From Catajapyx aquilonaris (Eukaryota): a stretch of DNA of 64,000 nt. Every line of letters starts with the position of its first letter. Positions within the stretch are counted from its first letter, which is position 1. The stretch covers positions 1 through 64,000 of the forward strand of contig JYFJ02001285.1 in the NCBI GenBank assembly GCA_000934665.2, given 5' to 3'. The position numbers were made by a program, and so were the translations under genes. Positions 1-64,000 of this stretch are shown here, piece after piece. The notes under the pieces were generated by a model. The model did not search any database and was not told the DNA's origin. It saw nothing but the letters and a program-made list of their open reading frames with translations.

Positions 1-1486
1 GGGGGGGGAAATGTGAATCGGAGCAACGAACTGAGAGAAATTTCCTGTCACTCTCAGTCAGGCTACAAATGCAATCTCGGGAGAATCCGGCAACAATAAA
101 GCCGTAACCAGTGTGGTTTAAAAGCATCATCGTGAATTTCACACCGCTTTTTCCACTCTCGATTTAATTTACTGTGAAAGTGGGAATGACATTACCTTAG
201 TGTTACACCATAATTGCATTTTTTTTTAAATAAAAAACTAGTGAACCTGTTGCCAAAATGGGGCGAACATATAAATTGTATGACAGTGGCTGAGACGACC
301 CGCCGATTTACCACGTAGCAATTTTCTTCACTCATAGATGGCGCACACTCCCTCTGTACACTCCTGCCACATGTCGGTGCGGGTGATACCGGTACTATCA
401 TGTCGGACAAACATCCGACGGAGAGAATAAGCATATTAGTAGCAAAAAAAGTTGCTTTCTTTTTCTTTTTTTTTTTGAAATGGTTGCTAGGGTGAGTCGG
501 GGACACCATGTGGGGGGGCCAATGGAGCTTTTTAGAAGGCAGCAGGACCCCCCAATGAGACTATATGCCATAGAGAGTTGCGGGGGAGGAAGCCGGGTTG
601 TTGGGGATGGGGGGGTTGAGAGGAGGGGGGGTTTCCAGTCTGGCACGGGGCTTCGGCATTGATTACCAACCGGAGACTCCGGGAGGAAAGAAAGGCCCTG
701 CTGCTCCGGGTGTTGTGTGTGTGTGTAGTTCCGGAGCTCTCACATTGTGCGCAGTGTTGTGCTGAAAGTGTTAAAGGTCATCGTCGTGTGCCGGGCTTCC
801 CCCCGGATTTTATATACCTATATAGAGAGGGACCAGTAAGTGTTATCCGCGGAGACGCCTGTATTGATCCGATACGTGTGACAAAATGTTCAATATATCC
901 AACGTTTCACCTACTTTTGTGCTCGATAGTTCCGGATGCTGCATTCCAACCTTTCTTTTTGTGTACTCTCCGTGTGTGTGTGTGTGTGAGCATAGCAGAG
1001 CTGGTGGCCTGCTTTATCTCAACATACACACACAGAGAGAGAAAAAAACCTAAAGTTAGCTCCACGTACCGGACAGCTGTCGTCAACAAAGTTTCACATC
1101 GTCGCACTTAGGACACGCACCTTGGGAGAAAAATAATAATATTCGGTGTCAGGTTCGGTTGGAGCTAAATAATAATAGACTTAATAATTTCGCCTCACTT
1201 CCGGCGCAGTTTGGGCATGTGTTTATATACAAAAGGTATAATTTTCGTCCCACTGCTATAGTTACTGCTAATATAGCAGCAACTACAAGTAGCACCCAAA
1301 GTAAATGAAAATTAGGTTGTTGCCCAGTTTGGTTATGGAAATCCGCTGCATTCTTGTGCTAGATTTTTTTCTTCTTCTTCTCTCTCTCCAAATCCGACTA
1401 ACACCGTCTGGTACAAACCCGATAGTGTAAATATTTACAGGAGGTTTTCCTATACATGGGAAATCCATTAAGGTCCCCCCCCCCTC

Positions 1487-1633
1487 CCCCCTCCGGTTGT
1501 GGGTCACATCCTCCTGCAATTACGCAACAATTAAAACACATTGGCTAGAAATACCNCCCCCCCCCCCCCTCCGGTTGTGGGTCACATCCTCCTGCAATTA
1601 CGCAACAATTAAAACATATTGGCTAGAAATACC
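1487..1633. repeat. Direct duplication, 2 x ~78 bp
   Basis: (C)n-TCCGGTTGTGGGTCACATCCTCCTGCAATTACGCAACAATTAAAACAYATTGGCTAGAAATACC at 1491 and again at 1569; an N sits in the poly-C junction (1556). Confidence 0.85.
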
Positions 1634-2244
1634 GCTTGTTGTCCCTTTTGTTGCTTTGCTCTTTTTTTTTTATATAAATATATAATAACGGGTCTGAATG
1701 TGGTCTGAATGAAAATATGTGACAAGCGGCATTCCGGCCCAATTACCTTCGTACTTATGGAACCGCACCTTTTTTTTTTTGTATACCTCGTACTTTTGCA
1801 CATAGGACCTACTACTGTGAATTGGGACGTTAACTCCTGTTGTGTCGCATCACGCTATAACAATGCTCCACATTTTTTGAGATGTGGGCCAATTCTGACC
1901 TTGCCCCTCCTTTTTTTTTTTTTTCGGGGTGGGTAATATTTTTGGCACCCATCCTCTCGTCCCTATAAAGACTCCCCGGATAACAGACTACAGAGGACGT
2001 GACCATAAATTGCCTCCGGGGAATTTTCGCAAGGGTCAAAGTCCTCGGGAGGGATGCTGTGGATCCATTGGAGAATTCGGCAGGATCCATACAGTGCGTG
2101 GGCGTAGTCTGGGTGTGCCAAGTGCGCATGGCCCATATTATTTTTTTGTTAAAAAAAAATCGGTGATTTAGATTATGATTGTAAACTAAATCGCACAAAA
2201 AATTATTTGAGGATAATTACAATAATGTATTATTCACCTTGGTA

Positions 2245-2593
2245 ATAATAATAATAATAATAATAATTGATTGGGTATTCGGCTAGCCCCAGAGGGGCCT
2301 TCTGCCAGACCTTTATTTCGATGGTACAATTTTTGGGAATCCTATTTTTGAAGCGCCCGGGCCCACGGGCAGGATGACAGGAGGGGATGTGCAAAGTGCA
2401 GTGAATCTGACGCTGTGGCCATTTTTAGTGAACTCCCCCGGGTGGTCTAGTCTGTAGGATATACCACCCGAGACGAAGCCAGAGGTGACCCTGAACTCTG
2501 CACGAGATGAAGGGGGTGTCCCCGGGCTGGGATCGAACCCGGGACCTTAACATCCGTGGGCGCGCACGTTACCGCGGCGCCACTCCGTCTCCC
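2245..2593 (-). mobile_element. tRNA-derived SINE with (ATT)n tail and 12-bp target-site duplication
   Basis: Minus strand starts GGGAGACGGAG-TGGCGCCGCGG (A-box-like, 2582-2572) ... GGTTCGATCCC (B box, 2539-2529); 3' stem-loop GCCCC-TCT-GGGGC then (ATT)n tail; flanked by identical TTCACCTTGGTA at 2233-2244 and 2594-2605. Confidence 0.9.
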
Positions 2594-2989
2594 TTCACCT
2601 TGGTATAGTTCCTATAGTAGCCGGCTTATTGCGCTATAGGACTATCAAGGTGAAGGTTATGAGAGTAGTGTGCTAATTGTTTGAACTTTTTCGGACGTAA
2701 CTTGGGCTCAAGGGAGGTTCATGATAGCGTGACGTCACGCTCGAAAACTGTAATAAAACTATGTTTTGCGGTGGAAAGCACCGGGTCCAAAAAAAAAAAG
2801 CAGGAGGCAAAGATGCCCCTAAACCATGTCTACAAGGTCAAAAAAAAAAAAATAGGCAACTGCAACCAAGAAGTTGCAATAACTATTTGCAGTGTACACA
2901 ACCATCAAAGTACACATTGATAATTGTTAGTACTATCAGCGCAATAAAATACTAATGTTGCTTCCATCTCTTTATTGCAGGTGTAAATA

Positions 2990-5900
2990 ATGGCGGACAG
3001 TGCGGTGTCATCGAAGGGGAAGAAAGTGAGTACAGGTGATGAGTACGTTGAATGCAATGGCTATTCGTCGCTGAGCATTGACGCTGACTCCCTGGAAGCT
3101 AACAATCCCTTGATCCCAAACCCCGCTGATAACAATGACCAAAACGGAGAGCTGGGCTTTGTCCCACCGCAAGATGATGGCCAGTCGCTACAGGAGCTGA
3201 TAGACTCGGAGCTTGCAGCGCTCAGAATAGGTGGCGATGAGCCGGTGATCCAGGAAGGTTACAGCCCCCACTCGGAGGAGGATGAGGAGGAGGAGCAGGA
3301 CAGTCTGGAAGGACCACTGCCGGTGCAGGAGTTGCAGCAGGTTGTCCCCGAGGAAGTGGAGGACCTGTATCCGGAGGAGGAGCCGGCACTGACTGCATTT
3401 GACCTGAAGGAGCTGGTGGCTCTTACACCGTCGCAGGCATCCACTATCCTGGTGGAGGACGACGTGGACCAACTGGCAGCAGCGGCTGCGGCCTTTGTCC
3501 CGGTGGACGAAGATGACCTCTTGTCTTCCCCCGACAACTCACCCAACTCACCCCCCAGTGACGACCTCTTAGGCTTCCATAACACGCATGAGGTAGAGAC
3601 TGTTGAGGACCCTGTGTGCGCTGTGGATGTGTGTGACACCTACCCAGACAGCCCTAACCTGTCACCCACTATCGAGGCCGGTATTAACGAGTCAATCGAC
3701 GAAGACAACATGGACCATGCCATCATGGAGGATGGCGAAGAGCCGGAGGAGGAGGAGGAGCAGGAGGTGCCGGAAGTGGATGAAATTGACATGACTGCCG
3801 TGCAATACGAAACCCCTTTCCTGCAAGAAGTGGTCGAGGAGGACTTCAAGCAGGATTTCCAGGAGACGCAGGAAATGGAGTCGATTGACCAGCCACTAAT
3901 TCCGGTCGTGGTCAATCTGCTTCATGACGATGAACCCTTCGTCACACTGCATGATGAAAGTGCTTCCACTAGCCCTACTACCACTGATGAGTCTGATGTA
4001 AGTCCGTCTAATTACATGTCAGCTTCTCTTTGTGCCCCATTGTCCTGTGTCTTAAGTGTCTTAATTACGTGTGTTCTAATTAGTATATAGTCCTGGGAGA
4101 GGAAAAAAAAAGAAAAGAAAAAGTGGGACACATCCACATCATCTCTTGTTGAATCATTACGCCACGTTACTTTTTTGTGCTGCGGTGTTATTAAAAGCGA
4201 TTGGTTCAATACACAGATGGAGCAGCAGTCATTAGGCGAGGAGAAGGAGAAGGTGTCTTCCAAGAAGAAGAAGAGTGATGGCGAAGGCAAAGAGAAGAAG
4301 AAGAAGAAGAGCAAGAAGTCACATGAGAAGGAAAACATCTCAATGGTGAGCATACATATCGGGTCGAATGGGGTCGATTCCCACAGCTTTTCACTCGCAC
4401 GTCGCATACGAGTGCCCGGAGGCCAACACCTCCCCATTGCCTCTGGGTAGTGGTCAGTAGTGGCCCAAAGGTATGACGGAATGCGAGGAATCCCTTCACG
4501 CTAGGCTTCACTTATCCGTCTGAAATGTGAGGAGACACACTATGTGAGCTGCTGAAGGAAAAGCTGGGGGAAGCCACCCGTGACTCCTGCTTTACTTGCA
4601 AGCTTGGGCTTTCTCATGTCATGCAGACCGGACCTACGTAGTGTGGGGGCCTTTTTTCTATGCTACACTGCCGGCAACTGCCAAGGTGGCAGGTTGTTGA
4701 CACAATTTAGTCCTCCCGAAAAAGTTGTGGTTTTTTTTTTTAAGTGTGTGAGGAAATCAGAGTGTTTGTGGGTCCATATGAGTGCGTGCGTGTTAGGAAT
4801 GGGACCGAGGTGGTGGTGGTGGTGGTAGTGAGGCTCATGGATCATCTCCAATCGCCTGTGCTGGTGCAACAAATTGTCAAATCACTCATGAGTTACGCCA
4901 GTGGTCATAAACATGCGGTTTTTCTCACTGTGGTAAGTATAGGTTGTTCAAAATATAGGAAGGGGGAGGGAGCTGGGGGAGAAACAGGTAATTGGTACTC
5001 GGCATGAGAATTTTTGCAGTGTTTTTGAGGCAATTTGTAGTGATAATGCCGCTTTGGTGCATGCGCCTAAGTGCAATCCATTCGAATTGAGGCTAATCTC
5101 GTTTTATAATTCCTCACCTGTTAACAAATGTACTAAAAAGTACCTCCCTTCCTTTTTTTATTTCAACACAGGAAAATGAATTTTGTTCAGACTCTGACGA
5201 TATTAAGTCGCCATTAAAAGAATCCTTTGAGACAGGGATCTCCATCACTGAATTGGTATGTTGATTTACGACAGTTTTTCTCACCACTTTTTATCAAAAG
5301 ATAAAATAATTACCTAATCAGTGGGGTAATTGGGGGAGGTTATCATGTCGTTCATTCATAATTCATCTTACATGTGCACGCCCTTTTTTTTTTTTTTTCA
5401 AAAAAAAATTGTTTTCCTCTTACACTAATTTTTCGTAACGTACCTTTTCTACATGTGTGTGCCTGTGTAGTTTGATTGTAGACTGCATGTTTTTTTTTGT
5501 TTTTTTTTTATTGCTAGAAAAATATGTTTACCAATGGAACTCAGTGTGCTGCACGAGAAGAAATACCTGGAATGAAAGAGACAATTGAAACAGGAGTATC
5601 TATCAAAACGTTGGTAAGTTTCTTGTTGAGCTGCACCATTTTCAGTTTTGTAGACGAGCATGATTTGAACAAAAAAAAAAAACATCCTTCTCTTTTCGTA
5701 TCAGTTTGGTTTTACGCCTGTTTTTAAGGTGACATGTCGTGACTGAATAATCTCTTAATGGATACCTCGTAACCTTCACATTTTAAAGCTACAGCGTTAC
5801 GGTTATTGAATATTTTGATTGGTGCTAGTGCAGGATTTCGCCACATTGTTTGGTAAAGAAAATTGTTATGAATTGCTCAGGAAGGATTTATAAGATTGCC

Positions 5901-8900
5901 TATTAGACTTAATGCTGCTGCATTTTATGACATCTCAAACAACATGACAATGTCCGCAACAAGTAGAGTGGTTTTGTGTCCTACCTTGAACATTACGACG
6001 AGGTATCTATTCAGGACGACAATGACCTATGCTAAGAATACTATCAGTTACTTTGCACAGTGGAGCATTTTATCTCGTTATCAGCGATCAAGGACGCTTC
6101 TTTTTATATATATAAAGTTGCAAGTAATCCCTCTTTGCAGGGGGGCATACGTTTTCTTTGTAACAATTTGAGAAGTTTGTGTGTGTGTCTTGCGTCTTGT
6201 GTGTTCTTATGTTTTGTTCTTGTTTGCATTTTTGCATGAGCAGAAGTCAGTCTACAATAATCAAATCCAAAAAGAGAATGAGATAATGCCTGCCATTCTG
6301 GATGATGAGTTGTCTGGAGTATCGCTTAAGATTTTGGTAAGTTGGCTAGTTATCATCTCATTAACCAATGGTAATGGGGGACACGGAGCATATTTTTTGA
6401 GGTGTTCAATCGACTAATTTGTTACGGCATGGATTGATGTTCGTCATTATGCATTTTGCTTTCTTAGCGAGAGACTTACTGCAATCAGGCAGCAAAGAGC
6501 ACATCAAAACACTCCATTTGCGAGGAAAACATTGACACTGGAGTTTCTATCAGAGAGCTGGTGAGTTTCATTTTTTTTTTTTTTGTACAGTTTAAATGCT
6601 CAGGATTGGGTCAAAAAAACAATTAATGTGCATGGCATGCACTATCGTTTATATCCTGGTGCTTGAACTAACTGTTAATGCTAAGCACTCTCTAGTGCCA
6701 GCAATCGTCAAGCTCAGAAGACATTTCTGGGGACTCGGTTAAAATACCAAAGAGCGAGGAGGAGATATTCAAGGGTGTTTCTGTCGCAGACTTGGTAAGC
6801 ATGGCCACTACAAAATGGGCGCTTTTACATGTCCTAACAAAGCGTGTGTGTGTGTAACTAACTATATTCTACTAACAGCGGAGGAGTTTTGGAGACTTAA
6901 CTTATTTGACCGATGACAACTTGCGCAGAAGCTCATCCGTTGACAAGGAGCTGAACGATATTAAAGTTTCAGTGAAAGCGCTAGTGAGTTTTTTTAAATG
7001 AATTTCCTGAATAATATCACTGCTTCAAGTGCGATTGGCACTGGGAGCACTGAGCTGTACATATAATATTTATTTTGTTGAAAATCATGCATGAGCTTTG
7101 CAGTTTTTTTTTTTTTTTTGCAAGCAAGTAGAATATTTTGCTTGTGCTTGTGACGAATGGCTTGCTAACATGACTAACATGTACTAATGCATTGCTACAT
7201 AGAGAGCGAGCTATGGTGACTTATCCAGGCTTGAGGATTTCCCACCGCAAGAGAATGCGCTTCGTAAAACAGTGTCCACACCCAGGCTTTCAAAACCATC
7301 GAACGGATGGGTAAGTCGCATTGAGGACAGATCTCAGAATGGCATGTCACTCGGGGGGGGGAAGGTAAAGGGATTTGTGGTGAATGGTGTCGTTTGCGTG
7401 GTGGTCAGGAGGTAAGTATGGGATGTACTTGTACACTTTTTGGGAGGACTGAATAGACTTGAGGTGCTTGAAGAACTGCACTGATGCATTTCCAATGAAG
7501 CCGCCAGTGGACGCAACACTAGTCGGATATCAATCTTCATCAGTGGTGTGTAAACAAGTCTTAGACTGATTGGTGTTGCGGCCAAGGGCTGCGTCTGCCA
7601 GAAATGTAACGAGGCAATTGAAAGAGTGGGAGGGTTTTACTGTTCACGTCGTGCAAACCTATCCCGTTGAATACACGGACTGTAGAAAGTGCCATTGCAT
7701 GCCAGGCTTATCAGGCAGCCACCGACTTGTCAAAATTAAGAAAGCATGCCTTTCTTGTAAGTTGTCACAGCTGCATGCTGATAGTAGCCGGTGGCAAGTA
7801 TTGAAAACATTGCACCAGTCAAGGCATGTTGCCAAGGTGCAGCCTGCATTAAGGCTTCCCCCGGCACTGTACAATGGCACTTGAACAATTGTTATTCAAC
7901 TGGAGTTTTATCTGAGCAGCTGATGGAGGGGGTTATTTCACTGAAAGTCAATAGCGTCAAGACCTGGTATCTATAGTCTCATGTTCTCATGGCAGTTATC
8001 TTCTTTTTCCCCCCTCCCATCCTTTAGCGATCGAGCTTCAACAAGTTTGACCAGCTGTCTAAGAAAACATTCTTGCATGTCCGATCCTATGACCCAAGCA
8101 AGGTTCAGCAGCAGTTTAGTGAGGTAAAAAGCAGAAAATGTCCGACGGGAAAAAACTAACAGTCATGCGATATCCTCTGTACTGCCTTGCAACTAACCTT
8201 TCAGCATGTGCTACTCATCTGAAAATTAATTTTTCAGCGTATATATTTTTTTAAAGCTTTCTAATGCAATTTTTTACTTAACAATGGTGAAGAGAAATGT
8301 TTCATGACAGATGATTATCAAAACTCTTGAGCTGTCTATGAGAAAAATAATAAAAAAAAGTAAGTTGTTTTTTGCTACTAAACCCAGTAGGGAAATTTTA
8401 TTCGTAAGCATGAAAATTCGCAGTTAGGAATTAATTATTTTGCGACGATATGAACTTCACAAATTGTCACAAGAGCTCAGTTTTAATAATCACTTGTCAT
8501 GCGTTGTAGGATGTGCAATATTTTGTGGAAATGGATTTTTTTTTTACCAAAGTGTGTGAAATTTATCAAATATACTAGTGTTTGATCCCAGCCTGTAATA
8601 ATCGCACTAACCCGATATTTACAAATTTTCCACAGGAGAATTTCCCTTTGTATGCGCTTCTGGACAAGCATGCCAACGTAAGTCATGCCCAAGGGACTTT
8701 TTGCGCCCTTTGTAATTAACTAAAGCAGAAGCTGTGGCATAATTTCTTTTTAAAACCAGGTGAACTGAAACACTTACATTTTTCTCCCCCCTCCCTCATC
8801 TTCTCTTTCAGCAAGCTGGAACTGAAGAGGTGACCAACAATTGCAAAAAATGTGGCAAGCCTGTGTTCCAGATGGAGCTGATCAAAGCGGAAAAGGCAGA

Positions 8901-11900
8901 CTGGCACAAGAATTGCTTCCGATGCAAGGAGTGCAGCAAGCAGCTAACGTAAGTCAAGAGTACGAGGAACGTGAGGAAAAAGATCCTCGATGCAAAACGA
9001 TCCTACATTTACAATATATCATTTAGAGGAGATGGTTTCCATCCTGGCTCGAGTGTGCATGAAGCAATTAATTACGAGCAGATCATGAGCCGTAATGCGT
9101 GAGACAAATTGGGAGCATTCGTCAAGTATGTAATGATGGCAATGGATTGGCCAACCATGATGCTCGGTAGTTAAGGTGAAAATATTGATGGATAGTTAGT
9201 AATATTTTTACCGAAATATTGATAGGATGCTCCCAAAGTATATACGCTGACATAATACTGTATAAGCCTAATTGCTGCCATTCACCATACAATTACTTCC
9301 AAGAATGATGTCTACAGCATATCGTCGGTGATCATGCAAAACCTCGTATCTCCTGCAAAAACCAATGGAACATACGAGGTTTTGCGCGATCACCGACGAT
9401 ATGGCAAAGGAATCATCTTACCCCGAAGCAGTTACTGACAACCTTGTATTGACCTCTAATTATTATCAGTAATGTAATGACTGACCCACTAAGGCAAGTG
9501 GTAAACACTCAACTAAACGAACACGGCTCATTCACATGATTTTCCAGGCATGACTTACGTTTTGGCATGGAAACCATCAGTAATCTACTGCATATGCGTT
9601 ATGAAAATGTGGAAGGGGGCTTTCCATATTGCTGGGTAGACCCCTTTGATAGTTACATGTACGAGTACATTCTCGCGGATGTGATGGAACATATTCAGTA
9701 TTGCAAACGCGCCTTTTGCTTCCTGGTATAGTAAACCAGTTTTGTGCATCTCATAAGGACAGGCGAGTTTTTCTACCACAATCAGCAGAAACATGATGTA
9801 AGAAAAATGCCTGGAATGTCGGGCTTTTCTGGGAAGAAATGAATACAATCTGTGATGTAACGCTTGAGAAGGAGGCCTTTTAAGTCGTGGATGTTGTTAT
9901 TAATTCCACGACATCCATTGGTTTCGCTACTGACGAACCCTTAAAATGCTGTCACTTCCATGTGCCCTAACAGACGAAATGTGTGCATATTGACAGTCGT
10001 TAATTTTGCAAATATTTCCACACAGGATGGACATATACAGCAGTCATGAAGGTGAACTCTACTGCAAGCCTCACTTCAAAGAGCTATTCAAACCTAAGGC
10101 GGTTGTGGAGGATGACATTCATCCAGGTGAGCGTCACGCTCGACTACTACAATATTGAACCACCTTGTACGCCTCCGATATGTAATTAACAATTATGTTT
10201 TAAATCAGTTCGTCACAGGAAACCCGAGATGATCATCCGTGAGAGCCAGCCGATGGAGCTTCCTCCTGACGTGATCAGAAGTGAGTATCTGTCATGCTTC
10301 ACTTATTGCAGTGCTTGCTGTAGCCGAGTGACTAATGCAAAAGCCTCCCGATAAAAATGGTAGCAGATGTTAATGGGAATGTGGGCAGGGCGTGGAGAAA
10401 GTGGGGGGGGGGGGGTGTCCCAAGTCCACAGTGTCAAGTGCATTTTTGCATAATTTTGCAGCCGAGGTAATTTGCAAAGGGGGCAAGGAACTTGATTGTG
10501 GGTGGCGGACGTCAATTAATTCAATTGCGCCCTCAGCAATTATAATCCCAGTGACATTCTTTCGCTGCTCTCTTTTGCTCCTGACGCAACTTGATGTGGG
10601 GACAGGGCAAGTAGTTCAGCTCTTTTTTTTTATTTAGGGAAGATGCTTTTGTTTGAAGTGATGAGCTATTATGTGGAAAGTAACAAGAAAAGACGTGAGC
10701 GGATAAGCATTTGATATGGGCTGCGGCCTACTTGGAAGCCTCGCCCTGTAGGTGACTTAAAGTGCGGTTTGGGGCTTTAATGTGTGGGCCTTCTCATAGA
10801 GGCTTCTCAGGGAAGTAAGGTTTCCTCGAAGGATGTGATAATTCTTTAGCGGTTGTGTCAGATATTGTGGCCCCGTTAGGAAATGCGTGGTTACTCGGTG
10901 TGCGTTTCTGGAAAGGCAAATTGAAGGTGATGTTTGATCGCAAGTGCAAATGAAGCGTGCAAACAAAATGTAAGCACGTCTGGTATGTTGTGGACACACA
11001 GAATGACTGCACCCTTCTTGCAATTAAGAAATGGGTGTTATTCAACAGACCTTATCGCATTTGAACCGTAAAAAAAATAAATTTTTACGGCAGGTGACGC
11101 TTCACCGGCTTTATCATCCTGGCTTTCCACTTACGTTTCCTTTTTAGATACGGCAGCCGTGCTTCATTGGAGTTGTGTGAAATATGCTTTCAGAAAATAT
11201 TAATGCCAAGCAAGGAACGTTTTGACATGCAATCTTGGCATTTACGAGGAAGTGGTGCACCGTAGAGTGATTTTACCAGAAACTGCATGGAAAAAAAGAA
11301 ATCCTTTCCTTTCCCGTTTCTGCCTCAAAAATTTCGCTACAAATATCCACCATCCTTCACCCAAAAAAAAAAAGTTTCATTTTTTAAAAATAAAAGTGAG
11401 CTGCTTTCTCTAAAAAAAAAGAGGAGGGCAGGAGTGCAGCAGTGATGTGTGGCTTCATGTCAAATGGGTAATTATCCCGTTATGGCAGCAAGTTAAGGAG
11501 GACCCAACAGTGGGGAGGGGGGAAAAAAAGAAAAGAAGTTGGGGGTGGCAAAGAAGGGCTGATAAAAAGGCCCTGCTCGGGGGATGGATGGCTTTAGCTG
11601 AGGGAAAAAGGAAAAGGGAGTGGTCTTTTGTTTATAGTGGGAGGGGAGAGCTGGAGGGGGGGTTGTATCCAGGATGTGACTCCACATTGTAAACCTTTAG
11701 TATGTGCTTGGAAGCCTTGTGAAACTGGTGTTGAAATTTTTTTAAAAGTAGAAAACATGGAGCAGGAAAGCAGTTGAGTGGTTTTCGTCGAAGTGCGTTT
11801 GGATCGTGTGTGCTGATTGCGTTTCTTTCTTTGTCGTTCAGGCTGCGACAAACCGGACTACGGGCTGGAAGAGCTGTCCGCTCTGAATGTGAAGTCAAAG

Positions 11901-14900
11901 TTTCAGCTGTTTGAGAAGTCGGGCGAGGATGATGCGGAGGTCGAGCGGTCACCAAGCACCGTCAGCGTCAAGAGGTCTGCCAGCATCCTGAGTCGTTTGG
12001 CCAAGTAAGCGCCTTTTTGGAAGTCACAATAACAAAAATGTTTGCCTCACGACAGTTGCCAAGTTACCATGTTTACTTTCCCTTGAACTGAATTTAACTT
12101 TTTTACACTTGTGAAATTTCTAAATCCAGATTCCAGGCTAAAGGTATGGACATTGGAGTGACGGATGACTCCCTGAACGGGATCCACTACGAGGAGACTG
12201 ATTCCTCTTCGAGCGAGGAGGAAGAGGAGGTTGACGGAGAGGCAGGGGACGAGAACGGGGAGGTGGTGAGGTCGTCACGAAAGAAGAACAGGAAGGAGCG
12301 TCCGGTGAGCTTCACCAAGATGGACGACATTCGCTCCAAGTGGGAGGGAGGAGTGACTGACAAGAAGGAGGAGCTCACCAAGGAGAGGAAGGAGGAGCTG
12401 CAGAAGTTCAGGGCACTGCTGTGCATGGTCAGTAATTGAAACCGGCGTTGATTGCGACTCAGATTGGAAACTCTCACATTAAATTTCATTTCAGGGCAAG
12501 CAAGGCAAACTGAAGGAGAAGTACGAGCAGGCAGTGATGGACACGGAGAAGACCTCGCCCAAGAAGGAAATAGACATCCGCTTCGACTCCAAGTCCTTGA
12601 AGGAGCAGTTTGAGAGGGGAGAGACGCTCACCTCGGACGATCAGGATTCCCAGCTCAAGGAAGAAGACATGTCTGTGTTCGAGTCAGGTATGTACTGTTA
12701 ATAGTTTTTTTTTTCATCCTGTGTAACGTCTGCAAGGGATGCTTACAATGATGTTGAATGCCACTCCTATGATCAGGTGTGGCTAAGCAATCACGGAGCC
12801 TCTTCAAGCAGTTGGACGCCACTGCAAGTCAAATACAGGCGAAGACACCAAAGCCAAAGGAGGAGAGGAAGATGAGCAGAGAGGTAAGGAAATGGTCTCG
12901 CACACAATTTCCATATCTCACGCAAACACAGTCTTCAAAATATTGTTCGGAAAGTACAGCATTCCTGCAAACAAAACTCTCAAAAAGGTTTCATCCTTTT
13001 CGTGGTACCCAATCGTCGGCCAAAGGCGGCAAAAGATAAGCGCTAAGGTCTGGTTTTCAGATCCAGCTGGCACCCCAGGTGTCCCAAGAGGTGGTCCGAT
13101 CTGGCGACCAGTTGGAGGACGTTCAGGTAGACACGACGGACCTGACCTCCAGGTTTAAATTCTTTGAGATGTACAAGGAGCCAGAAAAGATGCGCAGGCA
13201 GTTCAGAATCACTCCGCCAAGGGAGGGACAAGACAAGGTCGGGATGGGGGGAAAAAAATAATTCATGCCTGTTGATTTGACGATGGCAGATACTCACACT
13301 GCATGGCGAGAGAGAGAGAAGATTGCATTTAACAAAGTTTTGTTTGGAATCGTGATCGACTAACTCACATGACGACCGAATTTTATTGTTAGAAGTGTGA
13401 TACGGCAGTGATTGACATAACATTACATTGCGATTGTGCCACGTGAACCGTAACATGTCTGGGAAGAGGCACTTTTTGACAGACAAGCTTAGTAATGCAC
13501 ATCATGTCTTGTATTTTTTTTTTAACCAGCTCCGTTCTGGGTTCTGCTTGAAACTTTAAAAATTTTACGCTTCTTGCTGCTAGTGTTTTAAAAATTGCAT
13601 TTTTTAATAGCACTTACAAAGCATGCCTCAAACCGGTTTTTTCTGATTCATGTTTGTTTCGTCGCAGACTGAGTCCCCCGAGCGTGAGGTTTACCGCGAC
13701 CCAACAATCGTCCGGTGCGACGACAGGGCAGAGGAAGGTCTGCCCACCAGCAAGACCACCAGCCGCATGCTCTCAATGTTCAGGCAGATGGAGCAGAAGT
13801 CAAACAACGAGATGCCAGACGGTGGGGATGAGTTTGCCGGACAGATTTCTCATAAAATTGATCTATTGAAAGAAACGTACCGTAAAACTAAATATTTTTT
13901 TCAAATAATTTCAGGCCCCAAGCCACTGAAGCGCTTCACCCCACCACCAGACTACACCAAGGAGTCCGAGACGGAGACGGAAGAGTCCGAAGAGGAATCG
14001 GATGAGTCTGAGGAGGAGTCCGAGGACGATGGAAACCAGAACCCAAACATCGTGAGGGCATCGGACAAGATTGAGGACGAATTTCTAAAACAGGTGAGCA
14101 ATTTCGTTGGTTTGCAGGAAGCTGACAGGGGTTTCGTGTAAAGGGGCGCTTTGATCCGCATTAGGCATTAGGACGGTTGATTTCCCTGACTCATTAAGTC
14201 CCTTCTCGTAAGGCCCACGCTCAGAACTCCGCCCGGGCAAAAACACTTCGAGCCAAATTCGAGAAGTGGGAAGCCACGGTGGAGAAGGAGAACCGCCTGA
14301 ACAATGGGAGCGGCGCAGGTGACGATGAAGAGTTCACCCCTTCGATCGACACCGCCAAGAACTTGCGGGCAAAGTTCGAGGCTCTCAAGACTGAGAGTGC
14401 AGCCAGGCCTCAAGAGAAGCCCAGGCCAAAAGTGAACCGCTTCGTGGTGAGTAACGGAAGCTCTTAAAAAAAAAAAAGGTGGAAGTGGCCGAAGCAACAT
14501 CCCTCCCCTCCCCCCCTCCGCATTAAAAAAAAAGAAAAAAATCTCAAGTTCAATCAGAATCTCTTGCAAACATTTTTTTTTTCTTTCTCTATCTCTGTAA
14601 TGTGCGTCTAAATCCAAGTCCGATATTGTATTTGGTGTCATTATTAATAAAAGTGCAACATTTGACGTTCTATTATTGTACATTGAGCACTTTAAAATGA
14701 TTTCTTTCACCGAAAGAAAGCAAGTGCATGGATAATATTTTCTTAACAAAAGGGCCGGTTGCGTGAGTGAATGTTGCGCGCAAATGATCGGGTTTGTTTT
14801 CCATTTCTTGTTTTTCTTTGCAATGGAGACTAACCGGTATTTTTGCGCTAACTGTCATTCATAAACTGGCCGTAATTTTGCAATTTTAAGTGCATGAGGT

Positions 14901-16494
14901 GGATGTGTTGTTTTTTTTTGGTTGGTGAAGGTTTTACGTTGCATTTTATTTTTGGTTCTGAGTTGTAAAAATTTATGCAAGGCCTTTTTATTTTTTAAAC
15001 TCACACTCGTTTGGTGATTTTTTTTTTTTTGCTGCTGCTGGTAGCTTTTGTTATTAATTCGCATGTTTTAATTTATTTATTGGTGATATGGTGGGCTGGT
15101 CTGTGATAGGATTAATGCATCGGGATAATTTGAATGGCAAGGTCGACTTCTAATTTTTTTTTGTGTGTGTTTGGCTGTCCTTTAACGAGTCTTTTGTGGC
15201 ATGACCCAGCATGTGCTGAGTTTGCTTGCGATTCCTCCTTTTTTTTTATTTGTTGGGTACGTAGCTTAGGCAACCGATGCCTTTTCGTGACTGTTGCTGT
15301 GGGGGAAGATGCTCAGGACCCAAGTAGAAGAGAATGAATAACACAAAAGCACGTCGGATATTCCAAGCGGAAGGACTGTTCGAGAAGACTGATCCACTGT
15401 CTTTTTGTCTACATTTTTTTCAGAAATACTCTGAAGAGACTGTTGAGCAAGAGAGTGCAACTGCCTAAGGAAGTCTGCTCATTATTGAATTATTATTATT
15501 TTTTTTGCAATCCTCCTGTCATCCTCTGTTCATCTCTGCTTATGTTTAGAAAATACTGTGCGTCTATATGGTCGAGGAAAAAAAAAAAGAACAAACAAAC
15601 AAACAAATTAATAAGAGAAATGGTGTCGTGTGTGATTTGTCTTTGGGAATGAGTCTTTTTTAGGTGGGGCGCAAATTGATAGTCTCCCGAATTTTAAATG
15701 TGTGGTCAAGCTTTATGTACATTTGCAATTTGTGTCTAACTCTTTGGAAGAAGAAGAAGAAAATTATTGTTGTGAGCAAAGAAATTATGTAACCCTGTTT
15801 TTTACAATTTCTGAACACAACATTTTTTATATACTATCTTTCAAACTTCTACACCTTTTAGTTATAATTTTTACACTCACATTGATAAAAATAATTCCTT
15901 GATTTTGATCCTGAAAATGCTGGTTGCTTATTAAGAGCACCTGTAATTATTATTAAAAATTGGTTTCATTTGTATAGTTTTTTTTTCTAATGTATTTATT
16001 TTTAACGAATAAAAATAAGCTTGATTTAATACACAACAATGACAGTTATAAGGCCTTGCATAATATCTTTTTTTTTTGCAACTCGGAACTGAAAAGGTCA
16101 CGTTACTGTGACGATGACAAGAACGTAACATATGCACAAAATTTCCCACAGGAATTTCGCGCAACTGCTGACAATATTTGCAGCATCTGTAGCAAACAAG
16201 TGTACGCTATGGAGAAAATGGAAGTGGAAAAGAAGGTTTTCCACAAGTCCTGCTTCAAATGCACCCAGTGCCATTGCATATTGAGGTAAAATCTTAACGT
16301 ACTTATTAACAAAAACAAAAAAAAAAAGGTGTTGTAACAATTGCATGAATATTTGCAGAGTTGATTCGTACACGACCAACAAGGGAAAGCTGTTCTGCAT
16401 CCCTCACTTCAAGCAACTCTTCATATCCAAAGGCAACTACGACGATGCCTTTTTGGATCTGCCGCAAAATGGGATTGCCAATGGCACCCACTGA
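2990..16494 (+). CDS. Multi-exon LIM-domain actin-associated protein (LIMA1/EPLIN- or Xin-repeat-protein-like; two LIM domains, long acidic N-terminus)
   Basis: GT-AG exon chain in continuous frame: 2990-3997, 4217-4345, 5172-5255, 5518-5613, 6244-6336, 6468-6560, 6696(or 6702)-6794, 6879-6983, 7203-7310, 8028-8123, 8812-8948, 10026-10126, 10209-10280, 11842-12004, 12130-12427, 12495-12687, 12777-12883, 13061-13237, 13668-13821, 13915-14093, 14213-14446, 16152-16285, 16359-16494 (TGA). LIM1: CKKCGKPVFQMELIKAEKADWHKNCFRCKECSKQLTMDIYSSHEGELYCKPHFKELF; LIM2: CSICSKQVYAMEKMEVEKKVFHKSCFKCTQCHCILRVDSYTTNKGKLFCIPHFKQLFISKGNYDD. AATAAA at 16541. Which N-terminal exons co-occur in one mRNA is not known. 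Confidence 0.88.
9318..9403. repeat. Inverted repeat / MITE-like hairpin (32-bp arms, 22-nt loop) in LIM-gene intron
   Basis: CATATCGTCGGTGATCatGCAAAACCTCGTAT (9318-9349) vs ATACGAGGTTTTGCgcGATCACCGACGATATG (9372-9403), 2 mismatches. Confidence 0.85.
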
Positions 16495-16789
16495 ATTGTA
16501 CATTAAATAATTTAAAACTGGGACCACTGTAGTTGAGCCAAATAAATGGGGGTGCAAATGATCCAAATTCATGAACAAAATGAGCTTGCAAAAGCTGCTT
16601 TATTAAATCATAATTAAGCAATATTCACATTTATTTTTTTTTGCCTTAAACAACTACAGGGAAGTTGGGACTGTGGGAATAAACAGCATTAAAAAAACAA
16701 CGTCAGTCTTTGGCCAATCTCAGCATGGAGTTATGGAAAAAAAAAAAAAAATCCCCTTGTATATATATATATTTTTCCTCAAAATTTCA

Positions 16790-19700
16790 CTAACTTGATC
16801 CATCAGATTCACCAGATTTATTTCCTTGATTTCCCACCTCCATGTCCTCTCCCTTTTCATCTCCACTTTCCGTGTCCATTGAACCAGTCGGTGCATTCAG
16901 CACATATCCAGTCCCACTGAAGGGAGACACCTTCTCTTCCGTGTGGCCTATCACTGTGCCAAAAGTGTGTGGGACTGACGGTCCGGCAGGTTGCACCTCC
17001 GACTGCGACGAAGCTTCAGCAGCCTCTTTGAGCCGCTGATCCAGCCCCGGGCCGATTGGATGGTGCACACTGCCAACGCACAGTTCCAACTGATCCGTCT
17101 CGCCGTTGTAGCGAAGAGTCTGCAAAAAGACACAAATGCTAATACTGCACAATTATTAAGCAATAACTTACTTTGCCTGGAAGTCCAGGAATCTGCGAAT
17201 GCTTTCCGTGTTCAAGCCCGACGTCTCGCTGCATCTGTCTGTAAAAAAGTCCACCTCTCTTGAACAGCTCGGGATACTTTTGCGCATATTCCCACATGGT
17301 AGACCCCAGCAGGCTAACAGTCAGCACCAGAGTGGCTATAGAAGCATCCAGGCCATCCTCGGTCTCAGAAGCACCTGCACCCTCTCCGCTGCCTTTCATG
17401 CTTCCGAGGCACCGCAGTATCTCTCTCTCTAGGTTGAACTGTGGCGCAGCAGGAAGCGGCGGCGGTGGCGACGGTTCACTCAGAAGCACTACCTGGATGC
17501 GGTCTCCATTCTGGGAAGAAACAAGTACCGACTTTCAACATTTGTTGTGTTGCCGCAATATGCTCACGAGAAGAACTGTACCTGTAAAGGCAGCGGCAAG
17601 TCGTCATCATCCGAGGCAGGTGCCTTGATTTCCTTTGGAGGGAACCCGTACATGATCTTCTGCACGCTGGCCATGTTCACAAGTCCCACACTCTCTATAT
17701 GTTGGGTAAGTTCGGCATACGCTGCATTTTTGGAGAGTGTCAGCTGGGCCTGGTGATGAGAAAAGTCGAGTCAATAAAATCAGGCAATTTAGACACAATG
17801 GTAATGATAAAGCCAACCTGCTTCCCATCCGAGGTGACCATCCTAACCACTTTCCTTCCGTCTGCTCGTGAACTGCTGTTGGGCTTCTTGGGTGCCTCCT
17901 TCATTTGGACAGCCTTTTCGGCACCTTCCTTCCCTGCTACCTTAGCCACATTGCCTGTTGAAGCGGCCCTGAATGGCTTACCCTTCCCTGCCGACTCATC
18001 CACTGCTCTCCTCCTCCTCTCGTCACTGGCCCGTGCCTGATCCTGTGCCGCATGCTTCTCAATATTCTCTTTGATCCTGTGCTCTGTCTTGCTCAGTCCA
18101 AGCTCCTCCTTGTGCAGGGTCTACCGCAGCGAAAGGACAGCCCAGAATTACCTATTTTGATCTATTCACAAATCTCGTGGTCATCTCACTACCTTCACAC
18201 CGGTAATGATCATTTTCGTTGGCGGCTCCTCCTTCCTGGTATTCGGTAACTTGCTGTGATCGGTCTGCTCTATTTTGGCTTCAGGCGACTTTGTTTGCTC
18301 TAGTATTTGTTCAACTACATTCTGTACTATCCTCTCGCTACCAAAGGCACCTGCAACAAGAGTTACTGGTAAACCTACCAAGAAAATTTGCTGTGAATGT
18401 TACCTACCTGGAAAATGTTTGTACACAGTTTTGGTGGCCGCCTCATAAACATTGCTGTTGCGGCTTGCATCAGACTCATGTTGGAACCACGGAACTTTTT
18501 CAGTGACTGTTTTCCCGCTCCATGTGAACGTTACTGCAATCTGCAGGTAAAGAAAAGCGGATAGTACGTGAAGCTTGTGAAGCATATGATTCACCAACCT
18601 GCTGTGGCAAGTTGTCGTACTCCTCTCCGTCCCACCAGTGCATGAACCCACACCTGCAGTGCGACCCATGGCTCCTGGTTTTGGTCTTATCACCATCGAG
18701 GTATTCCACTGAATTGTCCCCTCTCACATGACGCAGCTTGGGGCTGTAGCACCAAATGCACTGCTCCATCAGAGGTTCACAGTCCTTGTCTAGGATCAAC
18801 TCATCAGCCTCAGGATCATACCTGTTGCAAATGGGTCTACTGTTAGCTCTGGTTAACTCCAGGACAACTGAGGTGATACCTGCACTTGATTCCCTGTGTC
18901 GGAAACTGGTATATTTTCCCAGCGGCAAGCGTCGCCTGCTGCTGGGCCAAATTGTACAGCAGTCCCCCTTTAGTGAGCCATTCAGGCCGCCACCGTTGCT
19001 CGCAAATGGCATCACAACTGAGGCAGCGGAAAAGGCGTCTCTCCTCCACAGCCCTCCGAGCAGTGCTGAGTGCCATCGTTGGATGCACCCCAACCACTCC
19101 TGAGCGTTTGAAAATGTGGTGCGCAACGTCGGCCACCAAGGCTGGGTGGACTCCATTATCACGAAGGAACACCCCGTCCATGGCAGACACCAGGCGAGAC
19201 ACATAAGACTCATTCAGGCTCCGATCTCCGCCAATCACACACCATCCTCCTGGATGAAACTCGATGTAATCGTTCAGAAGACTCTGGCTCACGCCCCATA
19301 CCTTTGGCATCTGGGCACGTGGGAAGCGAGGAAGTGGAACTGAAAAGAAAGTTATTGCAGACTAGCTTTCTTCAACGAGTCAGAATGACAACTAAGACAT
19401 CTAATGACGAGCATGGTCAGAAAATGTTTACATTATGGTCAGAGTCTAATGGTCATCAAAAAGTCACGAGTTGAGGTGAACAGACAGCACATTACGGACA
19501 TAAAGTTCCCTGCACATGATTTCGAATAAAACGAAAATGCAGCTTAGATGCGAGTTCGAACGTGACCTTGATTTTTATAGCGTTTCCTGTTTTGCACACT
19601 TTTTCACCTCACTTATCAGCATGAAATATGAAAGTGGAGAGTATGAAAAATTCACCCAAGGCACTTCGAAGCACGGATGTCATCAGTTAATGTATTCAAA

Positions 19701-21115
19701 TTTCAGCTGATAAGACATCAGACAGAAATAAAACTCACGTCCTTTGACCCCGACAAGTGGGATGTAATGTGATCTGGAACCGCTGCTCCAAGCCAAACAC
19801 AATGGCTTATTCAACTCTCCTGATTTCCCTCGGCAATCCCTCGGTTGAACCAAGCCAGGCAGAAACACAGCTGAAAAATGCGAAGAGAAAATATTAAAAT
19901 CGACCCAGCAGTTCACACTGTACAGGAAACGGATCGTAATTCAACCTGAATAGTCTCCAGAACTGCTCATCCCTTGAAGCGAATCCAACAAAATTATGGG
20001 TCTCTTGAGAACATTTGCCAATCCGAACACGTGTATGTTCCTCAGCCCCAACGGCTCTTCCTTTGCAGGCTGGAACTCGGGATCACATTCGGCTATAATC
20101 TCTTCCCATTCATTCTCATCCACAAACTCCTTCAACAATTCCTGTTTTGCATCCCAAACATTAATTTCTTTTTCGCTGAAAAATAACATTCCCAGCGTAC
20201 CTTGTACTTATGGAGATTCGTCTCGAAGTGCTTCTTAATATCACACCTGAGCGCATGCCAGAAGAGCTCCCTCCCAACAAGAGCCCTGGAAATGGCATGG
20301 ACCAAACAGTGTCCATCTCCCTCAGCATGTATGGGAACAAGCCTCTCTTCACCATCATTAAAGGCCTGAATAACCGACATGGTGTTGGCCAGGTAGAATC
20401 GGCTTCCGGACACATCCCTTCCATACCCAGGCACATTTATATGCTGCGGATCGATCAGAAAGGCCCGCTCACCCAACAAGCTACAGTCAAACGTATCACG
20501 GCTGCTGATATCATGAATCGGGACAACCCCTCCTGTCCGCTTGTCCACCCCGAATATGGTAAGAAGCGGCGACACCAGGCGACAATGGTAGTTGTTCAAT
20601 CCAAGCACCTTAATCTGAAATGACATGTGTCAAATGTCAAGCTCTGGTATATTAAAGAGGAAAAATGTTATGTACTCAGGATTGCGTTAAAAGCCGCAAA
20701 CATGAGCTATATTCACTGCGTATGTTCGTGCGATGGTTACTGAGCAATTGTTACTGCGACAGAAACTGAGCAATTGTTACAGCGACAGACACTGAGCAAT
20801 TGTTACTGCAACAGATACTGAGCAATTGTTACTGCGACAGATACTGAGCAATTGTTACTTAGCGAACGTTACCATTTCAGGCCCTTTCCTGACCGCCCTA
20901 GATCCCAACAGAATGTTTCTGAGAATGGGCATCATTGCGGAGCTCAAGTCGGTGACAGGCTGAACCTCCAAGATGGATCGGTGCTCATGTCTCTGTCCGC
21001 ATTCAGGGCATTCAATGCTGATGTTATGTGACGGGAAGTACAGCTTCGTGTGGCACTTCTCATCGGGACATATCCCAGTCAGGAAATGGGCTTGTTTGGC
21101 AGGTGGACCCGGCAT
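16790..21115 (-). CDS. VCPIP1: Deubiquitinating protein VCPIP1 / VCIP135 (OTU domain plus UBX-like region)
   Basis: Exons (minus): 21115-20873, 20614-20201, 20141-19946, 19870-19739, 19339-18880, 18821-18599, 18540-18408, 18350-18193, 18120-17818, 17749-17582, 17510-17172, 17119-16790. Diagnostic motifs: IECPECGQRHE, GDGHCLVHAISRALVGRELFWHALR (catalytic Cys), LGLRNIHVFGLANVLKRPIILLDS, AWSSGSRSHYIPLVG (catalytic His), CRCGFMHWWDGEEYDNLP, YGFPPKE. Confidence 0.95.
20739..20859. repeat. Minisatellite, 26-bp unit x ~4.6, in VCPIP1 first coding intron
   Basis: Unit ACTGAGCAATTGTTACTGCGACAGAT starting at 20739, 20765, 20791, 20817, 20843. Confidence 0.92.
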
Positions 21116-21519
21116 TGTTCTATCAAAAAATGCCCCTGCAAAAAAAAAAAAAAATGTAATATGAAATTAAATAAATTGGAACAGAAAATATATGCCAATA
21201 TAATATGGAATGTATCTTACTTTTTTTGTGCCTGTCACTACTACTTTTTCATCTCCAGCTGGTGGTTCCTCCTCGCTTCTGGACCCGTCAGCAAACTGGG
21301 CAGACCTTCCTCCAAATGGCCAAATTTACAGGTGTTGATAACCGGGAGTGAAATGAGGAAAAATAAGAAGTTAAAAAGAGTACAAAGGGGGAGGGGGGAA
21401 AAAAGGAAGACGACAAATAAAAAAAAATGAAAGTCAAAGGCTCTTTACGGTGGCGTGTACGAATAGGCTGCAGAATCATACGGATTTACACTAATCTGAA
21501 AGGAAGAAGACGCTGCGTT

Positions 21520-21725
21520 GTGATTGGTCCGTCTGTCAGGTTGTTAGCAGTCTATTGGTTACATCACGATTGGAATGTGTGGTGTAAATGAAACATGCGT
21601 GATGCTGATTGGTCAATGCGTCACAATTCGGATAAGGCCACTTGAGAATGTTTTCATTGGAATTCCAAGGTCATTTCTACGCATGCGCTTTCGTATTGTT
21701 CCTGGAATGTGATTGTCCAATTCAA
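21520..21725. promoter_or_regulatory. CCAAT-box cluster in the divergent VCPIP1/PPP1R2 promoter region
   Basis: ATTGG/CCAAT at about 21524, 21556, 21569, 21608, 21656 and 21717, plus NRF1-like CGCATGCGC (~21680); lies just upstream of the presumed VCPIP1 5' UTR exon. Confidence 0.55.
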
Positions 21726-22807
21726 TGCTCCATTAGGAAAGATAAACAACTAATATTGCACCGTATGGACCTGGTATGGACCGTATGATTGCATCAAATT
21801 GCGCAAATCACACAGAGATTTAACATGCAAGTTTTCTAGGTCGTAGTTAGACTAGAAAATTTAAGCAGGATCATTTTTTTTTTATCCTTACTCGTGACAG
21901 ATTGTAACACATGCAGTTGTAATGTAATGGAATGTAACTGTTATCAGTACGGTTATCAGCAGCTATTAATTAAAGGGGCGCATGTTCGATTACGTCAAAA
22001 ATGCAGCAAAATCGACCTTTGGCCGTTCACATTTGATTGTAACATGGAAATGGTTCCAACTTTGTCATAATAGTCAGCAAATTATTGAGAAACACGATGA
22101 ACACTATGAAAACAATGCCAGATAACTGTTATTAGTGACTAAAGCACTGTTATCACCAAGAGCGAATAACTGTTATCACATATTTGAAGAGTCAATCATG
22201 TGAATGATGTGGCGCAGGCGCAGTTAATAATAACATCAGTGCACACGCATTTGTGTTAATATTTGTACAGTACAGTACATCATTACAAAATATGTAACTG
22301 TAATGTTAATATAACAGTGCTCTTTCCTTCGAATCCGCTACTTTAAGTGCATTATTGACCTTTAACCTTTCCGATACTAACAATTGCGCAAGCGTACATT
22401 CCAACTTCAATTTAAGTTGTAATTAGAAACATTGAAGCCATATTTGTCCGCCATATTTGAGCTCCGAGCTCTCTTACTATAATAAAAGTTAATGCCTTAT
22501 GTAAATATAGCGTTATGTACATCGTTTTAAATATTTGGCAATTGTATTTCCCCAATTTAATGTTTTAATTAATGAGTATTTCCTCCACGTATTTAATTCC
22601 AACTGGCAACCTTGCATTATTCCACCTCCCCCCCCCCCCCCCCCCCCCNATCTTCATCGTTTCCGAATAAAAAAAAAGTAAAGGAAAAAAAGAGCTAGAG
22701 AGAATAAAAGAGGAACAAAATTCCAAGTGTTTACTCCTACTACAGTGTTGTGTTCTCCTTGAGTTTAATAAGCCCAGAGACCCGAACCCAGAACAAGTGC
22801 GTAGAAA

Positions 22808-24530
22808 ATGGCTGAGAATCTGAAGAAGAAGCCGAGCAAAGGAATCCTGAAGGCGTCTTCCAGCTTCGACGCCCCAGACAGAGCAGAATCCGCAAAAAGA
22901 CTGTGAGTCACTCTCTCGAATATAATAATTGACATAATTTTAAAAAACAAGAAAAAAAATGGAATACATTTTTTCTGTAATAATAATTGTTATATAAGAG
23001 TGCAATTAACGCAATGGAACATTCCAAACAGCAGGTCGAAGGAGACGAAATGGGATGAGATGAACATTATTGCGACGCTTCATCCGCCGGATAAGGATTA
23101 CGGGCATATGAAGATTGAGGAGCCCAAGACGCCGTACAATTACGAGAAGGACGGATCTGATGAAGAGACGGGTGGGCTTGATGCGGACATGCTGGCCAAA
23201 AAGTATGGGTTTGTTAGTACGTTGCGTAGGAAGCCGGATGCTAATTTGAGTGGTTTAAAATTTTGCAGGATTCAGCTGGGTGCGAGTCAGCCACCGAAGG
23301 CGCTCGTTCCGGAGGAGCCTGAAGACGAAGAGTCCGAGGAGGAAGAGGAATCACCAGAGGAGAGAGGTAATTCAACACAAATCGACAGGAATCGAAGAGT
23401 GTAAATGTTATAGACCAGGAAAAAAAAAATCATAAATTTGTGTTATTTAGACTTTTAAAAGGTGCAGTTTTTGCCATTTTTTCCTGAAAGAGCGGTACGT
23501 ACGCCATGAGGGCCAAGTTTCGGGACTCTCAGTACTCCGAAAGTGGGTTAGGTAGCCTGGACATACAAACAGATGCATTTTCTGCTTCATTATGTAAGAT
23601 TTAGACTTTAAAAAGTGTAGTGTTCTGACTTTTTTCTTGAATCAGCCACATGTAAGTCATGTGTGCCAAGTTTCAGCACTCTCAGCACTCTGAAAGCAGG
23701 TTAGGTAGCCTGGACATACAAACAGACACACTTTCTGCTTTATTATGTAAGAATTAGACTGGAAAAAGTGTTGTTTTGGGACATTTTCCCAAAAATCAGC
23801 TGCATGTGAGCCATGTGTGCCCAGTTTCAGTAGTCTCAGTGATCTAGAAGTGGGTTAGGTAGTCCAGAAATACAAACAGAGGCAGTTTCTGCTTTATTTC
23901 GTAAGATATAACTTATACGAAGAAAAAAAAGTGTTGTTTTGGGATTTTTTCCTGCATCAGCGGCATGTAAGCCAAGTTTCAGCCCTCTCAATAGTCCAAA
24001 AGTGGGTTAGGTAGCCCGGAAATACAGACACACTTTCTGCTTAATTATGTACGATAAGTTGCAGGTACAAAATAAGTTGATTACTGCACCTTTATTATCT
24101 GAGCATTCGCATGCCAAGAGTGTTAACATATTTGAGCAAGGACCGAGTGTGTAATATGATTATATTTGCAGCCCATCGCAAAATGTTCGAGACCAAGCGC
24201 AAGCGGCACTATAACGAGTTCCATGCAGTGAAGTTGGCACGGCAGCTAATGGAGAAGGATGAGGATGGTGATGGTGATGAGGATGAGGAGGACGAGGCTG
24301 CTGAGCTGGAGGAGGAGTCGCAAGAGCCTGCTTCTGGAAGTGGTGGCGTCCAGGCCAGTGCGGGACCCAGCCGTTGCGTAGATTGCGGCGGAAGGCGGAA
24401 CGGGAGAGGAGGCGAGCAGGAAGAAGATGTCAAGGAAGAGCAGGAGGAAGGGAAGGCGGAAAGTGAGACGGAGGTGGGAAAGACGTTGAGCACTACCGCA
24501 GAGATGGATGAGGGTGAGGCGGGCGAATGA
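22808..24530 (+). CDS. PPP1R2: Protein phosphatase 1 inhibitor-2
   Basis: Exons 22808-22902, 23032-23202, 23269-23366, 24172-24530. Motifs KGILK (SILK), KETKWDEMNIIATLHPPDKDYG, KIEEPKTPY (GSK3/CDK Thr site), FETKRKRHYNE, acidic tail. Confidence 0.95.
23447..24055 (-). mobile_element. Four tandem ~153-bp units resembling the 5' end of non-autonomous Helitrons, in PPP1R2 intron 3
   Basis: Units 23447-23600, 23601-23753, 23754-23907, ~23908-24055 share GCCAAGTTTCAG..CTCTCAG..GGTTAGGTAGCC.GGA.ATACAAACAGAC..TTTCTGCTT.ATTATGTAAGAT. Minus strand reads A|TCTTACATAATAAAGCAGAAAGTGTGTCTGTTTGTATG...GTCTAA. The tandem repeat is certain; Helitron identity is inference. Confidence 0.65.
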
Positions 24531-27500
24531 GTGCAAGGTTCATGCTGAGATAAATTGGAAGTTAACAGTCACTGATTATATCAGCAGGATGAGGAAAAAA
24601 GGACGGGGGAATTCTTCTTTTTTTTTTTTGGTCTTGCTTTTTGGGCACGGAAAAAAAGAATAAATTTATTTTTGTATCCCTGATTTTGTTGAACTGGCTC
24701 CGGTACCATGAAAATAAAATTGGCAACCGCATTATTGCGAGTAAATTGTGCCCCCGATATTTGGCGAATGATGACGGTTGGTAACGCTACTGTCAGCTCA
24801 AGCGGGGTGTAAGTTTCCTAGAGAATAATATTATTTGCAGGTAAATTTTCAATGCATTAAAAAATTACATAAGTTATTACATGTCGGCTCCACAGTGCAG
24901 TCCTTGCAATGATAAACTATTTAAAACCTTCAATTGCAGTTTCCAATAGGAGAATAATCTGTTACGTTATGATACTGATCACTTGTGAGAGTGGAAAATG
25001 ACAGCGTGATGGTATGTACCTTACAGTTGGCAGTTACCACTCTTGTGATCAGTAACATATAATGGCGTATTCTCCGCTCTTGTGGGCATGATTCAATATT
25101 GTGATCAGCTCAAGACGATGCCTCTGAAAATGTGACGAACGATTTAATTTTCTGAAGTCATTTTCAGTGGAATTTTTAACGACTGTTAGTAGAACATAAT
25201 TCGTTTGTTCTAATCGTGCTTGAGACAACAACTAGAGAACACATTTCTCAATCCTGGCTTTTATTTCAGATGATTAATATCATGTAGGTCGAGGGACGTT
25301 TTATGGCATCGTAGGGTTTGCAATGAAGGCATGTTTAACTACATATCTGTTTCTTGTTATGTATTCAACTACTCCATGTTGTCACCTGTTTCTCTCGTCG
25401 TACTGATCGCCTGACACTTAATTCGTAAGTGTTTTGGTTTCCATCACCTAATTTACGTCTTTTCCATCTTGTGAACTTCTGTGCCTTAGTTGCAGTATGT
25501 GCCAATATTTTCCCCTGCTTAACAAGTGAATAATGTATGAAGCGTAGGAGAAACTGTTTCGTAAAATCGTGTAAATGGGGGCTTTGACATTGTCAATTAA
25601 ACCTTTTTCTGTTAAGCTCGCTATTGTTAAACGTTAGGGAGAAGTGAGTGTTGCGATTGTTGCAAGGACTGTTTTTATTCCATTCTGCATATCCCATATG
25701 CACCAGAAAAAAAAATACATTTTTTTTTTTGGGGTAACCCAGCAAATTTTTAAATACCATGCGACGTACTCTAGTCTTAGTTATTCCCCCCTCCACCATG
25801 TCGAAACCCCCTGTGCTGGGTGTCTCATAATTAACCTACCATCCAGGCTTGTTTAGTGACCTCAGCACCGCCACATGTTCTCGGGTGGTCACGTGATTTT
25901 GTGCTACATGCAAATCACAAGGCTTGTGTTAATCACAGTCACTTAAGACATGTGCAGCGCTGAGTCAAATATGCAGAAATGATGTCGTACCTCGCACTGA
26001 CTAGAAACGGAGTGCAGATGAAGGTTAATTCTGAAACGCCGTGTGTACGTATATTTTTATGTGATTATTGTTGGTTAAATGTCATCCCACCAGCCCTTAA
26101 ATTAATTTTTTTCCCACTGATGAGGTAGCCGTTACGTAGTTATGTACATATTTATACAGTAAAAAGAGGGTACTGCAGCAGGTTGTGTGCTGATTCCGAA
26201 CCGAACAGTGTATTTAAGTGCAGTAAAAAAAAAAAGACAGATGATTGATGTTGTAAAACTTTTAAAAAGAAGCATAAGATCATCTTTGAGGAGTGTACAG
26301 CTGAAGTTTAAAAAAAAAAAAAGTCAATAAAAGTGTAAAAGCTGGACATATTTATTTCCTTACGTATTATTCCGCATTTACCTGTGAGCGATGAAACCAA
26401 TTGTTTGGGGCGAAAGTAACGATTTTCATCACAAACAATTAGTTTAATTGCTCCGCGTTTCACATTGTTCGTATGTAATCGAAGCCTTATTCCGCTGAAT
26501 GAAAGCAGCCATTTAGCGAGGGATTTGGGAGGGGGAAAAAAAACAACAGGTTGTTTGACTCACAGTTTTTATTTTCGTAGCAACAGTGGTGGAAAAATCA
26601 CACTTCATTTTATCGAAACGATGTTTCCAGCACATCTATTAAAGCCATCATTTAACATCACAGTGCACTTTTTTTTTTTTTGGTCACACGAAGAATGACA
26701 GTTATCACTAACAGTGTTGACTAGAATACTTTTCCGAGATTTTGTCACCCACAAAATAAAGAGCGATCACAGCAAAGCCTTGACATCAAACGTCAAAAAA
26801 CGTGTTTACGTGTACATAAATATATATGTTTATTATATGTCGACATCTTTTTCCCCTCATCTATAGCTGTTCGTTATTTGTGCGTCTGGCGTGTTTCTTT
26901 TTCCAAAAAAAAATCTTACAAGGCATTCTCATCAATGGTCCTCATTTTCTTCTTGCTAATTACCCTTGATATAATACTATTAAAGTTGCGGTGCTCATAT
27001 ATATTTTTTTTTTACAAAACGAGAGGGAGAAGCCACCTTTGTGAGTGTGCGCAATTTAAAAAAGGCCGACACTTGATCACTAAACAATAAGCCACAGCCT
27101 ACTCAAACATTGGTCGTGTAATGGAATGGGTGAGGAGTTGGGGGGGGGGGGGGTGAGCGATCCACGTTGTACATATTGCATGAGGAGAGTACAGCAACTG
27201 TTGCCTTCATTACTCAAGCGTACTATCACTGATAAGGCGAAAACACACATGCACTACACATGCCTTCATTTTTTCCATCAAATCAATGATGCTATACGTA
27301 TCAGAAGATCCTATCCAATTCAGGACAGTGCCGAGTTCAGTTTGGAGACAGCGCATTTGATACTCTGAAATTTATGAGAACTCTTTAAAGCATATTGAAT
27401 TATTATGTTGCAAAACATGCTGGGTGTATGCTAAAGAACTGCCCTGATCTGGAGAGTCAGCTGATATTACTTGTCATAAATTATAATAGTGCGACATGCC

Positions 27501-28197
27501 TTTGTAAAGAGGTGAGGATCCCACATGCTAGTAAGGACGGGGAGAGCCACAATGTCAACCTTTTTATAAATATCGTTCAATGGTTCAATGTCGGCTACTT
27601 TTGCCGTTGGCAGGTCAACCTTGAATGTTATAAAATAAGATGTGGAATGCGTCTGTCCGGTTAATGACAAAAAAAAAAGGACAGCTTCTCGCTTAATTAT
27701 CCTTCGGTGTCACTGGAGATGCAAGCGCAATGCAAGCTGTAACGTAATTGGCTTCATCACTTGGTCACAGCAATAATGTGGAATAGTTAATGGCTTCTGT
27801 GCTAGTAGCACGAACAAATAAATCATTAGCAGTAACGTAATAAGTCACATGATTGTAAAATAAATAAGTAAATCATTTTTATATACAGGTTCATATACTG
27901 GGTCACAATCAACTCCAATGTATCTAAATGTGTGTAAAAAATATAAATAAATAAAATAAAGCATTCAGGTTTGATCCGCTGTACATTACGAAGTAAAGAG
28001 TCCTCATTAGCATTGCCTGATCAGCTGTTTCGGTGTATCGTAGAGATATTCTGGCTCACCCTGTGTGGACAGGTCAGTGTGCATTTAGGGAGTAATGCGG
28101 GAGGGCAAACGAATCGACGCACAACACAAATGACACTAAAAACCAAAGCGGTTGGGGTAAGGGATCCAACAGAATTGGAGCTTACATCTCGTTAATT

Positions 28198-29689
28198 TCA
28201 TCCAGCCATTTGCATTTGTGTGAGCGTGAAAAAGGTATCGATCTGCTGCTGCACCGTCTTTGGATTAGAGCTGCAGTATACCAAACCTGTGGACCCAGTC
28301 TGCGTGGCAATGTTCATGGCCACCTTTTGGCATGACTGGATGCAGGCAGGTCCGTTGTACTCCAGGCCTATGACTGGACCTCTCTCCACCACCCCCGAAT
28401 ACGATTGGGTCAAGAAGACCCTCTCAGCATCCGAAGCGCACAGAAGCATCTCCCTGGTCGATACGAGGCTGCATTCTGAGTTTTCCGCTCTCATGGCTGA
28501 GATGTACGAGCGGGCCCGTTCATGCTGCTGTCCGTCGGAGAAGAACGCGACCAGTGCAGCCTCCTCGTAGATACGTTGGCGCTCACCGCCACTCATCGGG
28601 ACTACGCTACGTACATGGCTCATATCCACACGTATTCTGCAAGACACAGATTCGTTTAGCATTTCGCATGAAATGAAGGTGAAACTAGCCAAGTCACTTA
28701 CTTGGAAAATGCATCGGAGGCAGGCATCGGGAAGTAGGCAGAAACCTTGGCGCTCTCCGGTAGCAGAGTCCAATTCTTCTCTATTTCCACAGGTGTGAAG
28801 TCGTGAACCTCGCTCCAGTTGTTGTTAAATGGGCTGAGATCCGCGGCATGGAACTGGGATTCCAGCTCCGGATAGAAATAGTGGTAACAGCCCACGTAGA
28901 TACCCGTAGACGACTCGATGATAGGCTGTGTGGCGCAGCACAGGAACACCGTCAGCTTGCGGCAATCACGTGTGCGGAACTGGCCACAAGCCAATATGCA
29001 TACGCAGTCTGTGCAGTCTCGTATGAACACGCTGGTAGTACACATAAGGGCATTAGTTGATTAGTCACAAACTAATTAGCGAATAATATTAAGCATGCTG
29101 ATTCCCTAATGGTAGTCCATGTACTATATACGCCAAATTGTTTCATACCTCCGGGGTATGAAACAATTTGGCGTATACAGTACACTGTACACCGTATAGT
29201 CTAGGGGTAGTCCGTTAACACAAAATATGTAAGTGAATAACCCCTCGGTTTCATGCTTCTGAAGTGTTTCTATAATTACGACCGAATAACGAGGCCAACT
29301 TCATACCTCCCCTTGACCGGACCGAGAAAGATGTTGCAGTTGACGCAATCATCAATCGTAACCGTATTGATGTGGTCATACACAAATATGCTGGTGTTTT
29401 TACAATTCTGGATTATAAACTGCTGGCCGTTGACCGTCCCCGGAAGCCTTCCGACTTCCCCACCATCCGAGTCCTCAATCGTGTAGTCCTTTGGATCCAC
29501 CTTCTCCCTTTTCTCCCTGCCAAACAAAAATAAAGCCCAATTGGAACTCATTTTTAATATTTAAAAAAAGTAAACTTAAAAAAAGTCTCACCATGTATAC
29601 TCTTTCTTCATGCTGTCAGTACTCTTCTTCCTCCTGCTGCTTCCCCTCTCTCGTCTGGTGGGAGATGGCCTCGGATGGATACAGCCCAT
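28198..29689 (-). CDS. RP2: Protein XRP2 (retinitis pigmentosa 2 homologue, TBCC domain, Arl3 GAP)
   Basis: Exons (minus): 29689-29592 (MGCIHPR...KEYTW), 29516-29307 ([11 protein letters not shown]...[17 protein letters not shown]), 29031-28702 ([29 protein letters not shown]), 28636-28198. N-terminal MGC dual-acylation motif and the GQFRTRD arginine finger are retained. Confidence 0.95.
29120..29184. repeat. Near-perfect palindrome (30-bp arms, 5-nt loop) in RP2 intron 2
   Basis: TGTACTaTATACGCCAAATTGTTTCATACC-TCCGG-GGTATGAAACAATTTGGCGTATAcAGTACA, 1 mismatch. Confidence 0.92.
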
Positions 29690-30207
29690 CACTCAGCTCA
29701 ACCTTACAGACCCACCGGGGGCGCTTCAATTCATCTCGAGGCGGCCAACGGACCCGCAGAACCCGAATAGGAAAATCTCAAATCGCCGATCAAACGCCGC
29801 CATCTTTGGAACGGCGGCCATGTTGGAATTCGAACGGAAAAAACTCACGGGGCGCGTTCGGCACTCCCAATTGTTTACACACGGGTGCGTTCAGTCCGCA
29901 TACAAAATAGCAGCTTATAGCTATTCGTACATGCTGATATGTCCGTACCCGTCCGTACCGAGCAGTACACACACTAATTGCGCGCACACACACTGCACAA
30001 TGCAATGCACTGCTGATATGCAATCATATTCTGATATGAATTCGCTGTACCGTGTCAGTACGACGATCCGCAGCATTGCAGCTTAGCTATATATTATAGT
30101 TATATTCTAATAGCTACCTAGATGTCTTCCATTTTTGCACATTTTTGCACGTTTGATGCCACATTTCAGCAATTTTGATGTCTGAAAGCGTGGAATTTTG
30201 ATGGGGT

Positions 30208-31434
30208 ATGACAGCATCAGCTGATAGGGAAGAGATGCGTAAGTACTACCAGCTGGGCCTGGTTGTCCTGGCCGTTGTGAGCGTGACGGCCTTCGTGTTC
30301 TACAAGAATGAGTACGACAAGCTTCATAAGGTACTGGAGGTTCTGGACATTTTTGGGAATGCGCAGCAGGCTGCGGATGAAGAGCCGCATGGAACGGAGT
30401 ATGACTTCTTACAGGATGGACCCACATGGCAGCGGATCGACGACGCTTGGTATGATCTTGATATGATTTGTAACGATGTGCAGCTTACATTACTTATTAT
30501 TTGCAGGTATGGGTACGCAGCGTTTTATATCAAAGGACATGTGAAGGCCTTACTGATTGGACCGCCTGCGGATGAAACGCTGTTTGATTGCCACTTGCGG
30601 CACAGTGCTAAATGGCCGACCACACAGGAAAAAGCGATTGTGATTCCGGCGACGACCACAGTGCAACCGCAAGGGGTGTTACCAGCGCCGGATATGTCTC
30701 ATCGCAGCCTGTACTTCGCAACGTGCAGGGCCAGCCAATTGCCGATAGCAGTACATTTAGTGCCGCGAGGCGGGAGTGTGCTGAATTACGCTTCGTTACC
30801 GGTGTACAAATCGCCGGAGATGAACACGACAGGTCGTACTGGTGTGTGCGTACTGCCGCACTTACCGGTTCCGCCATCAAAAGTGGCTGAGATGATAGCG
30901 ATTTATAAGCTAGTCGGGGTTACCATGGTGCTGTTTTACAACAGTGATGTTCTGCAGAATACGAACAAGGCGATATTGGACTCGCGCGGGTATGGCTATG
31001 CGACGTACCTATACAGATGGAACTTTCCGTTTGCAGCAAATGACGAGATAGCAACCGAGGTGGTACAAAACGACTGTGTGCACAGACTGGCTGGGATTGC
31101 GGACACAGTCATAATCACCACCGCCAAAGATCTGGTTACACCGCGCCACCATCACTCATTGGCATTGCTGTTCTCGGATTACGGTGCTAACATCGGCAAA
31201 TTCCAGTTTCCAGAGCCGCACCTGTGCGGCCAATTTCCCACACAGGACAAAACGCATGTACTTGCCTTCCGTCCTGCTGTCCTACTATCGCAGGGAACAC
31301 CAAAAACCCAGTTGGTCTCGCAACGAGTGGCCTCCGTGCATTCATGCAAGCAATTGTTGCGTCGGCACAGCGATATCGCAACAAAATTCGCTGCGTCGCT
31401 CGACGCATCGCCTTACCTTAAAAAATGGACATGA
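30208..31434 (+). CDS. Type II membrane protein, glycosyltransferase family 92 / DUF23-like (divergent)
   Basis: 408-codon ORF (start 30208 or MRKYY at 30235) with N-terminal TM segment LGLVVLAVVSVTAFVFY; probable 57-nt intron 30450-30506; GT92-like blocks WYGYAAFY, GVCVLPH, AEMIAIYKLVGVTMVLFY, QNDCVHR. Confidence 0.7.
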   Translation: MTASADREEMRKYYQLGLVVLAVVSVTAFVFYKNEYDKLHKVLEVLDIFGNAQQAADEEPHGTEYDFLQDGPTWQRIDDAWYDLDMICNDVQLTLLIICRYGYAAFYIKGHVKALLIGPPADETLFDCHLRHSAKWPTTQEKAIVIPATTTVQPQGVLPAPDMSHRSLYFATCRASQLPIAVHLVPRGGSVLNYASLPVYKSPEMNTTGRTGVCVLPHLPVPPSKVAEMIAIYKLVGVTMVLFYNSDVLQNTNKAILDSRGYGYATYLYRWNFPFAANDEIATEVVQNDCVHRLAGIADTVIITTAKDLVTPRHHHSLALLFSDYGANIGKFQFPEPHLCGQFPTQDKTHVLAFRPAVLLSQGTPKTQLVSQRVASVHSCKQLLRRHSDIATKFAASLDASPYLKKWT

Positions 31435-31562
31435 AACACCCAGGTATATCCCATTTCTTTTTATTTGACTCGCCATGTTAGTGCCTAGGGAATGCGCCGT
31501 GCATGAATATCCACATTTGGGGAGGGAAAAAAACCGAACAGTGAGGCATATGCAAAAAGGTG

Positions 31563-34031
31563 CTACTTTAGTCGCTGCAACACGGCTGCGTTGAGAAGGT
31601 TGGCTTCCTTTAGCGTCTGCGTCTCGTCGGTCAGCTCCTTGTTGGGGAAAGTGGTCAGCAGCAAGAAAACAACGGATGCGTACTGAGGACGTGCTCTGGA
31701 TATCCGGTTAAGGAAAACTGCGATTGGGTTACCTCATTGTTCTTCCATTACTATTGTGATCATACGGTGCCAAATAAATTTTCCTACCGTCAGCTTACCT
31801 TCGCGTAATTCCACTCTGTCAAAAAAAGGATACGCTGCGACGTACCTCCTGAGGTCACCTACAGTGTGCCCGTGGTTGAATCGTCCCACCAGCCTGGTCC
31901 CGTCTGCGAGCCTGATCTGGATGCTGGTCTGCGGCTGGTCCTGGTCCAGCGCCAGGGCTGCCTGGGCCTCCTTCTCGGCTGCTTCCCTGGCCTCCTCGGT
32001 GACGGGGGGCGGCGGCACGGCTGCCCCTCCTGCCCCTCCCCCTTCCGTGGCTCCTCCGACCGTTGGTGGTGATGGGCTGCCAAGAGCAAGGATGGGTGAG
32101 AGGAGAAGTCTCCAAATAAATGCTGCCAGCTCCAGGACTGGTCTAAAGAGCAGGTCCAGCGGCCACCACCTTCCCAGCATCATCCCCTGGCCAGTGAATG
32201 GCTGCACCGACGCTCGCGACGATGACGTCTCTGCGTAGTCCTGATGACGGTGATCCTCCATGCTCAGGTGGACCTCCGTCCCCGGGCCGCGCCACCTACG
32301 CTGAAGCTCCATCGGAATCTCCCTGAAGAGATCAGGTTCAATGTAAAAAATAATCTTCGTTGACTCCGGATATAACAGCCTCATTTTCACCCAAGGTGTA
32401 AATCACTCGTCAAGTCTGACCAAGTCCAGCTTTTTATAAGTCCGTTGTACGCTCAACTGCTGAGTGATTTACCCCTTATTTTCACCTCGCCTAGCCTATA
32501 ACAGACAATTTTTTGGCCCACTGGGCGGAAAATTACGCTGGTTTTGATTAGTCAACTTCCTTTCCCAGGCACAGAAAATACTGGATTTTCGCATTTGTCA
32601 CTGATCTAAACTAAAGGCCAATTTCACAAAAAAAATGTCGCGCGGCAAACGGCACGACTTGCGGCAAATTTTTATTTATACTTATTGTTGCCAACAGTTG
32701 GCAACAATAAATATAAATAAAAATTTGCCGCAAGTCGCGCCGTTTGCCGCGCGACATCAACTGTACGTAACATATAAGGCAAAGTTTGTCGGTATGTCTC
32801 ATATGTTTGTAAGGCAAAATTTGTCATTATGTCTTATATGTTTGTACGGCAAAGTTTGTCAGTATGTCCCACTTCCCTCTACCACCCTATTCTGAATTTA
32901 GCAATGTGTTCAGTAATTCTTTAATTCCGTGGAAAGAAGGGGTATCCTGCTAGCTGTGATGTAAGTACGAGTGTGCTTTACCCTCTGCGGATGGAATCAA
33001 GGAAGTCCTTGTTGGCCGGATCTGAGTAGTCCCTCATGGGCTCGTTGTTGAGGCTGAAACCGTTGCGCCACAGCTTCAGTGTGACCTCCCGAGGCGACTC
33101 CTCCGCGTTCGAGGGGCCACCGACCACCTCGGTGTCCTCCGAACCCTGCCCCAGCCTGTATCCGACCCCGCTAAAGTGCGCATCCTTCTTCCTCGCCTTA
33201 CTGCGAGGATCAATCACCTCCGCATGCTCCTTAGCCGACTTGAACATCTCGGCCACTATATCGTGCTTCTTCTTCCCCGGCCCTATAACCTGCTGGCCGC
33301 TCCTTTCCGACCCGCCTGCATAGAAAGCCTGCCCTTCCTCCTCATCCGAATCACTGTCCTCTTTGGACATTGTGTGCAGGGTGGCAAACCGAGACTTTTC
33401 CTTCGGGGCTTTTTTAGCCGCAGAAGACGGAGGAGCCTGCGGAGGGTCTGGTGCCGCCGGCTCTGGAGCTGACGGGCTCATCTGGACATCAGGCTCACCT
33501 TGCTCGTAGAAATTAGCCAGAGCAACCTGCCACAGAAGTACTCATTACATACTAAATACTTACTGTACATATTACCTTAAAAATATGCTCTCTCTCTAGC
33601 TAGATAATTTATGAGTCACATAGAAAAGTCAACTATTCTGAATCGAAAAATTCTAACACTATTACAACAGTTCTGAATCGAACAGTTCGAACAGCTCGGA
33701 ATTGAACCGTTCTGAATCGAGCAATTCGAACAATTCTGAATCGAACTAATTAGAACAGTTCTGAATCGATTAATTCGAACAATTCTGAATCGAACAATTG
33801 GAACAGTTCTGAATCGAACTAATTCGAACAGTTCTGAATCGAACTAATTCGAACAGTTCTGAATCGAACGAATTAGAACAGTTCTAAATCGAACGAATTC
33901 GAACGTTCCATTTTTATAATTTTTCTTACCTCAAGCTGCCAGGCAGCAGATTCCAAGTAGAACTTGGCCCGATCTGCGTGAACTCCAGTCACGTCCGAGA
34001 ACTGGGATATCAGCTCATCATGGTCCGACAT
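31563..34031 (-). CDS. NSFL1C: NSFL1 cofactor p47 (UBA-SEP-UBX adaptor of p97/VCP)
   Basis: Exons (minus): 34031-33930, 33526-32982, 32322-32170, 32076-31834, 31695-31563. UBA ([11 protein letters not shown]...[18 protein letters not shown]), [22 protein letters not shown] ([11 protein letters not shown]...[14 protein letters not shown]), SHP boxes FSGVGYRLG and [12 protein letters not shown] ([11 protein letters not shown]...[30 protein letters not shown]). Confidence 0.96.
31696..31833 (-). other. U12-type (minor spliceosome) GT-AG intron in NSFL1C
   Basis: Minus strand 5' splice site GTATCCTTTT (from 31833), branch site TTCCTTAAC followed by CGGATATCCAG, no polypyrimidine tract; removal restores the UBX reading frame RRYVAAARPQY. 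Confidence 0.93.
32392..32478. mobile_element. 87-bp MITE with ~17-bp TIRs and 8-bp TSD (P/hAT-like) in NSFL1C intron 2
   Basis: CAAGGTGTAAATCACTC ... GAGTGATTTACCCCTTA flanked by TTTTCACC at 32384-32391 and 32479-32486. Confidence 0.75.
32635..32757. repeat. 123-bp palindrome (61-bp arms, 1-nt centre, 2 mismatches) in NSFL1C intron 2
   Basis: ATGTCGCGCGGCAAACGGCACGACTTGCGGCAAATTTTTATTTATACTTATTGTTGCCAAC-A-reverse complement; centre at 32696; mismatches 32654/32738 and 32681/32711. Confidence 0.95.
32775..32868. repeat. 35-bp tandem repeat x ~2.7
   Basis: TAAGGCAAAGTTTGTCGGTATGTCTCATATGTTTG-like units start at 32775, 32810, 32845. Confidence 0.85.
33633..33908. repeat. Minisatellite, ~25-bp unit x ~10, in NSFL1C intron 1
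   Basis: Repeated GAACAGTTCTGAATCGAACTAATTC with variants, ending about 20 nt from the exon-1 donor. Confidence 0.92.
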
Positions 34032-34745
34032 ATCTTCAACTTTTACACTAACAAAAACTAAATGTGGCAGTACAAAAAAAATGAACTCAAAATACAAAAA
34101 AATATTAATAATTTTCCACCAAAAAAGATGAGCCAAGTCACAAGAATTACTTGCGACTTGCTAAACGAACAGGGAACTAACCTCACTCCGCTGCGACGGG
34201 AACACGGAGGGCCGGATGCAACGGAGCTGATATATTACCAACAGCTATTTTCGAACATGTTCGAATGTTATAGCTTGTGACTATTTGACCTGATTTGACC
34301 TTTGCTGCCGTTACTAAATCGGGGTTTAAGGCATATAAAATCTGACGGAAATCTAGGTGAACCTAAGTTACTGGCACGGTTACGAAATTAACGGTAAAAT
34401 AGCTTGTTACTAGTTCAAATAAGCAGCGATAAGCAGCTATCAAACGAATACGGATGCAACCCACGCTGTTGTCAGAAATGACGTCGCGCAACATAATAAT
34501 TAAATATTTAATAATAACAACAACATATTCAGATATGTATATAAATATTAGGTTCTGGTGTAACAAACAGTAGAGTTTAAAATGGTGGAATAACATTTTT
34601 TGGAAGTGTTTGAATTTCATCTGGCTACTCGTAGGCGGCCATGTTGGTTTTTGCATCAATAATGTCAATTATTTTAGGAGTGATTTAACAGGTTTTAAAA
34701 TAATTATTTGACAATTGTTTTAATTGCTGTTGGAGTTGGTTCAGG

Positions 34746-37700
34746 ATGAGCAACATTTATATTCAGGAACCGCCCACACACGGGAAGGTAAATTTTTTTT
34801 TAAAAGCCATTCATGACAATAAGTAGCCTACTGGCAGATAATTTTCTGCAAATTAATTGATGTGTTAATTAATAAATGTGGTTTTTCTGATTAACATTAT
34901 TGGAGACAAAAATGGACAGCTTCAAATACCTGGTATTTTCAGGTCCTGTTGGAGACGACTGTTGGTGATATTGACATTGAACTGTGGTCGAAGGAAGCGC
35001 CGAAAGCATGTCGAAATTTTATCCAGCTTTTAATGGAGGGGTACTACAACGGAACTGGGTTCCATCGGGTCGTGAAGGGATTCATCGTGCAAGGTGGCGA
35101 CCCAGAAGGAGACGGGACAGGTGGTGAATCGATATACGGAAAGCCATTCAAGGTAAGCATTGCAAACAATGCGAATGACAAGCAGAATTTTAACATACTT
35201 TATTATCAGGATGAATTCCACACGAGATTGCGATTCTGCCGACGTGGACTACTGGCCATGGCTAATGCAGGAAAGGATGATAATGGGTCGCAGTTTTTCT
35301 TCACGATGGCACCGACTCCGGAACTTCAGAGCAAGCATACAATTTTTGGAAAAGTCGCAGGGGACACCATATACAACATGCTGAAACTGGAGGAAGTTGA
35401 AATCGGAGAGGTGAATTTTAGCGGCAGTTGTAATGTCAGCGGGGTTTTTTTTTAAAAAAATTATATTTATTTTTCAGGATGAACGCCCGGTGTATCCGCC
35501 TAAGATAATCCGCGGGAAAATACTTTTCAACCCTTTTGAAGACATTGTACCAAGAGTAACGGCTTCCAAAAAGCCAAAGGAAGAGGGAAAGAAGAAGGGA
35601 AAAGTTGTTGGCAAAAAGTAAGGTCTGCCTTTTCGAACTATGATGCGAATACCACAATGTATTGCACCAACTTGTAGTGTGTCAAAACTCATTGCGATTT
35701 TCCAAGAAAGTTGGTTGCGGAATTGTCTGGAGTTAATGCCCCCTCTACGAGCGTTATCACCGTCTGCTCAATCTGATGATAACTTGAGTTGCGTGGTTGC
35801 GGGCAGGTCATGGCTATAGTTATTTTTATGTCGGAGTAGTGAAAATGAAGGAAAGTTGCGAAAACGATTATATCTAGGGGTGCGATTTGCTTCAGAGATA
35901 ATTCAGTTCTATGCCATGTTTACGATTGGTTCAGTAGGGATAAGTCACCTTATGAAGGCATCAGGTCAATGGGGTTACGTTTAATAAATGACCTGCAAAA
36001 AAAGTTTTCCACCAGTTGAAAGAAAGTGCTGGATAAAATCAAATATCAATTTTTGCAGGGATTTTAAGCTGCTGTCTTTTGGAGCTGAAGCGGAGGAAGA
36101 TGAGGAGGAAATGGCAGAAGTCAACAAGAGTTTCTCCGGAAAGAGCAAATCAAGTCACGACCTGGCGAACGACCCGAAACTCAGCTCACAGCCTGCTGTG
36201 GAATCTAACAAAGGGAAGAAACGAAAGGAAGAAAAGTTAGAGAGCGACGAGAGTGACGATAATAATTCTTCAGACACATCTGAAAAGGTGGAGGAGAAGA
36301 AGAAGGCATTGGAGCAAGTGAAGAAGAAACTGAAAAAGGAGGACAAAAAAGCCGAAAGCAGCGACGATGAGGAGTATTACCTTGGAAAAGACAGGGACGA
36401 GGCAAATAAGATAAAGATGTAAGTAATGTAAGAGACAGCACATGACAGGTGCCGGTATTGTTTTTATTTTAGTGACATTAATGAATAAAATTGCTCCGCG
36501 ACTGTAGGGAAGAAATTCGCAAGGAAATTCGAAGCCTGAAGAAGGAGATGAAGGGTGGAGACCCAAACGAGGCCCAGCAGAGCGGACCAAGTGGAACGCA
36601 ATCCAAAACCAGCTTGCTGGAAGCATATCAGAAAGAAATGGCGATATACAGAGAAAAAACGGAAGTCATCAAGAAGGGTGGGTACCGCACAGAATTTCAT
36701 CTCGTTTTGTAAAACTATTCTGCGGACGTTCGATTGAAGAGTCGGATGATAATTTAAGGTCAAAGTTGATCTCTTGTTGTTTGGAGATGATTAGACCTTC
36801 CTGGGGCATATCTGCGGTGAATGCGACCATTGATTAATTCCTAACTTCCAGTGTGTGTATAGTTGCATTTCAAGGTTCTTGTAAAAAAATTACTTTGGAA
36901 TTAATCATAAGCATGAGCTATGGGAAGGCATGTTTTCACAGCTGGTTTCAAGAAGCTTCTTTGAATACTTGCGGTCATGTTTGCAGATTACTTTGCTAAA
37001 AATACAATTGTTTTGCAAATTTTGAAACGTGCCAGATGGTGAATACTGGTTTAACAACACCGCCTTGCACCCGTAAACTTTGGTCAGCTCTAATCAATTT
37101 CGAATGGGTTTCGCTGTGAGTTTATTTAGGTCAGGTTCTGCCAATAAAGGTAGATTGATGACCGAGGATTCATCCTTGTCAGCGATGTTCATTGTTCCCA
37201 ACTATTAAAGACGAAGATAAATCCTCGGTCGTCACCCTACAGTATCGTCAATGGCGTAACCTAATTTCTTTTGGTAGATCACTCTTTGAATCAGGAGCAT
37301 GTCTTTCAATGCAGTTGATTTTACAGCACTTCTGTAGCCTAATCTGTCTCTTATTTACGTAAAAATATTTTGAGTTGCTGCATCACATCTTAAAAATATG
37401 CAATTTTTGCAAGGCGACAACATGTGCCTCATCTGAATATTGGCAGCTTAATATTAATGTGTACAGTAAATGTAATAATTACACGGTTTGGCTGGTTTCT
37501 CGGAGCCAAATCTGGTAACTGTTTTGATAACCTATTGCGCATTTTCCATGCTGATTAATGTCAGCGCGTGTTTTTATATGTGCATGACTCATACAACAAA
37601 CTTGGAGGATATAGTCTTTATAACTGGTTTTTTTGTTCGAGAAGGAAATAGTTTCAGGTTCAAAGGAAATGAAAAGACCTATGAGCTGATATCACTAATG

Positions 37701-38178
37701 TATTATGCTAATAGTGGGTGAGAATGTTTTATGCACTTTTCAAGGCTGTCTGTTACTAAGGGTATAACATGTAATAGCAAGATGATAATATTATTGCAGC
37801 ATAATTCTGTTTTTCACTCTGTACATGTTACAGTAACAATTTCAATTTTTTAAATAAATCCGTTTCATTGAAGGTACTGATCGTGAAAAGCAAACTTTGG
37901 GCATTTTGGAAAAATTCAAGACCAGACTGAAGACTGCCCAAAATGAAGATGCGGATGAAGAAGAAGGTGAAGCTGAGGAGGACTTGGACGATTTCACCGG
38001 CGACAAGTGGTTGGCACACAAGTTGAAGTGTGAAGATGACGAGAAGGCGGCATCAGTGGCTAAGGATGCCAACATGAAGGGTGACGACTGGTTTGACATA
38101 TACGACCCCAGAAATAACCTGAACAAGCGGAGAGTGGAAAACAGCAAGGAGGTGATGCGGCGGAAACGCTACCAATAG
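34746..38178 (+). CDS. CWC27: Spliceosome-associated cyclophilin-like protein CWC27
   Basis: Exons 34746-34787 (MSNIYIQEPPTHGK), 34943-35152, 35210-35410, 35478-35617, 36059-36418, 36508-36677, 37874-38178. Cyclophilin domain with Glu at the Trp121 position (TPELQSKH), KLLSFGAEAEEDEEE, C-terminal WLAHKL...DDWFDIYDPRNNLNKRR. Confidence 0.96.
37150..37240. repeat. Degenerate inverted repeat / MITE relic in last CWC27 intron
   Basis: GTAGATTGATGACCGAGGATTCATCCTTGTC vs GACGAAGATAAATCCTCGGTCGTCACCCTAC (31-bp arms, 6 mismatches). Confidence 0.65.
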
Positions 38179-39848
38179 TTGTACATAAGTGTTGTGTTTT
38201 TTAAAAAATAAATAATTATGTAAAATGTCACCTTTTATCTGGCCATTGTCAGTGTCACCTTTCCTTTTTCGAGTACTGGCCTTGACTATACTGCTGTACC
38301 TGCACTAAGATCTGATTTGAAAAGCTGGCCCTTTCCCTCCCCCCAGGGAGAGGAGATAAGTGATTTAGAGGGGCTGTCCCTCTCGATATGCCCTTGATAA
38401 GCCTCTAGTACGTCTTTTGTCGTGGCATGTTGACTTCCTAGCCAGATGATGATTGACCAGTGCCTGGCTCACTTGCGACTATTTAGCTGGGTGCAGACAT
38501 GGCGTACCCTGTCAGCTCACGTGTGGATGCATATGAAAATGGAGCTATGTATGGTAGGTACTTTACTCAAGGTTGTGAGAATAAGAGAGTGTGCATAGTA
38601 ATCGTGATGGATTAGTAATGTGGCTTATGATTGGCAGATAGCAAGCAGCAATGGTGGTGGTAGTTACAGAGCATCACCAGTTTTCAAATCGCTTGTAGAT
38701 TAGCCTCTTATCAGTAATGGTTCGTCACTCTTGAGACACTGACAGCTTATTGCAGGGCATGTTAACTTGCGTGGAAGGTATAGTTCTTTGTTAGTGTACC
38801 CGGTACTGAACAGGTAATCATGTGCATGGCCAATCAGTTGATCATTTTGTTTGTTCACATTCATTCATGAATTTGTAACGTTGTAAGGGAGTCTGACCTT
38901 GTATGTTTTTTCCTAGAAGTGATCGACTGCAGTTCCAATTTTGCATGTCTTTAGAATGGAATTAAACCCGTTGCGAGTAATATAATGTATCACTTTTTTT
39001 TCCCAGCCTTTGTGTACGGTTGACAAAGTGTTACATTATGCCTGGTCATAGCCTGCATAGTGAATAGACATGTCTGCGGTCAATAGACGACATTGATCCA
39101 CATGGTCGGTGTAAGGTCAGAAACACTCCAAGTTTGTTCACCCTACTGTTATTTATTCAAGTTATTGCACCAAACTTGATCAGTTGCACCCGTGGCCCCT
39201 GTAAAATGATTAGAAACTCAAATGTGCTGCTATTATTATTATGAACATGTACTACATTGCCTGATTACAGTGGCCTGCAACCACTTTATCATTTGTCACC
39301 TCAAATATGAGGTTGAAGACCTTCACTCAAAAGGGGACCTATCAAGCAAGTTAGAGACAGATTATCCCCCCCAATGATCCTATATATTGAGATGGAGGAT
39401 AGGGAGGGATGGGGCATGTCCCTGAAGAGGCCAGATAGAAACTCAGTCTAACATCAGCCAGACTCCTATAGACCATGTACTATTCCAGCTCGGACATAAG
39501 TGCTAGTGATCCATCCCTATACAACCATCAAGAGTCACTAGAAGACTTAACAAGTGGGTATTCACCAATAATAATAATAATAATAAAAATTGTGTGACCC
39601 TTTTAAAAAAACGTGCCAGTTATTTAGGAGCGAATTTTCCAAATGACTCACTAGAGAGCGCCTGCGGTTTCTTTTTTTCTTCTTTACTCTGATTTTTATA
39701 AAAGTTCCGTTGCGTCAAAGTGTGTGTGAGAGAGTGAGTGGTCAGTGTGTGACTCGTACGCATCTGCTCGGTCCAACGATGGGTTGAAGAAGGTCAAACA
39801 CCTTTTGGAGGTCGTGCCCGCAATAATAAGACAACTGTAATTGCAACA

Positions 39849-42800
39849 ATGGATTCTCAACCGTATTTAGTTGGAGCACCAGGTATTTTGTTCTTTATAA
39901 ACGTGACCTGTGAACTGATTGACCTTGGCTTTCATTATGTTGTGTCATGGATTGATCTCATTTTGCTGTTTGCATGACCTTTAGCCCACCACGAATTGAG
40001 ATGCATGCACCTAGTGCGTACTCTACAGGTGGTGGCACAATTGCAAAATTGGAACAAAAATCACCAAAATGCTAATTACAATTTTAAAAGGGCCATACGT
40101 ACCGATTTGTCGTATCATTACTTATCGCGGTTATCTCTACTAAAGTTTATTTGCTTTTCACATCAATTCACACGAGCCTATGAAGCAACTATTCCGACGT
40201 GGCGATTCTCTTTTTAAAAGTGTTTGCTAGGACAGACAATTTTTTTGAACTTACTAGACACAATGGCGCACTTGTAATGGGGTAAAAATCCCCATGTACT
40301 GAGAGGGGTCTATTATTATTGGCGCCAATTTTGGCACTTCCCAACACTCCCATAGGTTTGTCCTCTTTTTACCCCTTGTTGTTGTTCGTAGCATGCGCGA
40401 CCCTGGGGATGGTTCAGCAACGGTACTAAAATTAGAAAAGGGCCCGAATAGCCAACCCCCCCCCCCCCTCTTAAAACTCTTCGGCGACCNCTTCGGAGAC
40501 CCAATCCCATAATTACTTATAGTAAAAAAAAAAAAAAGTCAAAAACACAAAAACTAGGTCACGATCCTATATACATAATGAATCATTACGTCTGAGGAGT
40601 AATAACAGCAATTGAGCCTTAGTAGAGAGAGTTGTTTGTAATAATGACAACCTCAGATCAGAGCAAGTGCCCTTAGATTCTAAAGGTCAGGTCCTTCGAA
40701 ATCTATGGTAAATACGCGCCATTTCAAACACTGCGCAGATAAATCGTACCGGCACGTGTTTGTTTGCTAGAGAACATTACCCTTTTTTTTTTACTGAAAC
40801 GTAATGGCAACAAAGAGGACCGCGAAAAAAAAATGGCACCAAAAATAAATACACTTCCTAGAGACGATTCAACAACCTCTCTGGCATAAATTGGCAGAGA
40901 TTTTGCTTCTCTCTCTTTTTTTTCGCGGATAGTGATGACGAATAGCAAGGTCGGGATTATAGTTCGTCATCAGTTACGTGAAATTTGCGGTGCACGCCCT
41001 CCCATAAAGGATTAGTATAGTTCAAATAGGGGCGCAGGAGGATCAGTTTATGGTTGGTGCTGAGATGATGAACTTCGGAAGGAAAAATAAGGGCCTCATA
41101 GGACAGATGAGTTTTTCGAGAGTTCCTGATGAAGCGACAGTCAGGTTTATTGAACACGGTGGGTTTTTCCAGCCTTTTTTATGAGTCACCAATGTGTAAG
41201 TAATTTTGATTGAAACTTATCAGGAAATTGAATTACCAATTAATCCATACCACGTCTATAGTATATGAAAGATAGAAAAATCTATCACACAAAAATTGTT
41301 AGTCATATAATTTTGACATTAAATGCTGAATATCAATTTTTACCCGTTCACTGTTACATGTTAGTTGGCCATCAGTATGTGCATATGTGTAATTATACAT
41401 GACATATTGAGCAGCATTGAATGCAACAAGCTAAGCCCGATTGGACCTGAGGAGCTCGCATATTTTTTGTAATATGCCAAATATTTCCAAATGAAATTTA
41501 CGTGTTTACCACCCGTAATCTATAAATAAGCTGTGTTTACCTAGGCCGTAGCAGGGCATTGCTCTATTGTGTGGTGTAACACGTGCCTGTGTATATTCCA
41601 CATTTTTGCACTGCTGTCAATTGTTCAGTACATACCGGAAGCTGCTGCATTCAGACACTTGTTCACATTGAATAGTCTTATATAGCCTACATACCAAGAG
41701 TTGCTATAAAAGTATAGAACCTGCACAGCTGCAAATTCCTTTTACAAACCGGATACATTCTTGCACCATATGTAACCGACACATGTCCTTCTTTTCAATC
41801 TTCAGACAAATCGACCAGGCTGAAAGGACCATGTCGAGTTATCCGATTCTGCGTGCTGGGAGTTGTGGTTCCGGTACTTCTTTTGGCGATACCGTTGTAC
41901 ATGAGGTTCGTCGTGTACGGAGAGTCGTCGTACCCTCTGACTGCATCGGACATGAGACTCATCGACACTCGCATCTCAACCACTTGGTGTCAGGTAAATG
42001 TATATACTCGGTACAAATATTCTTGGCCCCTTCCAATAATGTATTTTTAAGCATCGGTTTGCGAAATTAGGCCTAATGCTAGCCTACATAATAGTGCATA
42101 CCCCCATTTTTTAACAAAGTGGACCTTGAATCACGCTCTAGTTCCATATACCCTTGAGACTTGTTATGACTTTGTCACATTTAGGTTTTTGAGTCTGTGA
42201 TTTTTTTTTTCCGTTCAATCACAGAGTCAAGCCTTGAAGATGAACTCAACTTTCAACGCCTATTTGGTGGACGACGTGCCTCCTTTTTATCTCCAGCCAA
42301 ACGGTTCATTAATGAGCAGGACTATAGTGCTAGAAGATGACATGAAGGAATACTGGGGGTTTTATCTACTCAGAGGATCTACTTTTACAATTTCAACTTG
42401 CTCCAGGTAAATTTCATTGATGAAGATCATTGGTCGATTTTATAGTCCCTGTGTGTGTTCAACATTGCCTTAATAAACTATATCTGTTTTCCTATCAGGT
42501 GGACTGGAGCTAGTCTGATGATAGTCAGAGGTCGTCACCACCTCCGATATTGTGCGTATATTGGGGACATGGACTCGGAGGAGGAGGATGAATCGGAAGA
42601 GGAGGAGGACGATAGGTTCTTGGACAAGCTGAAGAAGTTTGCTAAAGAAGCTAATTTCACACCAGTGGACCACGGGGTCCAGCTCAACTCCAAGGAGGTG
42701 ATGGACCAGATCATCCACAAGATGATCCAGCTCAATAACCACGGAAGTGGTAATGTGTTTTCGCGAATCAGGAAGCGGATGAAGGAGGCTAATATGAACG

Positions 42801-44123
42801 TTGATGAGTTGACTCCAGCGCCTACCAGTACGTCAACCACAGAAGCGACGACAACGACGGCGGGTCCTCACCGTCGACGACATCACCACGGTGCCAACTC
42901 CACAGACCACCGTCGACGACATCTGAATTCAACAGACGTGAAGCAGCGTCGACGAAACAAGAAGCGGATGGACCAAACCGTGCTTGAAAGGTCAAAGAGA
43001 GCTGCTTCCGGGTCATGGGAAGCCGACTCCGGAGAAGACACGGCCCATGAGCGTGTGATGACCGACGAGGAAGAACTGATGGAGAGGATACCAGGGCTGC
43101 CCCCGAGAGCTGTCGACGGGCTTGCGGCGGACAGAGGCACACTGAACATGACGACGGACAACGACAACTCCAACTCTGAGCCGTTCAGTTCATTTTCAAG
43201 CAGCGAGGAGGCCATGATGCAGTGTGAAGGAGTCATCGTGACCATGCCCATACCCCCTGACCCCAGATGCCCTCGTGACCACACGGCTGAAAGAGCAGTG
43301 TTCTCCTACCAGGTGCCCACCACTGGGTACTACTACTTTATTTTCGATAGTCAAAATGAGGTATGTGCTTTAACGTGTGGCAGTCGGTCATGCATTTATT
43401 TGGAAAACACGAAGGACATTCTTGTCAATACAGGAAAACTTTGGTACTCATTATTGGTAGCGCAATTATTATGTAAATTAGCTTAGATATAAGGACAGTG
43501 CACACATTTCGACGTCGTAATCTTTGAGAGATTATGTCATGTTTGTTTTGTCTCCGGCATCATCTGCCGGGCTGATATTTTTCTATCTCCTGAGGGAAAA
43601 CTTGGCAACCTAACTGGACTGCATAGGCTACTATTGAGCAATAGACCTGCATGATCCGTACGTGCGGTACATCTGTAGAATAACTTACTCTTCTTTTCAT
43701 CATCTGTGCACGTGTGATTATAGAGCACGAATTTACTAATGTATACTGTACATTGCAGCTTACAGATAACTTGATCCAGCTGGACATCGAGCTCCGTCGT
43801 ACCGTGTACCAACTGGACCAGGTGGCCGATACATGCCGAAACACCAGCGAATGCAGGTTTCCACTGTCATTTGCATCGCATCAGAAAGTTGTGCTTCAGG
43901 TACCCCCTTTTTTTACAAAATAGCAAAACTTTTTTAATATTTTGCAAGCTCATGTTTCGTCTGTTTTTTTTTTTAAATATAGGTACCGGACGTGATCGAG
44001 AAATCGGATTGGTCGTGGGACGAAGTGTACGTGGCCACATCGACCTGCGAACCGAGAGTGACCCTGTATCTCATATTTGCATTGGCAGTGCCTGTGGTCA
44101 TACTCGCATGCGCTTTTAACTAG
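39849..44123 (+). CDS. Uncharacterised two-TM arthropod protein with APD1-4 N-terminal/middle-like domains
   Basis: Exons 39849-39882 (start exon tentative), 41806-41993, 42225-42406, 42499-43360, 43759-43899, 43983-44123. N-terminal TM (FCVLGVVVPVLLLAIPLYMR), ISTTWCQ, LEDDMKEYWGFYLLRGS, TGYYYFIFDSQNE, C-terminal STCEPR followed by a TM segment. Confidence 0.8.
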
Positions 44124-46816
44124 AGGTAATTGCGGCTCGTATGTGCCAGTGAATAATTGTTGAATAAACGTGACTATTTCAGGTGCACTTTTGACCCCCC
44201 AACTTGGCATCTGTTCTCGAGGATGACATTGAACTCAATTCGTCCCAATCTCGAGTCCAATGTGAAGTAATAGACGACAATGCAGTGAACAGTTCGACTA
44301 CCTGATTAATAGTGAGATTTGTACCTTTTTTTTGTTACAAAACAATGATGCTCATGTTTTTCCTGGTCTCGCTGTGAGCTCATAATCCCGATTTCCACGG
44401 GCCCATATCATGTGATCTCATTGTCATGTTCCATTTTGTTTTGTTTGTTGTTGCAATTCTCCCAAGAGTATTTTTTAAGGCATAAATGCTGCCAGCAAAG
44501 AGGTTACTTGTTGCAAGTACAAAGACATGGTATACCTCCCCGAAGTGCAATACATGTGTGAGCCCCTCAAAGACAGTCTTAACCAGTGTTTTTGAAGTAC
44601 CGCTGTTCGCAAAAGTAATTATGCATAACACTGGGGGTGTATTTTTTGACAATTAGTAAATTATAACGAAGGTGCATACAATTACTGGTTATATCATTTG
44701 AGTGGTTCAGTGAAGTTTGAGAAAACTAGTTTCAATGTAACCTTCTGAAGCAATTTTGAAGCCATTCTGTGCTAAATAGCCAATCGGACAATTTTTATAG
44801 CAATTGCATCTGAGCGAAATTTCGCCCCGAAGTGATTTTAAATCGAGTGAAGAACCACTCAAAAATAATGTGAGTCCGTTAGCATATAACGGATAATTTT
44901 TTTTGACTACATTTGGGACATGCGGTACTTGCAGCCAGCCTTTCAATCAAAAATTGTTATAGAATACTCCAAAATTGTTATAGTTCCTGATATCAGTCCC
45001 CTACTAATCGTAGGTCCTATTTGTGTGACAGGGAAATCTGGTTTACTAACCTGTGCCTGTTAACAACACAATGCCTATCGCGGCATCAAAAAGCGTCCAC
45101 GCCAACACATAACAGGAGGAGGGATAGGCATGCTAATGAGTTTATGTTTGCTTGTTGTAATTTATACTGGTATTGAGACTGATTGATAGCCACAAAATAG
45201 TACACGCGTCGCACCGACAGTTATAGGCGTTACTAGTCGATAGCTGCAATGTCGAAAAAAGAGTGATGCGATTTTGTACACGACTGACTCTGCAGCTCAG
45301 GATGTATAACCCATCGTTGGTTATGTTCAATAAAATATTACTTGTACAGTGCTTTTCATTCAATATTTATGCGTTATTTGCCAGTTGTTGGCTACTTTTG
45401 TATAGGTAACTGTGGTGATTGGTATTTTTTTTGTTTTGTGACCAAATTGTGCAAAAATTGTTAAATAATTGCTAATTTTTTTATATAAAGTTGAATCAAG
45501 CTATAATTCTGATTTTTCAGATATATTGCTCTTGTTGCTTTTTTTTCAATTTGATCACGATTTTGCACGCCATTTTTTTCGTAGGAACAATGCGCAAATA
45601 GCTGCGCAAGTTCCTCACATAAAATCCCAATATTCCCCCTCAACCGCACTTTCTAACTCCTCTGGTCCATGAAGCAGGATTGGACCCAACCTGCAACCAG
45701 GAGATAAGAAGCTGAGTTTAATTGAAACGTGCCTGAAGCTCCAAGTCCCAGTCGCCTGCAGCCACCAGATAAGGACCACTCTTCCAGGGGGTTGGAGGGC
45801 GTTAGAGGGGGAAGGGGGGGGGGGTGAAAACCTCTCCATCTCCAGCCCCCCCCCCCCCCTCTCTAAAATTCTGTTTTCAAAATGAGCCCTGCATCACATG
45901 AAACTACAGATAAAATTATGGTAGTTTTACGCTCGGTTTAGTCTTTCGCACCAGGACAGATTGACTTCAGGATCTTTTTTTTTTAACAAGAAAAAAAAGT
46001 GTGCATTGATTTTCAAAATGGGAGTCCATAATGTTGATGCTGTAGCGAAAATTATGTGCCCATTAATATGCAGGTTTATCCTAATTACCGGGATCCGCTA
46101 ATAGGATTATGCAAATGTGATACTGCGGGAGATAATTAGGATTATTAGTGGACACAATTCGCGACTGATTGTGAAACTGAGCGACAATGGTTTGGATGGT
46201 AAAAAGTGTGAGCCCATTTTAATTTTTTTTTTCTTCAAAAAACCGCCCCATAAATATGCCATTAAGAATCCGGAAGTTGCCTACACTTCATGCGGATCAT
46301 CCTCAACCCCCTGGCTTTTTTGTCACCAGTAAGCCCCTATTAATTTAATCCTCTCCAGGCTCTTGACCCCCCCTTCAAATGCAAATTCATCCTGTCCTCC
46401 CCAGCACCCGTCCCCAATCTTGAGTGGACAGATTTTAGGGGACATCAGAGTCGCATCCCGCCGAACCGGAACTCGGAGGTTTGCCCATGATTTTTGGACC
46501 TCATGCCGATCAAAAGAGCAATGTCAAGGTTGGCTGATCATATCTGACACGTTGTCACCCTCGACGCCTGTCTGATATTCAGTTTAGAAAAAGAGCTGAC
46601 CAATTTTTGAAAGGTCTTGCGCTATATAGAAAGAGGCTCTGAAAAGTCTAGATTGTTTATTATCATGTGCTTAGACTATAGAGATCATCTGCCCTAAGCT
46701 GCTGCAGAGACTGTAGTCACAATATTAATTTTAATGGCTACTCTTTCATATCGGGAGACCCCTCACTTTTGCCTACTTTCCTAGGCTTGTATCTGCTGAA
46801 AGATCCGCTGAAGTAT

Positions 46817-46875
46817 AGGGGTGTATCCGCTGAAGGACAGGGGTGTATCCGCTGAAGGATAGGGGTGTATCCGCG
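46817..46875. repeat. 22-bp tandem repeat x ~2.7
   Basis: AGGGGTGTATCCGCTGAAGGAY at 46817, 46839, 46861. Confidence 0.85.
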
Positions 46876-46886
46876 AGGAAGGAGTC

Positions 46887-46988
46887 ACTGGTGGCGCCAC
46901 GAGCTGTTAGCGGCAAAAGAGCGAATCTAACCAGTGAATTCGTTTCTATTCGCTCTTTTTCCGCCAACAGCTCCCTGGCGCCACCAGT
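46887..46988. repeat. Inverted repeat (~40-bp arms), MITE-like
   Basis: ACTGGTGGCGCCACGAGCTGTTAGCGGCAAAAGAGCGAAT ... ATTCGCTCTTTTTCCGCCAACAGCTCCCTGGCGCCACCAGT. Confidence 0.8.
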
Positions 46989-49900
46989 ACGACACCATGT
47001 GATTTTTTTTTGACTTATTCTCTCCTAAGCAGTATGCAACCCACCAGCCTTGCCCCAACCGGAAGTATCTCTGACAGGCCGAAACCCGTCACTTTTCCGC
47101 TACCGTGCTCCAATGAATAAGTTTGATCCGAGGTCCATCCGAGTGAGAGATGAATCTGATCCAAAGTCCTTTTGGAGAGGGTCGGACCAAAGTGTCGTCG
47201 GTCTCCCAGCACGCCTCCTAATGCAATATTCATGGGGACGGTCGCCAGGCACGTGGGGATCGGACCAGGCATATTACAAGATCATTTGGGGTTGAGTTCA
47301 CAAACTGCGGCGGTTTCCCACCCCGTGAGAAAAACCCTCGATGGGTGTGAGGTCGAATCCGAATCGCGACTCTATGAAATAATGGATGGGGTAATAAATC
47401 CGGACAGAAGGACACAACGACACGAAATATTGCACAATAGGTTTTTTTTAAAAATTTCAAAACGAAGGGGGTTCTAATGTGTCGTGCCTTTTTTTTCCCA
47501 TTCTATTCAGGTCGGAAATGGAGGAAAATTATGCACAATGGGGGGGTTTGGGCTAATGGTGGAAAATGTATTACAAGCATTATGTGATAAATGGGCGAGA
47601 CAAGTTGAATTGTTGAAAAACTGGAAGGGCAATATTGACGTTGAGTATTAATAACCGTCCCCTGGAAAAAAAAGGCAAATCGTGCCACTAAAATATCAGG
47701 ATTTTTTTGCATTTAGGTAACGGGTCTGTTGGGTGCTGGGATAAAGAATATTTCCATTTTTATCGTCAAGGTTTATGACCTGGCTACAAGCTGTTAACTA
47801 AAAATAAACGCATTTTCTGCTTCTCTTTTTCGACGCCATGCTTTGCAGTTAATTAAACCGTTCAAATGCTTAATTTTTGATTGTTCAGCAGTAATGGTAA
47901 ATGTGCTGCTGGTCACGAACTGTGCACTCTTAGTTCATATGAGTGTATAGCAAAATGATTTTTATCTGAAAAAGATGGCTGGTAGATAATTACTGTATTT
48001 AAAATTTTGTCATTTTTCATCATGTCTGGCTAAATGAACGATATTTTTTCAATAATTGCTTCTAATTGTGTAAACATTTTTCAACAGACAGTTCAGAAGG
48101 TATACTTAAATTAATCAACTCAAGTGTTATTTTCTCATAATGGTTATCATGCAATATGAAAGTGACAGTTTTATTCTTTGTGTTAAATAATATAATTATA
48201 TTGAGCTACATTTTGATTTATTCAAGTCACCGCACTGATGGGAATGAAAATTATATTTGGACTCATTATGTGTGAGAGAAACGAAAACAAAATTCACTTG
48301 AAAACCGAAAAAAAATCTCCATAACTTTTTTGCAATCATCTCATTGTGCAGGCTAAGTTCGCGTTGATTAGAATGTACCTTCAGATTTTACACCAATGTG
48401 TACAAGAACGTCCCCGAGATTTTCCCCTCATTGAAGGTCGAAGATCATCCTTGTCCATCCTTGAATCTGCTCGGAATGCGGAACGGCTTCTTTTTCTGTG
48501 CATCAAACATTTTTTCCTTGTCCCAAATATTTCACGCCCTGTAGTTTTGTAACAATTGCATCCCGTGCAAAGATGATGTTTACTCGGGTCCCTAATCGCT
48601 CCTGACATCCTGAGAAACGCTTCAAAAACCATGGGGGTCCACCCTCCCCATGTATATAATCTTGAAGAAGTCCACCATCCATAGTCGGAAGGATCGTCTT
48701 ACCAATTATACCAGAAGGGGGTAAACAAGGGGTCCGAGACAGTAACTAATGATTTTGTCAAACAGTTTTCCTCCCCGATTTGCTTCTGGAGCGATTGCAG
48801 GCAAAAAGTGTCAGTGAGGTGACCTTAGTTGGAACCAATCTTCCTGACCATCAGTCACTCCAGATGTTGACAGATTTTTTTCGACATAAACTGTCGCTTA
48901 AAAAAAATATGCGTTAAAAATAAAATGAAACATACATTACAGCCTATAAGAGTGGCATCATGCTGTTTTATGTGTGAAGTGCAAAATTGAAATTAATTTA
49001 TAGAAAGTATAAAGCAGATGTCATACTATTTCTATACCCATCAATCAATAGCTCAATTATTCTTGTCCTATACACACAGTCTATCACTTCTATTTTATTG
49101 ACAATCTTATTTGTTCCTCTGTTGTATCTGTTGACAGGATGCTCGAAATAACAACAGTTGGTGAGGGGCATTATATAAATCGCAAAAACGAAGCTTATGT
49201 AGGATCTATTAATAGTATATACAGTGAGGGCAATCACGTGGCCCGATTTATAATGCCAATTTTTACGAACCAGTTTCCGATTAGGGCCGGAAATAAGGCT
49301 GTTCCTCTGATTAGAAGGGGTGGTGGACACGTGCGCTATAAATATGATAAAAAGTGTATATCTCCAGGATTGTTGACGGGTGTTCCAATTTTCCGTTGAG
49401 TTTCAAATCTGGCTAATTAGCTGTCCTGTTTGGACGATTACTTTTTTTTTTAACGCGAGCTGTAGTTTAGAGTGAAAATTTTTGCACAAAATGTGGAGAC
49501 GAATTTGTTGAAACACAGCTTCATTTTACACTGGCAGTGTCCCGGATGAGCCTCGTCTGATGCTGGAGGATCGATGTGAATGAGACCACGCCCACGCTGC
49601 TGGATGAAACACGCCCATACCCGGCTTGATTGGGTCGCTGTTTCCACTGGATGTGACTGACAAAAGCATAACAGACGTGCATTGTTGCCAAAAATAAGGG
49701 CATATGCCGGATATGTGGTTATGAGACCCTCCCAAAATGTATGCTGAATGTTCAAAAGAATTACTGGAAGAAAATAATTTGCCAAATATCAATAAATTAT
49801 GAATCATTCGTAATATAGGCAATATTATAGAAGTCACTAAGGATACGTCAGGCGATTGTGCAATACAACTTATACAGTAGACTTGTACTGCAATGACCTT

Positions 49901-50691
49901 CCTCAATGGCTCTTATGAATCATGAGGTTTCGCAACCACAACCGGTTAGTGCTATTCTTGCCATCAATTCCCAAATATTAAACGCACTGTGTTCTGCTTG
50001 AACAACTTATATGTAGCCTGCATGCCGACGTAAATTCTGACTCATGTTGCGATTTTAGTTGCTTATTATTTATTTGCCTCGTCTGTCAGCAGTAAACTAC
50101 TCTGGATTGGGAAATATGACTTCAGGCAATTGCAAGCCAGCATTCTTTCAAAGCATCTGCCAGATCAACGAGTACGTTGCACAATACGTATAAGTCGTAC
50201 ATTTTCATGTCATAATATTGAAATTTCGGCTATAAAAATGTATGCAAACTGACATGTTCATCGGCTCAGTACAATCAGCGTATATTTATGATTAACATCC
50301 TATTTTTAATAACTTTTTATGTGGCCTACATGCTATGAGGAGCACACAATCCGGGCAGGCAACGCAGCATGAGTGTGGCTCCTCCCCAAATCCGGTGACG
50401 AATACGTTCAGTGGGACCTTTCGATTTGGGGGACTGGATATAAAGGTCCGGCAGGTCCCGGAGAAGAAGGTCCAGTCCAGCTTCTGCAACCAGGCATGAT
50501 GGCTCTTCCTCAGGAGCAGGCATAAGGTATATAAGAAGTGTCCAATTGACGAAATTATAGTTTTGTGACACTTTTTATTGGGATTTGCAGGGTACATATA
50601 TGTGGCAATGACCGGAATGAGCGTGGTATAGGCACAGCAAAAGCATCATCAGGCAAGGAGATAAGGAGTGTCGGTGGCTGTGTGGTGGCTG

Positions 50692-53209
50692 ATGCTGAGA
50701 GTGTCCTGGGCGTCAATGCTGGACGTGAGCCTGTCCCCGGGCGCTGGCAGCGAGGCCTCCTCGCCGGCGCCCCCTAACGGCAGCGAGCACGCATCCGACG
50801 CCGACGCCGACGTCGACTCCGACGACCTGGAGGACAACTCGGACGACCTTTCCCCAGTCACCTCCGACCCTGACGACCACCTCTCCGACCGGGACGCCGC
50901 TCAGGTAAAAATGCTCATTTCGAATTGTTTTCTTCTAAGTTTTTTGGTGCAAGTGTGTCTTGATGTGTAGCTACTTAAAAAAACTGACGTTAGTCTATTT
51001 ATTATTATTAGGGTTCTGAAATATTATGCTTTTCAACATTGCAACTGAAAATAATTGTAAAGAGGATGTTATTACCTTATAATTACGTCAATTGCATTGT
51101 ATAATCATAATTATAGTTAAATATGTTACAATTATGTCATAACGCCGCAAAGCTATATTGTAAAAATAATCGCGAATTTTTTCCACTTGCTAGTGCATGC
51201 AAAAATTTTTACACAAACCTGTATTGTACTGGCAACAATTAGTTAAAAACTTTTAAAAGTAAAAAGTATTAAATAATCCTCAGCTGATGTGCCCGTGCGC
51301 CGCAATAAGACCAACGCAATTGCCGAATAATTCAATACGTACCGTATAAATGAAAGCGCTGTACAGTACATTAGTGAAACGCAATGAAGCGAATAGCCGT
51401 AAAGCGAGGATATGCCTGTAATTGCAAATTCTACCCGTACTTCTACAGTATGTAATTCTGTCAATTTCGACCTTCCTACATGCTACATCATGAGATATTT
51501 CGGCTTGCGGAATGAAAACACTTGTCTGACTCTCTAGACCGGGCTTGCAGATGTTGACATTTTTGCTGAGAAAACGGTCAGAATCATAAAAACGTGGTGC
51601 AAGGAGGAAGTACTTCACGGTGAATACGCACAGTGCTTGGCACTCCTGTAAATGCGTCTTACACTATAGTATAGAGATATATCTCTTAAGTGCGATTTCA
51701 CCGAAGCATGTCATAATTACATTTCATTGCAGGCATTGCAACAACAGAAGCTAACTATTCTGCATAATTATTATGATGAGAGTTTTTTTTCTGTTTGTTC
51801 TGCATTGTAACAGTTGTTTCAGCAAACTTACAACATCCTGAATTATCGTTCCAGGAGTTTCGATGGGAAGAATCGGAGGGACACGACTGCTCCCGAGACA
51901 GTGCTGGCAGCAGCCAAGGACATTTTTCCAGTGTCGTGTTTGACCCCAACAACCTTCACTCCCACGAGCTCTCGGATTCCAGCAAGACAGATGGTTCCAC
52001 TGTCCAATGCGGGTGCGCTACATCCATCTCAATTTATTTGAGTTTTAACAGTCATTACCAAGTAGACAGTATGGATGGTGCACTGACCAAGTAGTCCCCA
52101 GTTCAAGATGTTGACTCTTATCAACCAGTATAGTTTAAAGAGAAGAAACATGTTGGGGCTCATATTTTGTGATTGACCCCTGATTGCTGCTTCTCTTCAA
52201 ACTCCAGCCTAAACAGAAAAAAATAATTATAACTGATCTGCGGACTTGGACAGTGAACCTTCCCGTATGGGCAACACAGGTCGTATTTTCGTCACTCATA
52301 CACTTAAAATATATGGCCGTGCCTTTCAGTGTGGCAGTCAGGCTTGATCAAATGGCTCTATCTCTCATCAGGGGAGGCTTACTCGTCGCAAGACCGGACC
52401 TACGACCTGTGGAACCTGGCTTCGGTCCTTTCGAGGCCACCTCTTCTTCTCAATCCCGACACCATCACCACCACCATAACCACCACCATTCTTCAAACAC
52501 CCACCATCCTCATGTCCACAGAATGGTGAGAAAACTCTTCACCAACAGCCGAGAGCGATGGCGCCAGCAGAACGTCAGTGGTGCCTTCGCCGAGCTGAGG
52601 AAGCTGGTTCCGACCCATCCTCCGGACAAGAAGCTGAGCAAGAACGAGATCCTCCGGATGGCCATCAAGTACATCAAGCTTCTGGCCAGCGTCTTGGAGT
52701 GGCAGACCCGGAACGATGATTGTCCAGCGGAGCAGCAGAAGATATTCAAGAGAGAGACCAATGGAGAACCGGAGTTGTTGCAGGTCAAGTCCGAACATGC
52801 TGCACCTTCTTGCGCCAGGCATTACCCGCAGGAGGTGACCACATCGACCCCGACATATGATCGGAATGGGAACTTGGATTCGTCCTTTCGCGGTTTCCAG
52901 TCTTTCAGAACGGCGTACAGTCCGTTTGCGCTGGAGAGAGGTCCTATCCGGCCGTACATGCACTTGTTCTCCGGTGGACGTCCCAGCACCAGCACCACTG
53001 TCGAGGAGCAGTCATCGGAGGCCTCCACTTCGGCCGATTCCAGGCAGGTCGTGTTAAGGGCTGGTCGCATGGAGGTCGATAATGAGGCCAAGGAGGAGGT
53101 CAAAGGTGACGTGGACGCTGCCAGGTGGAATGGGAAGAGGGTGGACGAAGACTGGGTTCCTCCGCCCAAAAAGGGATGTCGGATCTCATCCACCAATGGC
53201 CAGAGCTGA
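50692..53209 (+). CDS. TAL1: TAL1/SCL/LYL1-family bHLH transcription factor (Drosophila HLH3B type)
   Basis: Exons 50692(or 50716)-50904, 51855-52012, 52330-53209. b[56 protein letters not shown], preceded by a poly-His tract. bHLH exon is certain; the two upstream exons join in frame but are less certain. Confidence 0.9.
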
Positions 53210-53966
53210 CCTTTTAATCAGGTTCAGCGTCTCTAATGTTATAGTTTGTGTGTTGCTCCTGTATCGCAAATAATCATTAATGTGCCAGTAAATTGAAAAG
53301 CATGTTTTATCAATGCGAGCAATGGTTTTCATTTTATTACATTGCGGAAACTGTAGAGCAGCATGGGTCCGTCGTGTATGAGAGTATTGGTAACAATATT
53401 AAAAATGAATATAAATAAATTAATTCATGCGAAAAAATAGTTACGCTTTGCTAATGCAGTTTAATGGTCGATTTAATAGAATTAAACTTTAACTGTTCAC
53501 TGGGTCATTGCTATCATTATATGGCACTTCATAAGCCTGCTACAGAGTGCTTTCATATTGTGGAAAGATTTCACTCGAAAACAAATCTTACGGGATTACT
53601 GATTGCCGTACTGTATTATTTTGTTCCACTACTTTATGTCTTGCTGAAACTGATAAGTGGTTGTCGGTTTTGCTTTTAAAACATACTCAAACTAATTACA
53701 CAATATTGTGTGAATTCCGCTATTCTGATGTCACTTCATTCTAAGGTGTTTTATCCGTTCTTCCACTTAACAAAAGTGTGTTCTCCTTGACTACACGTGG
53801 CATAACTAACTTGTGGTTTTATCATTTTCATCAGAGGTGTACGTACACTCGTATACAGTAGGTAAGTATACGTTTACTACCTCTGACCTTGTCTATTGCA
53901 ATCTAAAGTTTATTAATTCTTCCATTATATATATTGTTGAACATAAATGTAACGCAATAAGATAAA

Positions 53967-54053
53967 TTAACCCCTCGGGTTGGCGGAAGCCCGAGCCAGG
54001 TCGGAGTGTACGCACTCTAGTCCTCGGTCACTCCTCATTCTCCGAAGGGTTAA
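53967..54053. mobile_element. 79-bp piggyBac-like miniature element with TTAA TSDs
   Basis: TTAA-CCCCTCGG ... CCGAAGGG-TTAA; GC-rich island in AT-rich sequence 3' of TAL1. Confidence 0.65.
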
Positions 54054-57000
54054 CTACACCTCGGTGCCATGCCGTCTATAGTGCATTATCAGCATTGCAG
54101 CTGTTTCCTTGTCTGAGATATTTTCTGCCTACGTAATGTGGCGTAGTTTTCGAAACACTGTGACTCATGATGTATTGAGAATATGACTTGTAAAATGGTG
54201 AAGTAATTCTTGCCGTTTTACATATCACTTTATCTACCGTGCATATTATAGTTTGCTTCATTCAGGTTGTCAATAAAGTCCCAACAAGTAAGTGCGCGTC
54301 ATAAATAAAGCTGGCGATGCCCGACGTGACAACACTGCTGCATCTCATATCCTCTAGTTCTGTCTAACACATGCATCAAACATCAATTCAAATGACACTC
54401 ACTCACCGCCGTTTCCCAGTATTTTTTTCTCGATTTTTCTATGCTGACTTCATTTTCACGGAATTGTAACTCCCACTTCTCTAACACGCAGTTCCATGAC
54501 TGTAAGCCATACAGTTTTATGATATACCCAACATTTTTTTATCTTCCTCAATTTCCGATATCCATACGAGTATCGCTTGTAAAAAGTTAAACATTTTCAA
54601 AATGATATTGCATATAGTTTTTTTTTCTGCAAACAGTGTTTTGTCGCATAAATTTGGCATGTGATCGACCGACAAATTCGTCATTACTTACTTGTTGTAG
54701 AATAATATTACAGCCACCATAATAATGTGTAAGCGCATAACAATAATAAGAGACTCAGCCTCCATGTTCTCGATTGTGTAAGCAATAAGTAACGACAATT
54801 GTGCTGAGGTAGACTGCTATATGCAGCTATAAAAATGCACCATTGCAGCAGTTTTGTATATGGTAGTCAATGTGACATTAACCTGTTACAAAATACGCCA
54901 ACATACCATTGCCTCAGCCGAACTGTAAAAATTCCAGCCCCCTTACATACTATAGAATAAAAATTATTAGAGTGTCATATACACGGGCATGATTGACACT
55001 GCGAAAATACGAAAACTTAAGATAAGCGTAAGATAAATGTAATCCTGGGAAGTGTAAATAATACCAGTAAAAACCAACACAGGTTCATCAATTCTGCAAG
55101 ACTGCATTAACAAGTCACACTGATAACAATAAAGGTTAAGATACTCCAAGCCTGGCGGGTTTTCCCATGATTTGGTTGGTGGGTTATTGTACTACAAACC
55201 GGGATTGATTTATAGTATAATTTTATAATGAATAAATTTTATGGTAGACCTATAATAAGCCTAATTTTCTACAGTCGGAATGACGTCTAAAATTAGGAGT
55301 AACTATATTGAGCAGAAATAACCTGGAAACTACTGTACTTTTAGAAGAAATTGAAAAAAAAGCCAGACGTGGGGGCTGTAAATTAACTAGAAATTATTAG
55401 TTCACTGTAGAAAGCAAATTATTCAATTACAGCAATATGCATACACCATTTTGCTTAAAGTGAGAAAACAACGGTCTTTCTTTTAAAAATGAAGAGAAAT
55501 ATTATATCGGTCATTATACTGTATACTGTACAAATAGGCGGGACAAACTCACAAATGTGTATTTATTCAATACCATAATCTTAATTGCTCTCTGTACATG
55601 ACAAAGACAGCGAGGAATTTCCTATATACGTCACCATTATGAAACCCCCAACTTATCAATCCAGGTAGCCGCATATTATCAGGAACATGCTCGAAATGTT
55701 GTCAACGAGTTGATAAGGTCCGAACATATCCGGAATACCCCCCATCATATCACTGAATTCTTCTCTATCACATTGTACCCACGTGTACCCGCAGTCATGA
55801 TGAAGTACAATAGAATTACTTCTGCGAAGTTACATTTCGCAATAGAATTTTTACATGAGCTGCACTTCGACGTACCTGGTTTATGTTAGCTAATTTAACT
55901 ACCGTTAGTGAGCCAAGGTGGTTGAACCAATATCAGTTAACACCTTCCAGGCACTTATCGCATATCGATGACATCACTGGGAGGGAAAATCCATCGAATA
56001 GTTCAGTTCAAGTGCCTTCCATATGTGATAAGAGTTTAGTGGCTCTGTCCCCAGATGGAGTGGGACTCAAGCCTGGCCAGCCAGTTATAATCCCCCTCCA
56101 GGGGAAGTTCGTGACCCATTCAACTTTTATGCCAGCTTTTTCCCCCTTGTGGCTTTGAGAGCTTCACTCCCCAACCAACCGTCGAATCGGAGGAGAGTGA
56201 AGTGTGTGTGCACAACCTGAATCCCATTGTGACCATATCTGTGAGGAAAACACACCTGGAGAGAAAAAGGCCACAGGTGAGCACTTTTCTGATATTAAGA
56301 AAACTATACCCAAAATACGGGTTGAGAGAGCAATGTCTTGGTTCTTTGGCCTTAAGGAGGGGTGATTTTTTTTTCGTCTCTGGACCTCTCTTCAAGAGGA
56401 GGAGTCAAATGGCAGCGGTTCTTCAGCGTTTTTTTTAAAGGGAAGGTGCGGGATTGCTGGCGGGATGACATTCGTGTTGGGGTGAGGAATGTGGATAAAA
56501 AAAAGCTGATTTCCGCGTTATTTCGCAAAAATTGCGTCCGTGGCATTTCGCGAGAAGCTGGCTAACCAGGTTTAATGGCGTTTGGATTTTTTTTGGGAGG
56601 GAAGAACAGAGGCAACTATGTGAACAGATAAAACTTGACGAGTAGTTCAGGCTATTGTGGTGCCATTATTTTTGACAGACATTTGTTATGAACTGACGCA
56701 TTGTGCATTCAATCCTAGGGAAAGATATATTGTTGTGCGGTTTCTGCGTATTTCCCAAGGCGTAATAAACAAACGCCGATTCTCTCTTTAAAATTGCATT
56801 AACATCGGAATAGAAAATGTAAGTGCGTCACTTGCATAACAGTCTGGCGAATAAATTTTACGCGGAAAAAAGCCGTCTGTCCGCATGTAAATGAGCAGAT
56901 GGGCGGGCCAGGTAACAGGTAAACCTCGCAAAGCTTCCGGACATATCTGATTAAATTTTTTTAAATGTATAACAATACAACTTGAGATATGACGTCTCAA

Positions 57001-60000
57001 ATGACATCCAAAGAATTTGGCACAATTTATCAATCCAAGGTCAATACTTCAATGGTCAAGTGTACCAAGCTAATAAAGAAATTCAAGAGTGCGTGTTGGG
57101 AAAGGTGACTGATGCGATCCTTTCATCACGACATTTATACATATACTTAGTTAATGCAACTCGAGGGTTTATTAGAGTCAGATCATTACTTTGTCATGGG
57201 TGCTAGACACGATAAAAACGTCCCGATAATTTGAGTGGAGAGGGGGTCGAGTTTCGCGAATTATTATATCGCCTGAGTCTTTGCAAACACTTTTGCGCGA
57301 GTAGCCTCTTCCACCTTCGATGCTTATCATGGCCACCAACTGCCTCGTAAATTTTGTCTCAAGGTTGGAGACTGTCAAGATGGAATGGGTAGTCATCTTT
57401 GTAATGTTGGTAAACATGTCGGACGTTCCGGAGAAGTCGATCCCAAGCCAGGTGAGGGAAAAACCCAGTGGTACTACGTCCACAGGGTGAGTCATAAGTT
57501 GGGTGGGCGACTCGTGGAAAATTTTATGTGGCTAGTCACAATGGCATCGTTGCATCTTTTGTGTATACACTGGAGGCAATTCAGAGTCAGGCTTCTTCTT
57601 TTTTTTACTGGCTGTTTATGGCAGACTGTGCGATCAGGAAATATAAAACAACTGCTACTTTCGTGAAATCCGGACACGGAATAGTACAGTAATTTCCCTT
57701 TCCGTGTTCAGTCAATCGAATTGAATAGCACAATAGACTGCCAGGATATAAATATTGTGGCGATGCACACTGAAATATGAACAGTCTAAATTTATTTGCT
57801 GATATCTCACATGTAAAAGACATCCCAAGAACAGTCGGATTTCTGGCCTTGTTGGAGTTTTCTACAAGGAACTATAGCATTGGACCAAATTAAGCGGATG
57901 CCAGTCATTTTCCAGCGATAGATGAAAATTCGACAGGAATTACACTGTACACGTCACCAGATCCGGAACCCCTGCGGATTCAGAATTTCCTCCGGAAATC
58001 ACCGCAAAGGAGTGTGGTGCTGTAGAAAAACCGAAAGGACGTCCTTAGCGATAGAAGGACTTGGCCTGGTAAAATAACAATATGGATAAGTTTAAAAACA
58101 GAATATAATAGGAGTCCAAGGGGACACCTGATGAGGGTGTGACCTCACAATATGAAAAAGAATATCGATTTAATGTCCTCGTTCTCATTCCCCTGTGGAG
58201 CAATTTCCAGCTGATACACGTGCCTATGGGAGACAGCCTTGGTGGAAGTCTATGCGAAAATGAGTGCCTAATTAATCTTAAATCGATCTGGGTAATTTTC
58301 CTAGTTAATCCCCACGGCCTTGCGTTATAGCCACGTATTTATTCGTGCATGATAGATCTTGTCCTTGCTCATGAGGTAAAAAAAATCTTCATGTGTGGAC
58401 CTGGACACACTTGACTTGTCACATGAGTATATCTACAGTGAGTCAACTTTTGCAAGTCAAATGTCGGCTGGTGTCGGTGACTTTTCATTAGCAACCACAA
58501 CATTTCCATTTGAAAAAGGGGAAGGCCACGGTGCATCTTCTCAAGCTTTCTTTGACCAATAAGTTTCCAGTTATGGTGAGACAAAGGGCGTGCTGACCTT
58601 GGGCACAGGTTATACTGAGGAATACCTGCGGAATTGGCGGGCTGGCACGTCACGTAACTCGTTATTTCCAGTTGGCTTTATCACGGTTGTGACTATTATA
58701 TGATGGGACTAGATTCAAAGATCAGGTAAAAGTGCACATTGATAACATGGGAAAGTCCAGCTGACTTCGTTTGCTATCGGAAAAATGTGTATTGACCTCG
58801 CATTTCTTGTCGCACTTCACTGGATACATCAGATTGTGTGTATCCGTGAAACGCATCATCACGCATGCAAATCACGTTCGTGAGAAGAACCCGGCAATTT
58901 ACACAAACAGAAATTCATCACTCATTTGCGAACAGGAAGTTGTAGCGTATATTACTGAATCGCAATTGTGGTTTTGAATTAGCGCAAATGACATGATGAG
59001 CCCGATATTTATTGCGACGAACTGACAATATGTCGACAGGCGGATAAAAAAAACTCACGAAGCGTGGTTCCCTTTGACAATTTTTTTTATTCTATATTTT
59101 ATGTCCCCCCACGCTTCTGGGAAGGCAGCAAAAGACAAGGCCATGACTCGGACGATAGCCTCTTTCGTGACTTCATACTGACATCACTGGATAGCTGGAC
59201 ATGAATTCATCATGCGCTCACAATCTGAAAACGAATTGCCGAGTTGTTTCTACCGATTTTCCATTAAAGAAGGTGCAGAGACTGTCTGTAATATTGACAT
59301 GAGACCGCACCTCTAACCGGCCATGTAAAAAAACTTCAGGCGCGTCCTACAAAAAGTTACGCAACAGCTTAACTTTCACTTCTGGAATTTCAGACCGCAC
59401 TTAGGCAATAACAGACGACATATTCTTCGAAGTAATAATTTCTGAGCTATAGATGGCGGCTTCATAAAAAAGCGACGCCATCGCACGAAGGAAGGTCGTC
59501 ACTAATTATTATAACAGAAGGAAGCGGAGACACGGTCAGTTGCCAAAACAGAAGGTGTCCAGGTGACTTCCACCTGTGTGGCGACCGAGACTAGGACACC
59601 AACTTTCCGATTTGGAAATTAGCTCCAATGAGAAATGCGCCCTCGGGTGACTGGCAGAGCAATCAAGCACGACAATAGCTCCGACCCTATTCAGTAGCAA
59701 TAATTTTGATAGTGGGACACTTACTTTCCATTAATGACAAGGGGTGTCTTCTCTGCCCCGTCCTATTTTATGTAATCTTGGGGTAGTCCCTATGTTATAC
59801 TGTGCACCGGAAATAGCCACTTTGGTGGGTGTCATTACCTGGCGTTTCACCTGCTGGGGTCATGGAAACTTACATGTAGCCAACCCTTTCGAGACGGCTG
59901 GATGAGTCACGAGTTATGACTTTGCATTCACTGGAAAGTACTTAGAAGCCGGCTTTTTGCACGTGGTTCAAACCCATGGAAATTATTACTGTGTACTGGC

Positions 60001-62432
60001 ATTAATGATCAACGCTTTGTTTTGAGAGCTTTAGCCTTAATTCATTAGCATGCGCGGGCCATGAATAAACAAAGTGATGTCAAAACGTGTGACCCACAAT
60101 CACGGGCCGGAAATCTGGCTACTCAGCCAGGATGTTACGTCACGCATCTTGTGGTCAGTTTTGTTACAATTGGTCGGAAGAGAAGCTTGATCGATTTGAA
60201 CGTATACGCATTCTGGATTGCAAAGAAATCGATGGTGAAGCGGGGGTCGTTCACTTCTGCTTATGTCCCAGCTCACCAAATAGCGTTTTCCCTTCACTTT
60301 TTTTTTTCTACGGAGGAGGCCTTCACAAGGTGTGTCGAAAAGGGGCTGTTTATACCTGATGAATATTTCACCTGCGGAGATAAAAAAGGGGACGACATAT
60401 AAGGACATTTGTCATGAGATTGACAGCACGAAAGAGGAGAAATGGGTCAGAGGCGGCTGTGGATAATAGGAATTGTCAATTAGATATTGATTATGAATCG
60501 ACTAAAAATGGGAACCATGTGAGTAGGTCTGTCACGTGTAATTTTTTTTTTGTTCGAAAATGGCTGTGGCTAAAAATAACTATATTTGAATAGTTTAGAA
60601 GATGCCGTGTAAACCTCGTATCATGAGAAGTTCGCCATTTACATGAGCGTGGTAATACATGGCATGAACCTGCTCTTATCAGCGGTCTGCTCTCTAGGAC
60701 CTACTTATTTACAGTGAATCATTTATCCCAACAGACGTCCAATTCCTAAATCAATTTTCTCCATTACTGACAGTACAATAGTTAATAACCCTATAGTGAT
60801 TGTTCGTCGATTTAATGTGAATTGAATATGAATTTCACATTACATGCTATTTCGAAGGGAGAACGAAAAGGTTTTATAGTCGCTTAATGATTTGGTTGAA
60901 GTCATTACAGTATTTAATTTTGGCACGAGTCATAGCTTACCTCATAGTCGAATGCCACGACTAATTTTGCTTGGCCTGCAATCGTCTGTAGTTAGATAAT
61001 AACACCCTGGGACACTAAGGGCATTTGCCCTTAAAAAGTAACACGAGTGCATTAATAAAATTGTAACATGCACTATATCTGATGTGCAACTCGTGTTGCT
61101 GCAATAGTTTTTTTTTGCAATCGTGCAGTTTCGCATGATCAAACCCTGATAACCCCTGCAATACAACTGTTAAGTGATACTAAACAGCCTCCGGCATTTT
61201 GCACTGTCTCGCTATCTTGATTGCAACATAACAAAGTCGCTGCTTGACTCTTCCGTGAAAATTACTTAAAAGCAAACATATTTTTGCGAGTATAGTGAGT
61301 CAAAAGGACGTTGTCCTGTCCGGTCGTGAATCAAAAGAGATGGGTCCGCACACGCTACAAACCATGTATAACGTGCATGGTGGTCCTGAAGGTTTTATGG
61401 TTCATACACGCACATATCGAAAAATGACGTGCACAGCTTATGCAGCAAACAATCGCCTTGTTGCCATTCCAGTTGTGTCTCGTTAATTATGTGGCATCCA
61501 TATATCCCTGCTTCTAACTACCGGCGATAACTACTGTCCTTGGCACTGACCCCTTTTTTGATAGTGTTTTATATAAGGCCTGGTTATGTTGATTCAGCAT
61601 GCACAATACAGAGTTCAGAGTATATCTTACGACCTACATGTCTGCACTGGTATTGAGGCGGAAGATTTTACACAAATTACGTCATCAAAAACCGGTATCT
61701 TTCCGATCATCACTCGTGACTGGATTTCAAGACCACCCGATTCTGGTTTTTCTTATGTGGTATGACGTCAATTCGTAGGACGTGTCTATATGGGAAAAAA
61801 AGTCCTGTGGGTTGATTTTCCTGGAGCAGGAAGGAAGCTGTAAGACGAAGAAAAAAAAACTTTTTTACAACAAGGCTGTTTCATAATGATGGCTTCACTA
61901 TCATCAGACGCAGTTTCCGAGGATGAACTTGGACTTGGGTGCCCGTAAACTTGTGGCGTGAACGACCTTCAGTCAAGGGTTCGTCTCAGAGGGTAGGCCC
62001 CCCCTTACTGCCTAATCTTGAAGGCTTCATGAGCTCCAAAAAAAAAAAATGCAGGAAAAACTCGCGTGATGCGGGAAAGATTCTGGATCTGATAAAAATG
62101 CACGTCGATACGGTAGAATTGCAAATCCCGAATTTGCGGATTTTAAAATACGTAACTTTCTAGTTATCGCTCATGTATGCAGGAGCCAATTCTTCCGTGA
62201 CGTAAATTCACTCTGGTGTAACTAATTGTGGAATTGCTGCTGGCGGTGTTATGGTAAAGGAACGAAAACGAAAGTGCTTTTTTTCTTCTTCTTATTCTGC
62301 ATATGTAACAGTGTGTGAGTCCTAATTCACGGACACATGCAGTAAAAACTGTGTACATCGCATTTTGTAAATATTTCAGCAATTACAGGACATATTATGC
62401 TAATGATTTTCCTTATCACTATAGTTGCAGAA

Positions 62433-64000
62433 ATGACATCACTTGGTCGGCTACTATGGGTAGCAGCCACTATAAGTGGTCTTCTACATTCAACCCATGG
62501 CCATGCTAGTGGAGCACCCAGCTCAGTGTGTGGGACCATGACTCCCAAGCACACTGGAACAAAGGCGCAGTTATCACTCTCACCATTTGAAGTAGGCGTA
62601 CCTGTGTCAACAGTGCAAGCAGGAGGAAGAATGACTGTGATCATAAGGAGCAAGCAGGGCATTCCATTCAAAGGATTTCTGCTGGAAGCCAGAGATGTTG
62701 CGAGACAAAACTCTACTGTTGGCACGTTTGTCATCAAGGACCCAGCCGTTAGCCAGCTTGTCAGTTGTGGAGGTGTCTCTGATGTAAGTAGGCCTATTAA
62801 GACATATTAAGAGAGGTTAATAGCATATTTAACCGTACAACTCTTTCAGACTGGTGTGACACACAGGAACAGCAATGATAAGACTAGTGTGAGTGTGGAC
62901 TGGGTAGCACCATTGGATTTCACAGGAGAAGTTCATTTCTGGTAAGTTCATCTATTCATTGGACAGTCCCCACAATGTTAACTGATGTCTTTGACAACAG
63001 GGCAACGTTTGTGAGGGATTATGACACATACTGGACCAATCAAACATCCCAAGCAGTGAGTGTCACTGGAGGACAAGCACCATCTGGAAATATGGCGATA
63101 TACAACTCCTGCGGCCAGGGGAAAGCTTGCCTTGGACTTCCAAGTGGTTGCGTTGAGAGGAAAGATTGTCAGTTGGTTGTGAGCTACGTTATGAGCAATG
63201 GCAAATACATGTTTGAAATGGATGGAAAGAGCAACGGCTATGTTGCAGTTGGCCTCTCCAATGATGATATCATGGTAAGTTCCATCTTGAGATGTACCCA
63301 AGGGTGATGAGACTCAATTCCTTGTGCGACCCTTTGTTAACATTGTCATCTATTACAGGGCAATGACAGTGTTGTTGATTGTGTCCGAGAGGGTGAACAA
63401 GTTAAGGCTTACATGTCATGGAACTTGGGAAAACCAGGCAGGAGAGGAAACAGGCGCCTGCAAAATGTAAGGAATCGAATCACTGGGCTATTATTGTACG
63501 CTGATGCATAACAACTAATGATATGCATATTTTAATAGCCGCTGCAAGGATTGAGTAATGTTAGAGGCTCATACAAAGATGGAAGGATTTCCTGCAGTTT
63601 TACTAGAGAAGCACAAACTAATGTTGAAGGTCAAGACTTTAATCTGGACACCAAGCCTTACTATTTGATGCTTGCATCTGGTGACTTGGAGGAAGGTGAG
63701 TGTGCCTATGACATGCACAAGACACTTTGTTAAAATTGGTTGCAGGGATAATAATTCTGAACTACTTTTTTAACAGATGGTGCCCTGGATTACCATTATG
63801 CCAACAAAATTGTTACTCCCACTGCATTCTCACTGAGAACTGGTTTGGCTGTCACTGATGGCACTACGGTGAGTCACATGATATATTTAGAGGTGACGGC
63901 AAATCCTGCAGTTAGTACTTGAGATTTCACTGAATATTTGTGATTTTTCAGCCCTTGCCATCTGGTCTCAAATACGATGGCTGTGGCAAGGCTGTGTCTT
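62433..64000 (+). CDS. FRRS1: Ferric-chelate reductase 1-like (SDR2) protein: signal peptide, reeler domain, DOMON domain(s); 3'-truncated by window end
   Basis: Exons 62433-62783, 62850-62941, 63001-63274, 63359-63466, 63539-63695, 63777-63868, 63952->64000. Reeler: GAPSSVCGTMTPKH, PFKGFLLEAR, GVTHRNSNDK, ATFVRDYDTYW; DOMON: YNSCGQGKACLGLPSGC, GYVAVGLSNDDIMGNDSVVDC, ISCSFTR, YYLMLASG, LDYH. Confidence 0.85.

Follow-up and report, generated by a model that had tools for sequence, protein, structure and literature searches.

In the 64-kb stretch of Catajapyx aquilonaris DNA analyzed here (hereafter, the window), one gene carries a real, conserved, and old set of skippable exons. Very probably, these form a conserved array of in-frame, phase 0–0 cassette mini-exons in the N-terminal region of an EPLIN-class protein, of the insect type with two LIM domains, and splicing varies the copy number of a motif that spans the exon borders. 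The array lies in the mostly disordered N-terminal part of the protein, directly upstream of the first LIM domain (LIM1), and the EPLIN class includes LIMA1, XIRP2, and LIMD2. An ancestral exon would have been duplicated repeatedly in tandem, with its flanking introns interrupting a conserved motif of ~17 residues, hydrophobic-x-T-G-[VI]-S-[VI]-K-x-L/[KR]-x-[ST]-[FY]-C-x-hydrophobic (here and below, a slash marks the exon border), so that most exons open with the second half of one motif copy and close with the first half of the copy that follows. Skipping of exon runs would preserve the reading frame and rebuild a hybrid motif at most junctions, and splicing could thus alter motif copy number and linkers without producing broken copies.

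All eight mini-exons described in an earlier note on this DNA were found on the + strand within positions 5172–8123, and the coordinates and peptides quoted there are exact. Their lengths (84–108 nt) are divisible by 3 in eight of eight cases. Each mini-exon has an AG acceptor behind a pyrimidine-rich tract and a GT donor (GTAAGT in four, GTGAGT in two, and GTATGT and GTAAAA in one each). All ten N-terminal coding exons (exon 1, the exon at 4217–4345, and the eight mini-exons) are in phase 0–0, whereas among the eleven exons that follow, only three have lengths that are multiples of 3. The spliced coding sequence stays open whether the mini-exons are included or left out. As the earlier note had also stated, the mini-exons are mostly invisible among the open reading frames (ORFs); none of the eight is found among ORFs of at least 90 aa.

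Mini-exons 1 (5172–5255, 84 nt, ENEF...ETGISITEL), 2 (5518–5613, 96 nt, KNMF...ETGVSIKTL), 3 (6244–6336, 93 nt, KSVY...DDELSGVSLKIL), 4 (6468–6560, 93 nt, RETYCNQ...DTGVSIREL), 5 (6696–6794, 99 nt, CQQS...KGVSVADL), and 6 (6879–6983, 105 nt, RRSFGDL...IKVSVKAL) all end in the first half of the motif (GISITEL, GVSIKTL, GVSLKIL, GVSIREL, GVSVADL, and KVSVKAL, respectively). The second half opens mini-exons 2, 3, 4, and 6 (KNMF, KSVY, RETY, and RRSF), as well as mini-exon 7 (7203–7310, 108 nt, RASYGDL...SNGW), which starts with RASY and has a decayed first half, TVSTPRL, in its interior, and mini-exon 8 (8028–8123, 96 nt, RSSFNKFDQLSKK...QQQFSE), which starts with RSSF. The half-motifs reported earlier at six ends and six starts are thereby confirmed. 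Four borders are incomplete: mini-exon 1 starts with ENEF, mini-exon 5 starts with CQQS (and so has a first half at its end and no second half at its start), mini-exon 7 ends with NGW, and the exon upstream of the array ends with NISM. The third residue of the second half is a conserved Ser or Thr (RRSF, RASY, RSSF, KSTY, and KQTY).

The idea that open frames and splice-like sites in an intron happen by chance to form this pattern is refuted for practical purposes by the clustering of the motif and by homology scores. Codons for [VI]S[IVL]xxL followed immediately by GT occur at eight sites on both strands of the window, whereas 30 block shuffles averaged 2.1 such sites per whole window and never exceeded 7. 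Six of the eight, which are the six mini-exon ends, cluster within 1.8 kb on one strand, whereas about two would be expected in 128 kb. What a chance origin has on its side is that the second half alone (AG followed by [KR]xx[FY]) is not enriched over the whole window (65 sites versus a shuffle mean of 75) and that another first-half site with GT, which looks like chance, lies at position 986. On the + strand between 5000 and 8200, six of the eight second-half sites are mini-exon starts. Moreover, 0 of 200 shuffles reach the scores with which mini-exons 2, 4, 6, and 8 match the cassette exons of relatives, and mini-exon 8 is confirmed by RNA-like joints (see below).

The gene that carries the array lies on the + strand, begins with an ATG at 2990, extends at least to 16452, and encodes two LIM domains. 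Coding exon 1 (2990–3997) encodes an acidic region, is followed by the donor GTAAGT at 3998, and aligns at its N-terminus with the cockroach orthologue; an alternative donor inside it (GTGAGT at 3026, after 3025) removes 324 codons, and both donors are in phase 0. The Lys-rich exon e0 (4217–4345, 129 nt, phase 0–0) ends in ...EKENISM and is a conserved anchor before the array, with ...KKSKK..EKENISV at its position in relatives. Downstream of the array, LIM1 (8812–10126) is encoded by two exons (8812–8948 and 10026–10126). The central exons (11842–14446) contain an alternative cassette exon at 13061–13237 (joints 12881>13059 and 12881>13666) and the unsplit motifs LNVKSKF (11883), DDIRSKW (12323), KSLKEQF (12591), KTLRAKF (14240), and KNLRAKF (14357). 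The second LIM domain (LIM2; 16152–16452), of the EPLIN type, is again encoded by two exons and is followed by ...FISKGNYDDAF, the start of the Eplin motif. All of these features are on the + strand.

The mini-exons are real parts of this insect-type LIM-domain cytoskeletal gene, which belongs to the EPLIN class. Both LIM domains align in the window. Pfam recognizes LIM at 15978–16289 (E = 1.2e-05) and nothing but LIM on the large exons of the window. Of the seven orthologues scanned, six have two LIM stretches and the seventh, the short isoform P0033, has one, and nothing but LIM exceeded the curated Pfam cut-off in the seven. The EPLIN class of LIM proteins comprises vertebrate LIMA1/EPLIN, XIRP2, and LIMD2 and Drosophila CG33521, and the 22-residue Eplin motif (K.KGNYDEGFG..QHK..W; KSKGNYDEGFG... 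in supplement 5) sits directly behind the LIM domain (Koch et al. 2012, PMC3305314). In the window, the sequence after LIM2 reads ...CIPHFKQLFISKGNYDDAF and then enters an intron, in agreement with the start of the Eplin motif over the LIM2 exon, to which the comparison was confined; the remainder of the motif would lie in the next exon. The insect consensus after LIM2 continues GNYDEGFGxDxHKxKW. Judged from such sequence comparisons, the C-terminal LIM domain is EPLIN/LIMA1-like. Among Protein Data Bank (PDB) structures, LIM2 of orthologue P0009 best matches 2d8y, an 'EPLIN protein' (E = 1.1e-20), followed by LIMD2 (2lzu, E = 2e-15), and its LIM1 is closest to CRP1; these comparisons used the LIM domains of the orthologue. 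The best stretches of 30 PDB sequence matches all fall in or beside LIM domains (residues 702–777 or 1272–1402), with none in the cassette region (residues 510–700).

At E ≤ 0.001, 308 proteins match the window gene, and 220 proteins match the cassette region of the cockroach orthologue. Among the 120 matches listed for each search, all that are named come from insects, with no Diptera among them, and at least one complete motif occurs in 43 of the 120 listed proteins of the 308. The ESM Atlas, queried with the cockroach cassette region, yielded no usable match. The orthologues carry varying names ('LIM domain and actin-binding protein 1', 'xin actin-binding repeat-containing protein 2', or 'uncharacterized').

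Sequence comparison shows the split motif to be conserved across insect orders. The orthologues of Periplaneta americana (X5–X21), Bacillus rossius (X4–X35), and Apis cerana (X5–X31) have exon borders and skipping like those of the window gene, and annotated isoforms of insect orthologues differ by blocks with borders exactly at ...VSVKxL/[KR]xx[FY]. In cockroach, termites, and damselfly, the blocks that distinguish isoforms are bounded by ...L/[KR]xx[FY]. These isoforms are annotation-pipeline models. Within a species, a given first half can have several partners, as is the case in 9 of 19 species sets: VSVKVL to KSTY, RRSF, or KSSF; ISIKEL to RRSF or KSSF; and VSVREL to KSAF, KQTY, or RRSF. 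This table of partners was checked by eye; we left out a raw count of 200 'junctions', which was inflated by alignment noise, and a count of 8 of 31 from grouping by identical LIM1, which merged several Hymenoptera species. Many alternative junctions in relatives are not motif-like (e.g. ...TEE/KSSF and ENISV/KSSF).

The insect orthologues and the window share an exon order that runs from the Lys-rich exon (..EKENISV) through ..DDLSNVSVKxL, KSTY..CGPIxSL, KQTYC..GISIKEL, RRSFGDL.., KARSLGDL..GVSVKAL, RASYC.., and KSSFSKFDQLSKK.. to LIM1. Mini-exon 3 matches an exon end (...DDDLSxVSVKVL) and an exon start (KSTYxNQ) of relatives, and mini-exon 4 is the orthologue of their KQTYC..ATGISIKEL exon, with a score of 76 against both termites that 0 of 200 shuffles reach. 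Mini-exon 6, which scores 60 against Tribolium, is a single exon in the window where the orthologues have two (RRSFGDL.. and ..GVSVKAL). Mini-exon 8, directly before LIM1, is strongly conserved (scores of 97–127 in 11 of 11 relatives). Mini-exon 5 matches relatives weakly; mini-exons 1, 2, and 5 are extra copies in the window that are without a clear one-to-one counterpart in relatives, yet they retain the first half of the motif.

For C. aquilonaris itself, splicing was examined in run X1, the kind of which is not on record; its contigs contain GT..AG joints, and it was treated as RNA-like. The GT..AG joint 4344>8027 (4345 to 8028), found in one contig of this one run with a depth of 24.3 and 24 letters on its shorter side, skips positions 5172–7310, that is, seven of the eight mini-exons. 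This joint and 8121>8810 support mini-exon 8. Among the 15 of 29 joints listed, the 14 others, likewise GT..AG, are also consistent with the gene model. Exon 1 is represented both by the joint 3025>4217 and by contigs unbroken across 2996–3930.

It is improbable, to a high degree, that mini-exons 1–7 are relics no longer spliced in here, with the skip form joining 4345 to 8028 as the only product. Such a loss would be in line with the sole junction seen over the array, which skips all seven, and with the 15 of 29 joints listed for run X1, none of which lies within 5172–7310 so as to include mini-exons 1–7. Cover by the run over 5204–7339 is low (depth 0.4–7.5) and partly intronic, and loose ends in poly-T introns (6586 and 7122) indicate unspliced or chimeric contigs; stretches of 5172–7310 without clear cover were used as evidence neither way. 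A 40-aa query for mini-exon 6, extended into the intron, found no own-species protein in the protein collection searched, from which the species is absent and in which the best identity to the window gene is 67 per cent. However, in all seven mini-exons the frame is still open, the AG/GT sites are good and come with a pyrimidine tract, and the motif is kept; those without clear counterparts (1, 2, and 5) still hold the first half; many insects have annotated isoforms that contain the orthologous exons; and with only 15 of 29 joints listed, an absence of inclusion cannot be claimed. We infer that some transcripts of this species contain mini-exons 1–7. The earlier proposal that splicing sets the choice of exons is thus borne out by the skip and by the isoform blocks of relatives, but not by an own-species inclusion joint among the 15 of 29 listed.

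An origin of the array via tandem exon duplication, as suggested in the earlier note, is supported at the sequence level. Mini-exons 1 and 2 are 41 per cent identical, a 28-nt DNA repeat family with 79 per cent identity occupies the 3′ ends of mini-exons 2, 3, and 4, and mini-exons 2 and 4, which are paralogues, share one termite exon as their best match. The introns between mini-exons have no common sequence beyond T-runs; the duplications are therefore old. As a result of exon duplication, the array is neat but nothing out of the ordinary.

Any skipping pattern had been expected to rebuild a complete motif. This holds for 23 of the 36 possible forward junctions of the window exons; the others are incomplete, including the sole RNA-like junction over the array, NISM/RSSF. 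We also weighed, and regard as unlikely, a more far-reaching reading, in which the exon junction itself is the conserved unit, the junction-spanning motif is a modular EPLIN-class binding element and possibly an ancient Xin-type relative, and intron positions are kept by selection so that every splice choice gives whole hybrid motifs.

The motifs had further been described as amphipathic helices that probably bind F-actin. We dropped 'amphipathic', because the helical hydrophobic moment exceeds that of shuffles in 0 of the 23 junction 14-mers. A beta-strand reading, based on the V-S-V-K alternation, was rejected as well, with a mean strand moment of 0.14, below even the helical one. Helices are predicted by AlphaFold across the junction in three of four complete motifs of two modeled orthologues, but only with low confidence (pLDDT of about 45–63), and the two models as a whole are of poor quality, with pLDDT averaging 49.6 and 51.0. 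All five unsplit motifs that had been considered related are present downstream, but relatives' stretches matching them are predicted helices with a pLDDT of about 76–85, and these [KR]xx[KR]xKFE-type motifs look like a different, more confidently helical class.

The junction motif may be a short helix that binds a cytoskeletal partner, for which F-actin is one possible, rather doubtful candidate. No Xin-repeat or other actin-binding family was matched in Pfam at E ≤ 10 in the seven orthologues, although HMMER filters drop most weak matches and a very faint likeness is possible. There is somewhat less than an even chance that the array is alternatively spliced but contains no F-actin-binding helix, the motif being a regulatory or partner-docking short linear motif (such as a site for phosphorylation, [KR]x[ST][FY], or a peptide docking onto the neighboring LIM domain or another muscle protein) or the exons mainly setting linker length. 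The conserved Ser/Thr in the second half, the lack of significant helical amphipathicity, the low confidence of the junction helices, the Pfam result, and the distinct, better-predicted KFE-type helices all fit this alternative. Actin binding nevertheless remains compatible with all results, including the helices predicted across three of four junction motifs, and, according to one report, actin-binding regions flank the LIM domain of EPLIN on either side (PMC13329885).

In the product of the window gene, as in EPLIN-class proteins, the C-terminal LIM domain is of the EPLIN type and the Eplin motif (KGNYD..F) comes after it, and the flanks are long and poorly structured and contain short conserved helices; LIMA1 likewise has N-terminal splice forms, according to that report (PMC13329885). 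What sets the insect-type protein apart is an additional, CRP-like LIM domain (LIM1), preceded by the mini-exon array. Repeated small symmetric exons are known from titin PEVK, nebulin, tropoelastin, and Zasp52. The array shares with such tandem-exon systems duplicated, frame-preserving exons in variable numbers and a place in structural or cytoskeletal proteins; it differs in that skipping takes out runs of exons rather than choosing between mutually exclusive ones, and because the conserved element spans the exon border, the junction rather than the exon would be the conserved unit. Tandem exon duplications feed alternative splicing, as described by Ivanov and Pervouchine (2022, PMC9013439). 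Some orthologues are automatically named after XIRP2. Xin repeats are 16-residue actin-binding repeats of XIRP1/2; the split motif resembles them, by eye only, in being short and repeated, in pairing a basic position with an aromatic one, in its variable linkers, and in belonging to a class that includes XIRP2, but it differs from them in the lack of a Xin-family Pfam match at E ≤ 10 in the seven orthologues.

The insect EPLIN-class gene, of which CG33521 is presumably the fly counterpart, is almost unstudied; our literature search found the name CG33521 in no title or abstract, and its muscle expression appears in one table (PMC7928361). The array changes no general view, as isoforms of relatives are already in public annotation and the principle that duplication feeds splicing is known. 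If the junction were indeed the conserved unit, muscle or other tissues could tune the number and spacing of actin or other contacts beside LIM1. The array is a clear natural case in which symmetric exon duplication, together with an intron inside the motif, would give a splice-tunable repeat number with frame and motif intact, and motif copy number offers a simple handle for testing N-terminal binding of EPLIN-class proteins.

The eight mini-exons lie on the plus strand at 5172–5255, 5518–5613, 6244–6336, 6468–6560, 6696–6794, 6879–6983, 7203–7310, and 8028–8123 (84, 96, 93, 93, 99, 105, 108, and 96 nt, respectively), exactly where the earlier note had placed them, and the peptides it quoted match letter for letter. 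Each is preceded by a pyrimidine-rich tract and an AG acceptor and followed by a GT donor (GTAAGT in four, GTGAGT in two, and GTATGT and GTAAAA in one each). The note had stated that most of the mini-exons are invisible in the ORF track, and none is found among ORFs of at least 90 aa. The first half of the split motif ([VI]S[IVL]xxL, at an exon end) followed immediately by GT occurs at eight sites on the two strands of the window, six of which are clustered within 1.8 kb of the plus strand; in 30 block shuffles of the whole window, such sites numbered 2.1 on average and seven at most. The second half alone (AG followed by [KR]xx[FY], at the start of the next exon) shows no excess over chance across the window (65 sites vs a mean of 75), and six of its eight plus-strand sites between 5000 and 8200 are mini-exon starts. 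A seventh plus-strand match to the first half with GT, VSIAEL at 986–1005, precedes the start codon by 2 kb and is probably due to chance.

The gene that carries the array is encoded on the plus strand from an ATG at 2990 to at least 16452. Exon 1 (2990–3997) contains an internal alternative donor after 3025, whose use deletes 324 codons that encode an acidic region of poor conservation; the two donors are phase-0, and both forms are found in contigs of the public run X1. A Lys-rich exon (4217–4345, ending in EKENISM; hereafter the anchor exon) precedes the mini-exons, and LIM domain 1 (8812–8948 and 10026–10126) lies downstream of them, followed by plus-strand exons with short conserved motifs and by LIM domain 2 (16152–16286 and 16324–16452), which is followed by FISKGNYDDAF. 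Each of the ten N-terminal coding exons has phase 0-0 borders, and of the 11 exons that follow, only three have lengths divisible by three. Leaving out the mini-exons gives an open spliced frame of 688 codons as far as 14446, and including all eight together with the long form of exon 1 gives one of 1238 codons. Proteins of the EPLIN class, which according to Koch et al. (2012, PMC3305314) include LIMA1, XIRP2, LIMD2, and Drosophila CG33521, carry a LIM domain followed by the 22-residue Eplin motif K.KGNYDEGFG..QHK..W. In the cockroach orthologue, LIM2 has 'EPLIN protein' (2d8y) as its top PDB match (E 1.1e-20), and LIM1 is nearest to CRP1; on these matches, the gene product is a two-LIM, EPLIN-class protein.

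Tail to tail with this gene lies a minus-strand gene (17000–21200) with a VCIP135 N-terminal domain (20132–20629; Pfam E 1.2e-34). Farther along, Pfam matches point to protein phosphatase inhibitor 2 (IPP-2; 22907–24530, plus strand), glycosyltransferase family 92 (a weak match; 30202–31434, plus), a SEP-domain gene (p47/NSFL1C-like; 31734–34160, minus), a cyclophilin-type PPIase (CWC27-like by eye; 34895–38178, plus), and a bHLH gene (TAL/SCL-like by eye; 52184–53209, plus). The window contains three N bases, and X residues adjoining G-runs occur in ORFs 22565–22939 and 40254–40538 (around 22.6 and 40.4 kb).

Homologue searches with the 98-residue exon at 12131–12424 (308 proteins at E<=0.001, 120 listed) and with the cockroach cassette region (220 proteins, 120 listed) returned matches among which all named homologues listed are from insects: stick insects, cockroaches, termites, Orthoptera, Odonata, thrips, bugs, lice, beetles, and Hymenoptera. 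In most species the isoforms form long series with length steps of about 30 residues, and within the cockroach, two termites, and a damselfly, isoforms differ by whole blocks, such as KSTYTNQ...CGPINSL, KQTYCNQ...GISIKEL, and RRSFGDL... through ...GVSVKAL. These cuts fall precisely between ...xxL and [KR]xx[FY], as expected if the exons behave as the cassettes that the note had proposed. In insects, this part of the protein has the conserved order ..KKSKK..EKENISV, ..DDLSNVxVKxL, KSTY..CGPIxSL, KQTYCSEA..ATGVSIKxL, xRSFGDL.., KAxSLGDL..TGVSVKAL, RASYCSL.., KSSFSKFDQLSKKTVLHVRSVDAxKVQKQFN, and LIM1. At least one complete motif is present in 43 of the 120 proteins listed for exon 12131–12424; the remaining 77 either are short isoforms or have variant residues such as NVNVKSL and CRSF. 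In two Apis cerana isoforms (P0086 and P0183), an unusual hydrophobic insert (PVLFLSFLFDAYPG...) immediately follows GVSVKAL and suggests intron retention or use of an alternative donor rather than a coding cassette.

Motif halves are recombined in annotated isoform models of the relatives, as had been predicted: in nine of 19 species sets, one first half has several partners within a species. VSVKVL is joined to KSTY or RRSF in the cockroach and to KSTY or KSSF in Cryptotermes, where ISIKEL is also joined to RRSF or KSSF; VSVREL is joined to KSAF, KQTY, or RRSF in Bacillus rossius, VSVRAL to KERY or KSSF in a louse, NVCVKDL to KLNY or KSSF in a stink bug, and NVNVKSL and GVSIKQL to KSSF, CRSF, or TQxY in three bees. 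The stronger claim that any skipping pattern rebuilds the motif is overstated. Because some borders lack a half motif (the starts of mini-exon 1, ENEF, and mini-exon 5, CQQS, and the ends of mini-exon 7, NGW, and the anchor exon, NISM), only 23 of the 36 possible forward junctions among the nine exons yield a complete motif. Alternative junctions that do not form the motif are also frequent in relatives (e.g., ...TEE/KSSF, ...QQQ/KSSF, and ENISV/KSSF, with the slash marking the exon border).

For C. aquilonaris itself, splicing data come from one public run (X1), whose kind is not on record; its contigs show GT..AG joints at all exon borders of the gene model, and it therefore behaves as RNA. 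One contig links 4344/5 to 8027/8 (depth 24.3, with a shorter side of 24 letters), skipping mini-exons 1–7 and keeping mini-exon 8. The resulting NISM/RSSF, the sole junction over the array seen in RNA, has an incomplete motif. Among the 15 of 29 joints listed, none lies inside 5172–7310, where cover is low and where contigs have loose ends within intronic T-runs (6586 and 7122). Further joints support the donor at 3025, and the cassette exon 13061–13237 is both included (12881>13059 and 13235>13666) and skipped (12881>13666). This phase-0 cassette of 177 nt encodes ..SRFKFFEMYKEPEKMRRQFRITPPREGQ.., and the equivalent 59-residue block likewise varies among the isoforms of Cryptotermes.

In local alignments of the mini-exons (here exons 1–8) to relatives, judged against 200 shuffles of each, exon 8 stands out as strongly conserved, scoring 97–127 in all 11 relatives. 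Exon 4 corresponds to the KQTYC..GISIKEL exon (score of 76 in both termites), which exon 2, a paralogue of exon 4, matches too. Exon 6 unites RRSFGDL.. and ..GVSVKAL, likewise a single block in Tribolium (score of 60); exon 7 has RASYC.. as its counterpart; and exon 3 resembles KSTYxNQ at its start and DDxLSxVSxKxL at its end. Matches of exons 1 and 5 are weak. In the protein collection, which does not represent C. aquilonaris, exon 6 has no match and the best identity of exon 12131–12424 is 67 per cent. The proposed origin by tandem exon duplication is borne out by the 41 per cent identity of exons 1 and 2, by the paralogy of exons 2 and 4, and by a 28-nt repeat family (79 per cent identity) that exons 2, 3, and 4 share at their 3' ends. 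Given this similarity of exons whose introns have nothing in common except T-runs, the duplications are old; some of the copies are lineage-specific.

AlphaFold2 predictions for insect orthologues P0033 and P0010, whose exon borders were deduced from isoform differences in related species, used 37- or 38-row alignments and were poor overall (mean pLDDT of 49.6 and 51.0), which is not surprising in a protein that is largely disordered. Three of the four complete junction motifs were modelled, with low confidence, as short helices: VSVKEL/KKTY in P0033 (helix 97–109; block pLDDT of 61–63), and ISIKEL/RRSF (helix 47–52; pLDDT of about 45–50) and VSVRAL/RASY (helix 104–115; block means of 57 and 49) in P0010. 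No helix was predicted across ISIEQL/KSSF of P0033. The helices were claimed to be amphipathic, which the sequences do not support: the helical hydrophobic moment of the 23 complete window junction 14-mers is modest (mean of 0.31), none of the 23 exceeds its shuffles at p<=0.05, and their strand moment is lower still. The unsplit downstream motifs (…LRAKFE.., ..LKEKFERGE.., and ..DIKCKWE..) lie in helices predicted with far higher confidence (pLDDT of about 76–85) and, given their F/W-E endings, look like a different motif class. Seven orthologues gave no match to Xin-repeat or other actin-binding families at E<=10, and the cassette region matched nothing in the PDB by sequence or in the ESM Atlas. 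F-actin is a fair guess for a binding partner, though no more than a guess, because actin-binding regions have been reported on both sides of the LIM domain of EPLIN (PMC13329885). An equally fair guess is a phospho-regulated docking site, because Ser/Thr is conserved in [KR]x[ST][FY].

The family to which the gene belongs is known, and public annotation already contains the orthologues' isoform series. In open-access literature and bioRxiv, we found no publication on the splicing of the insect gene or on the split motif, and none of the papers retrieved for CG33521, the presumed fly counterpart, names it in title or abstract. The actin-binding and amphipathic-helix parts of the earlier interpretation are unproven; the observation itself is confirmed, and the structure, origin, and cassette behaviour were interpreted correctly. 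That tandem exon duplication enlarges the splicing repertoire is a principle already described (PMC9013439).

Follow-up and report, generated by a model that had tools for sequence, protein, structure and literature searches.

In membrane fusion the p97/VCP ATPase works with p47, one of its core adaptors, and p47 is regarded as soluble. The p97-binding SHP box follows the pattern F-x-G-x-G-x-x-L-G. UBXN4 is a UBX-domain p97 adaptor with a membrane hairpin. The hairpin of the p97 adaptor UBXD8/FAF2 has been described as 29 embedded residues that fold into a pair of short antiparallel helices, with a kink at a proline in the middle (PMC11130287). Alternative splicing of sequence within coding exons is known from exitrons, which are defined inside annotated coding exons and show high inclusion, unlike ordinary retained introns; those traced by Marquez et al. 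(2015) descend from ancestral coding sequence (PMC4484396). Exitrons have also been reported in Drosophila odorant receptors (PMC10990081). Introns that are a multiple of three nucleotides long (3n) and free of stops are reported to be counter-selected, their retention being unpoliced (Jaillon 2008, as cited in PMC4484396). Here we describe a 93-nt, stop-free intron in a p47 gene that was both removed and retained in RNA from one sample. Literature searches, on exitrons of NSFL1C and on membrane-anchored splice variants of p47, found no published description of a splicing switch between a soluble p47 and one that is auto-inhibited or bound to a surface.

The p47 gene of Catajapyx aquilonaris and its 93-nt intron

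The gene lies on the minus strand of Catajapyx aquilonaris contig JYFJ02001285.1, of which a stretch of 64,000 nt was analysed (the window). It is a p47/NSFL1C orthologue of five exons (Table 1). The spliced coding sequence of 1176 nt encodes 391 residues and is colinear with orthologues of 370-390 residues. Pfam matches follow the order that marks p47/NSFL1C, an N-terminal UBA-like domain, a central SEP domain and a C-terminal UBX domain, the latter two being recognized in two exon halves each (SEP, E 4.7e-11 and 1.7e-5; UBX, E 2.5e-8 and 2e-6). Two motifs of the spliced protein agree with the SHP pattern, FSGVGYRLG at residues 152-160 and FTGQGMMLG at residues 258-266, and the exon 2 open reading frame is 54-55% identical to NSFL1 cofactor p47 proteins of Schistocerca, Cryptotermes and Lycorma. 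The donor of intron 4, AGC/GTATCC at 31833, was given by an RNA contig joint and restores colinearity with the orthologues; the candidate donor AG/GTACGT and a GTAAGC donor further on were thereby ruled out. Intron 1 contains a 25-nt tandem repeat, and intron 2 an inverted repeat with 61-nt arms together with a 35-nt tandem repeat.

Table 1. Features of the p47 gene in the window. Joints are those of RNA contigs; a slash marks the exon-intron border.
Feature	Position	Strand	Length (nt)	GC	Details
Exon 1 (coding part)	33930..34031	-			Start codon 34031-34029; UBA_8 E 3.2e-9, UBA_4 E 5.6e-9 (Pfam)
Intron 1	33527..33929	-	403	0.335	Donor GAG/GTAAGA; joint 33524>33928, cut +2, contig depth 38.1
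Exon 2	32982..33526	-			Acidic stretch; first SHP-like motif FSGVGYRLG; SEP domain start (Pfam E 4.7e-11)
Intron 2	32323..32981	-	659	0.404	Joint 32321>32981, cut +1
Exon 3	32170..32322	-			SEP domain end; C-terminal SHP box FTGQGMMLG (32172-32198)
93-nt intron	32077..32169	-	93	0.559	GT-AG, phase 2, open in frame; joint 32076>32170; retained, +31 residues
Exon 4	31834..32076	-			Gly/Ala/Pro-rich linker, helix, first UBX half; AlphaFold2 pLDDT 90-95 over UBX part
Intron 4	31696..31833	-	138	0.406	Donor AGC/GTATCC; joint 31695>31834 at depth 42.9
Exon 5 (coding part)	31563..31695	-			Second UBX half; stop TAG 31565-31563

A preliminary description of this DNA, made from its letters alone, had reported a 93-nt GT-AG segment, in frame and free of stops, between the SHP box and the UBX linker, with a GC content of about 56% (52/93) and a quoted insert peptide. 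All of this was confirmed. The segment starts with GTGGTG after AAG and ends in GGCAG, its computed GC content agrees with the hand count, and reading on in the exon frame gives the same 31 residues with 0 stops; the SHP box FTGQGMMLG is encoded directly upstream and the UBX linker downstream. Two further statements stood in part. The segment had been contrasted with AT-rich short introns, and its GC content is indeed well above that of the other three introns of the gene (0.335-0.406) and within the range of the p47 exons (0.54-0.70), but those introns, at 403, 659 and 138 nt, are not particularly short. The donor had been called weak. Three of its six intronic positions depart from the consensus MAG/GTRAGT; however, AAG/GTGGTG agrees with the consensus at 6 of 9 positions, compared to 7, 6 and 4 for the other three introns, and is thus not the weakest donor of the gene. 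The lowest value (4/9) belongs to intron 4, which showed no retained cover in RNA. Donor weakness alone is therefore insufficient to explain retention.

The open frame alone is unremarkable for such an intron: 41% of 20,000 composition-matched shuffles were stop-free in the frame of the insert, and with one third of lengths being 3n the expectation for both properties together is about 1 in 7. The hydrophobicity of the encoded peptide is less common. Its Kyte-Doolittle maximum over 19 residues, 1.93, was reached by only 218 of 16,355 stop-free shuffles (about 1.3%), a rarity that is overstated because shuffling disrupts the CT-run of the polypyrimidine tract. The last 33 nt at the 3' end of the intron are 76% pyrimidine, and the CT-run, read in the exon frame as LLLSPILAL, accounts for much of the hydrophobicity. 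Third-position GC is 0.80 in the first 15 codons of the insert and 0.38 in the last 16, compared to 0.70 for the p47 coding sequence; hence the 3' half does not look coding.

No second copy of the 93 nt was present within the window, where the best other match was 15 nt long, and an origin by tandem duplication was rejected by eye, the start of the intron not repeating the start of the next exon. A mirtron or other structured RNA was likewise rejected. The intron folded with a z-score of +0.91 by itself and of +1.59 when its flanks were included, 165 and 193 of 200 shuffles, respectively, folding as well or better, and no Rfam match with an E value of 1 or less overlapped the segment.

Spliced and retained transcripts in one RNA sample

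Evidence from RNA consisted of the spliced contigs of the single public run in which the locus occurs (X1), a run of unrecorded type representing one sample, in which contig depths are rough. Both forms of the transcript were present. A junction contig of depth 19 (32076>32170), in which the 93 nt with their CT..AC ends are skipped, represents the spliced form. A 151-nt contig of depth 28.5, covering 32049-32199 without a gap, represents the retained form. The contigs of the flanking exons, at depths of 42.9 and 38.1, stop at 32078 and 32170, the borders of the intron, in the manner of an assembly bubble, and the depths of the two branches add up to about those of the flanking exons (38-43). 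Retention of the 93-nt intron is thus real and high in this sample, at about 0.6 of the depth. The preliminary description had proposed to quantify spliced against retained reads; as far as run X1 goes, splicing is not near-complete.

All four intron joints of the gene have GT..AG ends on the minus strand. Introns 1, 2 and 4 had no cover of their own in run X1: bins lying wholly inside intron 1 had a depth of 0, and the depth of the two bins overlapping intron 4 was that expected from their exonic bases alone. This pattern speaks against the retained form having come from genomic DNA or from bulk pre-mRNA. In an artefact without any alternative splicing, the through-contig would derive from contaminating genomic DNA, or else an allele or copy lacking the 93 nt would have given the junction contig. 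Such an artefact is scarcely credible, even though the type of the run is unrecorded and the junction is carried by a single short contig (side 28), its row marked 'between: not known'. Against it stand the depth of 28.5 across the 93 nt in a run that leaves the other introns uncovered, the agreement between summed branch depths and exon depths, and the skipped piece itself, which has exact GT..AG ends and whose removal restores the Leu-Gly-Ser that is invariant in homologues.

Where in the cell the retained RNA resides is a matter to which contigs are blind, and the unrecorded type of the run adds to this. Detained introns are known to follow a described pattern, in which a single GC-rich short intron is kept in otherwise spliced RNA, and the 93-nt intron matches it. 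The retained transcripts could accordingly be nuclear and slowly spliced, never exported or translated, so that only the 391-residue protein exists. However, for a housekeeping gene a nuclear share of about 0.6 of the steady-state depth would be very large, and we regard this explanation as distinctly unlikely. As the contigs break at the bubble, they do not connect the retained stretch with the splicing of the other p47 introns.

The insert peptide and the membrane-hairpin question

Translation of the retained form would give a p47 of 422 residues instead of 391, the additional 31 lying in the linker that leads from the SHP box FTGQGMMLG to the UBX domain and beginning one residue past that box. 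The insert contains five charged residues (R, D, R, E, R), with no uncharged run of more than 10 residues, and prolines at positions 4, 11 and 26. In an AlphaFold2 model of a 162-residue fragment, it forms a single helix of 19 residues (residues 56-74; block pLDDT up to 83), followed by seven non-helical residues at the end of the insert. All four charges of this predicted helix fall within an 80-degree arc, and the hydrophobic moment of the insert peaks at 0.57, where the mean hydrophobicity is 0.37. The model thus predicts one amphipathic helix and not two antiparallel helices. A search of a protein language-model atlas with residues 48-84 returned no usable match.

In the preliminary description the insert was taken for a hydrophobic, hairpin-like stretch that could anchor p47 integrally in the ER or in lipid droplets, as in UBXD8/FAF2 or UBXN4. 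Some properties of the peptide agree with this idea. Its Kyte-Doolittle maximum exceeds the usual 19-residue membrane cut-off of 1.6, and its three prolines could permit kinks. Like the hairpins of UBXD8/FAF2 and UBXN4, it is hydrophobic, contains proline, measures about 30 residues and belongs to a p97 adaptor with a UBX domain. The UBXD8 hairpin itself has a central arginine (PMC11130287). Five charges in 31 residues are nevertheless many, and the insertion energy, calculated as a simple sum, was unfavourable: the best window of 19 residues gave +3.28 kcal/mol and the best of 23 residues +7.22 kcal/mol. Moreover, 31 residues of which the last seven are non-helical are too few for two arms of the UBXD8 type with its 29 embedded residues, and the model contains a lone helix where an antiparallel pair would be needed. 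By prediction, from the model, the charges and the insertion energy, the insert does not have the two-helix monotopic hairpin of UBXD8. The positions differ as well, the UBXD8 hairpin being N-terminal to its UAS and UBX domains (PMC11130287), whereas the p47 insert follows the SHP box and precedes the UBX domain. An integral hairpin anchor therefore found no support, and we consider it highly improbable.

Age of the intron site and origin of the long isoform

The columns of the insert were empty in 132 of 134 homologues, and nothing similar to the insert was found in any of the 134. In a six-row alignment the Leu-Gly-Ser across the exon junction is invariant. Nor was a similar insert present in the 142 site-spanning sequences among 147 newly fetched from 728 HMMER matches in 1.84 billion representatives, and a word search aimed at the insert gave no match. 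Conservation in relatives, proposed as a check in the preliminary description, was thus not observed in this material, and the insert is not ancestral coding sequence.

The site, as opposed to the peptide, looks old. Eight open reading frames of other species that run on into the next intron have their start immediately ahead of the Ser-Pro found after the junction; as they have no upstream exon in frame, their frame is probably broken. Two further ones (P0143 and P0222) read through in frame and carry unrelated inserts of 30 and 22 residues, so that an in-frame orthologous intron, the other comparison suggested beforehand, was seen in two unspliced reading frames and is probably lacking in eight. 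Isoform X1 of the locust Schistocerca nitens (P0017) carries an addition of 7 residues, placed exactly behind the SHP box's Leu-Gly, and in two Timema models (P0040 and P0041) 80 and 83 residues are added immediately past the junction. These inserts sit at the same junction as the one described here and none resembles it; they may be real isoforms or read-through in gene models. Judged from these alignments, the 93-nt intron appears to occupy an old p47 intron site.

Comparison with exitrons gives a mixed picture. As in exitrons (PMC4484396), coding sequence lies on both sides, the borders are canonical GT-AG, splicing is alternative, the retained share is high, and the segment is stop-free and 3n with a GC content above that of the introns of the gene and below that of its exons. 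Both forms were found in RNA, as contigs of one run, and splice signals are weaker in that the donor departs from consensus, although its 6/9 is middling for the gene. The segment differs from exitrons in that it is not coding in relatives, sits at what looks like an old intron site and has a predicted translation, and in that the 3' half of the insert consists of a pyrimidine tract, poor in GC at third codon positions. The term exitron-like, used in the preliminary description, consequently holds for the two RNA forms, the length, the open frame and the intermediate GC content, but not for an ancestral coding origin. The intron also resembles the 3n stop-free introns discussed in PMC4484396, being short, without an in-frame stop and yielding a retained mRNA without a premature stop. 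Whereas the deficit of such introns is genome-wide (Jaillon 2008, cited there), the p47 intron is one survivor, retained at a very high level, and its insertion sits in a disordered linker, where it may be harmless.

A regulated switch of the exitron type, in which both isoforms are purposeful and the long p47 has a function of its own, could draw on several of these observations: the comparable depth of both forms while the other introns are cleanly removed, the exitron-like length, frame and GC content, a hydrophobicity matched by few shuffles, the clustered charges and high hydrophobic moment, and the start of the insert one residue past the SHP box. The helix could hold p97-p47 peripherally on Golgi, ER or lipid droplets, or alter engagement of the p97 N domain by the SHP box and the UBX domain. 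We nonetheless find such a switch doubtful. The insert is absent from all relatives found, the introns of other species are mostly unreadable in frame and the two readable ones encode unrelated peptides, its 3' half resembles a polypyrimidine tract rather than coding sequence, and the case rests on a single sample. The long isoform may still have a selected function. The more specific proposal of a lineage-specific, splicing-controlled p47 module, whose Trp/Leu-rich amphipathic helix docks p97-p47 on Golgi, ER or lipid-droplet surfaces or masks the SHP box, seems quite improbable.

The explanation that we somewhat favour is leaky splicing of a short intron at an old site, leading to a tolerated long isoform with an insertion-tolerant linker and not to a selected membrane anchor. 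The segment would then be a genuine short spliceosomal intron that is 3n and stop-free by chance. We infer that a GC content near that of the flanking exons and a donor with three of six intronic positions off consensus probably make it poorly recognized, and that poor recognition would account for its presence in over half of the transcript depth at steady state in the one sample. As retention creates no premature stop, nonsense-mediated decay should spare the transcripts, which would then accumulate and could be translated; their translation would yield a 422-residue p47 whose extra residues form a predicted amphipathic helix in a flexible linker, presumably a neutral addition. Several findings sit uneasily with leaky splicing. 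Retention of about 0.6 is high for noise, and a high level of inclusion sets exitrons apart from ordinary retained introns (PMC4484396). The insert is more hydrophobic than 98.7% of stop-free shuffles, AlphaFold2 is fairly confident of the helix, and the weaker donor of intron 4 is not accompanied by retained cover. The depths, moreover, are the rough ones of contigs from one run of unrecorded type.

With one RNA sample and no conservation, the long isoform is a modest curiosity as it stands. If it is made, a large share of the p47 in this species would carry a sticky amphipathic helix beside the p97-binding SHP box, where it could change p97 binding or localization. Were a function in docking or masking to prove true, one gene would provide both a soluble adaptor and a surface-bound or auto-inhibited one. 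In a conserved housekeeping gene, the locus offers a clean case from nature of a 3n, stop-free intron with high retention, and it bears on how exitron-like events may have ordinary introns as their source, besides former coding sequence.

The p47 gene and its splicing choice

With UBA-like, SEP and UBX domains, and with an exon 2 ORF sharing 54-55% identity with proteins named NSFL1 cofactor p47 at source (Schistocerca, Periplaneta, Cryptotermes and Lycorma), the five-exon gene on the minus strand is the p47 (NSFL1C) orthologue of an insect without a close relative in the protein collections. Its structure was read from the assembled contigs of X1, the one public sequencing run found to contain the locus. 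The type of this run is unrecorded; its contigs are spliced and hence derive from RNA. Four contig joints, each GT..AG on the minus strand, yield introns of 403, 659, 93 and 138 nt, the last placed by the joint 31695/31834. The coding sequence joined at these points comprises 1176 nt (391 residues) and is colinear with orthologues 370-390 residues long.

The preliminary description had proposed that the third intron, of 93 nt, is alternatively spliced, and both forms were indeed present in X1. A contig linking 32076 to 32170 (depth 19; its row is marked "between: not known") represents the spliced form, and a 151-nt contig running without gaps over 32049-32199 (depth 28.5) the retained form; contigs break at the bubble, and the rest of the retained molecules lies outside the span of this contig. 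The two long contigs of the flanking exons, at depths of 42.9 and 38.1, stop at 32078 and 32170, as in an assembly bubble, and the depths of the two branches total 47.5, near those of the flanking exon contigs. Bins of introns 1 and 2 that are free of diverged repeat contigs show depth 0, and both bins that overlap intron 4 have exactly the depth expected from their exonic bases. Since introns 1, 2 and 4 show no cover of their own, the 93-nt intron alone is retained: the others are removed, and this one is kept in roughly 0.6 of the depth, a figure from one run with rough contig depths. The splicing choice is real, and an artefact in its place is the least probable of all the readings weighed here, at the very edge of plausibility.

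Features of the window are collected in the table. The VCIP135-like gene and p47 share a strand and are separated by about 11 kb; VCIP135 is a deubiquitinase working with the p97-p47 complex. A 1370-nt X1 contig carrying the last p47 exons continues for 829 nt beyond 31400 into the convergent 410-residue ORF, and therefore transcripts of the two genes abut or overlap. The inverted repeat of intron 2 gave many microRNA-precursor matches, all under gathering scores. An X1 contig spans 32629-32712 of it with 3 differences (depth 6.6), so that a diverged copy is transcribed somewhere, suggesting a repeated hairpin element.

Features of the window around the p47 gene
Feature	Position	Strand	Details
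VCIP135 N-terminal domain (ORF)	20132-20629	-	Pfam PF19437, E 1.2e-34
Protein phosphatase inhibitor 2	22907-23404	+	E 6.2e-20
Single 410-residue ORF	30202-31434	+	weak similarity to glycosyltransferase family 92 (E 3.7e-5); convergent with p47 3' end
p47 stop codon	31565-31563	-	
p47 intron 4 donor	31828-31833	-	AGC|GTATCC
p47 exon 4	31834-32076	-	69.5% GC; Gly/Ala/Pro-rich stretch in SHP-UBX linker
p47 intron 3	32077-32169	-	93 nt, phase 2
Inverted repeat, p47 intron 2	32635-32757		61-nt arms, 97% complementary, 1 nt between
Tandem repeat, p47 intron 2	32775-32868		35-nt unit, 2.7 copies
Tandem repeat, p47 intron 1	33700-33908		25-nt unit, 8.6 copies
p47 start codon	34031	-	
UBA-like domain	exon 1 of p47	-	Pfam
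SEP domain	divided between exons 2 and 3 of p47	-	Pfam
UBX domain	divided between exons 4 and 5 of p47	-	Pfam
Cyclophilin-type isomerase	34895-35455	+	E 7.9e-42
Helix-loop-helix protein	52184-53209	+	E 6.2e-19

Sequence of the intron and its site in other species

The segment opens with GTGGTG after AAG, ends in GGCAG and contains no stop in the exon frame, encoding 31 residues that begin one residue past the C-terminal SHP box FTGQGMMLG. Coordinates, open frame and GC content (55.9%) all agree with the preliminary description; the other p47 introns have a GC of 0.335-0.406 and the exons 0.54-0.70. The donor had been called weak. It agrees with the donor consensus at 6 of 9 positions; the scores of the remaining p47 introns are 7, 6 and 4, so another p47 intron has a weaker one. 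That weakest donor, of intron 4, is without retained cover in X1 despite its 4/9 score, and its GTATCC seems widely conserved, because Tyr-Pro stands at the same point in unspliced ORFs of many species. In-frame openness is not rare: 41% of composition-matched shuffles were stop-free, which with a one-in-three chance of 3n length gives about one in seven for introns of such composition. No second copy was found within the window. A structured RNA was considered and rejected (folding z-scores +0.91 alone and +1.59 with flanks; no Rfam match).

Several comparisons point against the insert being coding sequence. Its columns are empty in 132 of 134 aligned homologues, and Leu-Gly-Ser across the splice junction is invariant in a six-row alignment. 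A HMMER search of 1.84 billion representatives with the 162-residue retained fragment returned 728 matches, none at E 1e-30 or better; no similar insert occurred in the 142 site-spanning sequences among 147 newly fetched matches, nor did a word search among longer proteins find any. Third-position GC falls from 0.80 in the first 15 codons to 0.38 in the last 16 (coding sequence, 0.70), and pyrimidines make up 76% of the final 33 nt, the CT-run reading LLLSPILAL in frame.

Short ORFs of other species extend past the UBX half-exon into sequence equivalent to intron 4. All show Tyr-Pro there, as does the GTATCC donor of the window, and were therefore taken from unspliced sequence. Eight of them (P0170, P0204, P0216, P0232, P0236, P0246, P0255 and P0258) begin a few residues before the post-junction Ser/Ala-Pro; since the upstream exon is missing from them, the frame is probably broken at the 93-nt intron site. 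Two others, P0143 and P0222, stay open across the site in frame, and their inserts, 30 and 22 residues long, are unrelated to that of Catajapyx; one has a Kyte-Doolittle maximum of 2.98, making it far more hydrophobic than the Catajapyx insert, and the other (0.81) is not hydrophobic; in P0137 and P0201 the insert is absent. A Schistocerca isoform carries 7 extra residues at the same junction point, and two Timema models 80 and 83 directly after it. These comparisons, with species at most about 55-60% identical and hence uninformative on close relatives, show an old intron site whose frame is not generally conserved among distant species. A selected switch between two isoforms appears unlikely.

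Predicted properties of the retained segment

The insert had been proposed as a hydrophobic membrane hairpin that anchors p47. Its Kyte-Doolittle 19-residue maximum is 1.93, and equal hydrophobicity was reached by only 1.3% of stop-free shuffles; this signal is mild and inflated, because shuffling breaks the pyrimidine run. The insert carries five charges, its longest uncharged run is no more than 10 residues, and its insertion energy, taken as a simple sum, comes to +3.28 kcal/mol over the best 19-residue stretch and +7.22 over the best stretch of 23. AlphaFold2 (48-row alignment) predicted a single helix at residues 56-74 of the 162-residue fragment (pLDDT 59-83 in helix blocks, below 50 in the flanks), with four charges inside an 80-degree arc; the hydrophobic moment of the insert reaches 0.57. 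The UBXD8 hairpin, as described in PMC11130287, has 29 embedded residues in two short antiparallel helices about a central proline, whereas the p47 insert has one predicted helix. The modelled segment would thus resemble an amphipathic helix and not the UBXD8 hairpin, and the proposal of a membrane anchor is not supported; given its charges, unfavourable insertion energy and single helix, an integral membrane hairpin is highly improbable, only slightly less so than an artefact.

Probable origin and consequence of retention

Short, at an old site and with a GC near that of its GC-rich exons, the intron is probably recognised poorly by the spliceosome. Being 3n and open, it introduces no premature stop when retained, so mRNA that keeps it should be spared by nonsense-mediated decay and build up. 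The 422-residue product would add an amphipathic helix to the SHP-UBX linker. At 53 residues in the spliced form, this linker already exceeds the median of 40 for 111 homologues; insertions at this point are also present in gene models of other insects. We slightly favour the long form being a tolerated by-product of retention. Detention of the retained RNA in the nucleus, with no translation, seems rather doubtful, a little more so than the selected switch.

Like exitrons, the intron undergoes alternative splicing, has an open frame, 3n length and intermediate GC, and is included at a high level. It differs in origin from exitrons as set out in PMC4484396: in no relative found is the sequence coding (134-homologue alignment, 142 site-spanning matches, word search). 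The paper also reports 3n stop-free introns as counter-selected, as their retention gives no premature stop. Exitrons were reported in Drosophila odorant receptors in 2024. Our literature search returned no report combining exitron and NSFL1C and, for a p47 splice variant with a membrane anchor, general reviews only. The event is an in-frame, exitron-like intron retention in p47, of modest significance.
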